From Dehalococcoidia bacterium (GTDB lineage: Bacteria; Chloroflexota; Dehalococcoidia; Plut-88900): a stretch of DNA of 64,000 bases. Both the position numbers and the translations under genes were made by a program. Shown in pieces: positions 1-64,000 of the stretch. The notes beneath the pieces are model-generated. The model saw nothing but the letters and a program-made list of their open reading frames with translations, ran no database searches and had not been told where the DNA came from. Each line of letters opens with the position of its first letter. The stretch's first letter is position 1. The stretch spans positions 456,345 through 520,344 of the forward strand of contig OY764147.1 of the NCBI GenBank assembly GCA_963668115.1, in the 5' to 3' direction.

Positions 1-463
1 GGAAGACCAGTTCGTCGGGGTTTTCAGCGTCGTGGCAGCGGAGCCGTTGGGCGGGCCACAGGACGCTGATGCGTTCGCCGACGATGGGGGCGAGTTCAGA
101 TCGGGTCCACTTGCGGTGAAGGGCGTTGGCGCAGAGGAGGAGGATGTCGGAAAGCTCGACGCCTGCCTTCTGAAGCTCTTCGAGGAGGACGCTGATGGCG
201 ACCTGCCGGAAGTCGACGCCCCTGGTCTGGACGCCGCCGGGGTCGTCGAAGGCGATGGTGACCCTGGCACCCTTGCCCACGAGCTTGTGAATCGGGTCAT
301 GGGCGATGGGGTTGGCGATGGCCTGCCTGATGGCGGCTTCGAGGTCGGGGACGGGCTTGGCGGTGGAGTTACCGTTGGCCCTGATGACCCGGGTGCGTTC
401 GGGGAGGTCTACGTCGATCCAGTGGTCGCCGTACCAGAGCTGTTCCTTGATGGTGGATGGCAT
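1..463 (-). CDS. LarA-like (lactate racemase N-terminal/DUF2088) domain protein, 3' part beyond window
   Basis: Minus-strand translation from ATG at 461-463 reads MPSTIKEQLWYGDHWIDVDLPERTRVIRANG...VTIAFDDPGG...LLCANALHRKW, typical of the LarA N-terminal domain. The gene runs off the window edge and is absent from the ORF track. Confidence 0.5.
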   Translation of the reverse strand, partial: MPSTIKEQLWYGDHWIDVDLPERTRVIRANGNSTAKPVPDLEAAIRQAIANPIAHDPIHKLVGKGARVTIAFDDPGGVQTRGVDFRQVAISVLLEELQKAGVELSDILLLCANALHRKWTRSELAPIVGERISVLWPAQRLRCHDAENPDELVF

Positions 464-522
464 TGCGGTCTCCTTGGGTGGGGGGTGTCGTGTTGGGGGG
501 AGTATACAACACGGGGGGGCTG

Positions 523-566
523 TCACCCTCACCCCGCCCCTCTCCTGTCAAAGAAGAGGGGGCTGA
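523..566. terminator. GC-rich hairpin (TCACCCTCACCC..CCCTCTCC/GAGAGGGG), probable terminator downstream of the LLM gene; member of a 2-copy hairpin family
   Basis: Inverted repeat cccctctcc/gaagaggggg read directly. A near-identical element occurs at 13803-13845. Confidence 0.35.
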
Positions 567-577
567 AGGGAAAACTG

Positions 578-1582
578 CTATGCCACGTGGGGCATCACTT
601 GTTCGGCGAAGTATTCGATGGTTTCGTCGACGGTGGGGCCGGGGACTTCGGGGATGTGCTGCGGGGCGAGGATGATTTCGTCGAGCCCCTCAACGGTGGA
701 AAGCTGCTTTATGCAGGCGATGGCGTCTTCCTTGTCGCCGCCTAGGGCGAAGCGGTCGATGTACTTGTCGGGGATGCGGAACTCCTTGGAGACGTAGGAG
801 CGGGAGTGCTTCGAAGGGTTGTAGTTGGCCTTAAGCTTGTTTATCAAGGGGAGGTCTTCCTCATCGAATAGATCGGGGTTGGACATGTTGATGATGACGC
901 CGACGGGGCCGTTGAGCTTCCACCGGGCGACATCGCGGTCGGGGCCGAGGCTGGTCTGTAGCCAGCATGAGAGGCTTGTATCTTCGGGTCGTTTGCCCAC
1001 CTCGGCGGCGGCTTCCTTGAACATGTTGACACCGGCCGACATGCTGGCCGGGTCTCGTTCTCTGAGGATGATAGCGCCGTCGGCCATGCGGCCAGAGGCC
1101 CGGGTGAGTCGGGGGCCGGTGGCGGCGACGTAGATGGGGACGTTGGTAGGCTTGCTTAGCCAGCTCAACTTGCCCCTGCCGCCTTCGTCGAACTGTACCT
1201 CCTTATTCTGAAGGAGGCCCTTGACCTGGCCGATGTAGGTTTCCAGTCGGGCAATGGATGTCGGGCGGCGACCTATGGAACGGACGCCGCTGTCGCCAGT
1301 GCTGATGCCGGCGCGGATGCGGCCGGGGGCGATTTCGTTGAGGGAGGCGAAGGCGCTGGCGGTGACGCTGGCGTGTCGGGTGGAGGGCATGGTGACGCCG
1401 ACGCCCAGGCTGATGCGGGAGGTGCTGAGGGCGCAGGCGGTCATCTCGACGTAGACCTCCCGGCAGATGCGCTGGAGGTCGCCGCACCAAACGGCGTCGA
1501 AGCCGAGGGACTCGATCTTCTGGACACGCTCGACAATCCGGGGCATGGGCTGGTTGCCGAAGACGCTTACGGCGAATTTCAT
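578..1582 (-). CDS. LLM-class (luciferase-like) flavin/F420-dependent oxidoreductase
   Basis: 334-aa ORF starting MKFAVSVFG..LGFDAVWCGD, with the TIM-barrel LLM N-terminal signature. Paralogous to the 8112-9023 gene. Confidence 0.8.
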   Translation of the reverse strand: MKFAVSVFGNQPMPRIVERVQKIESLGFDAVWCGDLQRICREVYVEMTACALSTSRISLGVGVTMPSTRHASVTASAFASLNEIAPGRIRAGISTGDSGVRSIGRRPTSIARLETYIGQVKGLLQNKEVQFDEGGRGKLSWLSKPTNVPIYVAATGPRLTRASGRMADGAIILRERDPASMSAGVNMFKEAAAEVGKRPEDTSLSCWLQTSLGPDRDVARWKLNGPVGVIINMSNPDLFDEEDLPLINKLKANYNPSKHSRSYVSKEFRIPDKYIDRFALGGDKEDAIACIKQLSTVEGLDEIILAPQHIPEVPGPTVDETIEYFAEQVMPHVA

Positions 1583-1794
1583 GGGTTAAACCTTAATGGG
1601 ATGCCTACACTTTCGCAACGGCGCACCTTGGCACTCATTTCACTGCGATGACGGAGGATATGGACATGGGGGCCTGATTAAACACATCAATCATGGAAGT
1701 GCTAAACTTGGAATAAAGAGGCAAGAAATCACGGAAGAGGTTTCGCTAGCCCTAATCAGGGCCAGCGGGGACGGAGAGCAACCCGATAGAGAAA

Positions 1795-2421
1795 ATGGAC
1801 GGCGTATTCATATACTGGGACAATTCAAATATCTTTCATGAGGCGCAACGGCTGGCGGAAGAGCGGAACGAAGGGCCTGAGGCCAGATATCGAGTTCGCA
1901 TCAACTTCGATGCGCTGCTACAACTGGCACAGGCAGGGAGACCGTTAAGACACGCAGTTGCCGCCGGGTCTGTGCCGCCAGAGATGCGTCATTTATGGAA
2001 CCGGTTGGAGGGCATGGGGGTGGAGGTAAAGTTGTACGATCGGGGTGACCCCAACCGTGGAGAACAAGACATTCCAGACCGAGTCTTACAGTTACGAATG
2101 TTAGAAGATGCGTTGGACAACAACGGCGACCCGGGCACGGTAGCACTGCTGACCGGAGACGGTGCGGGTTACTATGAAGGCGCCGGTTTTCACAGTACGC
2201 TGGAAAGGATGCACAAGCGGGGTTGGCGGGTTGAGATATTGTCCTGGGCACATTCCTGCAACCAGCGGATGCGCCGGTGGGCTGAGGAGAACGGCGTCTT
2301 TGTTCCTCTGGATGAGTTCTATGAGTCGGTTACGTATACGGAGCCGTCTCGTCCGGGGTTTGCCTTTGCGTCGGGAAGGCCCTCGATTCCATTGGACTTG
2401 TCCAAACGGGTCACTGCCTAG
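1795..2421 (+). CDS. NYN (LabA-like) domain protein
   Basis: N-terminus IYWDNSNIF and conserved acidic residues typical of the NYN/LabA nuclease-like fold. Confidence 0.65.
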   Translation: MDGVFIYWDNSNIFHEAQRLAEERNEGPEARYRVRINFDALLQLAQAGRPLRHAVAAGSVPPEMRHLWNRLEGMGVEVKLYDRGDPNRGEQDIPDRVLQLRMLEDALDNNGDPGTVALLTGDGAGYYEGAGFHSTLERMHKRGWRVEILSWAHSCNQRMRRWAEENGVFVPLDEFYESVTYTEPSRPGFAFASGRPSIPLDLSKRVTA

Positions 2422-2436
2422 AGCTTCCCGAATTCT

Positions 2437-5157
2437 TTATCTGAGTTCTGCGAGGCGGTGGAGGAGGTTGGACTCTTCTTCCTGCCAGCTGGAGAGGCGG
2501 GAGCGTTCTTTTTCTACGACGTTGGGAGGGGCCTTGGAGAGGAACTGTTCGTTGGAGAGTCGGGACTGGACCTGACCTATGCGTTTGCGCAGGTCTTCCA
2601 GGGAAGATTCCAGGCGCTGGCGCTCTCCGGCGAAGTCGAAGAGGCCGGTGAGGGGTAGGAAGATGCGGGTGGCCTTTTCGACGACCATGACGGAGTTTTC
2701 GGGTTGGGGGGCGTCGGCGGGACGGGCCTCGACGGAGCATAGGGCGAGATTTTCGAGGAAGGAGCGGCCACCGGGGCCGAGGGTCTCGCAGTCCAGTAGG
2801 ACGGCGGGGACTTTCTTGCCGGCCTCGACTTTGCGCTCGGCGCGGACGTTACGGACGCCGCGGACGAGGGACATAAGGAGGTTGGCCCACTCCTCGGCCT
2901 CGGGGTCTATGGCGGAAGGGTCGGGGGTGGGGTAGGGGGCGATCATTATGGAGTCGGGGCGGCCTGGGGAGTCGGGGATGCGCCGGACGAGGCTTTGCCA
3001 GATTTCCTCGGTGATGAAGGGCATGAAGGGGTGGAGGAGTCGGAGGGAGGACTCCAGTACGTGGGCGAGGACCGGGGCGGGGGAGGGGGCGGAGGGGTCC
3101 CGGAGGCGGACCTTGGCGATTTCGATGTACCAGTCGCAGAACTCGTTCCAGATGAAGTCGTGGACGTACTCCTGGGCGTCACCGAGTCGGAAGGAGGTGA
3201 GGGCCCGGGTTACGTCTTCGATTGTGCGGTTGAGACGGCTGAGGATCCAGCGGTCTTCGATGGGGAGGGGATGGATTTCCGCCTTCGCGGGAATGACGGA
3301 AGGGGAGTTGGGGAGGGGGATGGATTCCGGCTCGGGGGCCGGAATGACGGTGTCAGATTGGTCGAGGATGGAGATGACGTAGCGGGAGGCGTTCCAGAGC
3401 TTGTTGGTGAAGTTGCGGCTGGCTCGGATTTTGGCCGGGCTGAGGCGGCTGTCGTTGCCGGGGGCGGTGCCGACGGTGAGGGCGAAACGGAGGGCGTCGG
3501 CGCCGTGTTCGTCGATGATGTCGAGAGGGTTGAGGACATTGCCCTTGACCTTGCTCATCTTTTCGCCGTGCTCGTCCTGGATGAGGCCGTGAAGGTAGAC
3601 GGTGTGGAAGGGGATGTCGTCCATGTTCTGGATGCCCATCATGATCATGCGGGCGACCCAGAAGAAGAGGATGTCATAGCCGGTCTCAAGGACGGAGCCG
3701 GGGTAGAAGTAGCGGAGGTCTTCGGTGTCGTCGGGCCAACCGAGGGTAGAGTGGGGCCATAGGCCGGAGCTGAACCAGGTATCAAGGACGTCGGGGTCCT
3801 GGCGGATGTTGGTGGAGGGGCAGGCTTCACAGGTGGTCGGGTCTTCAAGAGAGACGATCAGGTGGTCGCAGCCGTCGCAGTACCAGACGGGGATGCGGTG
3901 TCCCCACCAGAGCTGGCGGCTGATGCACCAGTCCCGGATGTTGTCCATCCAGTTGAGGTAGACCTTGGTGAAGCGGTCTGGGACTATGCGGATGCGGCCC
4001 TCGGTGACGGCCTTGGCGGCGGCGTCGGCCATGGGCCCGACCTTGACGAACCACTGCTTGCCGGCGAGGGGCTCGACGACGGTGTTGCAGCGCTGGCAGT
4101 GACCGACGGAGTGGGTGAGGGGCTCGGCTTTTTCGAGGAGGGTGTCGGCTTTGAGGTCTTCGAGGATCCGGGTGCGGCAGTCGGCGGCGGTCATGCCCTG
4201 GTATTGGGGGCCTGCAGCCTCGGTCATGGTGGACTGGGGGCCAATGACGGTGATCAGGGGCAAATCGTGGCGCTGGGCGATATCGAAGTCGTTGGGGTCG
4301 TGGGCGGGAGTTACCTTTACGGCGCCGGTTCCGAACTCGGTATCGACGGCGGAGTCGGCTACGACGGGGATGGGGCGGTTGAGTCGGGGTAGGGTAACGT
4401 TCTGGCCGATGAAGTCGGAGAAGCGTTCGTCGTCGGGGTTGACGGCGACCGCGGTGTCGCCGAGGAGGGTCTCGGGGCGTGTAGTGGCAACGGTGAGATG
4501 GCGGGTCGGGTCTAGGGAGTGGGGATAGCGGATGTAGTAGAGCCTGCTATCGACCTCCTGGTGGATGACTTCGAGGTCGGAGAGGGCGGTGGAGCAGCGG
4601 GGGCACCAGTTGATGATGCGCTCGCCGCGGTAGATGAGGCCCTCGTTGTAGAGGTTTACGAAGGTGGTGCGGACGGCGCGGCTGGGGCCCTCGTCCAGGG
4701 TGAAGCGTTCCCGGGACCAGTCACAGGAGGCGCCGAGTCGCTTGTGCTGCTCGGCGATGGTGCGTCCGTACTGATGGACCCACTCCCAGACTCTTCCGAC
4801 GAAGGCGTCGCGGCCGATTTCCTGCCTGGTCTTGCCTTCCTTGACTAGCTGGCGTTCGACGACGACCTGGGTGGCGATGCCTGCGTGGTCGGAGCCCGGG
4901 AGCCAGAGGGTGGGGTCGCCCATCATGCGATGCCAGCGGATGAGGGCGTCCTCGGCGGCGGCGGTGAGGGCGTGGCCGAGGTGAAGCTCGCCGGTGACGT
5001 TGGGCGGGGGCATGATGATGACGAAGGGCTGCTTACCCTCCTGGATGCGGGGTTGGAAGTAGCCGTTGTCCATCCAGGATTTGTAGATGCGGCCTTCGAC
5101 CTCGGAGGGGTTGTAGACCTTGGGGATGCGGGCGAGGTTTTCAGTGCGCGTGGTCAT
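2437..5157 (-). CDS. valS: valine--tRNA ligase
   Basis: 906 aa with class-I HIGH-type motif (PPPNVTGELHLGHA) and KMSKS, plus a C-terminal coiled coil. Confidence 0.95.
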   Translation of the reverse strand: MTTRTENLARIPKVYNPSEVEGRIYKSWMDNGYFQPRIQEGKQPFVIIMPPPNVTGELHLGHALTAAAEDALIRWHRMMGDPTLWLPGSDHAGIATQVVVERQLVKEGKTRQEIGRDAFVGRVWEWVHQYGRTIAEQHKRLGASCDWSRERFTLDEGPSRAVRTTFVNLYNEGLIYRGERIINWCPRCSTALSDLEVIHQEVDSRLYYIRYPHSLDPTRHLTVATTRPETLLGDTAVAVNPDDERFSDFIGQNVTLPRLNRPIPVVADSAVDTEFGTGAVKVTPAHDPNDFDIAQRHDLPLITVIGPQSTMTEAAGPQYQGMTAADCRTRILEDLKADTLLEKAEPLTHSVGHCQRCNTVVEPLAGKQWFVKVGPMADAAAKAVTEGRIRIVPDRFTKVYLNWMDNIRDWCISRQLWWGHRIPVWYCDGCDHLIVSLEDPTTCEACPSTNIRQDPDVLDTWFSSGLWPHSTLGWPDDTEDLRYFYPGSVLETGYDILFFWVARMIMMGIQNMDDIPFHTVYLHGLIQDEHGEKMSKVKGNVLNPLDIIDEHGADALRFALTVGTAPGNDSRLSPAKIRASRNFTNKLWNASRYVISILDQSDTVIPAPEPESIPLPNSPSVIPAKAEIHPLPIEDRWILSRLNRTIEDVTRALTSFRLGDAQEYVHDFIWNEFCDWYIEIAKVRLRDPSAPSPAPVLAHVLESSLRLLHPFMPFITEEIWQSLVRRIPDSPGRPDSIMIAPYPTPDPSAIDPEAEEWANLLMSLVRGVRNVRAERKVEAGKKVPAVLLDCETLGPGGRSFLENLALCSVEARPADAPQPENSVMVVEKATRIFLPLTGLFDFAGERQRLESSLEDLRKRIGQVQSRLSNEQFLSKAPPNVVEKERSRLSSWQEEESNLLHRLAELR

Positions 5158-5247
5158 GGTTGGGGTGTCGGGGGGAGATGGAGCTTTTCGGGACTTGCAA
5201 GCACGGTGTGGGCGGATTCTAACTTTGGGGGGAATGGGGAGTCAATT

Positions 5248-5340
5248 GGGGGGGTGGATTCCCGATCAGAGTCGGAAATGACGAGGCAGGAGGGCAGTCA
5301 AGAGTGATTACATCCAGGGAGTATGGGTGGGGTGTGGGAG
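5248..5340. repeat. Intergenic repeat copy R1 (module A hairpin GGTGGATTCCCGATCAGAGTCGGAAATGACG plus G-rich tail)
   Basis: Shares the core GGATGGATTCCCnA-loop-TnGGGAATGACG with copies at 9071, 33009 and 35804. Confidence 0.6.
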
Positions 5341-5353
5341 CGAGGAGGCGCGC

Positions 5354-6319
5354 TCAGGCAGGCAGTTCCCGCTGGACCGTTCGGCGGTCTGGGTTGTCAA
5401 AATAGACACATTCGGATAGAAGGTCGCCGTCCTGCGCGCCGGCTTCTGCGATTTCGATATGCTGACGGGTAAACGACTTGTACGGGAACGCCCCCTTCCC
5501 ATACTGCTCTTCACCGAACTCAAGGGTCTTTGCCCGCTGCAGGTCGTAGTGTGATGCCAGATCAACAAAACGCATTACGTAAGCAGCACGCCTGGGAAGG
5601 GGTCCCTCGCCGAGCATTACGCTTCGATGAATCACGTTTTTGTTGAACAGGAGCGCATCGCCGGGTTGGAAATCGTCTTCGACCTGATGACTTTCGAGTA
5701 TATCCATGGTCGGGTGCGCATTGAAGATTGACCCGCGCATCTTGAAGTAGTCGGTCACGCTCGTACTGATTCCGGCTCGCTCTTTGGCCTTCAAAGTAGA
5801 GACGATGGCCGGATCGAACTGGTAGGCGTAATTGCCTGATAGAACGTTTTCGGATACATAAGCCATCCCGCCCCGCTGCCCCTTCGCATCCACAGGTTGC
5901 AGCGGCACCCATAACGTGCATGCGAATTCTTCCGCGACTTGGAACCCGAAACTCTGTATGCCGACATGCCAGGAAAGTCCCTTGTCGACGTTCTTGCTGA
6001 GTTCAAAGCATATTTCGAAGGTCAGAAAGAGGTCATGGTCGACGATATCCGTGAGAGAACGACGGAAAAAGGGCCTTTCCATCAATTGATATACGTGTTC
6101 CTTTTCAGTCTCAAAGTCATACTTCGATCGAGTAAACCTCGAAGTGACCTGTATGTTGCTGACCACCCCTCGATCCATTTCGGCATCTACACGATTGAGT
6201 AAGAAGTCGACCGCGGCAGGGTTGAAAAACCCTTCCAACTTGATGAAGCCGTCGCGCCGGAATTGCTCTTTGTGCTCCCGGGTGACAGTAAATTCATTAT
6301 CGAAGGGATGGCTGCTCAT
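5354..6319 (-). CDS. Phytanoyl-CoA dioxygenase (PhyH) family Fe(II)/2-oxoglutarate oxygenase
   Basis: The tracked 462-aa ORF has a spurious N-terminal extension. The start was placed at ATG 6317-6319 (MSSHPFDNEF), preceded by GGGAGAAAG. The gene is noticeably lower in GC than its neighbours. Confidence 0.7.
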   Translation of the reverse strand: MSSHPFDNEFTVTREHKEQFRRDGFIKLEGFFNPAAVDFLLNRVDAEMDRGVVSNIQVTSRFTRSKYDFETEKEHVYQLMERPFFRRSLTDIVDHDLFLTFEICFELSKNVDKGLSWHVGIQSFGFQVAEEFACTLWVPLQPVDAKGQRGGMAYVSENVLSGNYAYQFDPAIVSTLKAKERAGISTSVTDYFKMRGSIFNAHPTMDILESHQVEDDFQPGDALLFNKNVIHRSVMLGEGPLPRRAAYVMRFVDLASHYDLQRAKTLEFGEEQYGKGAFPYKSFTRQHIEIAEAGAQDGDLLSECVYFDNPDRRTVQRELPA

Positions 6320-6475
6320 AGATACTTTCTCCCAACTCATGATTTTGGGGAGTTTAACGGGGCTGTTTGTCCAATACGATTGTAGCAATAGAAGGCCCCA
6401 CGGTCTAACAAGAATTGCCATAAATTGGTAGATGGGGGAATTTGCCCAACAGGTACAGAGTCGGCTGAGGACGAT

Positions 6476-6575
6476 GTGGGAACGGAGGCGGGGATGATGG
6501 GGGTGAGTGGGGAGCTTGCGCTGCAGATTCCTCGCGGGGCATCGGAATGGGAAGGGGGAGTCGGGGGTGGGGGGA
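6476..6575. repeat. Intergenic repeat copy R5 (module B GGGGATGATGGGGGTG plus module C GCAGATTCCTCGCGGGGCATCGGAATGG)
   Basis: Module B is shared with 33078 and 35849. Module C is shared with 21091-21121. Confidence 0.55.
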
Positions 6576-6731
6576 TACTCTAAATTCACAAACGAAGTGC
6601 AACACCTGGTTGAAGGGTTGGTTTGACCGGGTAGAGGGGGGAGTATAGAATCGGGCGTGGAGGCCGCGGGCGGCGGGACTAGCGGCTCGGGCTTCGTAAT
6701 CTCAGTGGATGTTCCGTAAAGGAGTTGTGCT

Positions 6732-8096
6732 ATGGCAGCCACCCAGACCCCGACCGCCGATGAACTGAAGGAGATGGCCCTTAACTACTTCTGGCCGCAT
6801 TCCCAGCAAGTAGCGGACTTCGAGAAGGAGGACGGGCTTCACGTGATGGCTGACGGGGAGGGGTGCTGGGTGGAGGACACGGAGGGCAGGAAGTACATAG
6901 ACGTGCTTTCGGGGATGTGGTTGAAGAACATCGGGTACGGGCGGAAGGAGATTGGGGAGGCGGTGTACCAGCAGATGCAGACCATAACGTATTCGCCGGA
7001 GAACACGACGAACGTACCTGCGCTGAAGCTGGCCAAGCGGTTGGCGGGCCTGTCCCGGGACAAGGAGTCCAGGGTGTTTCTGGTGAGCGGGGGGTCGGAG
7101 GCTGTGGAGTCGGCGCTGAAGATGGCGAAGGCGTACCACAAGAACAGGGGGGAGGCGGGGCGGTACAAGATAATCAGCAGGCAGAATTCCTATCACGGAG
7201 CTACGTTCGCACTTATGGGCCTGGGAGGATACCCGGGGACCCAGGGGTTCGGGCCCCTGGTGCCGGGGAACATCCATGTGCCGACGCCCAACCACTACCG
7301 ATGCCAGTTCTGCAGCCTGGCGTCCGAGTGCAACGTGGAGTGCGCCAATGAAATCGAACGGGCGATCCTGCATGAAGGGCCGGAGACGGTGGCCGCGGTA
7401 ATCGGCGAGCCGATTTCAACGTCTGCGATGATGGTGCCGCATCCCGAATACTGGCCGACGGTCAGGCGGATATGCGACAAGTACGGGGTGCTGTTGATAG
7501 TAGACGAGGTGATCACGGGATTCGGGCGGACGGGGAAGATGTTCGCGTCTGAGCACTGGGACCTGCAGCCGGACATAATGACGATGGCGAAGGGGCTATC
7601 GAGCGGGTACCTGCCGATTGGAGCGGCGGTAGCCCGGAAGTCGGTGGCGGACGAATTCATCGGCGGGGAGGACAAGACGTTCAAGCACCTGTTCACGTTC
7701 GGCGGGAACCCGGTTTCCTGTGCGGCGTCCATGGCGAACCTGGACATCCTGGAGAACGAGGGGCTTGTAGAGAACTCGGCGGCGATGGGGACGTACATGT
7801 ACGAGCAGCTTCAGACGCTGTACGAACACCCGATTGTGGGGGAGGTGAGGGGAGGTCTCGGGCTCCTGGCGGCGGTGGAGATAGTGAAGGACCGGGACAC
7901 GAAGGAGAAGTTCGCCGAGGAGGCGGTGCTGGGGGAGAAGCTCACGAAAGGCTTCCTAGAGCACAGAATCCTGACCCGTCAGCGGGGCAACCTGATCTTC
8001 CTGAGCCCGCCCCTGTGCGTCACTAAAGACGAAGTCGACTATATAGTGAGCAACCTGAACGAGATACTTCAGCAGGTCAGCGCAGAGATGGGCTAG
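6732..8096 (+). CDS. Class-III (omega) aminotransferase, PLP-dependent
   Basis: 454-aa ORF with class-III aminotransferase architecture. The ITGFGRTGKMFASEHW stretch contains the conserved Lys region. Confidence 0.85.
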   Translation: MAATQTPTADELKEMALNYFWPHSQQVADFEKEDGLHVMADGEGCWVEDTEGRKYIDVLSGMWLKNIGYGRKEIGEAVYQQMQTITYSPENTTNVPALKLAKRLAGLSRDKESRVFLVSGGSEAVESALKMAKAYHKNRGEAGRYKIISRQNSYHGATFALMGLGGYPGTQGFGPLVPGNIHVPTPNHYRCQFCSLASECNVECANEIERAILHEGPETVAAVIGEPISTSAMMVPHPEYWPTVRRICDKYGVLLIVDEVITGFGRTGKMFASEHWDLQPDIMTMAKGLSSGYLPIGAAVARKSVADEFIGGEDKTFKHLFTFGGNPVSCAASMANLDILENEGLVENSAAMGTYMYEQLQTLYEHPIVGEVRGGLGLLAAVEIVKDRDTKEKFAEEAVLGEKLTKGFLEHRILTRQRGNLIFLSPPLCVTKDEVDYIVSNLNEILQQVSAEMG

Positions 8097-8111
8097 CGGG
8101 TCGGGGCGGCG

Positions 8112-9023
8112 ATGAAGTTCGGGATTACGCTCAAGGAGAGCGGGGGTGACGCCGCGGCGCAAGCGAAGGAGGCGGAAGAGCTGGGTTTCGATTCGCTGTG
8201 GGCGGGGGAGCACGTGGTCTGGCGGCACCCGATCCACGACAGCCTTATGCAGATGGCCGCTGCGGCGGCGGTTACCGAACGCATCAGGCTGGGCACGGCG
8301 ATAGTGCTGATTCCCCTAAAGCACCCGATCCTCATGTGCAAAGCGGTGACTACGCTTGACCACGTCTCCGGGGGAAGGGTGGACTTCGGGGTCGGGATTG
8401 GGGGGGAGTACCCGAAGGAGTTCGAGGCGATGGGAGTGCCTGTGAATGAGCGCGGGCCAAGGGCCAACGAGATACTCCGGCTGATGAAGAGGCTGTGGAC
8501 TGAGGAGTCGGTGACGTTTTCGGGGCGGTTCTACGAGACGGAGGACATCGGGCTGGAGCCGCACCCGGTGCAAAAGCCGCACCCGCCGATCTACGTGGGC
8601 GGTCGGAGGAAGTCGGTGCGGAGGACAGGGTTGTACGGGGATGGGTGGATTCCTTACATGTATTCACCAGAGTTGTTCAAGGAGGGGTGGGAGCAGATAA
8701 CGCAGATAGCGGAGGAGGCGGGTCGGGACCCGGGGGGGATAGACCCGACGGTGTGGGCGCCGATTTGTATTGCGGATGACTATGATGAAGCGGCCCGAAT
8801 GTCGAGCCAGGCATTAGGCGGGGACTACGGGCAGTCCTTCGATGCGATTGTGCGGAAGTATGCGCTTCTCGGGACACCGGAGCAGATCGTGGCTAGGATG
8901 GGCGAGTATCAGGAGGCTGGGGTGGAGCATTTCATATTCAGTCCGTCGGGGCCGGAGGAGGTGACGGCGGGGATGCCGGAGCGGGTTGCGCGGGAAGTGA
9001 TTCCGCTGTTTGGTCGGGGGTAA
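8112..9023 (+). CDS. LLM-class F420-dependent oxidoreductase
   Basis: 303-aa ORF starting MKFGITL..LGFDSLWAGEH with a luciferase-like fold. Confidence 0.8.
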   Translation: MKFGITLKESGGDAAAQAKEAEELGFDSLWAGEHVVWRHPIHDSLMQMAAAAAVTERIRLGTAIVLIPLKHPILMCKAVTTLDHVSGGRVDFGVGIGGEYPKEFEAMGVPVNERGPRANEILRLMKRLWTEESVTFSGRFYETEDIGLEPHPVQKPHPPIYVGGRRKSVRRTGLYGDGWIPYMYSPELFKEGWEQITQIAEEAGRDPGGIDPTVWAPICIADDYDEAARMSSQALGGDYGQSFDAIVRKYALLGTPEQIVARMGEYQEAGVEHFIFSPSGPEEVTAGMPERVAREVIPLFGRG

Positions 9024-9070
9024 GGGGCCCCCGGCCTCACCCCAGGGCAACCATAAGGGATTGCCCCTAC

Positions 9071-9120
9071 GGGGGATGGATTCCCAATCGGAGTTGGGAA
9101 TGACGATGGTGTGTGCGGCG
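9071..9120. repeat. Intergenic repeat copy R2 (GGGATGGATTCCCAATCGGAGTTGGGAATGACG hairpin)
   Basis: Perfect 8-bp stem ATTCCCAA/TTGGGAAT. Lies between convergent genes. Confidence 0.6.
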
Positions 9121-9128
9121 TCGGGGAA

Positions 9129-10298
9129 CTAGGAGATATTGTAGAGGCGGGCGCAGTTGTTCCAGAGGATTTCACGCTGGCTGGACTCGGGGACGCCTTC
9201 AAGGGAGAGGAAGGTCTCGATGGCGTGGGGGTAGGCGGAGTCGTTGTGGGGCCAGTCGGTGGAGATGACGAGGTTCTTGGAGCCGATGGCCTGGATGGTG
9301 TACTTGACGAGGGCCTCGTCGGGGTCTACTGAGACGAAACAGCGCTCCTGGAAATACTCGCTCGGGGGGCGGGTGAGGCCGAATCGCTCCTTGTCACCCA
9401 TCATCTCTTCGTGCTCGTCCAGGCAGTAGAGCCACCAGGGAACCCAGCTGCTGTGGCCTTCGAGGAAGGCGGCTTTGAGGGTCGGGGTCCTTTCGAGGAC
9501 GCCGCCAGCGAGCATGTTGCCGAGGGTGCACATGAGCTCTACGGGGTGGGCGACGGAGTGGCCGAGGGCGTGGTTGTCCATGTAGCGTCGGGCGAGGTGG
9601 TCCTGGTAGGCCATCTGGATTCCGTGGAAGGATACGGGAACGCCGAGGGACTGGGCGGCGTTCCAGAAGGGGTCATAGCAGGGGTCGTACCAGGGGCGTT
9701 GGCGGACAGGGTTGCTGGGGAGGACGAGGGTCACGGCGCCGAGGTTGTTGACGGCGAACTCGGCCTCCTGAATGGCGAGATTGACATCGTGCATGGGGAC
9801 TAGGGCGCCGAGCTTGAGGATGGTCGGGTCTGCGTCGCAGTAGTCACGGAGCCAGAGGTTGAAGGCACGGCAGATGGCGGCGGCGAGCTTGGGGTCCATG
9901 TCGTCGTAGCCGATGACGTGGGCGCCCATGGTGCGGAAGCAGATGGCGATGTCCAGGCCTTCCACCTTGACGGCTTCGAGCATGTGCTCGGGGCGGGAGC
10001 CTTCCTCCTCGCCAGGGCCGAGGCTGCCGGAGAGGTGCTTGTCGGGTTGATAGGTGCCTTCGGATTCCGCCTTTTGCCGGGCGATCTCGTTGCGGATATC
10101 GAGGCCGCGCTGGCGTTCGGGGAGGTCGATGAAGGCGGGGAGGGGTCTGCCGTTGCAGTGCCAGGTCTCGCCTCGGCCGTTCATGGATATCTTGCAGGGG
10201 GCGAGGTCTTTGAAGGCGGGCTCTATGTAGTCGAGCCACAGGTTGGGGGGTTCGGAGACGTGGATATCGCTGTCCATGACTTTGAAGCCGTTGTTCAT
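9129..10298 (-). CDS. Amidohydrolase-2 family metal-dependent hydrolase
   Basis: 389-aa ORF with N-terminal DSDIHVSEP metal-ligand pattern and overall amidohydrolase_2 (ACMSD-like) layout. Confidence 0.7.
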   Translation of the reverse strand: MNNGFKVMDSDIHVSEPPNLWLDYIEPAFKDLAPCKISMNGRGETWHCNGRPLPAFIDLPERQRGLDIRNEIARQKAESEGTYQPDKHLSGSLGPGEEEGSRPEHMLEAVKVEGLDIAICFRTMGAHVIGYDDMDPKLAAAICRAFNLWLRDYCDADPTILKLGALVPMHDVNLAIQEAEFAVNNLGAVTLVLPSNPVRQRPWYDPCYDPFWNAAQSLGVPVSFHGIQMAYQDHLARRYMDNHALGHSVAHPVELMCTLGNMLAGGVLERTPTLKAAFLEGHSSWVPWWLYCLDEHEEMMGDKERFGLTRPPSEYFQERCFVSVDPDEALVKYTIQAIGSKNLVISTDWPHNDSAYPHAIETFLSLEGVPESSQREILWNNCARLYNIS

Positions 10299-10331
10299 GC
10301 TTATGCTCCCGAGAATGAGAAACGGATGGCT

Positions 10332-11429
10332 CTACAGATTGTGAATCCTGGCGACGGTTGCGCCGAGGATGTTAGAGCGGGCTTCCTCGGAGAGGAAGGG
10401 GCAGTGGGCGCGGTACTGGTCGAAGCACTGGCGGTAGTTCCAGAACCGGAGGACCATGGGTATATCGGTGCCGACTATGACATGGTCGGAGCCGATGCGG
10501 TTGACGATTTCTTCGACGGTAGGCTCGACGTTTTTGAATGGGTATTGCCAGATGCCGCCGAGCTGGATGGGAAAGAGAAGCTGGAGATTGCACTTGTCGG
10601 ACTCGAAGACACGCCAGATTTCTTCGGGGAGCATGATGCGGTCGTCCTGGCGGAAGTTTCCCCAAGAGAGACCGTGGGTTAGGACAACGGGGGTGTCGGG
10701 GTGGTCCTGCATCCAGCTGTAGACGGTGTCGAGCTCCTGGAGGTAGCTGGCCGTGCCCGACTTTGCGAAGGCCTGACCCGCCCTGGGTTGAACGGTGAAG
10801 TAGACGGGGAGACCGAGGGTCGAAATGCCATGCCAGAATTCGCGCATGGGGCCGGCATTCCAGCTTTCTGCAAAGCCGCCAGTCGAGTAGGGGCGGGTGA
10901 AGAACTGGTAGCCGCACACGCCCCCGGCGTTCATCCAATGCTCGACTTCCCGGAGGGCGGCGGCGGGGTCTGAGGGGATGTCGGTTTCGGGTATGTGTAC
11001 GAGGCTCTTGATGCGGTCGGGGTGACGGGCGGCGGCCTCGGAATGGAACTTGTTGTTGCGGCCGAGGTGGGAGGCGTTGTGGAGGATGGCGATATCGACC
11101 CGGGCGTAGTCCATTTCGGCGATGAGGCGGTCGGCGGGCATTTCAAGGTTGTGGAGCAGGGGCGGGAGGTACTGCTTGGTGTAGGTCTCGCCCTGGTAAG
11201 TCCAGGTTAGCCGGTCCTTGTCCCGTCCCCAGGTGACGTCGTGGAGGGCGCCGGTTTCGGGGTCGGCGAGGACGGAGTTGTCGGCGAAGGCGCGGTCGCG
11301 GACTCGCCAGACGGGTTGGTGGTGGATGGACAGCTCCGTTTGGACAGCCCGCATTTTCTGCTCGAGTGTCGGGTACCCGGCGGGGGAGTCCATGGGCTCG
11401 AAGATGTAGGCGTGGCCGTCAATAAGCAT
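10332..11429 (-). CDS. Amidohydrolase-2 family protein (paralog)
   Basis: 365-aa ORF starting MLIDGHAYIF. Tandem with the previous amidohydrolase. Confidence 0.65.
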   Translation of the reverse strand: MLIDGHAYIFEPMDSPAGYPTLEQKMRAVQTELSIHHQPVWRVRDRAFADNSVLADPETGALHDVTWGRDKDRLTWTYQGETYTKQYLPPLLHNLEMPADRLIAEMDYARVDIAILHNASHLGRNNKFHSEAAARHPDRIKSLVHIPETDIPSDPAAALREVEHWMNAGGVCGYQFFTRPYSTGGFAESWNAGPMREFWHGISTLGLPVYFTVQPRAGQAFAKSGTASYLQELDTVYSWMQDHPDTPVVLTHGLSWGNFRQDDRIMLPEEIWRVFESDKCNLQLLFPIQLGGIWQYPFKNVEPTVEEIVNRIGSDHVIVGTDIPMVLRFWNYRQCFDQYRAHCPFLSEEARSNILGATVARIHNL

Positions 11430-11483
11430 GGTAAGTCATCCTAAGTTTAACGCGTTGCTGCCCCTTCGGAGGGGACATTATAC

Positions 11484-12710
11484 TTGACTGACACTGCCCC
11501 CCGACATGGAAGGCTGATGAGCAGAATACTTGACGGGATTCGGGTCCTGGAGATAGCCAACTGGCTGGCTGCACCGGCGTCGGCGGCCTTGCTCTGCGAT
11601 TTGGGGGCCGACGTGATCAAGGTCGAGCCGCACCGTGGAGACCCGTGGCGCGGGTACCGTCTGGGGGACCCCGAGAACTACGCCTTTGAGCAGGACAACC
11701 GTGGCAAGAGGGGGATAGCGCTGGACCTGAGCAAGCCCGGATCCCGGGAGATAGTGCACAAGATTGCAGAGAGTGTGGATGTGTTTGTGACGAACCTGCT
11801 ACCGAGGCGCAGGGAGAGGTTTGGGGTGACGTACGACGACCTGAAGGGTCTCAACTCCAGGCTGATTTACCTGTCATTCACGGGGTATGGAGAGAAGGGG
11901 CCGATGTACGACAGGCTGGGGATGGACTTCGGGGCGTTCTGGTCGAGGTCGGGGATAATGAACCTGATGGGGTGGCCTGACGAGCCGCCCATTCTTCAAC
12001 GGGGAGGCATGGGGGACCACTCAACGTCACTGGGGCTGCTGGCGGGCGTGCTTGGTGCGTTGTATCACAGGGAGAGGACGGGGGAGGGGCAGGAGATATG
12101 GGGGTCGCTGTTCGGGACGGGGGTGTGGGTTATCGGGACGGATTTGCAGAGGACGCTGGTGAGTGGTCGGGATGCAGTACGCAGGCCGTATCGTCACGAG
12201 AACCTGAGCCCGATCACGAACTGGTACCAGGCGAAGGACGGGAAGTGGCTGATTTTGGAAAATCCCAATCCCAACCCGTACTGGCAGCGGGCGTGTCGGG
12301 CGCTGGGGCTTCCAGACTTGGAGAACGTGCCGGAGTACTCGACGGTGGAGGGGTTGGAGGCTAACTGCGTGGAGTTGAATGCTCTTTTTGACAAGATATT
12401 CGCAACGAAGACCCGGGACGAATGGGCACCGCTGTTGACTGAGAACGAGGTGATATGGGCGCCGATACAGAACCTGCTAGAGGTGTCGGGGGACGCGCAG
12501 GCGGAGGCCATCGAAGCCTTTGAGACTGTGGAGCACCCGGAGTACGGGGAGTACAGAGTTATCAATTTTCCGGTGAAGTTCGGCGCGACGGATAACGGGG
12601 CCCGGGGGCCGGCGCCATTGGTCGGGCAGCATACTGAGGAGGTGCTGCTCGAGTACGGGTATTCGTGGGAGGAGATTGAGGGGTTGAAGGGGGAGGGGGT
12701 TATTCCGTAG
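11484..12710 (+). CDS. CaiB/BaiF family (class III) CoA-transferase
   Basis: N-terminal GIRVLEIANWLAAPASAALLCDLGADVIKVE motif characteristic of family III CoA-transferases. Confidence 0.85.
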   Translation: MTDTAPRHGRLMSRILDGIRVLEIANWLAAPASAALLCDLGADVIKVEPHRGDPWRGYRLGDPENYAFEQDNRGKRGIALDLSKPGSREIVHKIAESVDVFVTNLLPRRRERFGVTYDDLKGLNSRLIYLSFTGYGEKGPMYDRLGMDFGAFWSRSGIMNLMGWPDEPPILQRGGMGDHSTSLGLLAGVLGALYHRERTGEGQEIWGSLFGTGVWVIGTDLQRTLVSGRDAVRRPYRHENLSPITNWYQAKDGKWLILENPNPNPYWQRACRALGLPDLENVPEYSTVEGLEANCVELNALFDKIFATKTRDEWAPLLTENEVIWAPIQNLLEVSGDAQAEAIEAFETVEHPEYGEYRVINFPVKFGATDNGARGPAPLVGQHTEEVLLEYGYSWEEIEGLKGEGVIP

Positions 12711-12766
12711 GCCCCGCTCATGCTGAGCCTCACGGAGAATGAACAACCCCACCCAAGAATAAAATT

Positions 12767-12802
12767 GAAACATCAAAAAGGCAGGTCTTTTTTTGATGTT
12801 TC
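12767..12802. terminator. Bidirectional rho-independent terminator
   Basis: Perfect hairpin GAAACATCAAAAAG-gcaggtc-CTTTTTTTGATGTTTC with flanking T/A tracts, between convergent CaiB and hotdog genes. Confidence 0.7.
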
Positions 12803-12839
12803 TTTACCCAGGGAGGAGAGGATGGGAAGAGAAGGAGGG

Positions 12840-13274
12840 TTAGAGGAGAGCGGAGGCTTGGCCTACGATGACTTTTTTGGTGTTCTGGTCTTCGGCCCAG
12901 ATGTTGAGGCGGACGGACCGGCTATCAACTTCGGAGACTTCGGCGTGGTAGGTTAGGGTGTCGCCGTACCAGACGGGGGCGATGAACTTGGTGGTGAGGG
13001 TCCCGCCTTCTATCCAGCCCTTGGGGTCGGGGAGCCAACGGGAGATGAGGACGGAGAAGAAGGCCTCGGTGAGGACTCCCTGGGCGATGGGCTCTTGATA
13101 CATGGTCTGGGCGGCAGCTTCGCGGTCGGCGTGGAAGCTGGCTTTCCAATCGCTGCGGGCGGCGATTCTTTCGAAGAGCTCTTCGTAGGCGATGACCATC
13201 TCCTCGGTGATGGTACGGGTGAGGGTGGGGAGGGAGTCGCCCTTCTTGATGTCTATCGATGTGGCTTGGGGCAC
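12840..13274 (-). CDS. MaoC-like (hotdog fold) dehydratase subunit
   Basis: The ORF track N-terminus is spurious. Likely GTG start at 13272-13274 preceded by GGAG. Product is the C-terminal-type hotdog half (…VWYGDTLTYHAEV…). Confidence 0.65.
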   Translation of the reverse strand: MPQATSIDIKKGDSLPTLTRTITEEMVIAYEELFERIAARSDWKASFHADREAAAQTMYQEPIAQGVLTEAFFSVLISRWLPDPKGWIEGGTLTTKFIAPVWYGDTLTYHAEVSEVDSRSVRLNIWAEDQNTKKVIVGQASALL

Positions 13275-13291
13275 AGGAAATCTCCTCGGGG

Positions 13292-13765
13292 CTAGGGGGA
13301 GGGGCGGACGGTGGCCTCGCTGGGCCAGACGCTGGCGTGGTACTTTTCGGCGACGAGTTGACCGTGCTGGTTGCGACTTTCGATATTGAAGGCTACGTAC
13401 TGGTGATCTCGCTTCACCCATTTGTCTACGATCTTCATCTTGCTGGTTATGGTGTCGCCGGCGTAGACGGGGGCGATGAACTTGAAGCCGGAGCGGGAGT
13501 GGAAGGACTCGCCGGGGCGTCGGTAGCCGGCGGAGTCGAGGATGGCGATGAAGTGGGCGTAGCAGTTCACCAGTACGGGAATGGAGACGATGTCGGAGTA
13601 GCCGGCTTCTCTGGCTGATGCCGGGTCCCGGAAGACGGGGAGGTCTTCCTGGAGGAGGTCGGCGAGGCGGTCGATGAGGTCTCGGGTGACGTGGAAGACG
13701 TAGGGGGCGAACTCGAAGCCGATTTGGGCGTCTTCGTAGGTGAGGGGGGTTGGGGCGTTGTTCAT
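13292..13765 (-). CDS. MaoC-like/hotdog N-terminal-type subunit (partner of 12840-13274)
   Basis: 157-aa hotdog-fold protein located 17 nt upstream of the partner gene. This is a two-gene heteromeric hydratase arrangement. Confidence 0.65.
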   Translation of the reverse strand: MNNAPTPLTYEDAQIGFEFAPYVFHVTRDLIDRLADLLQEDLPVFRDPASAREAGYSDIVSIPVLVNCYAHFIAILDSAGYRRPGESFHSRSGFKFIAPVYAGDTITSKMKIVDKWVKRDHQYVAFNIESRNQHGQLVAEKYHASVWPSEATVRPSP

Positions 13766-13802
13766 GTTGGTTTGCTGAAGAGGTGGGGAATGATTCTTAC
13801 CT

Positions 13803-13845
13803 TCACCCTCACCCTAGCCCTCTCCCCTCAAGGGAGAGGGGACTG
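13803..13845. terminator. GC-rich hairpin, second copy of the TCACCCTCACCC..CCCTCTCC/GGAGAGGGG element
   Basis: Near-identical to 523-566. Positioned downstream of the MoaD-like gene. Confidence 0.35.
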
Positions 13846-13913
13846 GACACCCCTCCACACCCCGGAACGGACTGGAGAGGGGACTTGATTCACCCTTCGC
13901 CATGTTTGGGGGG

Positions 13914-14177
13914 TTAGCCGCCGGCGATGGCGTTTAGGAAGTGGACTTCGCTGTCTTCCCGGACTTTTTCGAGGGCACCAAGCTGGGAGACTTCGCCGTC
14001 CACGGCGACCGAGAAGATGGGTTTCAGGCGGCCGTTCTCCATGAGTCGGTCCTGCATGCCGGGGAACATTTCGTCGAGGTTCTTGACAATTTGACGAACG
14101 GTAGCCCCCTTGATTTCGACGCGGTCCTTGCCCCCGGACAGGGTGCGCATCAGGGAAGGTATGAAGACCGTGGCCAC
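13914..14177 (-). CDS. MoaD/ThiS-family ubiquitin-like sulfur-carrier protein (C-terminal GG)
   Basis: 87-aa ORF ending ..NAIAGG. GTG start 3 nt after the stop of the upstream Mo-hydroxylase large subunit. Confidence 0.65.
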   Translation of the reverse strand: MATVFIPSLMRTLSGGKDRVEIKGATVRQIVKNLDEMFPGMQDRLMENGRLKPIFSVAVDGEVSQLGALEKVREDSEVHFLNAIAGG

Positions 14178-14180
14178 GAA

Positions 14181-16460
14181 TCAGGCCTCGGAATTGCCAT
14201 TGCCAAGAGCGGCTAGGACTGCCGGAGGATTCATGGGCAGGTTTTCCATGCGGATACCCATGGCGTCGTAGATGGCGTTGGCGATGGCTGCTGGGGGAGA
14301 GATAATGCTGGCCTCTCCGACGCCGCGAACGCCGTAAGGGTGGCCGGGGTTGGCCACTTCGACGATAACGGTGTCTATCATGGGAAGGTCAAGGGAGGTG
14401 GGCATACGGTAGTCGAGGAGGGTGAAGTTGTCCATACCGCCCTCAGAGTTCATGAAGTACTCCTCGTTGATGCCCCAGCCGATGCCCTGGACGCTGCCGC
14501 CCTGCATCTGGCCCTCCACGTATGACGGGTGGACGGCTTTCCCAACGTCCTGTACACAGGTGAAGCGTAGCACGGTGACCTTTCCGGTCTCCGGGTCCAC
14601 CTCCACGTCGGCGATAGCGCCGGCGAAGGAGACACCGACGCCCTTGGGATCGACCGAGGACTTGCCGACGATGCCCCCGCCTGTGTCCCGCGAGTTGCGG
14701 GCGAGCTGTTTGAAGGTCATCGAGAGCTCGGGGTCGGACTTGGACCTAAATACACCCTTAACGAACTCGATGTTCTCTGGCTCGATGTCCCACATCATGG
14801 CTGCGCGCTGAATCATCTCGTTGACAACGTCTTTGGCGGCCTCGTGGGCGGCCCAGCCCGTGGCGAAGGTTGTGCGGCTTCCGCCGGTTAACTCGGTGTA
14901 GCCGATGGAGTCGGTGTCAACGACGGTAGGGTTCACGTCCTCGGCGGGGATGCAGAGGACCTCGGCGGCCTGCATGGCGACGGAGGCGCGGGTGCCGCCG
15001 ATGTCGGTAGAGCCAGTCAGAAGGTTAATTGTGCCGTCATGGTTTACGCTAATGGAGCAAGCGGACTTCCACCCAATGTTCCTCCAGAATCCAACCGCAA
15101 CGCCGCGACCCCGGTACGGCCCTTCGAGCTTGGAGGTGTAGTGGGGATGGGACTTCATAGCATCTAAGACTTCGGTGCTGCCAACGACCCCGAATGGCGT
15201 ACCGTCGGCTCGCCGAGTGCCTTCTTTGGAGGAGTTGAGCATTCGGAAGTCCAAGGGGTCCATGCCAACATTTTCGGCGAGCATGTCTACGACGGTCTCG
15301 GCGGCGAAGCCGGCATTTGTAGCACCGGGGGCCCTGTAAGCGGCGGTCTTGGGCTTGTTCACGACAACGTCGTAGCCGTCAATGAGCACATTGGGGATGT
15401 TGTAGCAGGCGAATATACCGGTTGCGCCCGCAGCCACCGGGGAGCCGGGGAAGGCACCGGCCTCGTAGGCCATGTGGGCTTGGGCAGCGACAATCTTGCC
15501 GTCCCTAGTGGCGCCCATCTTTATCTTTATGTGGGAACCGGGGGTGGGACCTGTGCCCTCGAAGACTTCTTTTCGGGACATTTGCATCTTGACAGGTCGG
15601 CCAGTCTTTTTGGATAGGACCGCGGCCACCGGCTCCAAGTAGATGGGAATCTTGCCGCCGAAACCTCCGCCAATCTCCATGGGGGTAACCCTTATCTTGG
15701 AAACGGGTATGCCCAAGATCTGGGACAGGGAGTTCCTGACGGGAAACGCACCCTGAGTGCTGGTCCAGACGTGGACCCGTCCGTCGCTATTCCAGAAGGC
15801 TGCGGCGTTCTGGGGCTCAATGTATCCCTGGTGAACGGTAGCGGTGTCGAAGTCTTTTTCTATGATGAAGTCGGCGTCTCTGAAGCCTTCATCGATATCG
15901 CCGAGGACCTGCTGTAAATGGGTGGCAACATTACTGGGTTCCGTTCCCTGGGTACCGGACTCGTCCGTACGCATTTCCTCGTGGAGGACCGGCGCGTTGG
16001 GGGCCATGCCCTGGGGTGCGCTGGTGACTGGAGGAAGGACCTCGTAATCGACTTCAATGAGGGCGATGGCCTCTTCGGCGACGTGATCGTTGACTGCGGC
16101 GACGGCGGCGATGGCGTGACCGACGTAAAGAGCTTTATCCCCAGCGAGGATATTGTTGCTCTGGTAACGTCTTGACGTTCTTTCGGCGTATGTGTTGGGG
16201 AAGTCGCTGGAAGTTGCTACGGCGCGGACACCTTCGAGGGCTTCGGCCTTGGAGGTGTCGATAGACTTGATGCGGGCATGCGCATGAGGGCTTCGCAGGA
16301 CTTTGCCGTAAAGGAGGTCTGCGCTCTGGAAGTCGGCCCCGTAGCGGGCCCTGCCCGTGACCTTGTCAGCGCCGTCATGGCGGATAGGCCGGGTGCCGAC
16401 AACATCGAATTCCTGATTCACGAGGACGACGTTGGAGTCGGTGCCCTGCCTGGTTGTCAA
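14181..16460 (-). CDS. Xanthine dehydrogenase/CO dehydrogenase-family molybdopterin-binding large subunit (CoxL-like)
   Basis: N-terminal VGTRPIRHDGADKVTGRARYGADF motif. Likely TTG start 16458-16460 after AGGAGG. About 760 aa. Confidence 0.85.
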   Translation of the reverse strand: MTTRQGTDSNVVLVNQEFDVVGTRPIRHDGADKVTGRARYGADFQSADLLYGKVLRSPHAHARIKSIDTSKAEALEGVRAVATSSDFPNTYAERTSRRYQSNNILAGDKALYVGHAIAAVAAVNDHVAEEAIALIEVDYEVLPPVTSAPQGMAPNAPVLHEEMRTDESGTQGTEPSNVATHLQQVLGDIDEGFRDADFIIEKDFDTATVHQGYIEPQNAAAFWNSDGRVHVWTSTQGAFPVRNSLSQILGIPVSKIRVTPMEIGGGFGGKIPIYLEPVAAVLSKKTGRPVKMQMSRKEVFEGTGPTPGSHIKIKMGATRDGKIVAAQAHMAYEAGAFPGSPVAAGATGIFACYNIPNVLIDGYDVVVNKPKTAAYRAPGATNAGFAAETVVDMLAENVGMDPLDFRMLNSSKEGTRRADGTPFGVVGSTEVLDAMKSHPHYTSKLEGPYRGRGVAVGFWRNIGWKSACSISVNHDGTINLLTGSTDIGGTRASVAMQAAEVLCIPAEDVNPTVVDTDSIGYTELTGGSRTTFATGWAAHEAAKDVVNEMIQRAAMMWDIEPENIEFVKGVFRSKSDPELSMTFKQLARNSRDTGGGIVGKSSVDPKGVGVSFAGAIADVEVDPETGKVTVLRFTCVQDVGKAVHPSYVEGQMQGGSVQGIGWGINEEYFMNSEGGMDNFTLLDYRMPTSLDLPMIDTVIVEVANPGHPYGVRGVGEASIISPPAAIANAIYDAMGIRMENLPMNPPAVLAALGNGNSEA

Positions 16461-16942
16461 CTCTTGACCTCCTGCATCTTCTGGGCGGCATCCATCACGG
16501 CCCGGACGATCTTGTCGTAGCCGGTGCAGCGGCACAGGTTGTTGGCGAGCCAGAAGCGAATGCGGTCCTCGGAGGGGTCGGGCTCCCGTTCGAGGAGGGC
16601 CTTGGCTGCGACAATGAATCCGGGGGTGCAGATACCGCACTGGAGGGCGGCGTTTTCGAGGAAGGCCTGCTGGATGGGGTGGAGGTCATTGCCTTCGGCG
16701 ACGCCTTCGATGGTCTCGATGTTGCTGCCTTCGGCTTCGACGGCGAGGACGAGGCAGGAGGTAACGATGCGGCCGTCCATATTGACGGTGCAGGCACCAC
16801 AGTTGCCGTCATTGCAGCCTTCTTTGGAGCCGGTCAGGCCAATGACGTCACGCAGGCTTTCGAGGAGGCTTTGTCGGGGTTCGCAGAGGAACTCGACGTT
16901 TTCACCGTTGATGGTTGTCTGTACGTAAGTTTTCCTGGGCAT
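16457..16942 (-). CDS. (2Fe-2S)-binding small subunit (CoxS-like)
   Basis: 161-aa ORF with CNDGNCGACTV and CGICTPG..CRCTGY cysteine motifs. Confidence 0.9.
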   Translation of the reverse strand: MPRKTYVQTTINGENVEFLCEPRQSLLESLRDVIGLTGSKEGCNDGNCGACTVNMDGRIVTSCLVLAVEAEGSNIETIEGVAEGNDLHPIQQAFLENAALQCGICTPGFIVAAKALLEREPDPSEDRIRFWLANNLCRCTGYDKIVRAVMDAAQKMQEVKS

Positions 16943-17860
16943 CTAAGACGCCTCCTTGGCCCGCTCGATGGCGGTGTTTAGTGCTCTACGGGTCAGAACT
17001 TCGCAGAGGTGGGTACGGAACTCGATGGTTCCTCTCATGTCGGTGATGGGCTTGGCGGCTGCCTGGGCGAGGCCCGAGGCTTTTCGGATAGCTTCGTCGC
17101 TGATGGCCTGGCCGGCGAGGGCGTCGCCCGCCTCTGTGACGAAGAGGGGGGTGGGTGCGACGGAGGCGAGGGAGACTCGGGCGGACTTTATGGTGTCGCC
17201 ATCCAGTTCCACTGAAACGCCAGCGCCGACGACGGCGATGTCCATCTCGTTGCGGGGGATGAAGCGGATGTACCGAGCGCCCGAGTTGGCCGCCGGGGCG
17301 GGGACGCTGACGGAGACCAGGAGCTCATCTGCCCCGAGGATGGTCTGTCCGGGCCTCGTGCATACGTCCTCAACGGGGACGCTGCGGGTGCCCTTAGGTC
17401 CGGCGATGTTGGCCGTAGCGCCATAGGCGATTAGGGCGGGTATGGAGTCGGCGCTGGGGGCGGCGTTGCAGAGGTTACCGCCCACGGAGGCCCGGCCCTG
17501 TATCTGGATGCCTCCGATGATGGAGGTGCAGTCCACGAGGGCTGCGTAGTGTTCTTTAACGGCGGCGTCTTCGTAGATTTTGTAGCACTCCACTGCAGCG
17601 CCGATAGTCAGTCCCGAGGAAGCGTCATACGAGAGCTCGTTGAGCTCAGGGATAGACTTGACGTTCAGCAGGATGTCGGGCTGGCGACGCCTAGCGCGAA
17701 GCTGGACGAGGATGTCGGTGCCACCGGCGAGGGCGCGGGTGCGGTCGCCGTCCTTGGCGAGGATATCCAGTGCCTCGCTAAGGGACGTGGGGCTAGCGTA
17801 ATCGATCCATTTCAATGGCGGGCCTCTTTTCCCTCTCCAACGAGAGACAGATTGAGTCAT
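16943..17860 (-). CDS. FAD-binding medium subunit (CoxM-like) of molybdenum hydroxylase
   Basis: FAD-binding PCMH-type domain (…LAGGTDILVQL…). The start may instead be TTG at 17815. Confidence 0.8.
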   Translation of the reverse strand: MTQSVSRWRGKRGPPLKWIDYASPTSLSEALDILAKDGDRTRALAGGTDILVQLRARRRQPDILLNVKSIPELNELSYDASSGLTIGAAVECYKIYEDAAVKEHYAALVDCTSIIGGIQIQGRASVGGNLCNAAPSADSIPALIAYGATANIAGPKGTRSVPVEDVCTRPGQTILGADELLVSVSVPAPAANSGARYIRFIPRNEMDIAVVGAGVSVELDGDTIKSARVSLASVAPTPLFVTEAGDALAGQAISDEAIRKASGLAQAAAKPITDMRGTIEFRTHLCEVLTRRALNTAIERAKEAS

Positions 17861-18070
17861 TGGCTGAGGGCCACGGGGTAACTTCTAAAGGAAGCCGTTC
17901 CAAGATAACGATAGGCCCATGTTGTGTCAAGCCTGTTCGATGAAGGGAAGCGGGCTTCAAAAGGGTGTCGGGGGGTACAAGAGGAGATGAAATACTGGGC
18001 CGTATCACGCCTATTTGTTGAAAGGGGGGTAGTCGGGTGTTAGTATTCATCGTCTATAGCTATGTGAAGT

Positions 18071-18922
18071 TTGGAACAGACGGACTTCCATAACCGGGCC
18101 ACGAGGTTTAATAAGCAGTTGAGCCGTTTATCCGATACGTTCGAGCGTGCCAGGGAAGATGGAAGGCCGGTAATTGCGACATTCCTCACTGTCGGGTATC
18201 CGGAAAGAAGCAGCACGGGCGCGCTGATCGGGGCGATGGTGGATGGAGGAGTCGACATTATCGAACTGGGGGCTCCTTTCAGCGACCCCCTGGCGGAGGG
18301 GCCGACGATCCAGAAGTCCAGCCAGATAGCGCTGGACCAGAACGTAACGCTTTCCGACTGCCTTGACTGCTCCAGAGAAACTCGGGCCCGATTCCCGGAA
18401 ACGCCGATTGTGGTTATGGGGTATTACAATCCGGTGCTCAGCTACGGGTTGGAACGGTTCGCGCGGGATGCGGGAGAGTCGGGAGTAGATGGGCTGATCG
18501 TGGTGGACCTGCCTTTGGAGGAGGCCGGGCCTCTGCAAAGGGCGCTCGGGGCGCGGGGCATCGACTTGATATTCCTGCTGGCGCCGACGAGCACGGTGGA
18601 ACGGATAAGAGGGGTGGCCCAAACAGGGAGCGGTTTCATATATTGCGTGAGCGTGACAGGGGTCACGGGAGCGAGGCGAGACCTGAGGGGTGATCTCTCA
18701 GAGTTTTTGGACAGGGTAAAGGCGGAGACAGATCTCCCACTGATAGTCGGGTTCGGGATATCGAAGAAGGAGCACGTAGACAGGGCATTTACGATGGCGG
18801 ACGGTGTCGCAGTGGGGAGCGCCCTGATAAACTTGATCGAGCAGTCGGAGGTCGGGTCACGGGAGGAGAAGGTGAGGGAGTTCGTGCGCGGGCTTCGTGG
18901 CTGCGTAGAGGCAGTGATTTAG
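18071..18922 (+). CDS. trpA: Tryptophan synthase alpha chain
   Basis: FLTVGYP, GVDIIELGAPFSDPLAEGPTIQ and GFGIS motifs. Exact start is uncertain; both candidates are TTG. Confidence 0.85.
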   Translation: MEQTDFHNRATRFNKQLSRLSDTFERAREDGRPVIATFLTVGYPERSSTGALIGAMVDGGVDIIELGAPFSDPLAEGPTIQKSSQIALDQNVTLSDCLDCSRETRARFPETPIVVMGYYNPVLSYGLERFARDAGESGVDGLIVVDLPLEEAGPLQRALGARGIDLIFLLAPTSTVERIRGVAQTGSGFIYCVSVTGVTGARRDLRGDLSEFLDRVKAETDLPLIVGFGISKKEHVDRAFTMADGVAVGSALINLIEQSEVGSREEKVREFVRGLRGCVEAVI

Positions 18923-18935
18923 GAGTTAACGCGTT

Positions 18936-19328
18936 TTGTGGTGTAGAGGAATAAGAGGAGCGACAATCGCGGAAGAGAATACCGAGGAGGCAATTCTCGA
19001 GGCTACAACGGAGCTATTGGAACACCTGATAAAGGCTAACGACATACAGCCGGAGAACATAGCCGCGGCAACGTTCACCACGACTGTCGACCTGAATGCT
19101 GAGTATCCGGCAGTGGCGGCCCGACACCTGGGGTGGGTAGACAATGCGTTGCTCTGCGGCCATGAGATGAACGTACCCAAAGGTTTGAAGAAGGTGATCC
19201 GGGTGCTGGTGCTAGTGAATACAGACAAGGAATTAAAGGACATAAGGCACGTATACATGAAGGAGGCCAGACAACTTAGGCCAGGCTTTGCGGGGTCTGC
19301 GTACATAGAAAACGCAGAAAGCGCCTAG
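18936..19328 (+). CDS. aroH: AroH-class chorismate mutase
   Basis: RGIRGATIAEENTEEAIL.. matches the Bacillus AroH N-terminus. About 130 aa. Confidence 0.75.
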   Translation: MWCRGIRGATIAEENTEEAILEATTELLEHLIKANDIQPENIAAATFTTTVDLNAEYPAVAARHLGWVDNALLCGHEMNVPKGLKKVIRVLVLVNTDKELKDIRHVYMKEARQLRPGFAGSAYIENAESA

Positions 19329-19352
19329 CCGGCCCAGGTCCGGGAGAGTCAG

Positions 19353-20369
19353 ATGATAGTGGTCATGAATGCAAACTGCTCGGAAGAGAACATCGATGCC
19401 GTGAAGAACCGGCTTACGACGCTGGGGCTTGCGGCGCACCTGTCCCGGGGCGAGGACAGGGTAATAGTGGGGGTGGTGGGGAAGACTTATCCCGACCTGA
19501 AGTCCAACCTGGAATATATGGAAGGTGTAATTGAGGTAGTAACGGTTTCGAGTCCCTTCAAGCTGCCGAGCCGGGACTTCCACCCGGAGGACACGGTGAT
19601 AAGGGTCGGGGACGTGGAGATCGGGGGTGAAGAGCCGGTGGTGATGGCCGGGCCCTGCGCCGTGGAGAGCTGGGACCAGCTGCTGGAGACGGCGCTGGGT
19701 GTGAAAGACGCCGGTGCAAACGTGTTGAGGGGAGGGGCGTACAAGCCTCGGACGTCGCCGTACAGCTTCCGGGGGCTGGGGGAGGCGGGGCTGGAGATGC
19801 TGGCCCGGGCGCGGGAGGAGACGGGGATGCCGGTCATTACAGAGGTGATGACCACGACCGACGTTGAGATCGTGGCGCAGTATGCGGACATACTGCAAAT
19901 AGGGGCGCGGAACATGCAGAACTTCAACCTGCTGGACGAGGTCGGGAAGTGCAACAGGGCGGTGATGCTGAAGCGAGGCCTTTCGGCGACGATCGAGGAG
20001 TGGCTGCTGGCCGCGGAGTACATCCTGGCACAGGGCAACCCCGACGTGATGCTGTGCGAGCGGGGCATCAGGACTTTCGAGAAGTACACGCGGAATACGC
20101 TGGACCTGAGTGCGATCCCGGTTATCAAAAGGCTGAGCCACCTGCCGATAATCGCTGATCCGAGCCATGCGACGGGGAAGTGGTACCTGGTGACGCCGAT
20201 GGCGCTGGCGGCGGCGGCGGCTGGGGCGGACGGGCTGATGGTTGAGGTGCACCCCAGGCCGGAGGAGGCGCTCTGCGACGGGGCGCAGGCCCTGCGGCTG
20301 GACAACTTTGCGCTGATGATGGATCGCATGAAGGCGATCACCAGGCCATTGCAGGGCGTGTATACGTAG
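19353..20369 (+). CDS. aroF: 3-deoxy-7-phosphoheptulonate (DAHP) synthase, type I-beta with N-terminal regulatory domain
   Basis: 338-aa ORF with a KDO8P/DAHP synthase I-beta core (…GPCAVES…ADPSHA…) and a ~70-aa N-terminal ferredoxin-like extension. Confidence 0.85.
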
Positions 20370-20568
20370 CCGCTCGGGGGTGAGATGAGAGTCCTGGGGG
20401 CGATGGCGGTCGGTCTCGCGCTGATATTGAGTGCGTGCGGGGGGTCGGGAGAGCCGGCGCCGGATGTCGGGGCGGAGGTGTAGATGCCACGGTAGACCTT
20501 TTGCCAATCACGGCTAAAAACCGTGGGTGAGGCAATGCAATGCTCGGGCTCCACGGCGTCGTGTTCTC

Positions 20569-20598
20569 TTGACCCTTTGAAAAGTGGGTGGCTATAAT
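20569..20598 (+). promoter_or_regulatory. Sigma-70-like promoter (TTGACC-18 nt-TATAAT) upstream of the desulforedoxin-like pair
   Basis: TTGACC at 20569-20574 and TATAAT at 20593-20598, read directly from the sequence. Confidence 0.45.
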
Positions 20599-20659
20599 TG
20601 CCGGAAATCTCGTTGGGCGCGGGCTAGGGGCCCGGGCCTGATTTTCCAAGAGGCGCTAC

Positions 20660-20779
20660 GTGGCAAATCAGACTGGTAAGCGGTACAAATGCGATAGCTG
20701 TGGGTCGGAGTTCATAGTGACCCGGGGCGGGAACGGCTCGATCTCGTGCTGCGGGAACGAGATGGGTTTGAAGAAGTAG
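20660..20779 (+). CDS. Desulforedoxin-like (rubredoxin-type FeCys4) mini-protein, 39 aa
   Basis: VANQTGKRYKCDSCGSEFIVTRGGNGSISCCGNEMGLKK aligns motif-for-motif with D. gigas desulforedoxin (..YKCELCGQVVKV..GGGTLVCCGEDM..). GTG start with AAGAGG RBS. Below the ORF-track size cut-off. Confidence 0.6.
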   Translation: MANQTGKRYKCDSCGSEFIVTRGGNGSISCCGNEMGLKK

Positions 20780-20835
20780 GGGTCGGGGCCCGGGTGGGAC
20801 GACTCATTACAACATGACGGAGAGGACTTAGCGGA

Positions 20836-20979
20836 ATGCCAAACTTGCTGGGCAAACGATTCGTGTGTGAGAACTGCGGGAGCCAGGTGCTGTGCACGAA
20901 GGCGGGGGAAGGCGCAGTGCATTGCTGCAGCCAGGAGATGACGTTGCAGCAGCCCAAGCCTCTTCCCTCGGCGGACTAG
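20836..20979 (+). CDS. Desulforedoxin-like mini-protein paralog, 47 aa
   Basis: MPNLLGKRFVCENCGSQVLCTKAGEGAVHCCSQEM.. has the same CxxC..CC spacing. GGAGAGGA RBS. Confidence 0.55.
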   Translation: MPNLLGKRFVCENCGSQVLCTKAGEGAVHCCSQEMTLQQPKPLPSAD

Positions 20980-21054
20980 GCTCTTCTTTTAATTCTTTCA
21001 GGTCTGCTCGCCAGACGCGTGAGCGCGCCCACGTCAGATTATCCTGTGCCGTTG

Positions 21055-21125
21055 TGGGATGACGGATAGGGGGGTGGAGGGCGAGCAGGCATTGCAGGCT
21101 CCTCGCGGAGCCTCGGAATGGCTGG
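21055..21125. repeat. Intergenic repeat copy R6 (GGGATGACGGATAGGGGGGTGG plus module C ATTGCAGGCTCCTCGCGGAGCCTCGGAATGG)
   Basis: Module C is near-identical to 6521-6551 and contains the hairpin GGCTCC-tcgc-GGAGCC. Confidence 0.55.
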
Positions 21126-21266
21126 TAGCAGCCATCACCTCAACCCTCCGCCACCCCTTCGGTCATATACCTCGACAAGCTCAGGACAAGCTTCGCTAGC
21201 TTCAGCCCAAGCGGCCCGTCCACCCAGAGGACAGGTTATGTGAAAGTCCCGTGAAGGAAGGGTGGG

Positions 21267-21899
21267 TCAGGACAGTTTGCGGATGACTCCTATGACCCGG
21301 CCTTTGACGGATAGGTTGGAGGGGTCCACGTATATGGGATCCATCTGGGAGTTGGCGGGCTGGAGCCTTATCTTGTCCTGCTCGTGGTAGAGGCGTTTAA
21401 GGGTTACCTCTTCCTCGGATTCGAGCCAGGCGGCGACCATGTCACCATCGTCGGCGGTGGTGGAGTGCTGGAGGAGGACGATGTCCCCGTCGTCGATTAG
21501 TGCGTCGATCATGGAAGTACCCTTGACCTTAAGGGCGTAGACGTTTTCGCGTCCGCTGATGAGGTCTTCGGGGACGTCCAGGGTCTCGAGGGAGTCCCAG
21601 GGCTCGGCGGTGGGGACTGGGAGGGGTTCGCCGGCGGCGATGGCGCCGAGGAGGGGGGCCTTGAAGGCCTTGGCCTCCTTGCGGTCGTAGCCGATAACCT
21701 CTATGCCCCGCGACACGCCGGAATCCCGGCGGATGTAGCCCTCCCGTTCCAGGGCCTTGAGATGGTAGTCGGCTACCGAAGTTGAACTCATGCTACACAT
21801 CTGCACCACGTCGCGGACGCTGGGCGGGTACTTGTGACGGTCCATGAAATCGATAACGGCATCTAGAACTTGTTTGCGTCTTTTAGACAGCGGTCTCAT
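21267..21899 (-). CDS. lexA: LexA repressor
   Basis: N-terminal wHTH plus C-terminal S24 peptidase (…KVKGTSMIDA… Ser/Lys dyad). 210 aa. Confidence 0.9.
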   Translation of the reverse strand: MRPLSKRRKQVLDAVIDFMDRHKYPPSVRDVVQMCSMSSTSVADYHLKALEREGYIRRDSGVSRGIEVIGYDRKEAKAFKAPLLGAIAAGEPLPVPTAEPWDSLETLDVPEDLISGRENVYALKVKGTSMIDALIDDGDIVLLQHSTTADDGDMVAAWLESEEEVTLKRLYHEQDKIRLQPANSQMDPIYVDPSNLSVKGRVIGVIRKLS

Positions 21900-21915
21900 C
21901 GAGCACCTCTTTTCT

Positions 21916-21929
21916 GAACTGGGGTTCTA
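21916..21929. promoter_or_regulatory. LexA (Cheo-type SOS) box TGAACTGGGGTTCT
   Basis: GAAC-N4-GTTC palindrome 17 nt upstream of the lexA start, matching CGAACRNRYGTTYC. Confidence 0.6.
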
Positions 21930-22066
21930 TCACATATTAACCGAGTATCAAGGATGTGTCAAGGGGGGCAGCGGAGATTGCGCGTAGAGCGCTTCGGGGA
22001 GCGTGCTGACGTAGAACGGCAAGGATGACCGGGGATGATGCGCCAGGTCCCGGTGAAGGCGAACAG

Positions 22067-22738
22067 CTAGGAGGTCTGTGTTTCGGAGGAGGCCTCGGCG
22101 GCTGCCTCTTCTGTCGGGGCTTCGGCATCGGCTTCTGCGGCAGTTCCCTCGGCCTCCTCGGCTGCGGCGTCAGCGGCGGATATACGGCCCTGGGCGGCGC
22201 GGACTACCATCTGGTCGGCGTCCGTAAGGACCTCGACACCTTCGGGGAGGACGAGGTCGCTGACGTGAATTGACTGGTCGACCTCAACCAGGACTGAAAT
22301 GTCGGCCTCCACGGAACTCGGGATGTCCATAGGCAGGCCCGACACCTGGATGGAAGCCAAGGTCTGGGAGATTACGGTTGAAGTCTTGGGAAGAGGCGAC
22401 TCACCGACCAGTATGACGGGCACCTCGGAGGTAATGGCGCGGGTGATGTCGACCTGCAGGAAGTCTACGTGAACGATCCGGTCGGTTACAGGGTGGCGTT
22501 GGACATTACGGATAACTGCGGGTCTCGGCTTCTTTTCGCCCTTCACGTTGACCGACAATACTGCGTTGCGGCCAGCCTGGACGAGGGCGTGCACGAGGTC
22601 GGCGGATTGAAGCTGAAGGGCGACGGAATCGAGGTTTCGGCCGTAAATGTTAGCGGGGGTTATACCCTCGCGGCGGAGGAATCGGGCCTTCTTGCCCAAG
22701 GCTTCACGAACATCTACGGCCAACTCTATGGTGTCCAT
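22067..22738 (-). CDS. rplY: 50S ribosomal protein L25 / general stress protein Ctc
   Basis: MDTIELAV..REALGKKARFLRREGITPANIYG N-terminus. Start moved to internal ATG 22736-22738. Acidic/Ala-rich tail. Confidence 0.85.
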   Translation of the reverse strand: MDTIELAVDVREALGKKARFLRREGITPANIYGRNLDSVALQLQSADLVHALVQAGRNAVLSVNVKGEKKPRPAVIRNVQRHPVTDRIVHVDFLQVDITRAITSEVPVILVGESPLPKTSTVISQTLASIQVSGLPMDIPSSVEADISVLVEVDQSIHVSDLVLPEGVEVLTDADQMVVRAAQGRISAADAAAEEAEGTAAEADAEAPTEEAAAEASSETQTS

Positions 22739-22877
22739 GGGACCGGTGTCTCCCGTATGTGATTTCCAGTTTTCGCGGGGCTGCAAAATTGAAGCCCGGC
22801 GCTAGCTATGTTATCATACATCGTCCTCAGGGAGAGAAGAAGGGAAACAGCCCGAGCCCCGCGGAGGAATTGTCTTA

Positions 22878-23696
22878 ATGGCAACACCGCTAGCATTCAA
22901 CAAGGAACAAGTCCAGAGGTACAGCAGGCACCTTATTCTGCCGCAGGTAGGCAGCAAGGGGCAAAGAAAGCTCCTGGAGTCCAAGGTGCTGCTGATCGGG
23001 GCGGGGGGGCTGGGTTCGCCGACGGCGCTCTACCTGGGAGCGGCGGGTGTCGGGACGCTGGGCATCGTCGACTTCGACGTAGTGGACCTGACCAATCTGC
23101 AGAGGCAGATCCTGCACCGAAACAGTGACGTGGGAAGGCCGAAGGTAGACTCGGCGACGGACACACTTAAGGGCATAAACCCGGACGTGAACGTGGTATC
23201 CCACCCAGTGAGGCTGAGCTCCGAGAACATCTTCGACATCATGGAAGACTACGACGTAATCGTAGACGGCACGGACAACTTCCCGACGCGTTACCTGGTG
23301 AACGATGCCTGCGTAATGAGCAAGAAGCCGAACGTTCACGGCAGCATATTCCTGTTCGAGGGTCAAGCCTCGGTGTTCACGCATGACAAGGGCTGCTACC
23401 GGTGCCTGTACCCGGACCCGCCGCCGCCCGGCATGGTGCCAAGCTGTGCAGAGGCGGGAGTTCTAGGGGTGCTCCCGGGGATAGTCGGGACTATCCAGGC
23501 AATTGAGACGATAAAGTTACTGCTAGGGCTTGGGGACTCGTTGGCGGGCAGGCTCCTGATTTTTGATGCGCTGGACATGGACTTCAGGCAGGTGAAGGTG
23601 CGTCGGGACACGGAGTGCCCAGTGTGCGGGGACAACCCGACGGTGACTGAGCTAATAGACTACGAAGCCTTCTGTGGCGTTCTGGCCCACGCTTGA
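22878..23696 (+). CDS. moeB: ThiF/MoeB-family E1-like adenylyltransferase (no rhodanese domain)
   Basis: Rossmann LLIGAGGLGSP motif and CxxC…CxxC zinc motif (CYRC…CPVC). 272 aa. Confidence 0.8.
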   Translation: MATPLAFNKEQVQRYSRHLILPQVGSKGQRKLLESKVLLIGAGGLGSPTALYLGAAGVGTLGIVDFDVVDLTNLQRQILHRNSDVGRPKVDSATDTLKGINPDVNVVSHPVRLSSENIFDIMEDYDVIVDGTDNFPTRYLVNDACVMSKKPNVHGSIFLFEGQASVFTHDKGCYRCLYPDPPPPGMVPSCAEAGVLGVLPGIVGTIQAIETIKLLLGLGDSLAGRLLIFDALDMDFRQVKVRRDTECPVCGDNPTVTELIDYEAFCGVLAHA

Positions 23697-23946
23697 TAAT
23701 CAGAGACGCAGAAAGAAATGGAACTGCCTTATACAGGGCGCCCTTCACATCCGGGGGGCGCCCTCTCTAATTTAAGGTCCGGTGGAGGGGTGGGAGGCGA
23801 GTGGGAGTGGTGAAAGGGCTACCCAGTTTGAAGGGTAGTCGGGGGAGGGGTCTCCAGAGATTACCCCGGAAAGTATGGATCTGAGGTTACCTTTGCTTAG
23901 ATAGGGAAAAAGGCTAGAGAACCAAAAGAGGATCAAAGGAGGCACA

Positions 23947-25392
23947 ATGGCGGCCAGCGGCGCAAAAGACATAATCAAGAGGCTAGCAGACGAAGAAATC
24001 GAGTTTGTGGACCTGAAGTTCACAGACCTGTTTGGGCGACTTCAGCACTTCTCGGTCCCGTCAGTCGAAGTAGATGAAGCGCTCTTTGAAGATGGAATGG
24101 GGTTTGACGGCTCCAGCATCAGGGGATTCCAGGCGATCAACGAAAGCGACATGTTGATCGTGCCCGACCCCTCGACGGGGTTTATCGACACGGTGTTCGA
24201 GCGGAAAACCCTGAGCCTGATCGGGGACATTCGGGACCCTGTTTTGGGCAACGAGTACTCTCGGGACCCGAGATACGTGGCGAAAAAGGCGGAAGCGTAC
24301 CTTACGAGCACGGGCATCGCCGACACCAGTGCGTGGGGCCCCGAGTTGGAGTTCTTCATCCTGGACGACATCCGGTACGACAACCAGACAAACGCAGCTT
24401 ACTACTACATAGACTCCAAGGAGGCGGTGTGGAATAGAGGGTCGGGCAAGGCCATGGGAGACAGGGGAAAGGACACTCCGAACCTGGGGCATAGGCCACC
24501 TGGGAAGATGGGGTATTCGCCGGCGCCGCCCTTGGACTCCATCACCGACATACGGAACGAAATAGCCATAGAGCTAATGGCGGCTGGGATCCGGGTGGAG
24601 ATGCACCACCACGAGGTTGCCACGGGCGGACAGAGCGAGATCAGCATAAGGTTCGACACCCTCAGGAACATGGGGGACAAGGCACTGCTGTACAAGTACA
24701 TCGCCAAGAACGTTGCCAAGCGACACGGCAAGTCCGTGACTTTCATGCCGAAGCCGATATTCGGGGACAACGGCTCGGGCATGCACGTGCACCAGAGCCT
24801 GAGGAAAGACGACACGAACCTTTTCTATGGCGACGGCTACGGTTCTACGAGCGAGATGTGCCGCCACTATATAGCCGGTCTGTTGAAGCATGGGCGCGCA
24901 CTGATGGCCTTCTGCGCACCCGGAACCAATTCCTACAAGCGGCTGGTGCCCGGGTACGAGGCCCCGGTAAACCTGATCTACTCACACCGGAACCGGAGCG
25001 CCTGCATCAGGATTCCGGCCTATTCGAATGCGCCGAATGCGGTGCGGGTAGAGTTCCGACCTCCGGACCCGTCCTCCAACCCATACCTGGCCTTTTCGGC
25101 GATGCTGATGGCGGGGCTGGATGGGATCCAGAACAAACTCGACCCCGGAGAACCGATGGACGTGGACCTCTACGAGCTTTCGGCGGAAGAGGCCAAGGAC
25201 ATTCCCCAGGTGCCGGGAAGTCTGGACGAATCCCTGAATGCATTGAAGGAAGACCACGAATTCCTTCTGAAGGGGGACGTGTTCACGCCGGACCTGATAG
25301 ATACCTGGATAGAGTACAAGCAGCTCAACGAAGCAGACCCTGTGAGGATGAGGCCGCATCCGTACGAGTACGCACTGTACTACCACACCTAG
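23947..25392 (+). CDS. glnA: Glutamine synthetase, type I
   Basis: 481-aa GSI with AAGGAGG RBS. The C-terminus carries the DLYEL adenylylation-loop Tyr. Confidence 0.95.
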   Translation: MAASGAKDIIKRLADEEIEFVDLKFTDLFGRLQHFSVPSVEVDEALFEDGMGFDGSSIRGFQAINESDMLIVPDPSTGFIDTVFERKTLSLIGDIRDPVLGNEYSRDPRYVAKKAEAYLTSTGIADTSAWGPELEFFILDDIRYDNQTNAAYYYIDSKEAVWNRGSGKAMGDRGKDTPNLGHRPPGKMGYSPAPPLDSITDIRNEIAIELMAAGIRVEMHHHEVATGGQSEISIRFDTLRNMGDKALLYKYIAKNVAKRHGKSVTFMPKPIFGDNGSGMHVHQSLRKDDTNLFYGDGYGSTSEMCRHYIAGLLKHGRALMAFCAPGTNSYKRLVPGYEAPVNLIYSHRNRSACIRIPAYSNAPNAVRVEFRPPDPSSNPYLAFSAMLMAGLDGIQNKLDPGEPMDVDLYELSAEEAKDIPQVPGSLDESLNALKEDHEFLLKGDVFTPDLIDTWIEYKQLNEADPVRMRPHPYEYALYYHT

Positions 25393-25404
25393 GAAGAGAA
25401 GTAG

Positions 25405-25445
25405 AAACGGCGGCCTGCGCACCCCGCAGGCCGCCGTTTCGCGTA
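25405..25445 (+). terminator. Rho-independent terminator of glnA
   Basis: Perfect 15-bp stem AAACGGCGGCCTGCG-caccc-CGCAGGCCGCCGTTT followed by T-rich sequence. Confidence 0.75.
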
Positions 25446-25463
25446 AAACAGGGAGGACTAAAG

Positions 25464-26240
25464 ATGATAGAGAAGCTGTTTGACCTTACGGATCGCGTGG
25501 CGATAGTGACGGGGGCGTCGTCGGGGTTTGGGGTTGTGTTTGCACATGCGCTGGCGGAGGCGGGGGCCGACGTGGTTGTGGCGGCGAGACGGAGGGAACG
25601 GCTGGAGCAGACGGCGGAAGGGGTGCGTGAGCGGGGGCGTAGGTGCCTGGTGATGCAGACCGACATATCGCAGGAGGACCAGGTGGATGACCTGGTGGCC
25701 AAGACGATGGAGGAGTTCGGGAGGATAGACATAGTAGTGAACAACGCGGCGCGGGGCGGGATGGCGATGTGGACGGAGACGACGACACTGGAGGAGTACC
25801 GGACGATCCTGGACACCAACCTGATAGGCGTATTCATGCTGACGCAGAAGGCGGGTCGGGTGATGCTGGAGCGGGGTTGGGGACGAGTAATCAACATCTC
25901 GTCGGTGGAAGGGGTGCAGGCAGCGCCGGAGAATGACCCGAGCCTTGGATATTGCACGGCCAAACACGGGATGGCGGGGCTGACGCGGGAGACAGCCAAG
26001 CAGTGGGCAAAGCGTGGCGTGACGGTCAACCAGATTGGGCCTGGGTTCTTCCACACGGAGCTAACGGACCGGTTCCTGAGTGTACCGGAGGTGAAGGCAG
26101 AACTCTCCGCGCTTTCGCCGATGAACAGGGTCGGGCAGCCGGAGGAGCTGGTGGGGCTGCTGCTACTTCTGGCGTCGGAGAACTCCAGCTACATCACTGG
26201 GCAGACGATCATGGTGGATGGAGGGTGGAGTATCTGGTAG
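25464..26240 (+). CDS. SDR-family NAD(P)-dependent oxidoreductase
   Basis: TGASSGFG glycine motif with NNAARGG and YCTAK catalytic motifs. GGGAGGA RBS. The tracked 460-aa ORF is an upstream extension artefact. Confidence 0.85.
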   Translation: MIEKLFDLTDRVAIVTGASSGFGVVFAHALAEAGADVVVAARRRERLEQTAEGVRERGRRCLVMQTDISQEDQVDDLVAKTMEEFGRIDIVVNNAARGGMAMWTETTTLEEYRTILDTNLIGVFMLTQKAGRVMLERGWGRVINISSVEGVQAAPENDPSLGYCTAKHGMAGLTRETAKQWAKRGVTVNQIGPGFFHTELTDRFLSVPEVKAELSALSPMNRVGQPEELVGLLLLLASENSSYITGQTIMVDGGWSIW

Positions 26241-26332
26241 GGGCACCCGCTTAGTTGTAGCGGGACATGGCTGAGTCCAGTCCTGAGGTTAGGATGCAGG
26301 CTATGGCGTCGGATACGGTGGCAACTGCGCTG

Positions 26333-26884
26333 TCAATAGTCTCCTGTTCTTCGTTGGAGAAGGGGCCGAGTACACGGGCGATGCCCGAGTACACGGGCGA
26401 TGGCGCCGGTCCGGCCGGTGGGGTCTCTGCCGATGCCTACCCTGATGCGGGGTATTTCCTCGGTGCCGAGGGCGCGGATAATGGACTTGATGCCGTTGTG
26501 GCCTCCGGCGCTGCCCTTGATGCGAATGCGGACCACGCCGAGTGGCAGGTCCATGTCGTCGTAGATGATGAGGAGTTTATCCTCCGGGACATGCCAGCGG
26601 GAGGTGATGTAGTGGATGGCCTCGCCGCTGAGGTTCATGAAGGTGCGGGGCTTGCCGAGGAGGACTCGATGGGCTTTCCCTTCAATGTTTACCCGACCCT
26701 CGGCCCATTTGAGCGGGCCACGTCGGCCGTCCCATTTCAAGCCGTGGTCGGCGGCGAACTTGTCTGCGCATTCGAAGCCGACGTTATGCCGGGTGCCGAC
26801 GTACTCGGGGCCGGGATTGCCGAGGCCGACTACGACGAGGTCAAAGGGGTTGGAGGTCCACTGTTTTCTCTTGAAGGGCCACAT
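26333..26884 (-). CDS. pth: Peptidyl-tRNA hydrolase with a frameshifted C-terminus (19-bp tandem duplication)
   Basis: GLGNPG, HN(V)G and GGHNGIKS motifs. The reading frame derails at a direct duplication at 26365-26402. Removing one copy restores a canonical C-terminus ending ..AMSRYN* at 26251. Confidence 0.85.
   Translation of the reverse strand: MWPFKRKQWTSNPFDLVVVGLGNPGPEYVGTRHNVGFECADKFAADHGLKWDGRRGPLKWAEGRVNIEGKAHRVLLGKPRTFMNLSGEAIHYITSRWHVPEDKLLIIYDDMDLPLGVVRIRIKGSAGGHNGIKSIIRALGTEEIPRIRVGIGRDPTGRTGAIARVLGHRPCTRPLLQRRTGDY
26365..26402. repeat. 19-bp perfect tandem duplication (NCCGAGTACACGGGCGATG x2) inside pth
   Basis: Read directly. 19 nt is not a multiple of 3, so it causes a +1 frameshift. 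Confidence 0.9.
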
Positions 26885-28945
<2,061 letters not shown>

Positions 28946-30055
28946 CTAGTTGCTTGAACCCTTGAACCCGAGGCGTTGAAGGACTTCACGCAGGGTGTCG
29001 ATTACTACGTCGATGTCGTCCTCTGTGACGTGGCCGAGGTGGCCGATGCGGAAGACCTTGCCTGCAAGGGGCCCCGGGCCTCCGGCGAGGACAACTCCGT
29101 ATTCTTCGCGGCAGATCTTGAGGAGTTGGGCCAGGTCTACACCATCGGGGGCGTTGATTGCGGTGACGGTGTTGGAGGCGAACTCTTCCTCAGCGAGTAG
29201 GGAGAGGCCGAGGGAGCGAGCGCCGTCCCTGGCGCGTCGGGCGACGGAGGCGTGGCGTTCGAAGACGTTGGCGAGGCCCTCCCGGGCGATGGCCTCGAGG
29301 CCGACGTCCAGGGCGTAGAAGGTGGAAACGGCTGGGGTCCAGGGGGTCTGGCCTCGCTCAAAGTAAGACTGGAGCTGGCCGAAGTCCCAGTGGAACCGGG
29401 GCATGGTTGAGGACTTCCATGCGTCCCAGGCACGCTGGCTGACGCTGATCATGGAGAGGCCGGGCGGGGACATCCATCCCTTCTGGGAGGCGGTGGAAAC
29501 TACGTCGCATTCCCAGGCGTCGACGGGGAGGTCAATGGAGCCGATGCTGCTAATGGCGTCTACCAGGAGGAGCCTATCGTGGGAGCGGGTGATATCGGCG
29601 ATGGAGCGGAGAGGGTTTGTCACGCCGGTGGAAGTCTCGTTATGGGTTACCAGGACGGCTTTAATAGAAGGGTCGTCGGCAAGGTGTTTGTCCACGTCAT
29701 CCGGGTTGATGGCCTTGCCGTAGGGGGCTTCCAGCTTTACTACGTCCGCGCCGAAGGCGTCGGCGATCTGGCAGTAGCGCTGTCCGAAAGAGCCGATGGT
29801 GAGGGCCAGGACTCGGTCTCCGGGTGAGAGGGTGTTTACCACGGATGCTTCCATAGCCCCGGTGCCGGAGCTTGTCATAACGTACAGGTCGTTCTCGGTC
29901 TGGAAGAACTCCTTGAGGCGGACGGTGACGCGCTCCAGGATGTCCTTGAATGCCGGGCCGCGGTGGTTGATCATCTGCGCGGTCATGGCGTCCAGGACTT
30001 CGTCGGGGACGGGGGTGGGGCCGGGTATACGGAGGTGGATTTTCTTGTCAGACAT
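28946..30055 (-). CDS. Class-V aminotransferase (serine-pyruvate/alanine-glyoxylate type)
   Basis: 369-aa PLP fold-type I, AGT-like (…SSGTGAMEA…SQKGWMSPPG…). Confidence 0.8.
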   Translation of the reverse strand: MSDKKIHLRIPGPTPVPDEVLDAMTAQMINHRGPAFKDILERVTVRLKEFFQTENDLYVMTSSGTGAMEASVVNTLSPGDRVLALTIGSFGQRYCQIADAFGADVVKLEAPYGKAINPDDVDKHLADDPSIKAVLVTHNETSTGVTNPLRSIADITRSHDRLLLVDAISSIGSIDLPVDAWECDVVSTASQKGWMSPPGLSMISVSQRAWDAWKSSTMPRFHWDFGQLQSYFERGQTPWTPAVSTFYALDVGLEAIAREGLANVFERHASVARRARDGARSLGLSLLAEEEFASNTVTAINAPDGVDLAQLLKICREEYGVVLAGGPGPLAGKVFRIGHLGHVTEDDIDVVIDTLREVLQRLGFKGSSN

Positions 30056-30105
30056 GGTTTGTGCTCAAATAGATTTTAGCTGATAAAGGGAAGAGGAAAA
30101 GGGCG

Positions 30106-31314
30106 TTATTTGTCCACAAAGACAAGAGTGCGGCGCTTGCCGACTTTCATGCGGGCGCCGGGCACGAGCCTGGACCGGTCAACGGCGTATTCGGAGAGTT
30201 TAGTGCCTTCCAGTTCGACGCCGCCGCCGTCTATGAGGCGTCGGGCTTCGCCGGAGGAAGAAGAGGCCTTGAATTCGACGAGGAGCCTGGGGATGAAGGT
30301 GGTGTCTTCGGCGTTGAGGGAAGCCAGGGGAATCTCGGTGACGATATCGTCGGCTTCTTTGCGCTGGACGATGCGCTCGAACTCGGTCTCGGCGGCGGAG
30401 GCGGCCTGGGGGGAGTGGAACTGAGCGACGATCTCCCGGGCGAGGCGTTTTTTGAGTTCAAGGGGGTTTATGGTGCGGGAGGCGAGGGCCTGGGTCATTT
30501 CGGAGATGTCGGGGTCGGGGAGGTTGGTGACGAGTTCGAGGTAGTTGGGGATCAGGTCGTCGTTGAGGCGCATGACCTTGAAGTAGGTGTCCTTCGGGGG
30601 TTCGGCGACGCCGATGTAGTTGTCGAGGCTCTTGCTCATGCGCTGGACGCCGTCGGTGCCGACGAGGATGGGAACGAGGAGACATTGCTGGGGCTTCTGG
30701 CCCACCATGCCCTGGAGCTCGCGCCCGAGGAGCAGGTTGAACTTCTGGTCGGTGCCGCCGAACTCTACGTCTGCTTCGATCACTGTCGAGTCGTAGGCCT
30801 GGAGGAGGGGGTAGAGAAGCTCGGTGATGGCGATGGGCCGGTTGGCCTTGAAGCGGTTGGAGAAGTCCTCCCGGGCAAGGATCTGGGCGACGGTGAAGCG
30901 GCTGGTGAGGGATATGACCTCGGTGAGGGTGAAATTGCCGAACCAGTCGCTCTGCCATCGGACCTCGGTGCGGTCCTTGTCGACGACTTTGAAGAACTGC
31001 TCCATGTAGGTGCGGGCGTTCTCCTGGACCTGCTCGGCGGAGAGCATCTGCCGGGTGGCGGACTGGCCGCTGGGGTCGCCGATCTGGGCGGTCCAGTCGC
31101 CGACGATGAGGATGACCCGGTGACCGAGCTCCTGGAACTGGCGCAGCTTTCGCAGGCCCACGGTGTGTCCGAGGTGGATGTCGGCGCGGGAGGGGTCGAA
31201 GCCCATCTTGAGGCGGAGGGGCCGGCCAGAATCCAGAAGGTCTTCGAGCTCCTGCTGCCGGATGACCTCGGCGACGCCGCGGGTGAAAAGGTGAGCGTAT
31301 TTTTGATTGGTCAT
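30106..31314 (-). CDS. tyrS: Tyrosine--tRNA ligase
   Basis: HLGH and KMSKS motifs plus a C-terminal S4-like domain. 402 aa. Confidence 0.95.
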   Translation of the reverse strand: MTNQKYAHLFTRGVAEVIRQQELEDLLDSGRPLRLKMGFDPSRADIHLGHTVGLRKLRQFQELGHRVILIVGDWTAQIGDPSGQSATRQMLSAEQVQENARTYMEQFFKVVDKDRTEVRWQSDWFGNFTLTEVISLTSRFTVAQILAREDFSNRFKANRPIAITELLYPLLQAYDSTVIEADVEFGGTDQKFNLLLGRELQGMVGQKPQQCLLVPILVGTDGVQRMSKSLDNYIGVAEPPKDTYFKVMRLNDDLIPNYLELVTNLPDPDISEMTQALASRTINPLELKKRLAREIVAQFHSPQAASAAETEFERIVQRKEADDIVTEIPLASLNAEDTTFIPRLLVEFKASSSSGEARRLIDGGGVELEGTKLSEYAVDRSRLVPGARMKVGKRRTLVFVDK

Positions 31315-32237
31315 CGGCTGGGGCTCGCGGCGAGGACTTTGCGGGCTACTTTCACATCGTTGGTCATCTGCTCTATCAGCTCCGGGACGCCGGAAAAGCG
31401 CATATCGCTGCGGACTAAGGCGAGGAAGTCTACGGTGAGGTGCCGGCCGTAGATGTCTTCGTCGAAGTCGAAGATGAAGACCTCCGTGGCGCGGGTCTCG
31501 CCTTCGAAAGTGGGTTTACTTCCTACGTAGGTTATGGAGTCGAGGCACCGGTTGTCCAGAAGGGCGCGGGTGGCGTAGATGCCGTCGGCGAGGAGGGCGC
31601 GGTCGGGTGGGACTTCGATGTTGGCGGTGGGGAAGCCGAGGAGGCGGCCACGCTTGTCACCTACGATGACGGGCCCCGATAGGCGGAAGGGCCGGGACAT
31701 GAGTTGCATTGCAAGCTCGACGTTGCCGGTGGAGAGGGCTTCGCGGATGGCGGTGCTGCTGACGGTGAGGTCGCCTTCGCGGATTACGTCCTGGCAGACG
31801 ACTTCGTAGCCGTATTCGGTTCCGAGTCGAGTCAGGGTGGGCACGTCTCCCTCGCGGCCTTTGCCGAGGGCGAAGTCCTGGCCGCAGACGAGGGCTTTCA
31901 TGTTCAGCTTCGAGGAGAGATGTTGGACGAACTCCGAGGCGCTGAGTTGGGACACTTCACGGGTGAAGTTTATGGCTACGACGTGGTCGATGCCGACGGC
32001 CTTGATGGCTTCGAGGCGGGAGTCCAGGTCCATGAGGTAGCGGGGCCGGAAGGCCGGGGCGAGGACGGTGAGGGGGTGATTGCGGAAGGTGACGACGGCG
32101 GAGTCCAGGCCGCGACGGTTGGCTTCTTCGATGGTGCGCCGGAAGAGGGTGCGGTGGCCGAGGTGGACGCCGTCGAACACGCCGATGGCTACGGCGGTGC
32201 GGGTGTCGGGCGGGGGGCCGGCGAGCTCTTCCAGCAA
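31311..32237 (-). CDS. ribF: Bifunctional riboflavin kinase/FAD synthetase
   Basis: N-terminal GVFDGVHLGH FAD-synthetase motif and C-terminal riboflavin kinase (…GFPTANI…). Overlaps the tyrS start by 4 nt. Confidence 0.9.
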   Translation of the reverse strand: MLEELAGPPPDTRTAVAIGVFDGVHLGHRTLFRRTIEEANRRGLDSAVVTFRNHPLTVLAPAFRPRYLMDLDSRLEAIKAVGIDHVVAINFTREVSQLSASEFVQHLSSKLNMKALVCGQDFALGKGREGDVPTLTRLGTEYGYEVVCQDVIREGDLTVSSTAIREALSTGNVELAMQLMSRPFRLSGPVIVGDKRGRLLGFPTANIEVPPDRALLADGIYATRALLDNRCLDSITYVGSKPTFEGETRATEVFIFDFDEDIYGRHLTVDFLALVRSDMRFSGVPELIEQMTNDVKVARKVLAASPSR

Positions 32238-33008
32238 GGGGTGGACCTATATCCGAGTGCGACCCCTACCAGGCGATAGGGGTCACCGGTGGGGATGGTA
32301 GCACAGGGAGTGGGACAAGTCTACCAGGGGGGCCGGTTCGGGTGGGTCGGCGACCCGGCGGGTTATCCGGTCCTCCTGGGGGCGGCTATTCGGTTGTGGG
32401 GTTTCGTTTTCGGGTTTTCTGTTTTGGAGGGGTCGGCGATGGGAGACGCCCAGTGGGACAAGGCCCCTGTTCCTGTCGGAGCAGTTTTTCGGGCGCCCAG
32501 GGTCGGGCGCAGGTTCAAGCGCCTGCCACGGGGCCCGGAGTGTCAATGGCTATGACAGCCAAGGCGCTCCCAGGGTGAGGGGAAAAGGGACAAAACGTGA
32601 TGTTATGGAACAGGACGGGACAAAGATGGGATCCAGGGCGTCTATCCATCGCCTAGATGGTCAGGGAAGGGCCACGGGCGCCCCGATGGTGAGGGGACAA
32701 CGTCCCTGTCCGCCTGAGGCGGATGTACCAGCTTGTGCCTAGGGCCTGCGCGTGGGCCTTTGGGATGGGCTGGGGCGTTGAGTCCTCGGGGTCGGGTCTC
32801 GGGGACTTCCCTGGGTTTCTGGTTCCTCCTTGTGTTACTGAATTAGTGTTCGCGAACGCAGGGTATGATAACGCCTTTGCTCAGGTGTGTCAAGCAAATG
32901 TACGTGTATTGGGGGATACGCGAGGGGTTGGCCGGCGTGGGCCGCCCCCCGCCCCAGGGTACCCACGAGGGGCACCCCTACGGGGGAGGGGACACCCCAC
33001 CGCGCCCC

Positions 33009-33095
33009 GCGGGATGGATTTACGCCAATGGCGCATCTTCGACCCGATCGGGGCCGGAATGACGGCAAGGGATGGGTGGGGATGATGGGGGGGTG
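33009..33095. repeat. Intergenic repeat copy R3 (module A with internal palindromic insertion plus module B GGGGATGATGGGGGGG)
   Basis: GGGATGGATT…CGGGGCCGGAATGACGG…GGGGATGATGGGGGGG. Direct orientation relative to R4. Contains CGCCAATGGCG palindrome. Confidence 0.55.
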
Positions 33096-33236
33096 TCTGA
33101 ACTGTGATGCATGGGATTGAGGGATTGGTTTGATTTGTTGGGAGTGGTGGGGGTGGGTTGACGGTTAATCTAAACTTGGCGGTACGCCGGAGGTGCATCA
33201 AGGACATTTACGACCCTCCAAAGGCGGGTCTTTGAC

Positions 33237-34697
33237 ATGGCTGAAGCGAATTTTGTGGACAAGACGATCTGGACGGGGGACAACCTCGATATTTTGAGGG
33301 GGTTGAACTCCGATTGCGTGGACATGATATATCTCGATCCGCCGTTCAATTCCAACCGGAACTACGCTGCTCCGGTCGGGTCACGGGCGGCGGGGGCGGC
33401 GTTCAAGGATACGTGGACGCTGTCCGACCTGGACACGGCATGGATGGGGTTGATTGCGGACGAACAGCCGGCGATGTACAAGGTGATAGAGACGGCGGGG
33501 CTGACGCACGGAAAGGGGATGCAGTCTTACCTGTGCATGATGGCGGTGCGGCTGGTTGAGATGCGGCGGGTGCTGAGGGACACAGGGTCAATATATCTGC
33601 ACTGTGACCCGACGGCATCGCACTATCTGAAGATGCTGATGGACTCGATATTTGGAGCGGGACTATTCAAGGCAGAGATCAATTGGCAAAGGACATCCGC
33701 TCATAGTGACTCGCGCACCTTTGGTAATGTGAGTGACAAGCTTTTGTTTTACAGTGCGACCTCCATAAATGCAGATGCAATTCGTACTCCCTTAAATCCT
33801 GATTACGTAAAAAGTCACTACCGATATACCGATAAACGTGGGCGCTATCAAGACGATAATTTGACTGGCCCTAGCCACGGGTCTCCACCTGGCAGTCCTG
33901 GTACACAACCTTGGCGTGAGTACGATCCGACTTCTATCAACCGCATTTGGTCGGTTCCAAAAACAGGAAGATACGCCACCTGGATTGACCACAACATCAT
34001 TCCGGGATATCTGAAAATGGAGAGCATATTTGATCGCTTAGATGCTTTGGAGCAAGCCGACATGCTCATCCATACTGAAAGAGGTCTCGTACCACGACTT
34101 AAACGGTATTCGCAGGCTAGTCTTGGTCAAGTTCCTAGCAACAACTGGACTGACATTTCCCCAATCAACTCCCAAGCTAAAGAGCGCACAGGCTATCCCA
34201 CCCAAAAGCCCCTTGCCCTGTTAGAGCGGATTATCTCGGCGTCTTCCAATCCGAGCGATGTGGTGCTGGACCCGTTTTGCGGGTGCGCAACAGCCTGTGT
34301 GGCGGCGGAGAAACTGGGAAGGAAATGGGTGGGGATAGACATTTCGCCAAAGGCCGTCGAATTGGTGAATATGCGGTTGCGGAAGTTCATGGGGGACTTG
34401 TTCCACGAACGGTTGGTGACGGCCCGGACAGACATACCGCGTCGGACGGACATATTGGTCCCGATTCCGTATCGGAAGCAGAAGCACGTACTGTTTGGTC
34501 GGCAGGAGGGGAGGTGTGCGGGGTGCAAGTATGAGTTCCCGTTCAGGATTTTAGAGGTGGACCACGTGATACCGAGGAGTAGGGGAGGGTCGGACCACCT
34601 GGACAATTTGCAACTGCTGTGTCCTAACTGCAATCGGATCAAAGGTGATAGGGAGATGTCGTACCTGATGGCTCGGTTGAAGGAGAGGGTGGGGTAG
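33237..34697 (+). CDS. Beta-class N6-adenine/N4-cytosine DNA methyltransferase fused to a C-terminal HNH endonuclease domain
   Basis: Motif IV DPPF near the N-terminus, motif I (VLDPFCGCATACVAAEKLG) near residue 370, then CxxC…HVIPRSRGGSDHLDNLQLLCPNCN HNH. The central part (~33650-34200) is markedly AT-richer. Confidence 0.85.
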   Translation: MAEANFVDKTIWTGDNLDILRGLNSDCVDMIYLDPPFNSNRNYAAPVGSRAAGAAFKDTWTLSDLDTAWMGLIADEQPAMYKVIETAGLTHGKGMQSYLCMMAVRLVEMRRVLRDTGSIYLHCDPTASHYLKMLMDSIFGAGLFKAEINWQRTSAHSDSRTFGNVSDKLLFYSATSINADAIRTPLNPDYVKSHYRYTDKRGRYQDDNLTGPSHGSPPGSPGTQPWREYDPTSINRIWSVPKTGRYATWIDHNIIPGYLKMESIFDRLDALEQADMLIHTERGLVPRLKRYSQASLGQVPSNNWTDISPINSQAKERTGYPTQKPLALLERIISASSNPSDVVLDPFCGCATACVAAEKLGRKWVGIDISPKAVELVNMRLRKFMGDLFHERLVTARTDIPRRTDILVPIPYRKQKHVLFGRQEGRCAGCKYEFPFRILEVDHVIPRSRGGSDHLDNLQLLCPNCNRIKGDREMSYLMARLKERVG

Positions 34698-34707
34698 GGG
34701 GAGGAGG

Positions 34708-35715
34708 TTACGAGCCTGGACCTTCACCTATACGGGCGATAATCCTGTTCTTCAATTCACTACGCAGGTCCTCTGGGGTATCCCAAACGATGTGTGCATA
34801 TTGGCGTGTGTCAAAGTGTAGCTTGTCTATCATGTCATTGCGGCAAGTGTATATGACTGGAATGCCTAGACCATGAGCAAAACCCGCCTCAAAATAAACT
34901 CCACCTCTAGCACCGCCTTCCCCGTGGGTAAAGTCAGCAACCAAAAATCGGGAGCGTCGAATTTCAGCAATTATTTCATCATCAATCTTGTCTATGTCCG
35001 GCTTCTGGTCAATTCTAAGTGGATTATATCCTGCGTCCTTAATGGCTAGTCTGACACCATTGTCAAATGCCTCGTCCATACTGTCATCAAGCCACATGGC
35101 AACAAAGGCTTGAGCAGAATCCAGATTTATCTTTTGCTCTGCAATGCGGCGGTACCCGGATACCGTGAGCCCGCCATGGAACAACCCATTCACAAGCCTC
35201 TGTCCCCGTATCCATCTCATCTCCTCCAAATAGTCGAGCAAATATACGACCTCACCCCATTCAACCGATTCTGACCACGCAAACGCTCCATAGGATTCCT
35301 GCTGAATCTCTACAACAGTTGCTATTGTTGTTGCGTGTCTTTCGATGAATCGAAGGAGTCTATCGGCACGTTGCTCAACTGGTATGGGAGGCTCCTTTCT
35401 AGCTTGTTCTACGAGCTGCGTATCGACAAGTGGCCATCTTACTCCTTGTTCTAGTTGATCAAGAATGATAGTAGTTATCTTCGCTCTTAGTTTCCCGTTA
35501 ACGGTACTGCCTTTGAGATCAAATTCTGCCCCAACAGCAACTGCGTAAGGCCCTCCAACGCGAGGGGAGTCCTCGATAAGTGTCCGACGTCTCCGGAAGT
35601 CGTATGAAACTGTGGCTTGAAAGTCTGGCCATATCTGACATTGGTCTTGCGGCACTTTAAACCTCGTTATTGCTTCTCTCAGAAATCTTGAGCTATCTGC
35701 AGCTTGACCTTTCAA
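34708..35715 (-). CDS. Two-domain protein: unknown N-terminal domain plus C-terminal nucleoside 2-deoxyribosyltransferase/TIR-like (flavodoxin-fold) domain; candidate defence effector
   Basis: The C-terminal ~130 aa (AFVAMWLDD…FLVADFT…GVYFEAGFAHGLGIPVIY) resembles the NDT/TIR-like catalytic-Glu motif. Low GC. Convergent with the MTase-HNH gene. TTG start. Confidence 0.45.
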   Translation of the reverse strand: MKGQAADSSRFLREAITRFKVPQDQCQIWPDFQATVSYDFRRRRTLIEDSPRVGGPYAVAVGAEFDLKGSTVNGKLRAKITTIILDQLEQGVRWPLVDTQLVEQARKEPPIPVEQRADRLLRFIERHATTIATVVEIQQESYGAFAWSESVEWGEVVYLLDYLEEMRWIRGQRLVNGLFHGGLTVSGYRRIAEQKINLDSAQAFVAMWLDDSMDEAFDNGVRLAIKDAGYNPLRIDQKPDIDKIDDEIIAEIRRSRFLVADFTHGEGGARGGVYFEAGFAHGLGIPVIYTCRNDMIDKLHFDTRQYAHIVWDTPEDLRSELKNRIIARIGEGPGS

Positions 35716-35803
35716 ATGGTCACAACCTACATTAGTAAATTATATCCTCGAACTCTTGAGAACCTAAGCGTGGTTACATGTGGGCCAGCCCCGCCCCGTC
35801 ACC

Positions 35804-35880
35804 GGGGATGGATTCCCGACTACTCGGGAATGACGGAGTAACGGGAGTGGGGATGATGGGGGTGGGGGGTGGGGGGAGGT
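35804..35880. repeat. Intergenic repeat copy R4 (module A GGGGATGGATTCCCGACTACTCGGGAATGACGG plus module B GGGGATGATGGGGGTGG)
   Basis: Perfect stem ATTCCCGA/TCGGGAAT. Same orientation as R3, so together they bracket the low-GC cassette. Confidence 0.6.
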
Positions 35881-36039
35881 TGTTGGGGTAGGGGTGAGGG
35901 TTATTCTACGGTGTGTATGTTAGGATACGCGCAGGTTTGAGCCATAGCGGAGGCCAGAGATTACTACGACAACGCAGGCGGTGATTTCGGGGGAGGCGGG
36001 TGAGCCGACCCGGCGGGCTATCTGAAAACCCTCCAACAA

Positions 36040-36330
36040 GTGCACTCTCAGTTGGCCGAGGGTGAATTCGTCTTTTCTCGCCACGCCCTAATCCGAATGG
36101 CTGACAGGAACATTTCTGATCTGGAGATCAGGCAGGCCGGAAGACAGGCCACCGTTATAGAAGAGTATCCTGCCGACAAATACTCGCCAAGCTGTCTTCT
36201 CCTAGGGTTCACTGATGCCGGCAGACCGCTTCATATTCAAGTTTCTCTGGCCGATACAAAGAACGTGAGAATAGTTACACTCTATGAACCAAACCCCGAA
36301 GAATGGGTTGGGCTTTCCATGAGGAGGTAA
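36040..36330 (+). CDS. DUF4258-family putative toxin
   Basis: 96-aa ORF (…FSRHALIRMADRNIS…) of the DUF4258 type. Immediately followed by a zinc-ribbon antitoxin-like gene. Confidence 0.5.
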   Translation: MHSQLAEGEFVFSRHALIRMADRNISDLEIRQAGRQATVIEEYPADKYSPSCLLLGFTDAGRPLHIQVSLADTKNVRIVTLYEPNPEEWVGLSMRR

Positions 36331-36332
36331 AG

Positions 36333-36575
36333 ATGTCCGAATGCTCTGTGTGCAACGCCCGGGAAATCCGCGAAGAGCCGGTTGATGAGGTGTTCCACGT
36401 CGATGGGCGGTGGGTGTTGGTCGGGGGGATTCCGGCTTTGGTGTGCGGCAGGTGTGGGGAACAGTCATTCAGCCGGGAGGCCGCGGAGAAAGTCCGGCTG
36501 ATGGTGCACGGGGAAGCCAAGGCGACAACATCGGTTTCGATGCAGGTGTACGATTTTGCATCATCAGCGTCGTGA
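36333..36575 (+). CDS. YgiT/MqsA-type zinc-ribbon protein (putative antitoxin)
   Basis: MSECSVCNAREIREE…LVCGRCGEQSFS has the CxxC…CxxC YgiT-type zinc finger. ATG 36333 after GAGGAGG. Overlaps the toxin stop. Confidence 0.55.
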   Translation: MSECSVCNAREIREEPVDEVFHVDGRWVLVGGIPALVCGRCGEQSFSREAAEKVRLMVHGEAKATTSVSMQVYDFASSAS

Positions 36576-36632
36576 CGCGTATGGCGCCGAATGGCACAAC
36601 AGCACACTTCGAGAATTGAGGGGAGTAGAAGT

Positions 36633-37961
36633 ATGTCGCAGTTGAGGGTTGTACATTACCTGAACCAGTTTTTTGCGGGGATCGGCGGGGAGGATAAGGC
36701 GGATACGGCCCCGGGGTCGGAGGGCCGACCGCTGGGGCCGGGGAATGCCCTTAATCAGGCGCTGACTTCTTCGGAGGAAGGGGAGGTGGTGGCGACGGTG
36801 TATTGCGGGGACACGTATTTCACCGAGAACCAGGAGGAAGCGCTGGGCCGGATCGTGGAGCTGGTGCGGGAGTCGGGGGCGGAGGTGCTGGTGGCGGGGC
36901 CGGCGTTTGGGTCGGGTCGGTACGGGCTGGCGTGCGCGCAGGTGTGCCAGAGGGTCGGGTCTGCGCTGGGGATTCCGGTTGTTACGGGGATGCACCCTGC
37001 AAACCCGGGGGCGGAGCAGTACAGGGGACAGGTGTACATGGCTTCGACTTCGGATACGGCAGTGGGGATGGGGGCGGCGATCGAGGTGATGGCTAAGCTG
37101 GCAGTGAAGCTGGGTCGGGGGGAGGAGCTGGGGCCTGCGGACGAGGACGGGTATATTCCGACGGGTCGGGTGAAGACGCAGGTACACGAGAAGACGATGG
37201 CGCAGAGGCTTGTCGACATGGTGCTGAAGAAGGTGAACGGAGAGCCCTTCGAGACGGAATGGCCGCTGCCTTCGATGGAGAAGATAGAACCGGCACCGGC
37301 GATAGGGTCGGTGGCCGGGGCGAGGATAGCGCTGGTGACGGAGGGGGGAGTGGTGCCTCGGGGGAACCCGGACAAGATCCCGAGCGGTTGGGCGAAGCAC
37401 TGGGCGCGTTATGACATCGGCGAGGTGTCGGACTTCACCCCCGATAAGTGGCAATCCGTACACGGCGGCTTCGACACCACCAAGCTGAATGAAGATCCCG
37501 ACAGGGTCCTTCCCCTCGATGTGATGCGGGAACTGGAGGAGGAGAAGGCCATAGGCAAGATCCACGAGTACATGTATTCCACCGTAGGGAATATTGGCTA
37601 CGTGGCGGACATGAAGCGGTTCGGAGAGGACATAGCGGCGGAACTGCAGGCGGCGGGGGTGCAGGGGGTGATCCTGACGGGGACCTGAGGCACGGGCACG
37701 CGTAGCGGGGCTACGCTGGCGAAGGAGCTGGAGAGGGCAGGGCTGCCGACGGCATTTATCACGGCGATGGTGCCACTGGCGCAGAGCATCGGGGCGAACC
37801 GGATTGTGCAGGGGAAAGCGGTGACGACGACGACGGGTGATCCTGCGCTGCCGCCGGATGAGGAGAAGGCCTTCAGGCGTCGGCTGGTGGAACGGGCGCT
37901 AAAGTCGCTGGAGTCGACACCCGAGGGGCAGGAGGTGGTGTGGGGGGAGGACCGGGGCTAG
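36633..37961 (+). CDS. GrdB-family (glycine/sarcosine/betaine reductase protein B-like) selenoprotein with in-frame UGA (Sec) at 37686-37688
   Basis: N-terminus MSQLRVVHYLNQFFAGIGGEDKAD. The ORF track splits it at TGA (..VILTGT*GTGTRSGATLAKELE..). The downstream frame continues with GLPTAFITAMVPLAQSIGANRIV…GDPALPPDEEKAFRRRLVERAL, typical of the GrdB C-terminus. A hairpin GCGTAGC-ggg-GCTACGC lies 11 nt after the UGA. Confidence 0.6.
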
Positions 37962-39496
37962 ACGGCGACGCGCTCCAGGTCTTTCAGAATCGCCTTTGCG
38001 GCGTTGTGACCCGGAGCGCCTGTGATCTCGCCGCCGGGGTGGGTGCCTGAGCCGCACATGTAGAAGCGGTCGATGGTCGAGCGGTAGGGCATGCGGCCGG
38101 AGAATATCTGCTTACTGGTGATGTCTATGTGGCGGATGTTGCCGTCGGTGAGGAACTGACGGATTTCAATGTCCTCGGGGGTCTGGAGGGTCCAGTCGAC
38201 GATGGACTCACGGAAGTTGGGGGCGTAGGTTGTGAGGATGTCGATCAGCTTTTCTCCAACTTTCGGTCCCTCGACATCCCACGAACCTTCCTTGAGCTCG
38301 GCGGGAGCGTAGAGGGTCCACGCGGAGAGGACGTGATGGCCGGGTGGGGTCAACGACTTGTCGTAGATTGAGGGCATCTGGACGTTCATCACGGGGCAGC
38401 TGGATGGGTAGCCGTTCTTGGCGTCGTCCCAACTCTGCTGGAAGTACTCGACGGAGGGGCAGATGCGGAAGTAGGCGGTGAGCCGGGGGTCGTAGCCTTC
38501 GCCGAGGTAGCTGCTGAAGTCGGGGAGCTCACGGAGGGCGACGAGGAGCTTGACGCAGTTGGCACGGGTGGTGAGGCCGTCGACCTTGGACCTGGTGGCG
38601 GGGTCGACGTCTGCGGAGTCGACGAGGTCATTGTAGGTGCGCTTGGGGTCGGCGTTGGAGACGACCATGAAGCTCCTGATCTCCTCGCCGTTTTCGAGTC
38701 GGACGCCGACGGCCGCGCCGTTCTCGACGATCAACTTGTCGACGACGGTGTTGAGTCGGATCTCGACGCCGAGGGACTCGGCGTAGCGGGCCATGGAGAA
38801 GGGGAGCTGGCTCATGCCGCCGCGGGGGATGCCGTAGTTCTCGGGCTTGGTGAAGGCGTTGACCCGGAGGTAGGCGAGGCTGAGGATGCTGCCGGGGGCG
38901 CTCGGGTCACCGGCGTCCTGGGCGTCGATGAAGTGGGCCTTGACCTGGGGGTGCTCGAAATGCTGGTCGACGAGGTCCCTCATGCTGACGGTGAGCATGG
39001 TCTCCCAAACTTCCTCGTCGCTGGTGCCTCGGACGTCCTGGTAGACCTCGGCGATGGTCGGGGGTTCGCGGAACCAGTACCTGTGGAGGATAGCGGAGGC
39101 CCGCTCCCAGAAGCTGGCCCACTCCGGGAAGGCCTGGGCGTCCTTTTCGGAGAAGCGGGCCAACTCCCGGGCGTTCTTGTGGTTTTCCCGGTAGGTCATG
39201 ATGTAGTTGCCGTCCGGGAAGGGGTCGAAGCGGAAGGTGGTGAAGGGGATGATGTCGAGGCCGTTGTCACGCAGCTTGAGGTCGTCGATGACCCGGCCCT
39301 GCATGATGTGGAGGATGTAGGCGCAGTACGGAATGTTGAAGCCGGGGGCGAGTTCGTCGGTCACCACGGCTCCGCCGACCATCTCAAGGCGCTCCAATAC
39401 GAGGACCTTCAGGCCCTCCTGGGCGAGGTAACCGGCGGTGACGAGGCCGTTGTGCCCGGCCCCGATGATGATGGCGTCGTACTGGTGCTGCTGCAT
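37958..39496 (-). CDS. Phytoene desaturase-family FAD-dependent oxidoreductase (CrtI-like)
   Basis: N-terminal YDAIIIGAGHNGLVTAGYLAQEGLKVLVLE dinucleotide-binding motif. 512 aa. Confidence 0.8.
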   Translation of the reverse strand: MQQHQYDAIIIGAGHNGLVTAGYLAQEGLKVLVLERLEMVGGAVVTDELAPGFNIPYCAYILHIMQGRVIDDLKLRDNGLDIIPFTTFRFDPFPDGNYIMTYRENHKNARELARFSEKDAQAFPEWASFWERASAILHRYWFREPPTIAEVYQDVRGTSDEEVWETMLTVSMRDLVDQHFEHPQVKAHFIDAQDAGDPSAPGSILSLAYLRVNAFTKPENYGIPRGGMSQLPFSMARYAESLGVEIRLNTVVDKLIVENGAAVGVRLENGEEIRSFMVVSNADPKRTYNDLVDSADVDPATRSKVDGLTTRANCVKLLVALRELPDFSSYLGEGYDPRLTAYFRICPSVEYFQQSWDDAKNGYPSSCPVMNVQMPSIYDKSLTPPGHHVLSAWTLYAPAELKEGSWDVEGPKVGEKLIDILTTYAPNFRESIVDWTLQTPEDIEIRQFLTDGNIRHIDITSKQIFSGRMPYRSTIDRFYMCGSGTHPGGEITGAPGHNAAKAILKDLERVAV

Positions 39497-39521
39497 TTGG
39501 CGTGGTCTCCGGGGGTCGGGG

Positions 39522-40613
39522 CTAGTTGAACATGATGACGCTTCGGGCGATGTGGGCGTCCCGCATGTCCTCGAAGGCCTGGTTGATGTCCTCCAGCTGG
39601 ATACGCTTGGAGATGATCTCGTCGAGCTTCAGGCGGCCCTGGCGGTAGAGCTCCATGTACTGGGGCATGTCGACGCGGAAGTGGTTGGAGCCCATGTTGC
39701 TGCCCTGGAGTCGGCGGCCGTCCAGCAAGGCAGGCCCGTCAATCGTGACCTTCGTGCCCTGGGGGATCATGCCGATGACGGTTGCGGTGCCGCCCTTGTC
39801 GAGCATGTCATAGCACTGCTCGGCGGTTACGGCCTTGCCTATGGCTTCGAAGGAGTAGTCGACACCCAAGCCTCCAGTCAGCCCTTTTACCCTGTCGACA
39901 ACATCGCCCTTCGACGCGTCTATTACGTGGGTAGCGCCGACTCTCTGTGCGAATCCCAGCTTGTCTTCGACGGCGTCGATAGCGATGACCTTTGCGGCCC
40001 CGGCGATGAGAGCGCCGTTGATCGCGCTTAGTCCGACGCCGCCACAGCCGACAACTGCCACGGTACTGCCGGGCCTAACCCTGGCCGTTCTCATGGCGGC
40101 CCCGACGCCGGTGGTCACGCCGCAGCCGATGAGGGCCTGAACCTCGATAGGCACGTCCTCTTCGACTACGACCGCAGCGTTTTCATGGACGAGCATGTAC
40201 TCAGCGAAGGATGAGAGGTTCATGGCCTGGTGGATCACCTCGTCGTCCTTGTGCAGGCGAGGGGACTCGTCACGGCTTCTCTTCAGGCCTACGCCCCTGC
40301 AGTTCACCATCTCGCCCTGGATGCACTTGTCGCAGGTGCCGCAGAAGACGGAAAGGCAGGTTATGACACGGTCGCCGGGCTGATGGTAGGTGACCTGGGA
40401 GCCGACAGCGGCGACCGTTCCTGCTGCCTCGTGGCCGAGGATGGTCGGGAGGGGGCACTTGTAGAGGCCGTCGACGTAGTGGAGGTCGCTGTGGCAAACG
40501 CCGGATGCGCCGGTCTTAATGAGGATTTCTCGGGGGCCGGGTTCGCCGACGTCGACATCTTCAATGCTTACTTCCTCGTAGGGTGCTCTCATCACGGCTG
40601 CTTTCATCTTCAT
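39522..40613 (-). CDS. Zn-dependent alcohol dehydrogenase (MDR family)
   Basis: GVCHSDLH and GHEAAG motifs, structural Zn Cys cluster (CGTCDKC), GxGxxG. Confidence 0.85.
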   Translation of the reverse strand: MKMKAAVMRAPYEEVSIEDVDVGEPGPREILIKTGASGVCHSDLHYVDGLYKCPLPTILGHEAAGTVAAVGSQVTYHQPGDRVITCLSVFCGTCDKCIQGEMVNCRGVGLKRSRDESPRLHKDDEVIHQAMNLSSFAEYMLVHENAAVVVEEDVPIEVQALIGCGVTTGVGAAMRTARVRPGSTVAVVGCGGVGLSAINGALIAGAAKVIAIDAVEDKLGFAQRVGATHVIDASKGDVVDRVKGLTGGLGVDYSFEAIGKAVTAEQCYDMLDKGGTATVIGMIPQGTKVTIDGPALLDGRRLQGSNMGSNHFRVDMPQYMELYRQGRLKLDEIISKRIQLEDINQAFEDMRDAHIARSVIMFN

Positions 40614-40675
40614 GTCGGGTTTCCTCCTTGGGGGTGTGGGGCGGGCGGCCTTTGTGGATCCGTATGTGGACTTAG

Positions 40676-41758
40676 TTAGTTGAAAGTCAATACGCTGCGG
40701 GCCACGTGGCCTTCCTTCATGTCATCGAAGGCCCTGTTCACGTCTTCAAGGGGCATTTGCTGGGAGATCATCTCCTTGAGCTTCAACCGACCCTGAAGGT
40801 AAAGCTCAATGTAGCGGGGCATGTCTATGCGGAACCGGTTGGAGCCCATGCTGCTGCCGCCGATCTTGCGTTCGCTGAGGAGGGATGGGCCGTCGATATG
40901 TATCTCGGTGCCCTCGGGGATCATGCCTATGACGGTGGCCGTTCCACCGGTGTCGAGCATGTAGTAGGCCTGCTCGGCGGTCTTCTTCAGGCCTATGGCT
41001 TCGAATGAGTAGTCGACGCCTCGGGGGGAAATGGCATGCACTTTTTCCACTGCATCCCCGGTAGAAGCATCCACGACGTCCGTTGCACCGAGTTCCCTTG
41101 CCAAACCGAGCTTCGTTTCTACGGTGTCGATGGCTATGATCTTCTCCGCGCCTGCCAGGACTGCTCCCTGCAATGCGCTGAGCCCGATGCCACCCAGTCC
41201 AAGGACTGCCACAGTGCTGCCCGGGGCCACCTTTGCAGTGTTCAGCGCTGCCCCGACTCCGGTCGTGACCGCGCAGCCGATCAATGCCACCTCTTCAAGG
41301 GGCACGTCCTCACGGATCTTGCAGGTGGCGTTTTCGTGGACGAGCATGTATTCGGCAAAGGTGGAGAGATAGGAGAACTGGTGAATTCTGTCGCCGTTCT
41401 GTCTGAGTCGAGGTGGTGCGCTAGGAGAGCGCTCCATGCCCTTGCGTCGGCAGAGATGGGGGTTCCCGCTAAGGCATTTGTCGCACATGCCGCAGAAGAC
41501 GGACAGGCACGTAATGACGTGGTCGCCCGGTTTGACGTAGTCCACCATAGACCCCACGGCCTCGATGACGCCTGCGGCCTCGTCACCCAGGATGGTTGGC
41601 ATGGGGAAGGAGTATTTGCCCTCCATATAGTGGAGATTGCTGTGGCAGACACCGGAGGCCACGGTACGGATCACCACCTCGTTGGGGCCCGGGTCGTCGA
41701 TCTGGACGTCCTCGATGGTCAGGGGGGCGTCGACTTCGCGCAGTACGGCTGCTCGCAT
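40676..41758 (-). CDS. Zn-dependent alcohol dehydrogenase (tandem paralog)
   Basis: Same motifs (GVCHSNLH, GDEAAG, CGMCDKC). About 55-60% identical to the neighbour. Confidence 0.85.
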   Translation of the reverse strand: MRAAVLREVDAPLTIEDVQIDDPGPNEVVIRTVASGVCHSNLHYMEGKYSFPMPTILGDEAAGVIEAVGSMVDYVKPGDHVITCLSVFCGMCDKCLSGNPHLCRRKGMERSPSAPPRLRQNGDRIHQFSYLSTFAEYMLVHENATCKIREDVPLEEVALIGCAVTTGVGAALNTAKVAPGSTVAVLGLGGIGLSALQGAVLAGAEKIIAIDTVETKLGLARELGATDVVDASTGDAVEKVHAISPRGVDYSFEAIGLKKTAEQAYYMLDTGGTATVIGMIPEGTEIHIDGPSLLSERKIGGSSMGSNRFRIDMPRYIELYLQGRLKLKEMISQQMPLEDVNRAFDDMKEGHVARSVLTFN

Positions 41759-41936
41759 GGGTTACCTCCTAAATAAAGGGCGGTAAGCTGTGTGGAATCA
41801 GGTCGGGTATTAGGAAAGTTTATTATCCCGTGTCGGGCGGCGTCAACACGGTTGAGGCTAGCTTCAGGCTTCAGCCGATTGCGGAGCTTTCATGTAAGAT
41901 ATACAGGCCAGTTCTCCGAAAACCAAACGAGCACCT

Positions 41937-42509
41937 TTGAGGAGCATGTCAATGACCAGTGAATCGGGTTCCAAAGTTATCAGGGGAGCGGAGTTCGACG
42001 AGCGCTACAAAGGGTATATCCGCATCCTGGGGTGCCTGTACCTGGTTATCACAGTGGTCGGGATCCTGTTGATTCCGTTCTGGCTGATTTTCAGTCTCTG
42101 GTTCGCGCCTGAGTCGCTGCGTCGGCTTTCGGCCCGGGTGACTGCCAACAGCGTTGAAATCAAGAAGGGGGTCTATTTCCGCAAGGAAATTACGATCCCC
42201 CTGAACCGCATCACCGACGTGCGGCTGCACGACGGGCCTCTGATGCGCTATTACGGCATCCGGGGGATCAGGGTGGAGACTGCGGGGCAGGCGGGACAGA
42301 ACGCGGGCAGCGAGGGCGACCTGGTTGGAGTTGTTGATGCCGTCGCGTTCCGGGATGCCGTCCTGCGGCAACGGGAGATCATGGTAGAGGGCGGTCAGGC
42401 CGCTGTTCCTGCACCCGCCGCCGGGGCGCCGACCGACAGCGCCTCGGTGCTGGCCGAGATACGGGACATACTGGCCCGTATAGAGTCAAAGGGTGGAATG
42501 ACCGGCTAG
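41937..42509 (+). CDS. Membrane-anchored bacterial PH (bPH_2/YdbT-like) domain protein
   Basis: Two TM helices followed by the ..IKKGVYFRKEITIPLNRITDV.. bPH motif. The start may be internal. Confidence 0.6.
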   Translation: MRSMSMTSESGSKVIRGAEFDERYKGYIRILGCLYLVITVVGILLIPFWLIFSLWFAPESLRRLSARVTANSVEIKKGVYFRKEITIPLNRITDVRLHDGPLMRYYGIRGIRVETAGQAGQNAGSEGDLVGVVDAVAFRDAVLRQREIMVEGGQAAVPAPAAGAPTDSASVLAEIRDILARIESKGGMTG

Positions 42510-42551
42510 ATGGGATGCATTGCGCCCCTCATGGCTACATCACCAAGAAAG

Positions 42552-42584
42552 AATCGGGGGATGCGCCAAGCGCATCCCCCGATT
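42552..42584. terminator. Bidirectional terminator hairpin
   Basis: Perfect 15-bp stem AATCGGGGGATGCGC-caa-GCGCATCCCCCGATT between convergent genes. Confidence 0.65.
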
Positions 42585-42612
42585 GCCGTCCAATTCAAAT
42601 TGCGGTTTTACC

Positions 42613-43071
42613 CTACTCAGTAGTTACCCTTTCTCCCTCACCCAGCAACGCCGCCTTCAGTGTGTGCCAGGGCAGGGTGGCGCACTTGACGCGCATGGGG
42701 AACTCGCTGACGCCCGACAGGGCGGCCAGCTTGCCCAACTTGTCTATGGCCTCCATCATGTCCATGTTGATTTCGCCGGTAACGGACTGATGGAAGGTCT
42801 CTAACAGTTCCTCGGTGGCCTTCCTGTCGAGGCCCTTGACCAGCTCGGTCATCATCGAGGCGGAGGCCTTGGAAATGGCGCACCCCTCCCCCTGGAAGCC
42901 GACCTCCCTGACAGTGTCGCCGTCCATGAGGACTTCCACGTTTATCATGTCGCCGCATAGGGGGTTGTAGCCGTTGGCCGAACCATTGGCGTTGGGCAGC
43001 CGCCCGAAATTTCTCGGGCGGTTGTTGTGGTCCAGCACCGCCTGCTGGTAGAGGTCTGAAAGCTCGCTCAT
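42613..43071 (-). CDS. sufU: SUF-system Fe-S cluster scaffold SufU/NifU-like
   Basis: 152-aa ORF with NPLCGD…GCAIS…C motifs. Confidence 0.85.
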   Translation of the reverse strand: MSELSDLYQQAVLDHNNRPRNFGRLPNANGSANGYNPLCGDMINVEVLMDGDTVREVGFQGEGCAISKASASMMTELVKGLDRKATEELLETFHQSVTGEINMDMMEAIDKLGKLAALSGVSEFPMRVKCATLPWHTLKAALLGEGERVTTE

Positions 43072-44318
43072 GGGTTGAAGACCTCGATGACCTTGTCCAG
43101 GCCTTTGACGAGGGCGTCGATGTCCGACCTGGTATTGTAAAACGCCAGGGAAGCCCTGGCGGTGGCCGGTATGCCGAAGTGCTGCATGACGGGCTGGGCG
43201 CAGTGGTGGCCGGTGCGGATGGCGACGCCCTCGGTGTCGAGGATGGTGCCGACGTCGTGGGCGTGGATGCCGTCAAGCAGGAAGGAGACCACGCCCGCCT
43301 TTTCGCGGGCTGTGCCGAGGATGCGGACTCTTTCGATGGAAGAGAGGGCTTCGTGGGCGTAGTGAAGGAGGCTTTTCTCGTAGTCGAAGATGCGGGCCAT
43401 GCCCACGGATTCCACGTAGTCGATGGCCGCTCCCAGTCCTATGGCGCCTGCGATGTTCGGGGTGCCGGCCTCGAACTTGTAGGGGAGGTCGTTGTAAATG
43501 GTCTTTTCGAAGGTCACGGACTTGATCATATCGCCGCCGCCCTGATAAGGGGGCATGGCATCAAGAATCTCCGCCTTGCCGTAGAGGACGCCCATGCCCG
43601 TGGGGCCGAAGACCTTATGGGAGGAGAAGGTAAAGAAATCGCAGTCCAGGTCCTGCATGTCGACCGGGCCATGGGGCACGGCCTGGGCGCCGTCTATGAG
43701 AACGGGAATGTCTCGGGCGTGGGCCATCTCGACGATGGTCTTGACGGGATTTATGGTGCCGAGGGCGTTGGAAGTGTGGGCCATTGCGACGAGCTTGGTC
43801 CGGGGCCCGAGAATGCGCTCGTATTCATCAATGAGGAGCTCGCCGTCTTCGTTGAAGGGGACGACCTTGAGCTCGGCGCCGGTCTGCTCGCAGAGCATTT
43901 GCCAGGGGACGATGTTGGAATGGTGCTCCATTTCGGAGATGACGATCTCGTCACCCGGGCCTACGTTGGCGGGGCCGTAGCTACCTGCCACGAGATTGAT
44001 GCCGTCCGTGGTGCCTCTTACGAAGATGATCTCCCGGTCTTCGGAGGCGTTAATGAAGCTGCGCACCTTGGCCCGGGCGCCTTCGTATTCGGCGGTGGCC
44101 ATTTCGCTGAGGGCGTGGAGGCCCCTGTGGACGTTGGCGTTGTATCGGGCGTAGTAGTCGGAGATGGCGTCAATGACGGACTGGGGCTTCTGGCTGGTGG
44201 CGGCGTTGTCGAGGTAGACGAGGGGCTTGCCCCTCACCTCCTGATTGATGGCCGGGAACTGGCTCCTGAGCCGCCTGGCTTCAGCATCGTCAATGGGGCG
44301 GGCGCCGTCGGGGCTCAT
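43068..44318 (-). CDS. sufS: Cysteine desulfurase SufS
   Basis: Class V PLP enzyme with SSHK lysine motif. Start placed at ATG 44316-44318 (MSPDGARPID); the tracked N-terminal extension is spurious. Confidence 0.9.
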   Translation of the reverse strand: MSPDGARPIDDAEARRLRSQFPAINQEVRGKPLVYLDNAATSQKPQSVIDAISDYYARYNANVHRGLHALSEMATAEYEGARAKVRSFINASEDREIIFVRGTTDGINLVAGSYGPANVGPGDEIVISEMEHHSNIVPWQMLCEQTGAELKVVPFNEDGELLIDEYERILGPRTKLVAMAHTSNALGTINPVKTIVEMAHARDIPVLIDGAQAVPHGPVDMQDLDCDFFTFSSHKVFGPTGMGVLYGKAEILDAMPPYQGGGDMIKSVTFEKTIYNDLPYKFEAGTPNIAGAIGLGAAIDYVESVGMARIFDYEKSLLHYAHEALSSIERVRILGTAREKAGVVSFLLDGIHAHDVGTILDTEGVAIRTGHHCAQPVMQHFGIPATARASLAFYNTRSDIDALVKGLDKVIEVFNP

Positions 44319-45641
44319 GCGTTGGCCTCGAAGGCGCCTGAATCGGCGCAGCGGGTCAGTTTTTCCCGAACGAGGGCCGACATATATTCGCGAATCCGGG
44401 TGTCGGGGGCGAGGGAGAGGACGGCCTCTGCGAAGCCGTAGGTCAGGATGCGTCGGGACTGGGCAGGGCCGATTCCACGGCTGGCGAGGTAGAAGATGGC
44501 CTCTTCGTCCAGCTGGCCTACGGTGGCCCCGTGGGAGCATTTGAGGTCGTCGGCGAAGATTTCAAGCTGGGGCTTGGTGTCGACCATGGAGCGATCGGAG
44601 AGGAGGAGGTTGTTGTTGGTCTGATGGGCGTCGACCTGGTGGGTGCCGCGTCGGGCGATGATCTTGCCGTTGAAGACGGCTCTTGCATTGTCGGTGAGTA
44701 CGCCCTTGTAGAGCTGCCGGCTGGGTGTGAAGGATGCGGTGTGGTCGACGGAAGTGTGGTTGTCGACGTGGCCGTTAGCCGAGGCGACGTAGAGGCCGTT
44801 CATGGTGCACTCGGCGCCCTCGCCTTCAAGAGTAACCGACAGGTCGTTGCGGGCGATTCTTGCACCGAGGTCGAGGGTGAAGGAGGTGAAGGCGCTGTCT
44901 CGGGCGAGGGTGACGTTTGTCGTGGATACGTGGTAGGCCTCGGGGCCTTCTTCCTGGACCTTGTACCAGGCGAGCCGGGCACCCTCTTCAATGCACGATG
45001 TTGGTTACGGCGTTGGTCAGGCAGACACCTTCGCCGCCGGCGTAGTGCTCGAGAACCGTTGCGGTGGCGCCCTTTTCGATGATGATGAGGTTGCGGGGTG
45101 GGCCATGGAGGGGGTGGGGGCTTGTTCAGCGAGGAAGGAGAGGAGCATCGGGGTTGAGACGTTAGCGCCAGCGGGAACCCTGATGAAGCCGCCGTCCTCA
45201 AGGAAAGCCCTGTTCAGGGCCACGAAGCCGTTGGAGACGTGGGCAGGATTGCCCGACAGATGGGCTTCTATTGCCTTTGGGAAAACGCGAATGGCGCGGG
45301 CGAGGCTCGTTACTTCGAACGGACCGGCATCGTCTTCCAAACCGACGCTGGAAGCGTACTTCCCGCCGACGAACCGGAGCCCGGGAAGGTCCAGTGAAGA
45401 TATCGAAGAACCAGCGTAATCTCCGGCCCGGGCCAGGGTGAAGCGCTGCCTGGCTATGGGGGCGACGTTGGTGTATTTCCAGTCCTCGTCGCGGGTGGTA
45501 GGGAAGCCGAGGGACTCGAACTCCCGGAAGGGCGTCGCGCCTGAGGGATTGCAGCCAATCGGGTGCGGAGCCCTCATCCCGAGCCTGGAGGGCTTCGAAC
45601 TCGCTAACGAAGGAGTGTTCGCTGCTGCGGACTTGTACCAA
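44315..45641 (-). pseudogene. sufD: Fe-S assembly protein SufD interrupted by three 1-nt homopolymer indels
   Basis: SufD-like segments lie in three frames. N-terminus (..APDWLQSLRRDAL) to +1 C at ~45525, then (..REFESLGFPTTRDEDWKYT…LLSFLAEQAP) to -1 C at ~45096, then (HPRNLIIIEKGATATV…TNIV) to +1 T at ~44990, then (EEGARLAWYKVQEEG…) to the end. Confidence 0.75.
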
Positions 45642-45674
45642 TTTGGAGGCTCTTTGCGGGTATGGTTGTGGATG

Positions 45675-46430
45675 TCAGGCCGTGGCGACCTGATCGCGGA
45701 CCCAGTCGTAGCCGTGCTCTTCCAGGTGCTGGGCGAGGCTGCCGTCTCCCGACTCCACAATCCGTCCGTCCATCAAAACGTGGACATAGTCGGGACCGAC
45801 GTACTCGAGGATTCTCTGGTAGTGGGTGATCAGCAGGACGGCCTTTGAAGGGCTTCTCAAGCGGTTAATGCCTTCGGAGACGATTCTGAGGGCGTCGATG
45901 TCCAGGCCGGAGTCGGTCTCGTCCAGGACGGCGAGGTCGGGTTCCAGGACGGCCATCTGGAGTATCTCGTTGCGCTTCTTTTCGCCGCCGGAGAAGCCGT
46001 CGTTGAGGGGTCGGTTCAGGTAGGAGGGGTCCATCTCCACCACCTGAAGCTTGTCCTTGAGGAAGCGGTAGAACTCCACGGCATCCAGTTCCGTTTGCCC
46101 TCTGTGCTCCCTGAGGGAGTTGTAGGCAGTCTTCAGGAATTCCTGGGTGGAGACTCCAGGGATCTCGTAGGGGTACTGGAAGGCCATGAAAATGCCTTCG
46201 CGGGCGCGTTCCTCGGGGGGGAGTTCAAGGATGGACTTTCCTTTGTAAAGTACATCGCCCCGGGTGCAGGTGTAGGAGTGGTGGCCGGAGAGGACTCGGG
46301 CGAGGGTGCTTTTGCCGGAGCCGTTGGGTCCCATGATGGCGTGGAACTCGCCGGCTTTGACGGTCAGGTTGATTCCCTTGAGGATTTCAACGTCGCCGAC
46401 TCCGGCGTGAAGGTCCCTGATTTCAAGCAA
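45675..46430 (-). CDS. sufC: Fe-S cluster assembly ATPase SufC
   Basis: Walker [13 protein letters not shown] signature and Walker B. Confidence 0.95.
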
Positions 46431-46444
46431 TTGAGAGTTCTCCC

Positions 46445-47881
<1,437 letters not shown>

Positions 47882-48174
47882 GTTAACTCCCCGCCTGGAC
47901 TGGAGATTCGGGTAACAGAACGGAGGATTTTACATCAAAAACCGGGGCCTTCCAAAAAAGCGGACGCCCCGGTGAGCCGCCTAATCTGTGGTCTGGAGGA
48001 ATTATAATCGCTTTTGTTATAAAAATCCATACGAAAAAGGTCTCGGGAGGGGTATTCTGCTTCTATGCGCTTTGAAAGATCGAGTGAGCAATACGGCTGA
48101 GCTTGTTCGGTTGACGCCTCCCAATCCCCTCTTTACAGTTGTCCCCCGAGACGCGAATCCAAGGAGAATATACC

Positions 48175-49572
48175 TTGACCGACGACAAACCGACCCGAAT
48201 CGAAAAAGACTCCATGGGCCCGATGGAAGTTCCCGCCGACGCCTACTATGGCGCCTCGACCATGCGGGCCGTACTGAATTTTCCCATCAGCGACCTCCGG
48301 TTTCCCCGCTCGTTTATCCGGGCCTTGGGACTGATAAAGTTGGCGGCCGCCGAGGTGAACTGTGAGCTTAGCCTGCTGGACTCCGACAAGAAAGATGGAA
48401 TCGTGCGGGCCGCTCAAGAAGTGGTGGACGGGAAGCTGGACGAGCATTTCGTGCTGGACATATTCCAGACGGGCTCCGGCACTTCGACGAACATGAATGC
48501 CAACGAGGTTATCGCGAACCGGGCGTCGGAGATCATGGGAGGGGGAATCGGGTCACGGGCGGTGCATCCGAACGACCACGTGAACAAGGGGCAGTCTTCC
48601 AACGACGTTATTCCCACCACCATGCATCTGGCTGCTCTTAACGAGATCGAGACCGACCTTGTCCCGGCGCTACAGAGAACCCAGGCGGCGCTTGAATCGA
48701 AATCTCGGGAGTTCTGGGACATCATCAAGACGGGGCGCACCCATTTACAGGACGCGACCCCCGTGCGGTTGGGACAGGAGTTCAAGGGGTATGCGAGTCA
48801 GATAGAGCTTGGGATCAAGCGGTTGGAGCATGCCCGTGAGGAGCTTTCGCAGGTTGCGCTGGGGGGCACGGCGGTGGGGACGGGGGTGAACACGCATCCC
48901 GAGTTCGCAGCAAGGGTCACGGCTCGGGTGTCGGAGTTGGAAGGGGTGACGATACGGGAGACAGAACACCATTTCCAGGCACAGAACTCCCTGGATGGTG
49001 CAGTGGAGGCGAGCGCAGTTCTGCGCACAATCGCTATCAGTCTGACGAAGATAGCGAATGACATACGTTGGATGGGGTCGGGGCCGAGGGCGGGGATCGG
49101 GGAGTTGGCGTTGCCGGAAGTCCAGCCCGGAAGCTCGATAATGCCGGGGAAGGTAAACCCGGTTATCCCGGAGTCGGTGATCCAGGTATGTGCCCAGGTC
49201 AAGGGCAATGATGCGACCATAGCGGCCGCGGGGCAGGACGGCTATTTCGAGATCAACTTGATGATGCCGGTGGCGGCCTACAACTTACTGCAGTCGGTTT
49301 CCATTCTAGCCGCTGCCGCGGACAACTTGACAAAGCAGTGCATAGAAGGGCTCCGGGCGACGGACCAGGGCCCGAGCACGGTGGAGCGAGGGCTGATGAT
49401 CGGGACTGCCCTGGCCCCGGTAGTCGGGTACGACCTTTCCGCCCAGATCGCCAAGGAAGCTGCGAAGAGTGACCGCACGATCCGTGAGGTTGCGCGGGAA
49501 ATGGCCGACCTATCCGAGGAAGATCTGTCTCGAATCCTGGACCCGGAGAAGATGGTCGAGCCCCGGGCGTAG
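48175..49572 (+). CDS. aspA: Aspartate ammonia-lyase (class II fumarase/aspartase family)
   Basis: GSSIMPGKVNPVIPE signature (PVIPE favours aspartase over fumarase). TTG start at 48175 preceded by AAGGAG; the tracked 48139 start is probably too long. Confidence 0.8.
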   Translation: MTDDKPTRIEKDSMGPMEVPADAYYGASTMRAVLNFPISDLRFPRSFIRALGLIKLAAAEVNCELSLLDSDKKDGIVRAAQEVVDGKLDEHFVLDIFQTGSGTSTNMNANEVIANRASEIMGGGIGSRAVHPNDHVNKGQSSNDVIPTTMHLAALNEIETDLVPALQRTQAALESKSREFWDIIKTGRTHLQDATPVRLGQEFKGYASQIELGIKRLEHAREELSQVALGGTAVGTGVNTHPEFAARVTARVSELEGVTIRETEHHFQAQNSLDGAVEASAVLRTIAISLTKIANDIRWMGSGPRAGIGELALPEVQPGSSIMPGKVNPVIPESVIQVCAQVKGNDATIAAAGQDGYFEINLMMPVAAYNLLQSVSILAAAADNLTKQCIEGLRATDQGPSTVERGLMIGTALAPVVGYDLSAQIAKEAAKSDRTIREVAREMADLSEEDLSRILDPEKMVEPRA

Positions 49573-49587
49573 GCCTTAGGCGAAAGA

Positions 49588-49618
49588 AAGGCGTCGGCGG
49601 AATACGCCGACGCCTTTG
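49588..49618. terminator. Bidirectional terminator hairpin
   Basis: AAAGGCGTCGGCG-gaata-CGCCGACGCCTTT perfect stem between convergent aspA and adh. Confidence 0.65.
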
Positions 49619-49640
49619 CTATCCGGGATTGGTCTCGCCT

Positions 49641-50735
49641 CTAGTCCGGGAACTGGATAACTGAGCGTAGAACTTCGCCGCGCTCCATTTCCTCGAAGGC
49701 TTCTTCCACGTCGTCGAGCTTAATCAGCTTAGTGACGGCCCTGTCCAGGTCCAACTTGCCCTGGAGGTACCAGTTGGCAAACATGGGGAAGTCCCTCGAT
49801 GGTAGGTTGTCGCCGTACCAGCTGACCCTGAGGGAGCCTCCGAGTCCGAAGAACTGAAGCATGGGGAGCTCCATGACCATGGTCGGATCGGGAACACCGA
49901 TAAGGGTGCACGTTCCGGCGAGGTCTCGGGACCAGAGGGCCTGGAGGAGGGTGGCAGGGGTGCCGACGGCTTCGAAGGAGTGGTCTACGCCGTTGCCGCC
50001 GGTAATTTCCTTGATGGCTTCTACGGGGTCGGTCTTGGTGGCGTCGACGGTGTGGGTGGCGCCGAACTCTTTTGCCCAGGCGAGCTTGTTGTCGGCGATG
50101 TCCACGCCAATGATGGTCTTGGCGTTGGCCAGCTTAGCGCCCATGATGACGCTGCACCCCACGCCGCCACACCCGTAGACTGCGACTGTGCTTCCACGGC
50201 GGACACCGCCGGTATAAAGCGCTGCCCCAATGCCTGTGGTCACACCGCAGCCTAGGAGGCACGCCTGGGCGGGAGGGCACTCTCGGGGGACGGGGACGGC
50301 CTGTTTGGCCGATACAACTGTGTGGGTGCAGAAGCCACCGATGCCAAGGGCGGGAGAAAGCTGCTTGCCGTCGCTCTTAGCGGTCATTCGGGGCTGGGCG
50401 TTGAGGCTTGCGGAGCAAAGGTGGGGCTGGCCGATGGCGCAGAAACGACAGTTGCCGCAGGGAGCTCTCCAGGCGATTACAACGTAGTCGCCGACAGCGG
50501 GGGACTCGACGCCCTCGCCCGCCGCCTCAACGATGCCCGCGACTTCGTGGCCGAGGAGGAAGGGGAATTCGTCGGTGATTTTGCCGAGCTTGTAATGGAG
50601 GTCGGTGTGGCAGACGCCGCTGGCCTGGACTCTTACTAGGACTTCGCCGGGCCCCGGGTCTTCGACGACCATATCCTCGACGCGTGTCGGGGCTCCGGCC
50701 TCCCTGGAAATAACGGCTTGAGCAATAGTAGCCAT
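49641..50735 (-). CDS. Class-III-type Zn alcohol dehydrogenase / S-(hydroxymethyl)thiol (formaldehyde) dehydrogenase-like
   Basis: GVCHTDLH, GHEVAG and CGNCRFC motifs. 364 aa. Confidence 0.8.
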   Translation of the reverse strand: MATIAQAVISREAGAPTRVEDMVVEDPGPGEVLVRVQASGVCHTDLHYKLGKITDEFPFLLGHEVAGIVEAAGEGVESPAVGDYVVIAWRAPCGNCRFCAIGQPHLCSASLNAQPRMTAKSDGKQLSPALGIGGFCTHTVVSAKQAVPVPRECPPAQACLLGCGVTTGIGAALYTGGVRRGSTVAVYGCGGVGCSVIMGAKLANAKTIIGVDIADNKLAWAKEFGATHTVDATKTDPVEAIKEITGGNGVDHSFEAVGTPATLLQALWSRDLAGTCTLIGVPDPTMVMELPMLQFFGLGGSLRVSWYGDNLPSRDFPMFANWYLQGKLDLDRAVTKLIKLDDVEEAFEEMERGEVLRSVIQFPD

Positions 50736-50850
50736 GAACAGCCTCCGTTAGGTGTGATGTTAAGGAGTAATGGTAGCATACGGGTCGGGGCTGGGAGGAG
50801 GCAAAACTACAGAGTTATATGGGTCGGGGCTGTGACCAACGGGCTTCGCC

Positions 50851-50879
50851 TTGACACTCAAATGGGCCATTCATATAAT
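50851..50879 (+). promoter_or_regulatory. Consensus sigma-70 promoter TTGACA-17-TATAAT upstream of rpsU
   Basis: Exact -35 (50851-50856) and -10 (50874-50879) hexamers with a 17-nt spacer. Confidence 0.6.
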
Positions 50880-50932
50880 CGGAAGCCGTTTGTTCAAAGA
50901 CCGAGTATGAAAAACAGGGGGAGGCTGCCAAG

Positions 50933-51118
50933 TTGTCCGAGGTAAGGTTGGGGCGAGACGAGAATTTCGAGAGCCTGCTGAAGCGGTTTAATAAGAAAGT
51001 TCAGCAGAACGGGATATTGTCCGAGGCCAGGCGTCGGGAGTACTACGAGAAGCCGAGCATCAAGCGAAAGAAGAAGGCCGCAGCGGCAGCACGCAAGCGT
51101 CGGAATGCTCGGCGGTAG
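50933..51118 (+). CDS. rpsU: 30S ribosomal protein S21
   Basis: LSEVRLGRDENFESLLKRFNKKVQQNGILSEARRREYYEKPSIKRKKK… TTG start after GGGGGAGG. Confidence 0.85.
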   Translation: MSEVRLGRDENFESLLKRFNKKVQQNGILSEARRREYYEKPSIKRKKKAAAAARKRRNARR

Positions 51119-51144
51119 GAACATAACAGAGGCCGGATTGGCTA

Positions 51145-51600
51145 ATGTCACTACGCGAACAGCTGGATGCAGACCTGCTGGAGGCGGTGCGCAGCAAGGA
51201 TGGACTGAAGCGCTCCGCCTTACGTCTTATTAAGGCCAGTGTGCAGTCGGAGGAGAAATCCCGGGGCAAAGAGCTGGGGGACGACGATGTGGTGCAGGTG
51301 TTGTCCCGGGAGGCGAAGCGGCGCAGGGAGAGCATTACTGCGTTCCGGGACGGCAACAGGCCCGACCTGGTGGAGAAAGAGGAGGCTGAGCTAGCGATCC
51401 TTACAAAGTACCTGCCTCAACAGCTAACTGAAGATGAAGTGAGGGAGATAGCGCGGTTGGTGATTGAGGAAGTTGGTGCGTCGGGGCCCGGGGAGCGGGG
51501 CAAGGTGATGGGGCGGCTCATGCCTCAGGTCAAGGGTAAGGCGGATGGGAAGATGGTGAACCAGATAGTGGGGGAGTTGCTGGCTGGTAAGTCGGGTTGA
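51145..51600 (+). CDS. GatB/YqeY-domain protein
   Basis: 151 aa. Conserved rpsU-yqeY synteny. Confidence 0.8.
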   Translation: MSLREQLDADLLEAVRSKDGLKRSALRLIKASVQSEEKSRGKELGDDDVVQVLSREAKRRRESITAFRDGNRPDLVEKEEAELAILTKYLPQQLTEDEVREIARLVIEEVGASGPGERGKVMGRLMPQVKGKADGKMVNQIVGELLAGKSG

Positions 51601-51620
51601 GAAATATGAATTCGGGTGAA

Positions 51621-51671
51621 GGGGCCCGGGCCTGGGTTATGACTGACTCGGGGCCCGGGTCTTGTTTTTTG
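51621..51671 (+). terminator. Rho-independent terminator (GGGGCCCGGG stem plus T-tract)
   Basis: Palindromic GCCCGGGC arms followed by CTTGTTTTTTG. Confidence 0.55.
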
Positions 51672-51700
51672 TTGGAAGGGCAGCTTCAAAAGGAACGTCG

Positions 51701-52396
51701 ATGAAATTCGGAGTAGTTGTATTTCCAGGGACGTGGAGCGACGTGGACTGCTATCACGTTCTGGAGGAGGTCATGGGGCAGGAGGTGAGCTACGTCTGGC
51801 ACAAGGAAACGGACCTTTCTTCCTACGATTGCGTCGTCCTGCCGGGCGGGTTTTCGTACGGGGACTACTTGAGGTGTGGGGCCATTGCGCGGTTCTCGCC
51901 AGTGATGGAGGCGGTGGTGGACTTTGCGGGGCGGGGAGGGGCGGTGATAGGGATATGCAACGGTTTCCAGGTGCTGTGCGAGTCGGGGCTGCTGCCGGGG
52001 GCCTTGTTGAGGAACGAGAGCCTGGAGTTCCGGTGCCAGTGGGTGAACCTGCGGGTCGACAATACGGACACGACGTTTACAAGGAATTGCGGGTCGGGGC
52101 AGGTGATCCGGGTGCCGATATCTCATGGTGAGGGGCGGTACTACGCGGACGATTCGACGCTCCGGACCTTGGAGGAAGAGGGTCGGGTGCTTTTCCGGTA
52201 TTGCACTGATGATGGTGAGGTGACGCCGGATTCGAATCCCAACGGTTCCCTGAATGGGATAGCGGGCATAGCGAACCGGGAGGGAAATGTACTGGGGATG
52301 ATGCCGCACCCGGAGAGATGCTGCGAGCCTTTGCTCGGGGGGACGGACGGTTTGTATGTGTTCGAGTCGATTGTCGACTCATTCACCAAAACGTGA
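51701..52396 (+). CDS. purQ: Phosphoribosylformylglycinamidine synthase I (glutaminase subunit)
   Basis: [11 protein letters not shown]…, catalytic Cys (GICNGFQ) and HPE triad. The tracked ORF has a 13-aa upstream extension. Confidence 0.9.
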
Positions 52397-52447
52397 TTGC
52401 TTTTCCGCGCTAAACTCTCTGCATGAATCCCGAAGAAAACCTTCCCA

Positions 52448-53303
52448 ATGCATCCGGCTGACGCGCCATTGAGGGAAGGTGACCCTCCAGGCTTCTGCCG
52501 GGTTTGTGGTCTTCAATTGTTCCCTAGTTGGCGTTTTTGCACGCGCTGCGGATCGTTGGTACATCCAGGGGTGGCTCATTCTCAAGAGGGAGGGGTAGAC
52601 GAAGCGGCTCTGGTTTGGCGGGATGGGGTGGGGTGGGGGGTGCGGGATGTGGCGCTGGGGACGGGTTTCTATGTAATCCAGGCGATATCGATACTGGCGA
52701 TTGTCCTAGTCGTGGCCCGGGTGGTGGATGTTGAGTACACGGGTGTTCCGCTACTTGTGGGTATGTTGCTGGTCCAGCTTGCTCTCCCGTTGACTGTGTG
52801 GATTTTCGTTGTGCTGAGGCGCAAGGTCCGTTGGAGCGCTCTAGGGTTGTGGAGATGGCCGGCGTGGAGGGATGTGGGGTGGGGGGATTGTGGTGCTGAT
52901 AGCGGAAATAGCAGTGCAGGTGGCCTACTACGTAGTTCTGGAGAGGGCGGGTGTAGACACGGAAGACCTATCGCCGACGCCTTTCGTTGAGGCGGGCAGC
53001 GAATACCTGATAGGGCTGGCTATTCTGGCGGTTGTGGTGGCACCCATTGCAGAGGAGCTGTTCTTCAGGGCGTTTGTGTTTCGGGGGCTGGCGGGGAGGT
53101 GGGGATTCTGGTGGGCGGGGGGTGTCAGTTCCCTGCTTTTCATGGCGGCGCACCTGGAACCGCTCAGTTTCCCGCCGCTCTTCGTATTGGGGTTGCTGCT
53201 GGCCTGGCTTTATCATAGAACCCGAGCATTGTGGGCACCGATGCTGGTGCACTTTGGGAACAATGCGATAGCGGTTGGTGTGCTACTTGCCGATGTCTAC
53301 TAA
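52448..53303 (+). pseudogene. CPBP-family (CAAX/Abi) intramembrane protease with N-terminal zinc ribbon, frameshifted at a poly-G run
   Basis: N-terminal part in frame 1 (CRVCG…CTRCG, TM helices). C-terminal part (EELFFRAF…FMAAHLE…HFGNN) in the +1 frame from 52872. The junction is at GGGGGG 52881-52886. Confidence 0.6.
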
Positions 53304-53345
53304 CGAAACTACAAGACAAGAACGACGTTTTATCCAAGGAGCGAC

Positions 53346-55547
53346 ATGCCAATAAACAGGGAAGCCTTGGACCAATTGGCTGTCTCCGATGAGGAGTACT
53401 CTCTGGCCGTGGACAAGCTCGGGCGGGAGCCGAACCTGGTGGAGCTGGGGATAATCGGGTCCCTGTGGAGCGAACATTGCAGCTATAAGCACTCCAAGCC
53501 GTTGTTGAGGATGTTCCCATCGGATGGTGAGCGGGTACTGGTGGAGCCCGGTGCAGAAAATGCCGGGGCTGTGGACATTGGGGATGGGTTGGCGGCGGTA
53601 ATGAAAATCGAGTCGCACAACCACCCGTCGGCGATTGAGCCGTACCAGGGGGCGGCGACAGGGGTGGGGGGGATAGTGCGGGATATTTTCACGATGGGTG
53701 CGAGACCCATTGCCTTGCTAAACTCGCTGAGGTTCGGGCCGCCGGACACGGCGCGTAACCGCTACCTGTTCAACGGGGTAGTGGGGGGCATAAGCGGATA
53801 TGGGAACTGCCTCGGGATACCGAACGTCGGGGGGGAGGTTGTGTTTTCGCCGACGTATTCGGGGAACCCGCTAGTGAATGCGATGTGCGTCGGGCTGGTG
53901 AAGATTGATGGACTGCTAAAGGCGCGGGCGGAGGGGACTGGCAACCTGATCTTGCTGGTGGGCGCCGACACGGGTAGAGATGGTATTCACGGGGCCTCGG
54001 GGCTGGCTTCCCGGACGTTCGAGGAGGAGAGAGAGTTGAGGCCGACGGTGCAGGTCGGGAACCCATTCCTGGAGAAGGTGCTTATCGAGGCCTGCCTCGA
54101 ATTATCGGATTCTGGTTTGCTGGTGGGGCTGGCCGACTTGGGGGCGGCGGGCCTGACGAGTGCGGTCGTGGAAAGTGCGGGTCGGGCGGGGAGCGGGGTG
54201 GATATAGACGTAGGTCGGGTGCCGCGTCGGGAGGAGGGGATGACGCCTTACGAGGTCATGCTCTCCGAGTCCCAGGAACGGATGTTGCTAATCGTTGCGC
54301 CTGAGAATAAGCCGTCAGTCGATGAGATAACCAAGAAATGGGACTTGCACTCGGATGTGATTGGTCGGGTGACGGATGACGGCCGGGTGAGAATTCGAGA
54401 CGACGAGGAACTGGTGGCCGATCTGCCTGTGAGTGTGCTGACAGATGCACCACAGTACAGAATTGACGGGAAGAAGCCTGAGGCTCTTTCGGAATTGCAG
54501 GACTTTGACTTCGATACGCTGCCGTTGCCTGAGGAGGGGGCGGAGTCGGTGCTGTTAAGACTCCTGGCTTCGCCGAATGTGGCGAGCAAGGAGTCGGTGT
54601 TCAGGCAATATGATCACCAAGTGATGACGAACACCGTGATACCGCCGGGGAACGACGCAGCGCTGATAAGGGTGAAGGGGACCAAGAAGGCAATATCACT
54701 CTCGACGGATGGGAATGGCCGGTTCTGCTACCTGAACCCGTTTGCGGGGGGTGCGATTGCGGTGGCGGAGGCATCCCGGAATGCTGCGTGTGTCGGGGCA
54801 CGAGGGATAGCGGTGACCGACTGCCTGAACTTCGGCAACCCTGAGAAGCCGGAGGTGTACTACCAGTTAGAGGAGTGCATACGGGGGATGACGGAGGCCT
54901 GCAAGGCCTTTGGCATGCCGGTGATAAGCGGGAACGTCAGCCTGTACAACGAAACGATGGATGAACCCGTATACCCGACTCCCGTGGCGGGGGTGTTGGG
55001 CCTCCTGGAGGACGTATCCCAAGCTTGCGGTATGGGGTTCAGGAATGAAGGTGACGTGGTGCTGCTCCTGGGGCCCGCGCCCAGTGCTACGGGGCTGGGC
55101 GGGAGTGAATACTTGGAAGCAGTCCACGAGAAAGTGGCGGGGAAGCCCTCGATAGACCTGGACATGGAAAAACGGGTGCAGGAGTTGTGCGTAACGCTAA
55201 TAGAGGGAGGGATGCTGAATTCGGCGCACGACTGCTCGATGGGGGGGCTTACCGTTGCGCTAGCGCTTTGTGCGATCAAGGGAGAAATCGGGGTAGAGTG
55301 CGAGATTGGAGCGGAGGGGCGGTGGGATGCGGTGCTGTTTGGGGAGGTGCAGTCGCGGATCGTGGTCTCGGTTAGGCCTGGAAATGTTGAGAGGGTCAAA
55401 GAGTTGGCCGAGGAGGCTCGGGTGCCGGTGACAGGGCTGGGGGTGGTGGGGGGAGAACGGTTCAGGGTCGGACTCGACATCGATCTGTCCTTGAATCAAA
55501 TCACAGAGAGATGGAGAAACGGGCTGGCTGACGCCATGAAACAGTGA
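53346..55547 (+). CDS. purL: Phosphoribosylformylglycinamidine synthase II
   Basis: 733 aa with a conserved PurL core. Confidence 0.95.
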
Positions 55548-55655
55548 TGTTTTCATCGGGCGCCGTCCTTGTCCCATTCCTCCAGCGTTATATAATTGCC
55601 CTTGGGGTGGAAGCCCTACAGACATCGCCAAAATTGAACGTCTACAGAAAGGTTC

Positions 55656-56855
55656 GTGGCCGAAGTGAGAGTGATATTCCTTGAAGAAGTTGAGAATGTC
55701 GCCAAGGCCGGCGACGTAAGAGAAGTCAAGAACGGATACGCCCGAAACTACCTTTTCCCGAAGCAGCTGGCAGTGTTAGCCACGCAGGACCAGATGCGTC
55801 GGGTGGAGGCGTTGAAGCGAGCTGAGGCACTGAGACAGAACAATGCCGAGGCCCGCGCCGCGCTGCTGGGGCCCAAGCTAGAAGGGCTGTCTGTTTCCCT
55901 GGAGGCTCGGAGCGGTCCGACGGGACGGCTTTATGGGTCCATCAATGCGTCGGCGGTGGCGAAGGCGATTTCGGAGGCGGTGAGTGAGGATGTCGGGGCT
56001 CGGGATGTGCTGCTGGAAGAGCCTATCAAGGCTGTCGGGAGTTACGAGGTGACTATGGGGCTTGGTGCGGAGGTTGAGCCGGTGATCAGGGTGGAGGTTG
56101 TCGAGGCTGAGCCGGCCAAGCCGACGACCAAGCGCAAGGCGAGGGGGTCGAAGGTGCGGGAGGTAGTAGCAGAGGCGGAAGCGGTAGTTGAAGAGGCCGC
56201 CGTAACTGAGGCGGTTGAAGAAACCGCTGTCGTCGATGAAGTGGAAGAGGCTCCTGCTTCGGAGGTGGTCGAAGAGGCAGTTGCTGCCGAATCAACAGAA
56301 GCATCCGCTGAGGTAGAGGAGGCTCCCATCGCCGAAGATGAAGCAACGGCCGAGTCTGGGGTTGTTGAAGAGGTCCCTGTTGTTGAGGTAGAAGAAGAGA
56401 CCGTTATTGCGGAAGCGGAAGGAGCGGTTGCCGAAGCGGAGGAGGTGGACGACACAACTGCCGAAGAGGAAGCACCGGAGGCAGTGGCCGTTGCGGAGAC
56501 TCCGGAAGAGGCCCCTGTTGCCGAAGAAGAGTCCGTGGCCGAAGCTGAGGTAGTAGAAGACGCATCTCCTGCTGAAGAAGCAGTTGAGGAAACCGTTGCT
56601 GAAGTAGCGGAGGAGGCCCCGACTGCCGAGGTAGTAGAAGAAGCCGCGGTCAGTGATGAGGTGGAAGAGGAGACCGAAGCAGCGGAGGAAGAGGCCCCTA
56701 TAGAGGAGACTGCCGAGGCGGAGGCAGTGGTGGATGAGGAAACGGGTGAGGAGGAGGCTGCTTCGGCTGAGGGGAAGGCGCAGTCGGCGAGGGAGTCGGC
56801 GGCGGCTGCGGCGGTGCGGCGGGCGAAACGCAGACAGCAACAGGCCGAGCAGTAG
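55656..56855 (+). CDS. rplI: 50S ribosomal protein L9 with a ~250-aa acidic low-complexity C-terminal extension
   Basis: The first ~150 aa are canonical L9 (MAEVRVIFLEEVENVAKAGDVREVKNGYARNYLFP…), followed by an E/A/V-rich repeat region and a basic tail RRAKRRQQQAEQ. GTG start. Confidence 0.8.
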   Translation: MAEVRVIFLEEVENVAKAGDVREVKNGYARNYLFPKQLAVLATQDQMRRVEALKRAEALRQNNAEARAALLGPKLEGLSVSLEARSGPTGRLYGSINASAVAKAISEAVSEDVGARDVLLEEPIKAVGSYEVTMGLGAEVEPVIRVEVVEAEPAKPTTKRKARGSKVREVVAEAEAVVEEAAVTEAVEETAVVDEVEEAPASEVVEEAVAAESTEASAEVEEAPIAEDEATAESGVVEEVPVVEVEEETVIAEAEGAVAEAEEVDDTTAEEEAPEAVAVAETPEEAPVAEEESVAEAEVVEDASPAEEAVEETVAEVAEEAPTAEVVEEAAVSDEVEEETEAAEEEAPIEETAEAEAVVDEETGEEEAASAEGKAQSARESAAAAAVRRAKRRQQQAEQ

Positions 56856-56905
56856 TTAAACGCCAAGTAGTCGGGGGAGGCGTCCGGTTGGGTGTCGGGG
56901 GATGA

Positions 56906-58279
56906 ATGTACGCGGAAAAGCTGCCGCCACATGATATAGATGCAGAGGACTCGGTATTGGGGTCGCTACTCATCAACGGAGAAGCGATAACCGAAGTCGC
57001 GCCGGACCTTGACGCCGACGATTTCTACCGGGAGTCGAACCGGTGGTGCTACGAGGCCTGCGTAGACCTCTACAACAGGGGTGTGCCGATAGACCAGGTC
57101 TCTGTTGAGAATGAGCTAAACCGAAGGGAGCGCCTGGCCAATATGGGCGGAGGTGCTTACCTGAGCCACCTCGTCACGGTGGTGCCTACGTCAGTGCACA
57201 TAAAGGCGTATGCAGGCATTGTGCGAAGGTTGGCGACGATGCGGCGCATCATTGAGTCGGCAGGGCAGATATCGAAGATCGGGTATGATGCGGGCCCCGA
57301 CGAGGACGCTGCGCTTAGCCGGGCCGAAGACATCCTGTTCAAACTGAGGAGCGGGCAGAGGTCCCGGGACTTCGTACATATACAGGAGATCCTAGACGAA
57401 TACCTGGAAGAGGGTGGTACGTTCAGTAGAGATGAAGGAGAAGGGCCCCTTTCGGTTGCATTAACGGGGTTTCACAATCTGGACACTCTGCTGGGGGGAC
57501 TGCACCGGTCAGACCTGATCATATTGGCGGCAAGGCCGAGCTTGGGGAAGAGCAGCTTGGCGTTAAACATTACACGGACTGCGGCTTTGGACCAGGGGGC
57601 ACGGGTGGCAGTGTTCAGTCTAGAGATGAACAGAGAGCAAGTGGTGCAGCGCTTGCTTTCCAGCGAGTCGGGAGTGGATACAAGGAATTTTAGACTTGAT
57701 GAATCAGGACTTCAGAAGTTCACGGAGGAAGAATCTGCTAGAGTCGTAGACGCAACCGGTAAGTTGGGTGGTGCGCAAATCTATATAGATGACTCTCCTA
57801 ACCTTAATATAGTCGAGCTTCGGAGCAAGGCAAGAAGGCTTCACCTGGAACAGCCCGTCGACCTGATAATCGTGGACTACATGGGGCTGATGCTTCAACG
57901 GGGAGATAACAATGTCGCGGAGATGAGCGAGATATCGAGGTCACTGAAGCTGTTGGCCAGAGACTTAAATGTTCCTCTTCTGGCGTTGTCGCAGCTGAGT
58001 CGTGCGCCGGAGCTCAGGCAAGACCACAAGCCGATGCTCTCGGACTTGAGGGAAAGCGGTAGCATCGAGCAGGATGCGGACGTGGTGATGTTCATCTACA
58101 AGGCAGACCGTTACTACACGGAGCAGCAATGGGGGAAGCTGTACCCCGACGAGATGTACCCCAAGGGAATAGCGGACATCATCGTCGGGAAGCACCGGAA
58201 CGGGCCTACGGGGACGATACAGTTGCGGTTCGTTGACCATTTGGCGAAGTTCGAGCCGCTGCCGGTGGGCGTGGCTTAG
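56906..58279 (+). CDS. dnaB: Replicative DNA helicase
   Basis: 457 aa with Walker A GKSS and conserved rplI-dnaB synteny. Confidence 0.95.
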   Translation: MYAEKLPPHDIDAEDSVLGSLLINGEAITEVAPDLDADDFYRESNRWCYEACVDLYNRGVPIDQVSVENELNRRERLANMGGGAYLSHLVTVVPTSVHIKAYAGIVRRLATMRRIIESAGQISKIGYDAGPDEDAALSRAEDILFKLRSGQRSRDFVHIQEILDEYLEEGGTFSRDEGEGPLSVALTGFHNLDTLLGGLHRSDLIILAARPSLGKSSLALNITRTAALDQGARVAVFSLEMNREQVVQRLLSSESGVDTRNFRLDESGLQKFTEEESARVVDATGKLGGAQIYIDDSPNLNIVELRSKARRLHLEQPVDLIIVDYMGLMLQRGDNNVAEMSEISRSLKLLARDLNVPLLALSQLSRAPELRQDHKPMLSDLRESGSIEQDADVVMFIYKADRYYTEQQWGKLYPDEMYPKGIADIIVGKHRNGPTGTIQLRFVDHLAKFEPLPVGVA

Positions 58280-58286
58280 GGGCCGG

Positions 58287-59009
58287 ATGTCGGGGTTTGA
58301 GGGTTTCAGGGCGAACTCTCAGAAGACGGCTATTCCCAACGTCTTCTTCACCCAACTGATGCCGCAAATCAAGGACGCGGCGGAGCTTCGGATTGTGCTT
58401 CACGTGTTCTGGGCGGTGCAGCAGAAGAAGGGGTCGCCGCGGTTCGTGACATTCAGGGAACTGCTGGGTGACAAAACCCTGGCCCCGAGCCTGGGCCAGG
58501 ACTTGCCGGAGCGGGTGGAGGCGCTAGAGTCGGGGCTGCGGGGGGCGGTGGAGAGGGGGGTGTTGATTACGACGGAGATGGAGGCCAAAGGGCTTAGAAA
58601 TAGGCTTTACATGCTGAATACGGAGGCAGAGCGTAGGGCTTTGGAGCGGATTGAGGGTCAAGGGGTTGGGATGAGTGGGGTGGCGGTATCCGTCCTTGGG
58701 GCTGAATCAGAGGAACGGCCCGACGCATTTGCGGTGTATGAGAACAACATTGAGCCCTTAAACCCCACTATTGTGGAATGGCTCAAGGAAGCAGTGTCGG
58801 TGTATTCGGAGGAGTGGGTAGTGGAAGCGATAGAAGAGGCGGTGAGAAATTCAGTTCGAAAATGGACGTACATAGAGGCAATCCTCAAGAATAGAAGGCT
58901 GGAAGGCAAGACAGGTGGAATGGCTCGGCGACATTCTGAAACAGGACAGAATACAGACAGGTACTTCAAGGGGAAATACGGGCATCTCGTCCAGCGAAGG
59001 TTTGACTGA
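58287..59009 (+). CDS. DnaD-domain replication initiation/restart protein
   Basis: C-terminal DDBH2-like motif (…VRKWTYIEAILKNRRLEG). Start ATG 58287; the tracked ORF starts inside dnaB. Confidence 0.55.
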   Translation: MSGFEGFRANSQKTAIPNVFFTQLMPQIKDAAELRIVLHVFWAVQQKKGSPRFVTFRELLGDKTLAPSLGQDLPERVEALESGLRGAVERGVLITTEMEAKGLRNRLYMLNTEAERRALERIEGQGVGMSGVAVSVLGAESEERPDAFAVYENNIEPLNPTIVEWLKEAVSVYSEEWVVEAIEEAVRNSVRKWTYIEAILKNRRLEGKTGGMARRHSETGQNTDRYFKGKYGHLVQRRFD

Positions 59010-60324
59010 AGAGACTGCCGGCCATCCCGAGTGCGAGATTTGCGAGGGTGTCGGGTGGGTGATGCCCGACGTGCCGTTCGGCCACCCCGAATTTGGGAAA
59101 GCGACGCCCTGTAGTTGCATGAAGGTGGAATGGGAAGAGCGGATTCCGGAACGGCTGGAGCAGTACAGCAACCTGGGCCCACTGTCTCGCCTTACCTTTG
59201 ACAACGTGATACCGCAGGGTCGGAGCCCGGATGAGGACAACCGAAGGCTTTTTCAGGCCGCGTATGATGCAGCGAAACGGTATGCGTCCGAGCCTCGGGG
59301 GTGGCTGGTTCTTACGGGGAACAGCGGAAGCGGCAAAACTCACCTTGCGGCGGCGGTGGCCAATCACTGCATCGGACTAAGAGTCAGAACATTTTTCATG
59401 GTCGTGCCGGACCTGCTGGACCATCTGAGGGGGACCTTCGGGCCGAATAGTGAGGTCACGTACGATGAGCTGTTCGAGCAGGTGCGCAATGTTCCGCTGC
59501 TAATACTTGATGACCTAGGGTCTCAAACCAGTAGTCCGTGGGCTAGGGAGAAGCTCTTTCAGCTTCTCAATCACCGGTTCAACACTCAACTTCCGACGGT
59601 GATTACGACGAACGTCCCCTTGGAACGGCTGGACGAAAGTCTGCAAAGCCGCCTGACAGACCCGGTGCTTTCGACCGTGATCGAGGTTGAGAGAAGGTCG
59701 TCAGTGCTGAGTTCTATGGACAGCCTGAAGCTCGCACTTCCCGCGAATATGACGTTCGAGTCGTTCAAGCCAGGGGGGAGGGGACTGAAGGGGGAGGTGA
59801 AGCTGAACCTGGAAGGGGCATACAGAGCCGCGATTAACTTTGCGGAGTCGCTGGACGGGTGGATGGTGCTGATGGGGCCGCCGGGTCGAGGGAAGACGCA
59901 TTTAGCGGCGTCGATTGCTCACTGTCACAGGAGTCGGGGGAGGGATGGGCTGTTCATTGTTGTGCCGGACCTGCTGGATTACCTGAGAGCAACATACGCA
60001 TTGGACGCTAGAATCACTTACGACGAGCTATTCAACAAGGTCAGGACGGTGTCGCTGTTGGTGCTGGATGATTATGGAGAGCAGGCGGCAACCCCCTGGG
60101 CCAAGGAAAAGCTGTACCAGATTATCAACTACCGCTACAACAGCAGGCTCCCGACCGTGATTACCACGGCTCTTCCCCTGGATGAGATGGACGAGAGGAT
60201 AAGCTCAAGGCTGGCGGACCCGGGGCTGACGATGTTCTATGCGATCACGGCGCCGGACTACCGGAGTGGGGACGTGAGGGTTGGATGGCCGCGGCGGGGG
60301 GAGGGGATGAGGGGGCGTCGGTAG
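59002..60324 (+). CDS. DnaI/DnaC-like helicase-loader with N-terminal zinc ribbon and two tandem AAA+ (IstB-like) modules
   Basis: CEICEGVGWV…CSC zinc ribbon. Module 1 GNSGSGKTHLAAAVANH…LLILDDLGSQ. Module 2 GPPGRGKTHLAASIAH…LLVLDDYGEQ. The two modules are about 45% identical. Start may be TTG 59002 (8-nt overlap) or further upstream in frame (58915). Confidence 0.65.
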   Translation: MTEETAGHPECEICEGVGWVMPDVPFGHPEFGKATPCSCMKVEWEERIPERLEQYSNLGPLSRLTFDNVIPQGRSPDEDNRRLFQAAYDAAKRYASEPRGWLVLTGNSGSGKTHLAAAVANHCIGLRVRTFFMVVPDLLDHLRGTFGPNSEVTYDELFEQVRNVPLLILDDLGSQTSSPWAREKLFQLLNHRFNTQLPTVITTNVPLERLDESLQSRLTDPVLSTVIEVERRSSVLSSMDSLKLALPANMTFESFKPGGRGLKGEVKLNLEGAYRAAINFAESLDGWMVLMGPPGRGKTHLAASIAHCHRSRGRDGLFIVVPDLLDYLRATYALDARITYDELFNKVRTVSLLVLDDYGEQAATPWAKEKLYQIINYRYNSRLPTVITTALPLDEMDERISSRLADPGLTMFYAITAPDYRSGDVRVGWPRRGEGMRGRR

Positions 60325-60373
60325 CGGGAATGTCTGCCGAATCCTGAATTGTCCACATTAAGGCGAAGCAACT

Positions 60374-60691
60374 GTGTCCTGCGTATTTTGTGACATCATC
60401 TCGGGGGTGGAGGGGGCGAATGTGCGGTACGAAGATGAGGAGTTTATTGTCTTCGACAACAAGCTTACATGGGCGCCGGTGATGCTGCTGGTGGTGAGGA
60501 AGCGACACACAGACCAGGAGGAGTACTGGCAGGACATGTCGGAGGCAGGACGGATTGCGGTGGAGATGGGGAAGCGCTACTGTCCCGACGGCTTCCGGCT
60601 GGTGTCGAATTTCGGGGATGACGCCATGCAGAGCCAGGAACATGGGCATCTGCACGTGATCGGGGGGAGGTTTCTGGGGCCTTACGTGTAG
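60374..60691 (+). CDS. HIT-family protein
   Basis: Histidine triad HGHLHVIGG. 105 aa. Confidence 0.85.
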   Translation: MSCVFCDIISGVEGANVRYEDEEFIVFDNKLTWAPVMLLVVRKRHTDQEEYWQDMSEAGRIAVEMGKRYCPDGFRLVSNFGDDAMQSQEHGHLHVIGGRFLGPYV

Positions 60692-60705
60692 CCCGAGGTG
60701 GGGGC

Positions 60706-61578
60706 CTAGCTCTCTGAGCCGCGTTGCTGGCGGTGACGCAGATATTCTTCCAGGCTCTTGATGATTTCGTCGGAGCGAAGGGGCTCCTCGTCCTCCCGGG
60801 CCCCCAGGTTGCTTTCGAGCTGACGTACGTAGCGCTTCAATTTTGGGTTCTGCTCCAAAGCCTGCTCCACCTGTTTGTCCAGTCGGTCTCCGCGCCGGAC
60901 GAGGTCACGGATGTCCAACTCCAGGTCCAGAATCGGGAGGAGACGACGCAGAACAGCGCGCCATGCCTTGGGGTTGGCGGTGGGGAGGTAGTGGGGGGTG
61001 CCGGTCCAGAGGCTGATGCTGGGTATGCCCAGTTCTGCGCAGGCGTGCTCGAGGACGGCGTGGATGGAGGTTGGGCCTTCGTAGTCGGTGAACTGGAGGT
61101 CGTAGACGGCGAGGTCGTCACGGGCGCCACTGTCATTTACGGCGGCGGAGACGATGGGTTCCCGGGTGTGGGGTGTGGAGTCGTAGAAGCTGCCGAGGAG
61201 GATCAGCTCATCGGGGTCATGGTCCTGGAAGGCGGCGAAGAAGTCATCGGTGAAGCTGCGCCACTTGAGTTGGGGTTCGGTGCCCAAGAAGAGGATTAAA
61301 TCATGCTCGCCGTACAGGTTTTCCCAGTAATAGAACTCGTTAGTGACGAAATCCAGGCTCTTGATGACGCCCTCGGATATCTTGCCGTAGGGTCGGGTGT
61401 TGGTGAAGTCGTAGAAGGGGTCGGGGTCCAGTTCGGCGAACTTGGTTGGGTTCAGCTTGCTTTTCAGGTAGGACACCGCTCCCGAGGATACCTCACCGGC
61501 GTTGGCCCAACCCGAGAACCCGGCCAGCACCTTGGGCTTCCTGAGTTCGGGGGTTTCCAGCATGATGAGGTTGCTCAT
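60706..61578 (-). CDS. PAC2-family (proteasome assembly chaperone-like) protein
   Basis: 290-aa ORF with a PAC2-type ATP-grasp-like layout (…VLAGFSGWANAGEV…). Confidence 0.6.
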   Translation of the reverse strand: MSNLIMLETPELRKPKVLAGFSGWANAGEVSSGAVSYLKSKLNPTKFAELDPDPFYDFTNTRPYGKISEGVIKSLDFVTNEFYYWENLYGEHDLILFLGTEPQLKWRSFTDDFFAAFQDHDPDELILLGSFYDSTPHTREPIVSAAVNDSGARDDLAVYDLQFTDYEGPTSIHAVLEHACAELGIPSISLWTGTPHYLPTANPKAWRAVLRRLLPILDLELDIRDLVRRGDRLDKQVEQALEQNPKLKRYVRQLESNLGAREDEEPLRSDEIIKSLEEYLRHRQQRGSES

Positions 61579-61742
61579 GGAGAATACCTGTCAGCCTGCA
61601 CAAGTAGGAATGGTACTGACGATGGTGCGCAAGACCAGATAGCACAATCAGTATACCAGCAAGCAGGCGGTCGGGGCTATTTTGAGATGCTTTAGGGCTG
61701 AGACGCGGTTAGAATCCGTCTGATCCAAACCCGAAGTACAAC

Positions 61743-62822
61743 ATGAATGAATACACGAGATTTGACGCCGGTGACCTTCACAAACTGGCTCGTTCGATAC
61801 TGATGGGGTGCGGGATGGGCCATGACGATGCGGATGTGGCCTCGGGGGTGCTGCTCTATGCAGACCTGCGGGGAATAGACTCCCATGGGGTGGCCCATCT
61901 TTCGGCGCACCAGTCTTACGTGAAGGGAATGAAGAACGGGAACGTAAACCCCCGTCCCGACGTCCAGACGGCGAACGATAACGGTACGCTGGCGCTGGTA
62001 GACGGAGATGGGGGCCTGGGGCCGGTTGTTGGACACAGGGCGATGGAGTTAGCCATTGAGAAGGCACGGGTCTCAGGAGTGGGGTTGGTGGGGGCGTCTA
62101 ACAGCAGGCACTACGGTTCGGCGGGGTACTACGCGGAGATGGCGTTGGCTCACGACATGATAGGAATATCGATGACACAGGCGTCGCCGGCGGTGCTGCC
62201 GACGCACGGGGCGAAGCGGAAGCTGGGGACGAATGCAATCAGCTTTGCGATTCCCGCGGGTGAAGAGCCGGCGTACGTTCTTGACATGGCCACGAGTGCC
62301 GTTGCGGTTGGGAAGCTGGAACTGGCGCGACGGAAGTCGGAGGCCATACCGGTTGGGTGGGCGGTGGACTCGGAGGGTCAGGAGACGACGGACCCCAACG
62401 ACTATTGGGACGGGGGAGCATTGGTCCCACTCGGTTCTTCGCCGGAGTTGAGCAGTCACAAGGGATTCGGGCTGGGGATGCTGGTGGACATATTGTCGGG
62501 GGTGCTGACGGGTGTGGGGTTCGGGGCGACGATGTCTCGGGAGAAGAGGGTAGTGGGTCACTTCTTCGGGGCGTTCCGGGTGGACGGGTTCCGGCCGGTG
62601 GAAGAGTTCAAGGAAATGATGGACGAGATGATCCGGGACATGAGGTCGACGCCGCGGGTTCGAGAGGACCAACCCGTGCTAATCCCCGGACAGATTGAGC
62701 ACGAGACCCGCCTGGAAAGACTGGAGAACGGTGTGCCTCTGCATGAAGAGGTGGTGGAGGCGTTGCAGGAATATGCCAAGGAATTCGGCATTGAGTTTCC
62801 AAGTCCGAAGTCGGCAGGATAG
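61743..62822 (+). CDS. Ldh_2-family (malate/L-lactate/ureidoglycolate-type) NAD(P)H oxidoreductase
   Basis: 359 aa with …HKGFGLGMLVDILSGVLTG… Ldh_2 signature. Confidence 0.75.
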   Translation: MNEYTRFDAGDLHKLARSILMGCGMGHDDADVASGVLLYADLRGIDSHGVAHLSAHQSYVKGMKNGNVNPRPDVQTANDNGTLALVDGDGGLGPVVGHRAMELAIEKARVSGVGLVGASNSRHYGSAGYYAEMALAHDMIGISMTQASPAVLPTHGAKRKLGTNAISFAIPAGEEPAYVLDMATSAVAVGKLELARRKSEAIPVGWAVDSEGQETTDPNDYWDGGALVPLGSSPELSSHKGFGLGMLVDILSGVLTGVGFGATMSREKRVVGHFFGAFRVDGFRPVEEFKEMMDEMIRDMRSTPRVREDQPVLIPGQIEHETRLERLENGVPLHEEVVEALQEYAKEFGIEFPSPKSAG

Positions 62823-62836
62823 AAGGGAAACCGTCG

Positions 62837-63670
62837 GTGGGGGAAATAAAGCGGATCGCGATACTGGGGGCAGGTCTCTACTCCGAAATCCTGTTGGAGG
62901 TGATGACTTCAGATAAAGAGAGGGACCGGGGAGTCGAGGTCATTGCCACGCACAGGAGGGCGGGGCGTCGGGCGGAGGTTGCGGAAAGGTTTGGGATACG
63001 GGTGCTAGAGTCGAACAGGGAGGCGTGCGAGGGCGCGGACATGATCATCCCGCTGGTGAGGCCGGAGCAGATGGGTGTGTTGATGGGGGAGGTCGGGCCG
63101 GTGATCCGGGAAGGGCAGATAGTTGCGACGGGTGCTGCATCGTTGCCCCTTAGCTGGTACAGGAGGTACCTGAAGGCGCCGTGCACTCTTGCCTGGGTGT
63201 TCACACCGGTGTTCATGGGGAAGGGGGAGGGGTACATTGGCATGGCCTTTGAGCCTGGGATACCGGACGAGCGGGTGCAGGAACTGAAGGACTACTGGGG
63301 CAGGTTCGGTAACGAGATTATGGTAGTGGAGGATGGCAACCAGGACGCATTTACCATACTGCAAGCATGCAGCCAGTTCTTCCTGTACCCGGTGGTGAAG
63401 GCGATGGTGGGGTATGGTCGGGAGGCGGGGTTGCCCGTTGAGGTTGCGAAGGCTGCTTCGCTGGCGGCGCTGAGATGTGCATCGAGGGAGTTGGAAGGCG
63501 TGGACTGCACCCCGGAAGGGCTGGAGGCGTTCATGGACTACGCCCGGGTCCCGGGGAACATGACCTTCGCAGGAATAAAGGCGCTGGAGCGTCTGGGGGT
63601 GGAGGCGGCATTCAAGGAGTGCCTGATCGCGGCGCAACGGCAGTCGGAGGTGAACAGGTCGGGGTTATAG
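62837..63670 (+). CDS. Pyrroline-5-carboxylate reductase-like NADP oxidoreductase
   Basis: N-terminal IAILGAGLYSE Rossmann motif plus a ProC-type dimerisation domain. 277 aa. Confidence 0.55.
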   Translation: MGEIKRIAILGAGLYSEILLEVMTSDKERDRGVEVIATHRRAGRRAEVAERFGIRVLESNREACEGADMIIPLVRPEQMGVLMGEVGPVIREGQIVATGAASLPLSWYRRYLKAPCTLAWVFTPVFMGKGEGYIGMAFEPGIPDERVQELKDYWGRFGNEIMVVEDGNQDAFTILQACSQFFLYPVVKAMVGYGREAGLPVEVAKAASLAALRCASRELEGVDCTPEGLEAFMDYARVPGNMTFAGIKALERLGVEAAFKECLIAAQRQSEVNRSGL

Positions 63671-64000
63671 GGAGTTGTTGGGTCGGGGTCGGGACATGAG
63701 CTCCTGAAGCTTGTCGAGGTTGAAGTCGGGGGACTTGCAGAATTCGATGATGGGTCGCTCCCAGTCCTCCATCTGAACTGAGGCGTCGGCGATTCGGCCG
63801 GCGATGCCGGCGGGGATGGTGATTACACCGTGCTTGTCACCGTGGATTACGTCTCCGGGTCGGACCTCGACTCCTCCCACAGTTACCGGACACCCGACGG
63901 CCTCCAGGTGGACGTAGGCGTGGGAGACAAGCACGTCGGAGGCGAAGAAGTGGAAGCCGAGGTCTTCAACCTCGTCCAGATCGCGCACACCGCCGTCGGT
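63665..64000 (-). CDS. RraA-family (RNase E inhibitor / 4-hydroxy-4-methyl-2-oxoglutarate aldolase-like) protein, 5' part beyond window
   Basis: …GDVIHGDKHGVITIP… RraA motif. The gene continues past the window end. Confidence 0.65.
   Translation of the reverse strand, partial: TDGGVRDLDEVEDLGFHFFASDVLVSHAYVHLEAVGCPVTVGGVEVRPGDVIHGDKHGVITIPAGIAGRIADASVQMEDWERPIIEFCKSPDFNLDKLQELMSRPRPNNSL

Follow-up and report, generated by a model that had tools for sequence, protein, structure and literature searches.

Gene structure and reading frame

Does the TGA at positions 37686-37688 end a short gene at this Dehalococcoidia (Chloroflexota) locus, or does it encode selenocysteine (Sec) within a longer one, and what would the longer product do? 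An earlier note on the window (the whole 64-kb stretch of DNA analysed, from a metagenome-assembled genome, MAG) had joined two open reading frames, 36591-37688 and 37767-37961, into one GrdB-family selenoprotein. Translation placed both in one frame with this single TGA between them, and the joined product contained every peptide string that had been quoted for it (ILTGT and GTGTRSGATLAKELE on either side of the stop symbol, GANRIV and GDPALPPDEE). The frame opened by the ATG at 36633 (frame 1) closes with a TAG at 37959-37961, and translation of 36633-37961 yielded 442 residues counting Sec. Ninety sense codons lie between TGA and TAG, which agrees with the distance of about 90 residues noted between the Sec and the C-terminus. 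The interval is a real, intact gene for a Sec-containing enzyme subunit of the protein B family, and it is almost certainly decoded with Sec. Only two of its traits are unusual: it stands apart from its usual partner genes, and its active-site motif is divergent. The features are as follows.

36547..36554, + strand: candidate -10 region TGTACGAT, from the upstream alignment with relatives
36618..36625, + strand: Shine-Dalgarno-like GAGGGGAG, 7 nt 5' of the ATG at 36633, read from the sequence
36633..37961, + strand: GrdB-family selenoprotein gene (351 codons, Sec codon, 90 codons, TAG)
37686..37688, + strand: in-frame TGA read as Sec, residue 352, in the motif LTGT-U-GTGTRSGAT; the codon is kept in relatives
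37689..37726, + strand: SECIS element inside the coding sequence, from alignment to Rfam SECIS_4 and covariation
37689..37958, + strand: 90 codons 3' of the Sec codon, the conserved C-terminal part (GANRIV, GDPxL, EE..RR..VE..L), kept in length and sequence in relatives

The start is likely at 36633 rather than 36591, because homologs open with M-x-x-L-R-V-V-H-Y and the Shine-Dalgarno-like sequence precedes that ATG. The relatives L002-L009 shared a conserved TGTATACT box about 65 nt 5' of the start, and the candidate -10 region of the window gene lies at the matching place; a simple sigma-70 scan did not call it.

Decoding of the in-frame UGA

In the family alignment, the TGA of the window gene fell on the family's Sec column. 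Homologs with a sense codon and neither Cys nor Sec at this position had been named beforehand as the finding that would speak against Sec; instead, TGA occupied the identical codon in all 80 species-level GTDB relatives, each with a conserved tail of 84-92 amino acids, and one natural homolog, P0080, carried Cys in that column. Selection acted on both sides of the codon: in comparison with L002-L004, dN/dS was 0.06-0.09 5' of the TGA and 0.05-0.07 3' of it, and the tail codons compared with L001 and L005-L009 gave a pN of 0.04 with synonymous sites saturated (pS 0.76-0.85). These comparisons show that the UGA at 37686-37688 is translated and does not act as a stop.

A genuine stop would leave a truncated 351-residue protein or a pseudogene with a relic frame downstream. 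Gene callers do give 351-residue products for most relatives, and the frameshifted sufD of the window indicates that sequence or gene decay occurs there; however, the purifying selection 3' of the TGA, the retention of TGA and tail in every species-level relative, the Cys codon of P0080 and the covarying RNA stem described below leave this reading hardly credible. That an altered genetic code or a suppressor tRNA turns UGA into a codon for a standard amino acid (Trp, Gly or Cys) has in its favor 13 database entries that give W and a gene shaped like tRNA-Sec with a non-UCA anticodon in L010, a positional ortholog locus. Against it, TGA is the ordinary stop of 4 of the 15 other Pfam-supported genes of the window, and the code is therefore standard; the W calls arise artificially from the code that the gene caller applied, the codon occupies the catalytic Sec/Cys position of the family, the UAA anticodon of the L010 tRNA is unable to read UGA, and a conserved SECIS is required for Sec only. 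We consider the chance of such decoding very slight. An in-frame stop near the N-terminus of L012 was also considered as a second Sec codon and was ruled out, since it is a TAG at the codon for Tyr9.

The SECIS hairpin

A perfect 7-bp hairpin, GCGTAGC-ggg-GCTACGC, had been described 11 nt after the UGA, and it was found at exactly that distance (37700-37716; stem 37700-37706 with 37710-37716, apical loop GGG at 37707-37709). Taken alone, the hairpin is weak evidence, because the 71-nt stretch around it folded no better than its shuffles (z = 0.27) and the + strand of the window holds 57 perfect 7-bp hairpins. Five of the 1130 TGA triplets on that strand were followed by one beginning 8-20 nt downstream, so that the chance for any given TGA is roughly 0.5-1%.

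Comparison lifts the hairpin above chance. In 77 distinct homologs, the same stem stood at the matching place, with 96.3% of cells paired, and the stem pairs 15-31, 18-28 and 19-27 covaried; none of 500 shuffles reached the observed covariation. One example is a change from Cys TGC to Ser AGC that is offset by Ala GCA to GCT. The alignment to Rfam SECIS_4 (RF01990) spanned the whole model and scored 21.6 bits (E 0.005), short of the gathering score (38), and at gathering thresholds Rfam returned no match on the window, the SECIS surfacing only with an E-value threshold; classical grdB loci scored 52-65 bits at the same place. The window element resembles RF01990 in starting right after the UGA, in its 6-7 bp stem and GGN loop, and in the alignment of all 38 model positions, but it has A-U where the model has U-A (AGC Ser / GCU Ala, not UGC Cys / GCA Ala), and its flanks are G-rich. 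The earlier note's remark that the hairpin sits where bacterial SECIS elements sit can thus be extended by the covariation and the sub-threshold SECIS_4 alignment: it is the conserved SECIS of the family.

In bacteria, Sec is inserted by SelB and Sec-tRNA(Sec) acting on a GGN-loop hairpin while the ribosome stays at the UGA. By the same route, SelB carrying Sec-tRNA(Sec) would bind the hairpin of the window mRNA with the ribosome on the UGA, and Sec would be inserted. No selA, selB, selD or tRNA-Sec gene was found within the 64-kb window; tblastn with SelD, SelA and SelB gave matches in the Firmicutes loci only, and ARAGORN found no tRNA in the window and 15 Dehalococcoidia loci. The Rfam tRNA-Sec match in L010 was rejected as selC on account of its UAA anticodon.

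Family assignment and active-site motif

The N-terminal 351 residues matched Pfam PF07355 (GRDB) end to end (residues 4-351, profile 2-347 of 347, E 2.4e-134, 448.5 bits with a cutoff of 22), and NCBIfam TIGR01918 (various_sel_PB) aligned over residues 5-435 (profile 1-429 of 431, 494.2 bits, cutoff 65.45), so the GrdB layout read from the translation, including the N-terminus, held up in the HMM searches. More specific models were not satisfied. The best equivalog-type match was TIGR01917 (gly_red_sel_B) with 473.1 bits, under the equivalog cutoff of 602.2; the GrdF model NF040794 gave 468.7 bits (cutoff 800), the GrdH model NF040795 gave 415.2 bits (cutoff 775), and the PrdB model TIGR04483 gave 87.6 bits (cutoff 300) over residues 267-429 only.

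The published GrdB motif, GPxF[NF]AGRYG ... AHGGxD[QTAP] ... RV[IL]PxD ... TxGNxTxV (Nobu et al. 2022, PMC9751293), was applied as a regular expression, for which more than 40 Firmicutes loci that pass served as the positive control. The window protein failed it at three places, reading GPAFGSGRYG, VHGGFDT and TVGNIGYV, and did not contain the GrdF motif (IHGGYDR ... TTGTGT) either. The redox motif of classical GrdB is U-x-x-C-x-x-C (PMC13188914); classical loci read U-G-T-C-T-R-C, whereas the window protein and its clade read U-G-T-G-T-R-S (U-x-x-G-x-x-S). All family-invariant residues outside this motif were kept, and the invariant motifs YxNQFFxxxGGE, CGD, GRYG, HGGxD, GNPD and GANRI are common to the window protein and GrdB. 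It was 46-50% identical to aligned full-length homologs, and a rough NJ tree placed it in a Dehalococcoidia clade apart from classical GrdB.

By these sequence criteria, the gene does not encode a canonical glycine, sarcosine or betaine reductase subunit. Its substrate is probably none of these three compounds, because the three specific models failed and both cysteines of U-x-x-C-x-x-C are absent. With Gly and Ser in place of both, the chemistry after attack by selenium may therefore differ. A PDB sequence search found no homolog. A structure model of the Cys homolog P0080 (47% identity), used as a proxy, reached a pLDDT of 86 and placed the Cys in a strand-loop-helix turn; Foldseek of this model against the PDB returned generic alpha/beta matches only (TM < 0.25), and the fold gave no mechanistic lead.

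Among known systems, GrdB of the Peptoclostridium acidaminophilum / Clostridium sticklandii type (TIGR01917) shares with the window protein its length, domain layout and full-length HMM alignment, and the genes have in common the Sec column about 90 residues from the C-terminus and the place of the SECIS in the mRNA. Unlike it, the window gene is without the grdE/A/C/D/trx operon and the glycine riboswitch, in addition to the sub-cutoff score and the failed glycine-specific motif. GrdF and GrdH belong to the same family, with the same architecture and full-length alignments, but the window protein lies far under their cutoffs. PrdB of D-proline reductase has a homologous C-terminal Sec domain, but it is short (~240 residues) and lacks the N-terminal ~230 residues. 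The fluoroacetate reductase FarB/FarE of Cloacibacillus (PMC10838667) likewise has a GrdB-like selenoprotein with an in-frame UGA and a SECIS, encoded away from grdA/C/D, and FarB is considered to serve a shared reductase system, with a substrate other than glycine (PMC10838667). In contrast to the window gene, which has no such neighbors, farB forms an operon with farE, a transporter gene and a radical-SAM gene. The GrdE-like proteins of Dehalococcoidia scored 96-146 bits on the FarE model (cutoff 675).

Genomic neighborhood and partner genes

No grdA or grdE partner had been seen adjacent to the gene, and tblastn with Pfam-verified references found no grdA, grdC, grdD or grdE in the 64-kb window. 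No GrdE, GrdA or GrdC gene or remnant was present within 6-10 kb in nine close relatives (L001-L009), and classical loci in the same search showed the full grd set. Upstream of the window gene, the search for a grdE remnant returned noise only (E up to 10), and a 239-residue "gene" upstream in L083 was dismissed as a spurious ORF, rich in P/R/S and without similarity to GrdE. Rfam found no glycine riboswitch at the window, whereas five classical loci have one.

The description of the gene as stand-alone is right for its surroundings only; the genomes of the closest relatives hold a grdB paralog with grdC, a UGA-containing grdA and grdE-like genes elsewhere. The genomes of L003 and L004, whose orthologs are 96% and 93% identical to the window gene, carried a 55% identical paralog adjoining GrdC (NF040746, 651 bits, cutoff 450); their paralog clusters included a grdA with CFV-TGA-TAAGAMDL, a second UGA-containing gene that lends indirect support to Sec-insertion machinery in the host genome, and the paralogs linked to grdC/grdA had the same U-x-x-G-x-x-S motif. 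The Dehalococcoidia clusters yielded no GrdD. The window locus is 97% identical to one in the Dehalococcoidia MAG OZ241876.1, the nearest genome, and among the GrdC matches listed (cluster representatives), none lay on that contig. In the nearest genome (L082), three tandem GrdE-family genes were located 1.6 Mb away, embedded among four CoA-transferase III genes without any grdB beside them. These GrdE-like genes lack the Asn-Cys aligned to "SGNCVSAC" of classical GrdE, which we take to contain the processing site (autoprocessing Cys, pyruvoyl group); its identity was reportedly established by Bednarski and colleagues in 2001. At L010, a positional ortholog (63% identity) that lies in the same ADH-suf neighborhood, a grdE-family gene was located directly upstream.

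The neighbors of the window gene include a convergent CrtO-like FAD oxidoreductase gene and two class-III-like ADH genes. L010 lacks the FAD gene, and its counterparts of the others are missing or rearranged. A functional link to these neighbors was rejected given the convergent orientation and the absence of the FAD gene from L010. A glyoxylate-aminotransferase-like gene lies 7 kb 5' of the window gene, and at least one gene of the window, sufD, carries frameshifts.

Proposed role and alternatives

The gene most likely encodes a substrate-specific selenosubunit of protein B whose partners are encoded elsewhere. As an overall description, a 442-residue member of the selenoprotein B family that is a substrate-specific subunit with partners elsewhere in the genome is highly probable; that it works as a protein-B module with those partners in trans we put at slightly short of an even chance, the pairing in trans being purely what we infer. 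On the protein B model that PMC10838667 and PMC13188914 summarise from Andreesen 2004, membership of the family suggests that the protein would pair with a GrdE-family subunit, that its selenol would cleave a C-N (or C-X) bond alpha to a carboxylate, and that the carboxymethyl group would be handed to selenoprotein A (GrdA), from which component C (GrdC) would free it as acetyl phosphate, with thioredoxin re-reducing the system. The partner subunits would be encoded elsewhere in the genome in the window lineage. Protein-B modules feeding a shared GrdA/CD system are exemplified by the farB/farE operon (PMC10838667).

That the gene encodes a canonical GrdB, which forms acetyl phosphate and ammonia from glycine, and is only placed away from its operon, agrees with TIGR01917 as the best equivalog-type match, with the glycine reductases reported in Dehalococcoidia (PMC9751293) and with the glyoxylate-aminotransferase-like gene upstream. 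It is improbable given the score below the TIGR01917 cutoff, the three failures of the published motif, the U-x-x-G-x-x-S sequence, the missing riboswitch, the lack of adjacent grdE, grdA, grdC, grdD or trx, and the position in the tree. Several of the same departures could point further away, to a self-sufficient or differently partnered selenoenzyme outside the Grd system (for example, a thiol/selenol oxidoreductase that acts with other proteins, such as those of the GrdE-like/CoA-transferase cluster) whose likeness to protein B is ancestral only: the orphan position is stable in ten genomes under strong purifying selection, the adjacency to grdE seen in L010 is lost, neither motif cysteine remains, and the three GrdE-like genes of the nearest genome lie among CoA-transferase genes and not with grdA/C. 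However, the paralogs linked to grdC/grdA share U-x-x-G-x-x-S, so that the altered motif can be reconciled with the Grd system; the family-invariant residues outside the motif are all kept, and the genes nearby include no conserved alternative partner. An enzyme outside the Grd system thus appears unlikely, though less so than a canonical GrdB.

Within the preferred reading of a protein-B selenosubunit with partners elsewhere, a bolder proposal is that the window clade is an uncharacterised protein-B substrate class confined to Dehalococcoidia, with a Cys-less active site (U-x-x-G-x-x-S), a gene that has become monocistronic and dispersed GrdE-like partners among CoA-transferases. We offer it tentatively, as a possibility on the doubtful side. 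If true, such a class would reductively cleave a C-N or C-X bond in some compound that is not glycine, sarcosine, betaine or proline, a case similar to that of fluoroacetate reductase, which was recognised recently. In Dehalococcoidia from soil and sediment there are at least two diverged protein-B selenosubunits, along with several GrdE-like genes, with no match to a substrate-specific model. This is a hint that the reductase family acts on further substrates besides the four or five already known. The gene leaves knowledge of Sec decoding and of the Grd mechanism unchanged.

Database annotation

A GrdB-like selenoprotein had been called unexpected in this organism, which was too strong: Grd genes in Dehalococcoidia have already been reported (PMC9751293), and TIGR01918 names such proteins. 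The accompanying prediction that annotation pipelines would miscall the gene as truncated was correct. Most of the best 120 database entries stop at about residue 351, and 13 entries render the TGA as Trp; in the alignment, the Sec codon fell opposite such a W in 12 full-length entries. Because this gene and most of its relatives are deposited as fragments of 351 residues or carry Trp in place of Sec, inventories of the selenoproteome and the Grd pathway in Dehalococcoidia MAGs will under-count or mis-type such genes.

Reading frame and family of the protein

The gene under study runs in one frame from ATG 36633 to TAG 37959-37961, and TGA 37686-37688 is its sole interruption. The earlier note had placed ORFs 36591-37688 and 37767-37961 in the same frame, split by this TGA, and reading of the sequence bore this out. 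The start at 36633 appears better placed than 36591, because homologs begin with M-x-x-L-R-V-V-H-Y and a ribosome-binding site lies just upstream. An extended -10-like box, TGTATACT, is conserved about 65 nt 5' of the start codon in nine relatives (including loci L002-L009), though the sequence farther upstream is unrelated; this suggests that the selenoprotein gene may have its own promoter. The features of the window gene are:

36547-36554: TGTACGAT at the place of the TGTATACT box, within the end of the MqsA-like ORF
7 nt before ATG 36633, plus strand: ribosome-binding site GAGGGGAG
37700-37716, plus strand: hairpin GCGTAGC-ggg-GCTACGC, 11 nt after the TGA

The TAG overlaps the stop codon of a convergent gene for a CrtO-like FAD oxidoreductase (37958-39496, minus strand), which leaves no intergenic room for a terminator at 37958-37961. 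This tail-to-tail pair is kept in the homologous loci L001-L009.

The joined translation covered the entire Pfam GRDB profile (E 2.4e-134) and 429 of 431 positions of NCBIfam TIGR01918, 'glycine/betaine/sarcosine/D-proline family reductase selenoprotein B' (494 bits, cutoff 65), so the residues beyond the TGA are part of that protein as well. Thousands of relatives were found in the database search, and the majority of the best 120 were 347-352 aa long because gene callers cut them at the TGA, the very truncation that the earlier note had expected of annotation pipelines. Full-length entries had W at the Sec column, where TGA had been read under the wrong code, and the natural homolog P0080 had Cys. 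Together with the conserved TGA and stem described below, the full-profile matches upheld the core interpretation of a GrdB-family selenoprotein. The gene belongs, as a genuine though divergent member, to a selenoprotein family that has long been known and that a curated NCBIfam model already names; it is not a new kind of system.

Decoding of the UGA

Scanning one genome per GTDB species yielded 80 loci. The homologous codon was TGA in all 80, followed by a conserved in-frame tail of 84-92 residues except where contigs ended early or carried frameshifts. In the window clade, the 90 codons downstream of the TGA evolve in the same way as the 351 upstream, with a dN/dS of 0.05-0.07 versus 0.06-0.09 (window against the close orthologs L002-L004); against relatives of 83-85% identity, pS was saturated (0.76-0.85) and post-TGA pN was 0.04. 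A true stop at 37686-37688 and a pseudogene were both excluded by the conserved TGA and tail and by the low, purifying dN/dS after the TGA. A changed genetic code was also excluded, since TGA terminates 4 of 15 Pfam-supported window genes and the organism is thus on the standard code. Judged from these comparisons, the UGA at 37686-37688 is evidently translated.

In one grdB homolog, from a Chloroflexi MAG (L012:5800-5860, JACQUR010000419.1), TAG replaces the codon for the invariant Tyr in HYLNQF, close to the N-terminus. A sequencing error or a pseudogene is the probable reason, not a second recoding site.

The hairpin after the UGA

The perfect 7-bp hairpin described earlier as starting 11 nt after the UGA is present. 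Its spacing and small G-containing apical loop agree with bacterial SECIS features in PMC1088965. The hairpin alone proves little, since the local fold was not better than shuffled sequence (z = 0.27) and perfect 7-bp hairpins are common in the 60% G+C window (57 on the plus strand, where such a hairpin starts 8-20 nt downstream of 5 of the 1130 TGA triplets).

When 77 distinct sequences were aligned, without gaps, over the 48 nt that start at the TGA, columns 15-21 paired with 25-31, with standard pairs in 96.3% of cells. Covariation was seen at pairs 18-28 (U-A 63, C-G 13, A-U 1), 19-27 (U-A 59, A-U 13, G-C 4) and the outermost 15-31 (U-A 42, G-C 15); it was matched by 0 of 500 column shuffles, and sliding the partner column by 1-3 destroyed pairing. 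The covariation crosses coding constraints: where Ser AGC or Gly GGC follows Arg in place of Cys TGC, the facing Ala codon is GCT or GCC in place of GCA, a synonymous third-base change. The alignment showed a conserved stem that would form in the RNA after the UGA.

Classical grdB loci matched Rfam SECIS_4 (RF01990) at 52-65 bits exactly at the hairpin position. The window hairpin aligned to 38 of 38 model positions yet scored only 21.6 bits against a gathering score of 38, which makes it a divergent member of the SECIS_4 element family. The hairpin is the SECIS of this protein family. The 11-nt spacing and the loop also fit the minimal SECIS of E. coli fdhF. In bacteria, SelB·GTP·Sec-tRNA(Sec) binds such a stem-loop and delivers Sec; by analogy, the complex would bind the hairpin of the window mRNA, and Sec would be inserted at the UGA.

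Comparison with canonical Grd proteins

The window protein scored below the cutoffs of the GrdB equivalog (473 versus 602), GrdF (469 versus 800) and GrdH (415 versus 775) models. It lacks the GrdB and GrdF motifs by which Nobu et al. (PMC9751293) defined glycine and sarcosine reductases; as a positive control, more than 40 Firmicutes loci of the set carry the GrdB motif. Compared with the redox motif U-x-x-C-x-x-C (PMC13188914), it reads U-G-T-G-T-R-S, with both cysteines missing. In a rough neighbor-joining tree, the window clade grouped with L010, a 63% identical positional ortholog; this group was sister to a second Dehalococcoidia clade (L011, L019, L032, L040), and both were apart from Firmicutes GrdB. 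No glycine riboswitch was found in the window or in the Dehalococcoidia loci searched with Rfam. The low score, failed motif, absent cysteines, absent riboswitch and separate clade led us to reject a canonical GrdB. With its orphan position, its Cys-less motif and its low scores against every substrate-specific model, the gene offers a lead of mild interest on the diversity of substrates.

Glycine riboswitch aptamers (RF00504, 65-74 bits) were located at about 2100-2400 (plus strand) in L013, L018, L034, L043 and L046, ahead of classical Firmicutes operons with the order trxB-trxA-grdE-grdA-grdB-grdC-grdD.

Genomic neighbourhood

The closest loci lie in Dehalococcoidia MAG chromosomes of 3.0-3.4 Mb (OZ241876.1, 97% identical in protein), and the window is ordinary chromosome. 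It encodes ValRS, LigA, GlnA, TrpA, LexA, MoeB, a xanthine-dehydrogenase-type Mo enzyme, TyrRS, RibF, SufBCDS, fumarase, PurQ/L and DnaB; no tRNA was found in its 64 kb. The earlier statement that no grdA/grdE partners are adjacent extends to the whole 64-kb window, where no grdA/C/D/E or selA/B/D was found.

Downstream of the gene, the convergent oxidoreductase is followed by two class-III-like Zn-ADHs and the suf operon, in an order conserved in L001-L009. The upstream side is variable among relatives. In the ortholog L004, ribF is the next gene upstream, about 720 bp away with nothing between; in the window, a variable insert of about 4 kb (32300-36600) parts the two and contains:

33237-34697: N6/N4 DNA methylase-HNH nuclease fusion
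34708-35715, minus strand: 335-aa ORF of no family
36040-36575: DUF4258/MqsA-like toxin-antitoxin-type pair

A YqeY-PurQ-(Rce1-like)-PurL-DnaB block lies 13-20 kb downstream of the gene in the window (51145-58279) and directly upstream of it in L001 (800-8600) and L083, which points to an inversion or rearrangement that had one of its breakpoints close to the selenoprotein gene.

Set against the intact 442-aa SufD of L001, the window sufD (44327-45641, minus strand) is broken: residues 1-38 are in a different frame from the remainder, and a stretch of about 35 codons near 45000-45110 is shifted out of frame and contains two stops (TGA, TAA). Indel errors in the assembly or decay of the gene would account for this, and it calls for caution on sequence quality in the window.

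Paralogs and Grd partners elsewhere

The second Dehalococcoidia clade represents a paralog of about 55% identity, likewise with U-x-x-G-x-x-S. In two cases it shares a genome with an ortholog of the window gene (L019 and L004 on OZ220734.1; L032 and L003 on CBDBLV010000005.1). It adjoins a bona fide GrdC gene (NF040746, 651 bits, cutoff 450) and a grdA with CFV-TGA-TAAGAMDL in frame. The compact clusters of grdB-paralog, grdC and UGA-containing grdA are:

L011:3081-9300
L019:5977-9350
L032

All their paralogs have U-x-x-G-x-x-S, and no grdD was detectable in the three. The L011 cluster also has two grdE-like genes and a TrxB-like reductase, and L019 has a luciferase-like monooxygenase upstream instead. 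Since the orphan gene's ortholog, the paralog and the UGA-containing grdA occur in the same genomes, these organisms would make at least three selenoproteins, which is indirect evidence for Sec machinery there.

In L010, which has the same ADH and suf genes beside it, a GrdE-family gene lies immediately upstream; no such gene or remnant was found next to the selenoprotein gene in the window clade or in the 74-80% identical relatives L083 and L084. In the nearest genome, OZ241876.1, GrdE-family genes lie 1.6 Mb from the grdB-like gene:

L082:8690-12626, plus strand: three tandem GrdE-family genes (432, 435, 434 aa; PF09338)

Four family-III CoA-transferase genes are distributed over the two flanks of this trio, an unusual setting for GrdE homologs, with no grdB, grdA or grdC at the cluster. 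The three GrdE-family proteins match the GrdG and FarE models weakly and have no Asn-Cys where the classical 'SGNCVSAC' aligns. Nearby genes encode a luciferase-like oxidoreductase, a hydantoinase and amidohydrolases.

About 1.6 kb upstream of the grdE-like/grdB-like pair of L010 (Dehalococcoidia OZ240219.1) is a tRNA-Sec-shaped gene (L010:2988-3077, plus strand; full Rfam RF01852 model, 50.8 bits, gathering 47), adjoining an ORF that resembles a transposase by eye. It has a 9-bp acceptor stem, a long variable arm, a weak T stem and the anticodon loop CUUAAAA, and ARAGORN made no call for it. Its anticodon is UAA (Leu), not UCA, and it was rejected as evidence of selC. It resembles the 'allo-tRNAs' reportedly described by Mukai et al. 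in 2017.

Proposed function and structure

By family membership, the protein would be a substrate-specific protein-B selenosubunit. According to Andreesen 2004, as cited in PMC10838667, several protein-B modules feed one GrdA/GrdCD/thioredoxin system in many bacteria. A precedent for a module whose genes lie away from grdA/C/D is the farB/farE fluoroacetate reductase (PMC10838667). On these grounds we favour a protein that may act with a GrdE-like subunit and with GrdA and GrdC encoded in trans, on a substrate that is probably not glycine, sarcosine or betaine.

No solved structure resembling the fold was found by sequence search or by Foldseek with the AlphaFold model of the Cys homolog P0080. 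In that model (pLDDT 86), the Sec-equivalent residue is predicted to lie in a loop between a beta-strand and a helix N-terminus, a typical position for a redox residue.

Follow-up and report, generated by a model that had tools for sequence, protein, structure and literature searches.

Bacterial helicase loading is known from loaders with a single ATPase module that are present in six identical copies, such as E. coli DnaC and Bacillus DnaI. The roles of the individual ATP sites in these one-module loaders can be separated only by mixing mutants. In a published survey, each of the Chloroflexi genomes covered carries one domesticated dna[CI] loader gene and no dciA, and a phage origin was proposed for the dna[CI] genes (PMC5109545). 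We analyzed a window of 64,000 nucleotides from contig OY764147.1 of a Dehalococcoidia bacterium, in which rplI is followed by dnaB, a DnaD-like gene, and the gene of a DnaC/DnaI-family loader that ends at position 60324 (Table 1; positions are those of the window). The existence of a Chloroflexi dna[CI] loader was already known (PMC5109545). For the tandem architecture with two AAA+ modules, no description was retrieved by literature searches on helicase loaders with tandem or duplicated AAA+ modules and on DnaD of Chloroflexi.

The dnaB operon with its DnaD-like and loader genes

The order dnaB, DnaD-like gene, and AAA+ loader gene, as given in the initial annotation, was confirmed by matches to TIGR00665, to PF07261 and TIGR01446, and to two IstB/DnaC-like AAA+ stretches, respectively. 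The rplI gene is the first of a conserved rplI-dnaB cluster and lies upstream of dnaB in Dehalococcoidia loci. A DnaD-like gene directly precedes the loader gene in approximately 80 of 84 loci, and dnaB lies upstream of it in approximately 74 of 84; in the window, the loader gene is located two genes 3' of dnaB on the same strand. It is flanked by dnaB and housekeeping genes, and this synteny is conserved across two classes. The arrangement had been described as unusual. This view has to be revised, as Dehalococcoidia and Anaerolineae usually possess a dnaB operon with a tandem loader, and dna[CI] of Chloroflexi had already been listed (PMC5109545). No co-loader of the B. subtilis DnaB type was found in the window's gene cluster, and the window gave no matches when scanned for Rfam families and tRNAs. 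According to our best reading, rplI, dnaB, the DnaD-like gene, and the loader gene constitute a chromosomal replicative-helicase loading operon typical of Dehalococcoidia and Anaerolineae. It is highly probable that the last gene encodes a chromosomal helicase loader whose tandem architecture is conserved.

Table 1. Features of the rplI-dnaB-loader region, with positions in the window
Feature	Position	Strand	Evidence or remarks
rplI, ribosomal protein L9 with an acidic C-terminal extension of ~250 aa	55656..56855	+	Pfam L9_N, L9_C, aa 5-150
dnaB, replicative DNA helicase of 457 aa without an intein	56906..58279	+	TIGR00665 470 bits (cutoff 385); Pfam DnaB, DnaB_C
DnaD-like gene, 240 aa; tail aa 207-240 RYFKGKYGHLVQRRFD	58287..59009	+	PF07261, TIGR01446 above cutoff
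Tandem-AAA+ helicase loader, 469 aa	58915..60324	+	GTG start (most likely); two IstB_IS21 stretches; full-length homologs with 52-95% identity
Out-of-frame overlap of DnaD-like tail and loader N-terminus, 95 nt, probably dual-coding	58915..59009	+	Modal overlap in related loci; both peptides conserved
Conserved N-terminal peptide MEWLGDILKQ	58915..58944	+	Predicted to form a short helix; motif in the family, ME-x-L/I-G/S-D/E-I-L-K/R
Cys4 (CxxC...CxC) zinc-ribbon-like N-domain, aa 38-70	59026..59124	+	Presumed helicase-binding domain
AAA+ module 1, aa 93-263	59191..59703	+	Walker A G135-T142, Walker B D199-D200
Inter-module linker, aa 264-278	59704..59748	+	Partly helical, ordered in the AF2 prediction
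AAA+ module 2, aa 279-452	59749..60270	+	Walker A G321-T328, Walker B D385-D386
Basic tail at the C-terminus (aa 453-469), disordered, with the stop codon	60271..60324	+	pLDDT <50

The DnaD domain of the DnaD-like protein (aa 148-202) scored 31.2 bits against PF07261 (cutoff 22) and 33 bits against TIGR01446 (cutoff 24.95), and the protein matched phrog_186, a DnaD-like helicase loader, at 2.5e-12. It consists of a predicted winged-helix-like N-domain (aa 1-125), a disordered linker (126-144), a helical DnaD domain (147-206), and a disordered tail of basic and aromatic character (207-240). The N-domain had no match in Pfam; in the AF2 model of the protein (pLDDT 75.8), it comprises helices and a hairpin at residues 93-110, with pLDDT values of 84-95. 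The only significant PDB match of this model in Foldseek was the full-length DnaD model 9a5c_B (E 2e-5, rmsd 24 Å), the remaining matches being generic wHTH proteins. Pentatricopeptide-repeat matches of the N-domain in a PDB sequence search were discarded as spurious, being the sum of many sub-threshold stretches. The family shares the conserved N-terminus M-x-x-F-x-G-F and a YxxxIxxxW motif, the final W of which is kept in the family consensus YIEAILxRW and is replaced by R in the window protein. Judging from domain content and gene order, the DnaD-like protein probably takes the role of DnaD and would connect the complex of loader and helicase with that of DnaA and the origin.

An overlap of 8 nt between the DnaD-like gene and the loader gene had been proposed initially, which is valid only for a TTG start at position 59002 and a loader of 440 aa. 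The loader homologs, many of which start with ATG, begin 29 codons before the position of this TTG with the conserved sequence ME-x-(L/I)-(G/S)-(D/E)-I-L. Since this N-terminal peptide matches the GTG at position 58915, the latter is most likely the start codon, and the overlap most likely amounts to 95 nt, in line with the modal overlap of 80-95 nt in related loci. The loader stretch NT(D/P)T(W/S)S corresponds to the +1-frame reading of the DnaD-like tail KY(G/A)(H/D)(M/F)(V/I). An overlap of 95 nt would couple the translation of the two genes.

Two AAA+ modules in one loader polypeptide

Among solved structures, the loader is best matched by DnaC of Aquifex (3ECC) and E. coli (6QEL) and by DnaI of Geobacillus (2W58), B. 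subtilis, and S. aureus, with E values of ~1e-15 in sequence comparisons with 3ECC, 2W58, 6QEL, and 4M4W. The loader also matched PHROG 50 (DnaC-like helicase loader; 3e-91), and a single module aligned with E. coli DnaC (6QEM_G) in Foldseek with an rmsd of 2.3 Å over 183 columns. The domain search suggested along with the initial annotation returned IstB_IS21 twice in the loader and the DnaD domain in the DnaD-like protein, and no DnaI_N. The initiator-clade AAA+ module with Walker A, Walker B, and the box VII arginine was found twice. Within the initiator-clade AAA+ ATPases, the loader is a member of the DnaC/DnaI/IstB branch. Its scores fell below the cutoffs of the E. coli-type DnaC model NF005931 (131 bits for the whole loader and 67 and 68 bits for the modules; cutoff 357) and the DnaI model NF006505 (125, 78, and 50 bits; cutoff 228). 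The PRK08116 model NF005992 (cutoff 189) was exceeded by the whole loader, with 219 bits, only through the sum of both modules, which reached 119 and 104 bits on their own. None of the curated DnaC, DnaI, and IstB models was passed by either module alone.

The two modules share 49% identity across 165 residues (E 4e-58), and both contain GxxGxGKT and hhhhDD motifs. The earlier description of two complete Walker A/B modules, with an identity put at ~45%, was confirmed, and careful alignment revealed that module 2 keeps the arginine finger as well as Walker A and Walker B. Further residues of module 1 are R172 and F175 of the ISM, S207 and W209, the sensor I residue N233, S242 at the coupler position, and R246 of box VII. 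Module 2 possesses R358 and Y361, T393 and W395, the coupler R428, R432 of box VII, and a sensor-II-like PDYR sequence (R450). The assignment of box VII differs from that in a phmmer alignment to E. coli DnaC, which placed the conserved SRL arginine on R216; as the two-arginine pattern of box VII is matched by the consensus ER-x-x-SRL of the family, we judged this alignment to be off by four residues.

Residue conservation was counted for modules 1 and 2, respectively, on 211 loader homologs. The Walker A lysine is present in 209/211 and 204/211 sequences, the Walker B aspartate in 211/211 and 201/211, and the box VII arginine in 199/211 and 201/211. E. coli DnaC contacts ssDNA through K143, F146, S177, and Y179, according to the residue roles described for this protein (bioRxiv 10.1101/2020.10.21.345918). 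The equivalents of this tetrad are R172/F175/S207/W209 in module 1 and R358/Y361/T393/W395 in module 2, with R conserved in 206/211 and 195/211, F/Y in 199/211 and 190/211, S/T in 208/211 and 177/211, and W in 209/211 and 200/211 homologs. From these sequence features, both modules look functional. The sensor I asparagine occurs in 122/211 first and 21/211 second modules and is lost in module 2 of the window, where A419 occupies this position. The PDYR arginine is retained after module 2 in 192/211 homologs, and PDYR is mostly lost after module 1; module 1 of the window lacks it, and an RR pair remains at aa 260-261.

In the AF2 model of the loader (pLDDT 80.4, pTM only 0.53), the N-terminal peptide forms a helix at residues 4-10. 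The peptide is conserved in Dehalococcoidia and Anaerolineae and is also kept in the loader of Ktedonobacterales, where a disordered stretch of ~300 residues lies between it and the Cys4 domain. The four cysteines of this domain are C40, C43, C66, and C68, the latter two being invariant and the former two present in at least 90% of the sequences. The Cys4 motif of the N-terminal domain, previously described as a zinc ribbon like that of DnaI, is present and conserved. Its likeness to DnaI is, however, a resemblance only, as the domain had no match in Pfam, with DnaI_N giving none even at E <=10; for the same reason, helicase binding through the Cys4 domain is an assumption. The NCBIfam alignments of PRK06835 and PRK06921 reach into this domain. 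Residues 261-290, which include the inter-module linker, were predicted with pLDDT values of 72-89 and with helices at 263-268 and 274-277. The linker is conserved among the loader homologs, and basic C-terminal tails occur in them as well.

Two modules were found in 237 of the 270 homologs collected. Both reside in one ORF in more than 200 protein clusters and in all 85 loci examined from Dehalococcoidia and Anaerolineae, counts that are biased towards tandem forms because a query with two modules had been used and its best-matching loci were taken. The ortholog survey recommended in the initial annotation accordingly found the modules joined and not encoded as separate genes. We conclude that the doubled loader architecture is real, conserved, and linked to dnaB. 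Other module numbers occur at the same position: the loader next to dnaB and the DnaD-like gene has one module in Ktedonobacterales and four modules on one Anaerolineae-like contig. Rare one-module relatives of 281 aa also exist (P0196, P0222). Neighbor-joining trees, own-kind HMM scoring, and quartets of the halves show that the module duplication predates the radiation within each class, and they fit one or several duplications alike.

Stoichiometry and competing explanations

Each module may represent one protomer-equivalent of a DnaC-type spiral by which the DnaB ring is opened or assembled on ssDNA. Within a chain, the two modules would lie side by side, with one ATP site within the chain and one between chains, giving a covalent pseudo-dimer. 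The earlier suggestion that one polypeptide could mimic a loader dimer fits the conserved motifs of both modules. The ATP sites would be unequal, as module 2 lacks the sensor I asparagine and module 1 mostly lacks the sensor-II PDYR. Module 2 probably binds ATP and turns it over poorly, because it has lost the asparagine that E. coli DnaC needs for hydrolysis. To the operon reading with a covalent pseudo-dimer loader as a whole, we assign a probability of roughly 0.6. For the side-by-side arrangement in one spiral taken by itself, the odds appear slightly better than even, and the number of three loader chains per DnaB hexamer is proposed tentatively, with doubt prevailing. Module numbers of 1, 2, and 4 occur in the same synteny, and four does not divide a six-module ring. 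This variability makes a fixed 3:6 complex less likely than a filament of flexible length or a different stoichiometry. A more far-reaching proposal, which we regard as rather unlikely, is that the loader:helicase stoichiometry in Chloroflexota depends on the number of modules (1, 2, or 4), that three two-module chains form a six-module spiral on the DnaB hexamer in which hydrolytic sites (module 1) alternate with binding-only sites (module 2), and that the N-terminal peptide docks to DnaB, DnaD, or DnaA. If true, nature would provide in this alternating-site loader a bacterial parallel to the specialized subunits of ORC/Cdc6 and clamp loaders.

Alternatively, six chains might bind DnaB 1:1 through their N-domains, and the extra module would lengthen a DnaC/DnaA-like filament on ssDNA to 12 modules, or approximately two turns. 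Initiator-clade AAA+ proteins do form open helical filaments, the ssDNA-contact residues are kept in all modules, and the plastic number of modules per N-domain (1, 2, or 4) in the same synteny fits a variable length better than a closed stoichiometry. The E. coli DnaC spiral, however, is capped at six by the geometry of the DnaB ring, and we consider the filament unlikely. The short inter-module linker, predicted to be ordered, is compatible with both the pseudo-dimer and the filament. Improbable to a higher degree is that module 2 is a degenerate pseudo-ATPase with a scaffolding or regulatory function, leaving module 1 as the only working loader ATPase. The loss of the sensor I asparagine from all but 21 of the 211 second modules, including that of the window (A419), would agree with this explanation, given that the sensor I exchange N203A abolishes the ATPase activity of E. 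coli DnaC (bioRxiv 10.1101/2020.10.21.345918). Yet module 2 retains the Walker A lysine (204/211), Walker B, the box VII arginine (201/211), the sensor-II-like arginine (192/211), and the ssDNA tetrad equivalents, a conservation far above that of a decaying domain.

The Pfam name IstB_IS21 could indicate a mobile-element protein, that is, an IS21 IstB-type helper or part of a prophage replication module, instead of the cell's own loader. The closest phage relatives, pairs of DnaD-like and DnaC-like genes of Bacillus phages with 30% identity, point in the same direction and fit the phage origin of dna[CI] (PMC5109545). Inspection of the neighborhood, however, revealed neither an IstA transposase nor phage genes beside the loader, which instead shares its dnaB and housekeeping synteny across two classes. 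Moreover, the whole loader reached 142 bits (77 and 69 bits for the modules) against the IstB model IS21_help_AAA (NF038214; cutoff 200), and the tandem form was found in no phage record. On the grounds of gene context and cutoffs, we rejected an IS21 or prophage origin of the window copy, to which we give very little probability. Practically negligible is the chance that the two-module ORF arose as an artefact, either by fusion of adjacent loader genes through a sequencing or assembly error or from a collapsed or duplicated repeat. No observation in favor of an artefact was found. Hundreds of assemblies, independent of each other and of diverse provenance, contain the uninterrupted ORF at 35-95% identity, and the linker is conserved. 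Moreover, at 49% identity, reads from the two modules could not be confused. The ortholog survey, with two modules in 85/85 loci, rules this artefact out.

Relation to known loaders and AAA+ proteins

The tandem loaders have been annotated merely as "ATP-binding protein" or "DnaC" and are fitted by no curated model. Their covalently linked, non-identical modules, occurring lineage-wide, would allow alternate sites to be mutated one by one in a natural loader. The loader:DnaB stoichiometry, 3:6 or 6:6, bears on how the loader spiral fits the helicase ring. The locus also documents, for an essential replication factor, that the number of modules has expanded and contracted (1, 2, 4) within one phylum. 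In addition, the pairing of DnaD with an AAA+ loader, regarded as typical of Firmicutes or phages, is fixed here in the dnaB operon of another phylum.

The closest known loaders are DnaC (E. coli, Aquifex) and DnaI (Bacillus, Geobacillus, Staphylococcus), the dna[CI] of Brezellec et al. 2016. With these, the loader shares the lid-less initiator-clade AAA+ fold, Walker A and B, the box VII sequence ER-x-x-SR, the ssDNA tetrad equivalents, an N-terminal domain preceding the ATPase, and a gene linked to dnaB. It differs from them in having a second AAA+ module in each chain and an extra conserved N-terminal peptide, in the decay of sensor I in module 2 and of sensor II after module 1, and in scoring below the curated DnaC and DnaI cutoffs; its Cys4 domain is not recognizable as DnaI_N. 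The DnaD-like protein resembles Firmicutes DnaD in its PF07261 domain, its disordered basic tail, and, as predicted, its winged-helix-like N-domain with a beta hairpin, and the position of its gene directly 5' of the AAA+ loader gene recalls the DnaD-like/DnaC-like modules of Bacillus phages. In contrast to both, the pair in the window is joined to the dnaB operon with an overlap of the 80-95-nt class, and the N-domain is without a Pfam match.

IstB, the IS21 helper (5BQ5, 8Q3W), belongs to the same Pfam family and AAA+ branch and assembles on DNA, whereas the loader has no IstA partner, resides in a chromosomal dnaB context, and stays below the IS21_help_AAA cutoff. Two AAA+ modules in one polypeptide are also found in the type II AAA+ proteins p97/Cdc48 and NSF. 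In the full-length Foldseek list, p97 and NSF ranked at the top with an rmsd of 11-21 Å, a TM score of ~0.3, and ~15% identity, and we dismissed them as relatives that share the module count alone. Unlike these classic-clade proteins, which have lid domains and form two stacked rings, the loader is built from modules that are DnaC-like and lid-less.

The two-module loader and its spread in Chloroflexota

The loader encoded downstream of dnaB contains two AAA+ modules, M1 (residues 93-263) and M2 (residues 279-452), which are 49% identical over 165 residues (E 4e-58). The duplication noted in the initial annotation is thus real, and the similarity lies far above what chance would give. By a word-indexed search, more than 100 full-length homologs of 415-490 aa with 52-95% identity were retrieved from Dehalococcoidia and Chloroflexota MAGs; in the databases they carry no other name than 'ATP-binding protein' or 'DnaC'. 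When 50%-identity representatives were searched exhaustively with HMMER, 678 matches were obtained at E < 1e-30, and more than 100 of the 50%-identity clusters spanned both modules. Two modules were present in 237 of the 270 proteins collected. Among the loci surveyed, which matched a query with two modules best and whose counts are therefore biased to tandem forms, exactly two modules occurred in 85/85 loaders; of 84 loci, ~80 had a DnaD-like gene directly upstream of the loader, and ~74 had dnaB upstream of the DnaD-like gene. A fusion artefact can be ruled out, because the two modules share one ORF in all of these loaders and across homologs down to 35% identity.

In species-representative genomes, 563 relatives were confirmed among the 600 pattern matches listed, giving a total of at least 563. 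The best 80 of the 563 belong to the Dehalococcoidia (Dehalogenimonas, Dehalococcoidaceae and Tepidiformaceae among them) and the Anaerolineae (Anaerolinea thermophila, Ardenticatenaceae, Caldilineaceae and Promineifilaceae among them). ARMA_1552 of Ardenticatena maritima is a cultured two-module example. The initial annotation was correct in its main point, the doubled loader, but it regarded the gene set as unusual and also most likely misplaced the loader start: the dnaB/DnaD-like/tandem-loader arrangement is lineage-typical and not peculiar to the window genome. In every Chloroflexi genome surveyed by Brezellec et al. (PMC5109545), a single domesticated dna[CI] gene was present and dciA was absent. 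Neither the text of PMC5109545 nor the supplements examined mention a tandem architecture, and full-text literature searches revealed no description of it. The variant is apparently so far undescribed.

Genes of the region in the window and in three related loci (Ktedonobacterales L085 and L086; Anaerolineae-like L087)
Feature	Position	Strand	Characteristics
rplI	55656-56855	+	first of five-gene run
dnaB	56906-58279	+	TIGR00665, 470 bits; no intein
DnaD-domain gene	58287-59009	+	240 aa; PF07261 and TIGR01446 above cutoff
Loader ORF	58915-60324	+	two IstB_IS21/DnaC-like AAA+ stretches
HIT-family gene	60374-60691	+	directly after loader
PAC2-family gene	60706-61578	-	after HIT-family gene
L085 loader	3947-5557		536 aa, one module
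L086 DnaB	201-4115		1304 aa, two intein/LAGLIDADG insertions
L086 loader	5001-6611		536 aa, one module
L087 DnaB	2433-4259		608 aa, one intein/LAGLIDADG insertion
L087 loader	5001-7484		827 aa, four modules

Five plus-strand genes lie within 55.6-60.7 kb of the window; short gaps separate rplI from dnaB (50 nt) and dnaB from the DnaD-like gene (7 nt). A consensus scan of the region placed a promoter-like site upstream of rplI and no terminator-like match between dnaB and the loader end; the scanned region held three terminator-like matches, likewise consensus matches only, which is no more than the number from shuffled sequence. The HIT and PAC2 neighbours also occur in L001, L002 and L005, and HIT in several other Dehalococcoidia loci. 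L9 of the window (399 aa) is normal in its first ~150 residues and continues as a ~250-aa acidic, E/A/V/T-rich low-complexity tail; its relatives have 386 aa (L001), 442 aa (L002) and only 165 aa (L003). The plus-strand GC skew is positive in all 2-kb bins of the window (+0.06 to +0.29), with long ORFs on both strands, and the GC content falls to 0.513 at 34001-36000 as compared to ~0.60 elsewhere. Neither tRNA genes nor Rfam families were found in the 64 kb.

Loader start and gene overlap

The initial annotation had the loader start at TTG 59002 with an 8-nt overlap. This start is unlikely, since homologous proteins begin 29 codons earlier, many of them with ATG. They open with the conserved peptide ME-x-(L/I)-(G/S)-(D/E)-I-L-(K/R), whose equivalent in the window starts at GTG 58915 (MEWLGDILK), with GGAAGG ~10 nt upstream. 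The resulting loader has 469 aa, and the first 95 nt of its gene (58915-59009) are shared, in another reading frame, with the DnaD-like gene. In related loci the overlap most often measures 80-95 nt (48/78); overlaps of this size are conserved across classes and were seen in the window, in L003 (6001-6080) and in most of L005-L084.

Read in the +1 frame, the conserved DnaD tail KY(G/A)(H/D)(M/F)(V/I) gives the loader motif NT(D/P)T(W/S)S, so that selection is required on only one of the two motifs. The N-terminal peptide is retained in Ktedonobacterales (MERMGDIL in L085 and L086) despite ~300 low-complexity, P/A/Q-rich disordered residues before the zinc-ribbon-like Cys4 domain and a gene overlap of only 29 nt, and is thus selected in the loader frame. 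The conserved long overlap would probably couple synthesis of the DnaD-like protein and the loader.

Family placement, predicted structures and conserved residues

The loader is a member of the DnaC/DnaI/IstB branch, and no curated model fits it. The PRK08116 cutoff was passed by the whole loader only because the two module scores add up. A Pfam search with the N-terminal 100 residues gave no match to DnaI_N or any other family.

Bit scores of the loader and its modules against curated models
Model	Cutoff	Whole loader	M1 alone	M2 alone
DnaC NF005931	357	131	67	68
DnaI NF006505	228	125	78	50
IstB NF038214	200	142	77	69
PRK08116 NF005992	189	219	119	104

The AF2 model of the loader (80-sequence alignment; pLDDT 80.4, pTM 0.53) comprises two confident alpha/beta AAA+ cores, a Cys4 region of moderate confidence and an ordered inter-module linker (pLDDT 72-89). 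Residues 1-37, except a short helix at 4-10, and residues 453-469 are disordered. A single module superposed on E. coli DnaC (6QEM_G) with an rmsd of 2.3 Å over 183 columns at 26% identity; single modules also superpose on DnaI (2W58, 5HE8) and IstB. A likeness of the full-length model to p97/NSF was rejected, as the rmsd was 11-21 Å and the module count alone lay behind the match. In the DnaD-like model (pLDDT 75.8), residues 1-125 form a helical N-domain that includes a beta hairpin; a disordered linker leads to the helical DnaD domain (147-206), and the tail is again disordered. Among its PDB matches, only that to 9a5c_B, a model of full-length DnaD, was significant (E 2e-5); the others were generic winged-helix proteins.

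Residues were mapped from the roles assigned in bioRxiv 10.1101/2020.10.21.345918 and by alignment to 6QEL, with E. coli DnaC as reference: Walker A K112, Walker B E170, sensor I N203, Arg coupler R216, Arg finger R220, sensor II R237 and the ssDNA tetrad K143/F146/S177/Y179. A change at any of five ATPase residues abolishes the ATPase activity of E. coli DnaC (bioRxiv 10.1101/2020.10.21.345918). The phmmer alignment paired the SRL arginine with R216; we read this pairing as a four-residue shift, because the consensus ER-x-x-SRL represents the two-arginine pattern of box VII.

Residues kept by each module (counts over 211 homologs)
Residue	M1	M2
Walker A Lys	present, 209/211	present, 204/211
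Walker B Asp	present, 211/211	present, 201/211
Box VII SRL Arg	R246, 199/211	R432, 201/211
Tetrad basic residue	R172, R 206/211	R358, R 195/211
Tetrad aromatic	F175, F/Y 199/211	Y361, F/Y 190/211
Tetrad Ser/Thr	S207, S/T 208/211	T393, S/T 177/211
Tetrad Trp	W209, W 209/211	W395, W 200/211
Sensor I Asn	N233, 122/211	A419 instead, 21/211
Sensor-II-like PDYR Arg	RR left at 260-261, motif in subset only	R450, 192/211
Coupler Arg (-4 from finger)	S242, R 145/211	R428, R 129/211

Module number, proposed mechanism and phage relatives

Variants with other module numbers occur. In the Ktedonobacterales loader (P0235; L085, L086), which lies in the same synteny, the N-terminal peptide is followed by an extended disordered spacer and then by the Cys4 domain with a single module. 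The four-module loader P0121 is encoded on one Anaerolineae-like 64-kb contig (L087; Logan DRR538840), again in dnaB/DnaD-like/loader synteny; the DnaD-like gene there is nearest to Anaerolineae ones. A repeat-assembly error was ruled out for P0121, as its modules are only 37-63% identical to each other. In the rare short forms P0196 and P0222 (281 and 278 aa), the N-terminal peptide and Cys4 domain are joined directly to one M2-like module with PDYR at its end; these forms look as though module 1 was deleted through recombination between repeats.

Within each class, M1 clusters with M1 and M2 with M2, and the M1|M2 split across classes is unsupported (5.5% bootstrap). In distant quartets (<40% identity; 203 tandem homologs), modules of the same protein were nearest relatives in 58% and orthologous modules paired in 23%. 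The same-protein pairing may reflect early gene conversion or co-evolution, or a duplication that happened more than once. The present data fit a single ancient duplication, accompanied by one of the first two processes, as well as they fit repeated duplications.

As judged from the alignment, M1 and M2 each retain the residues for ATP binding, arginine-finger donation and ssDNA contact, and for this reason they would most likely each take the place of one protomer in a DnaC-type spiral on DnaB. Of the ATP sites, one would be intramolecular and the other would form between chains. Sensor I has decayed in M2 and sensor II after M1, a complementary pattern which suggests that these sites may be unequal and specialised. 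Either three loader chains per DnaB hexamer or six chains in a longer filament could be formed; a fixed number of six modules is made less likely by the one- and four-module variants. The DnaD-like protein would probably bridge the DnaA/origin complex and the loader-helicase complex, as does Firmicutes DnaD.

The search for phage relatives revealed the tandem form in no phage. The nearest relatives, in Bacillus phages, are one-module DnaC-like genes with 30% identity to the loader that adjoin DnaD-like genes. These gene pairs fit the proposal that dna[CI] genes originated in phages, and the DnaD-like/loader pair was possibly acquired together.
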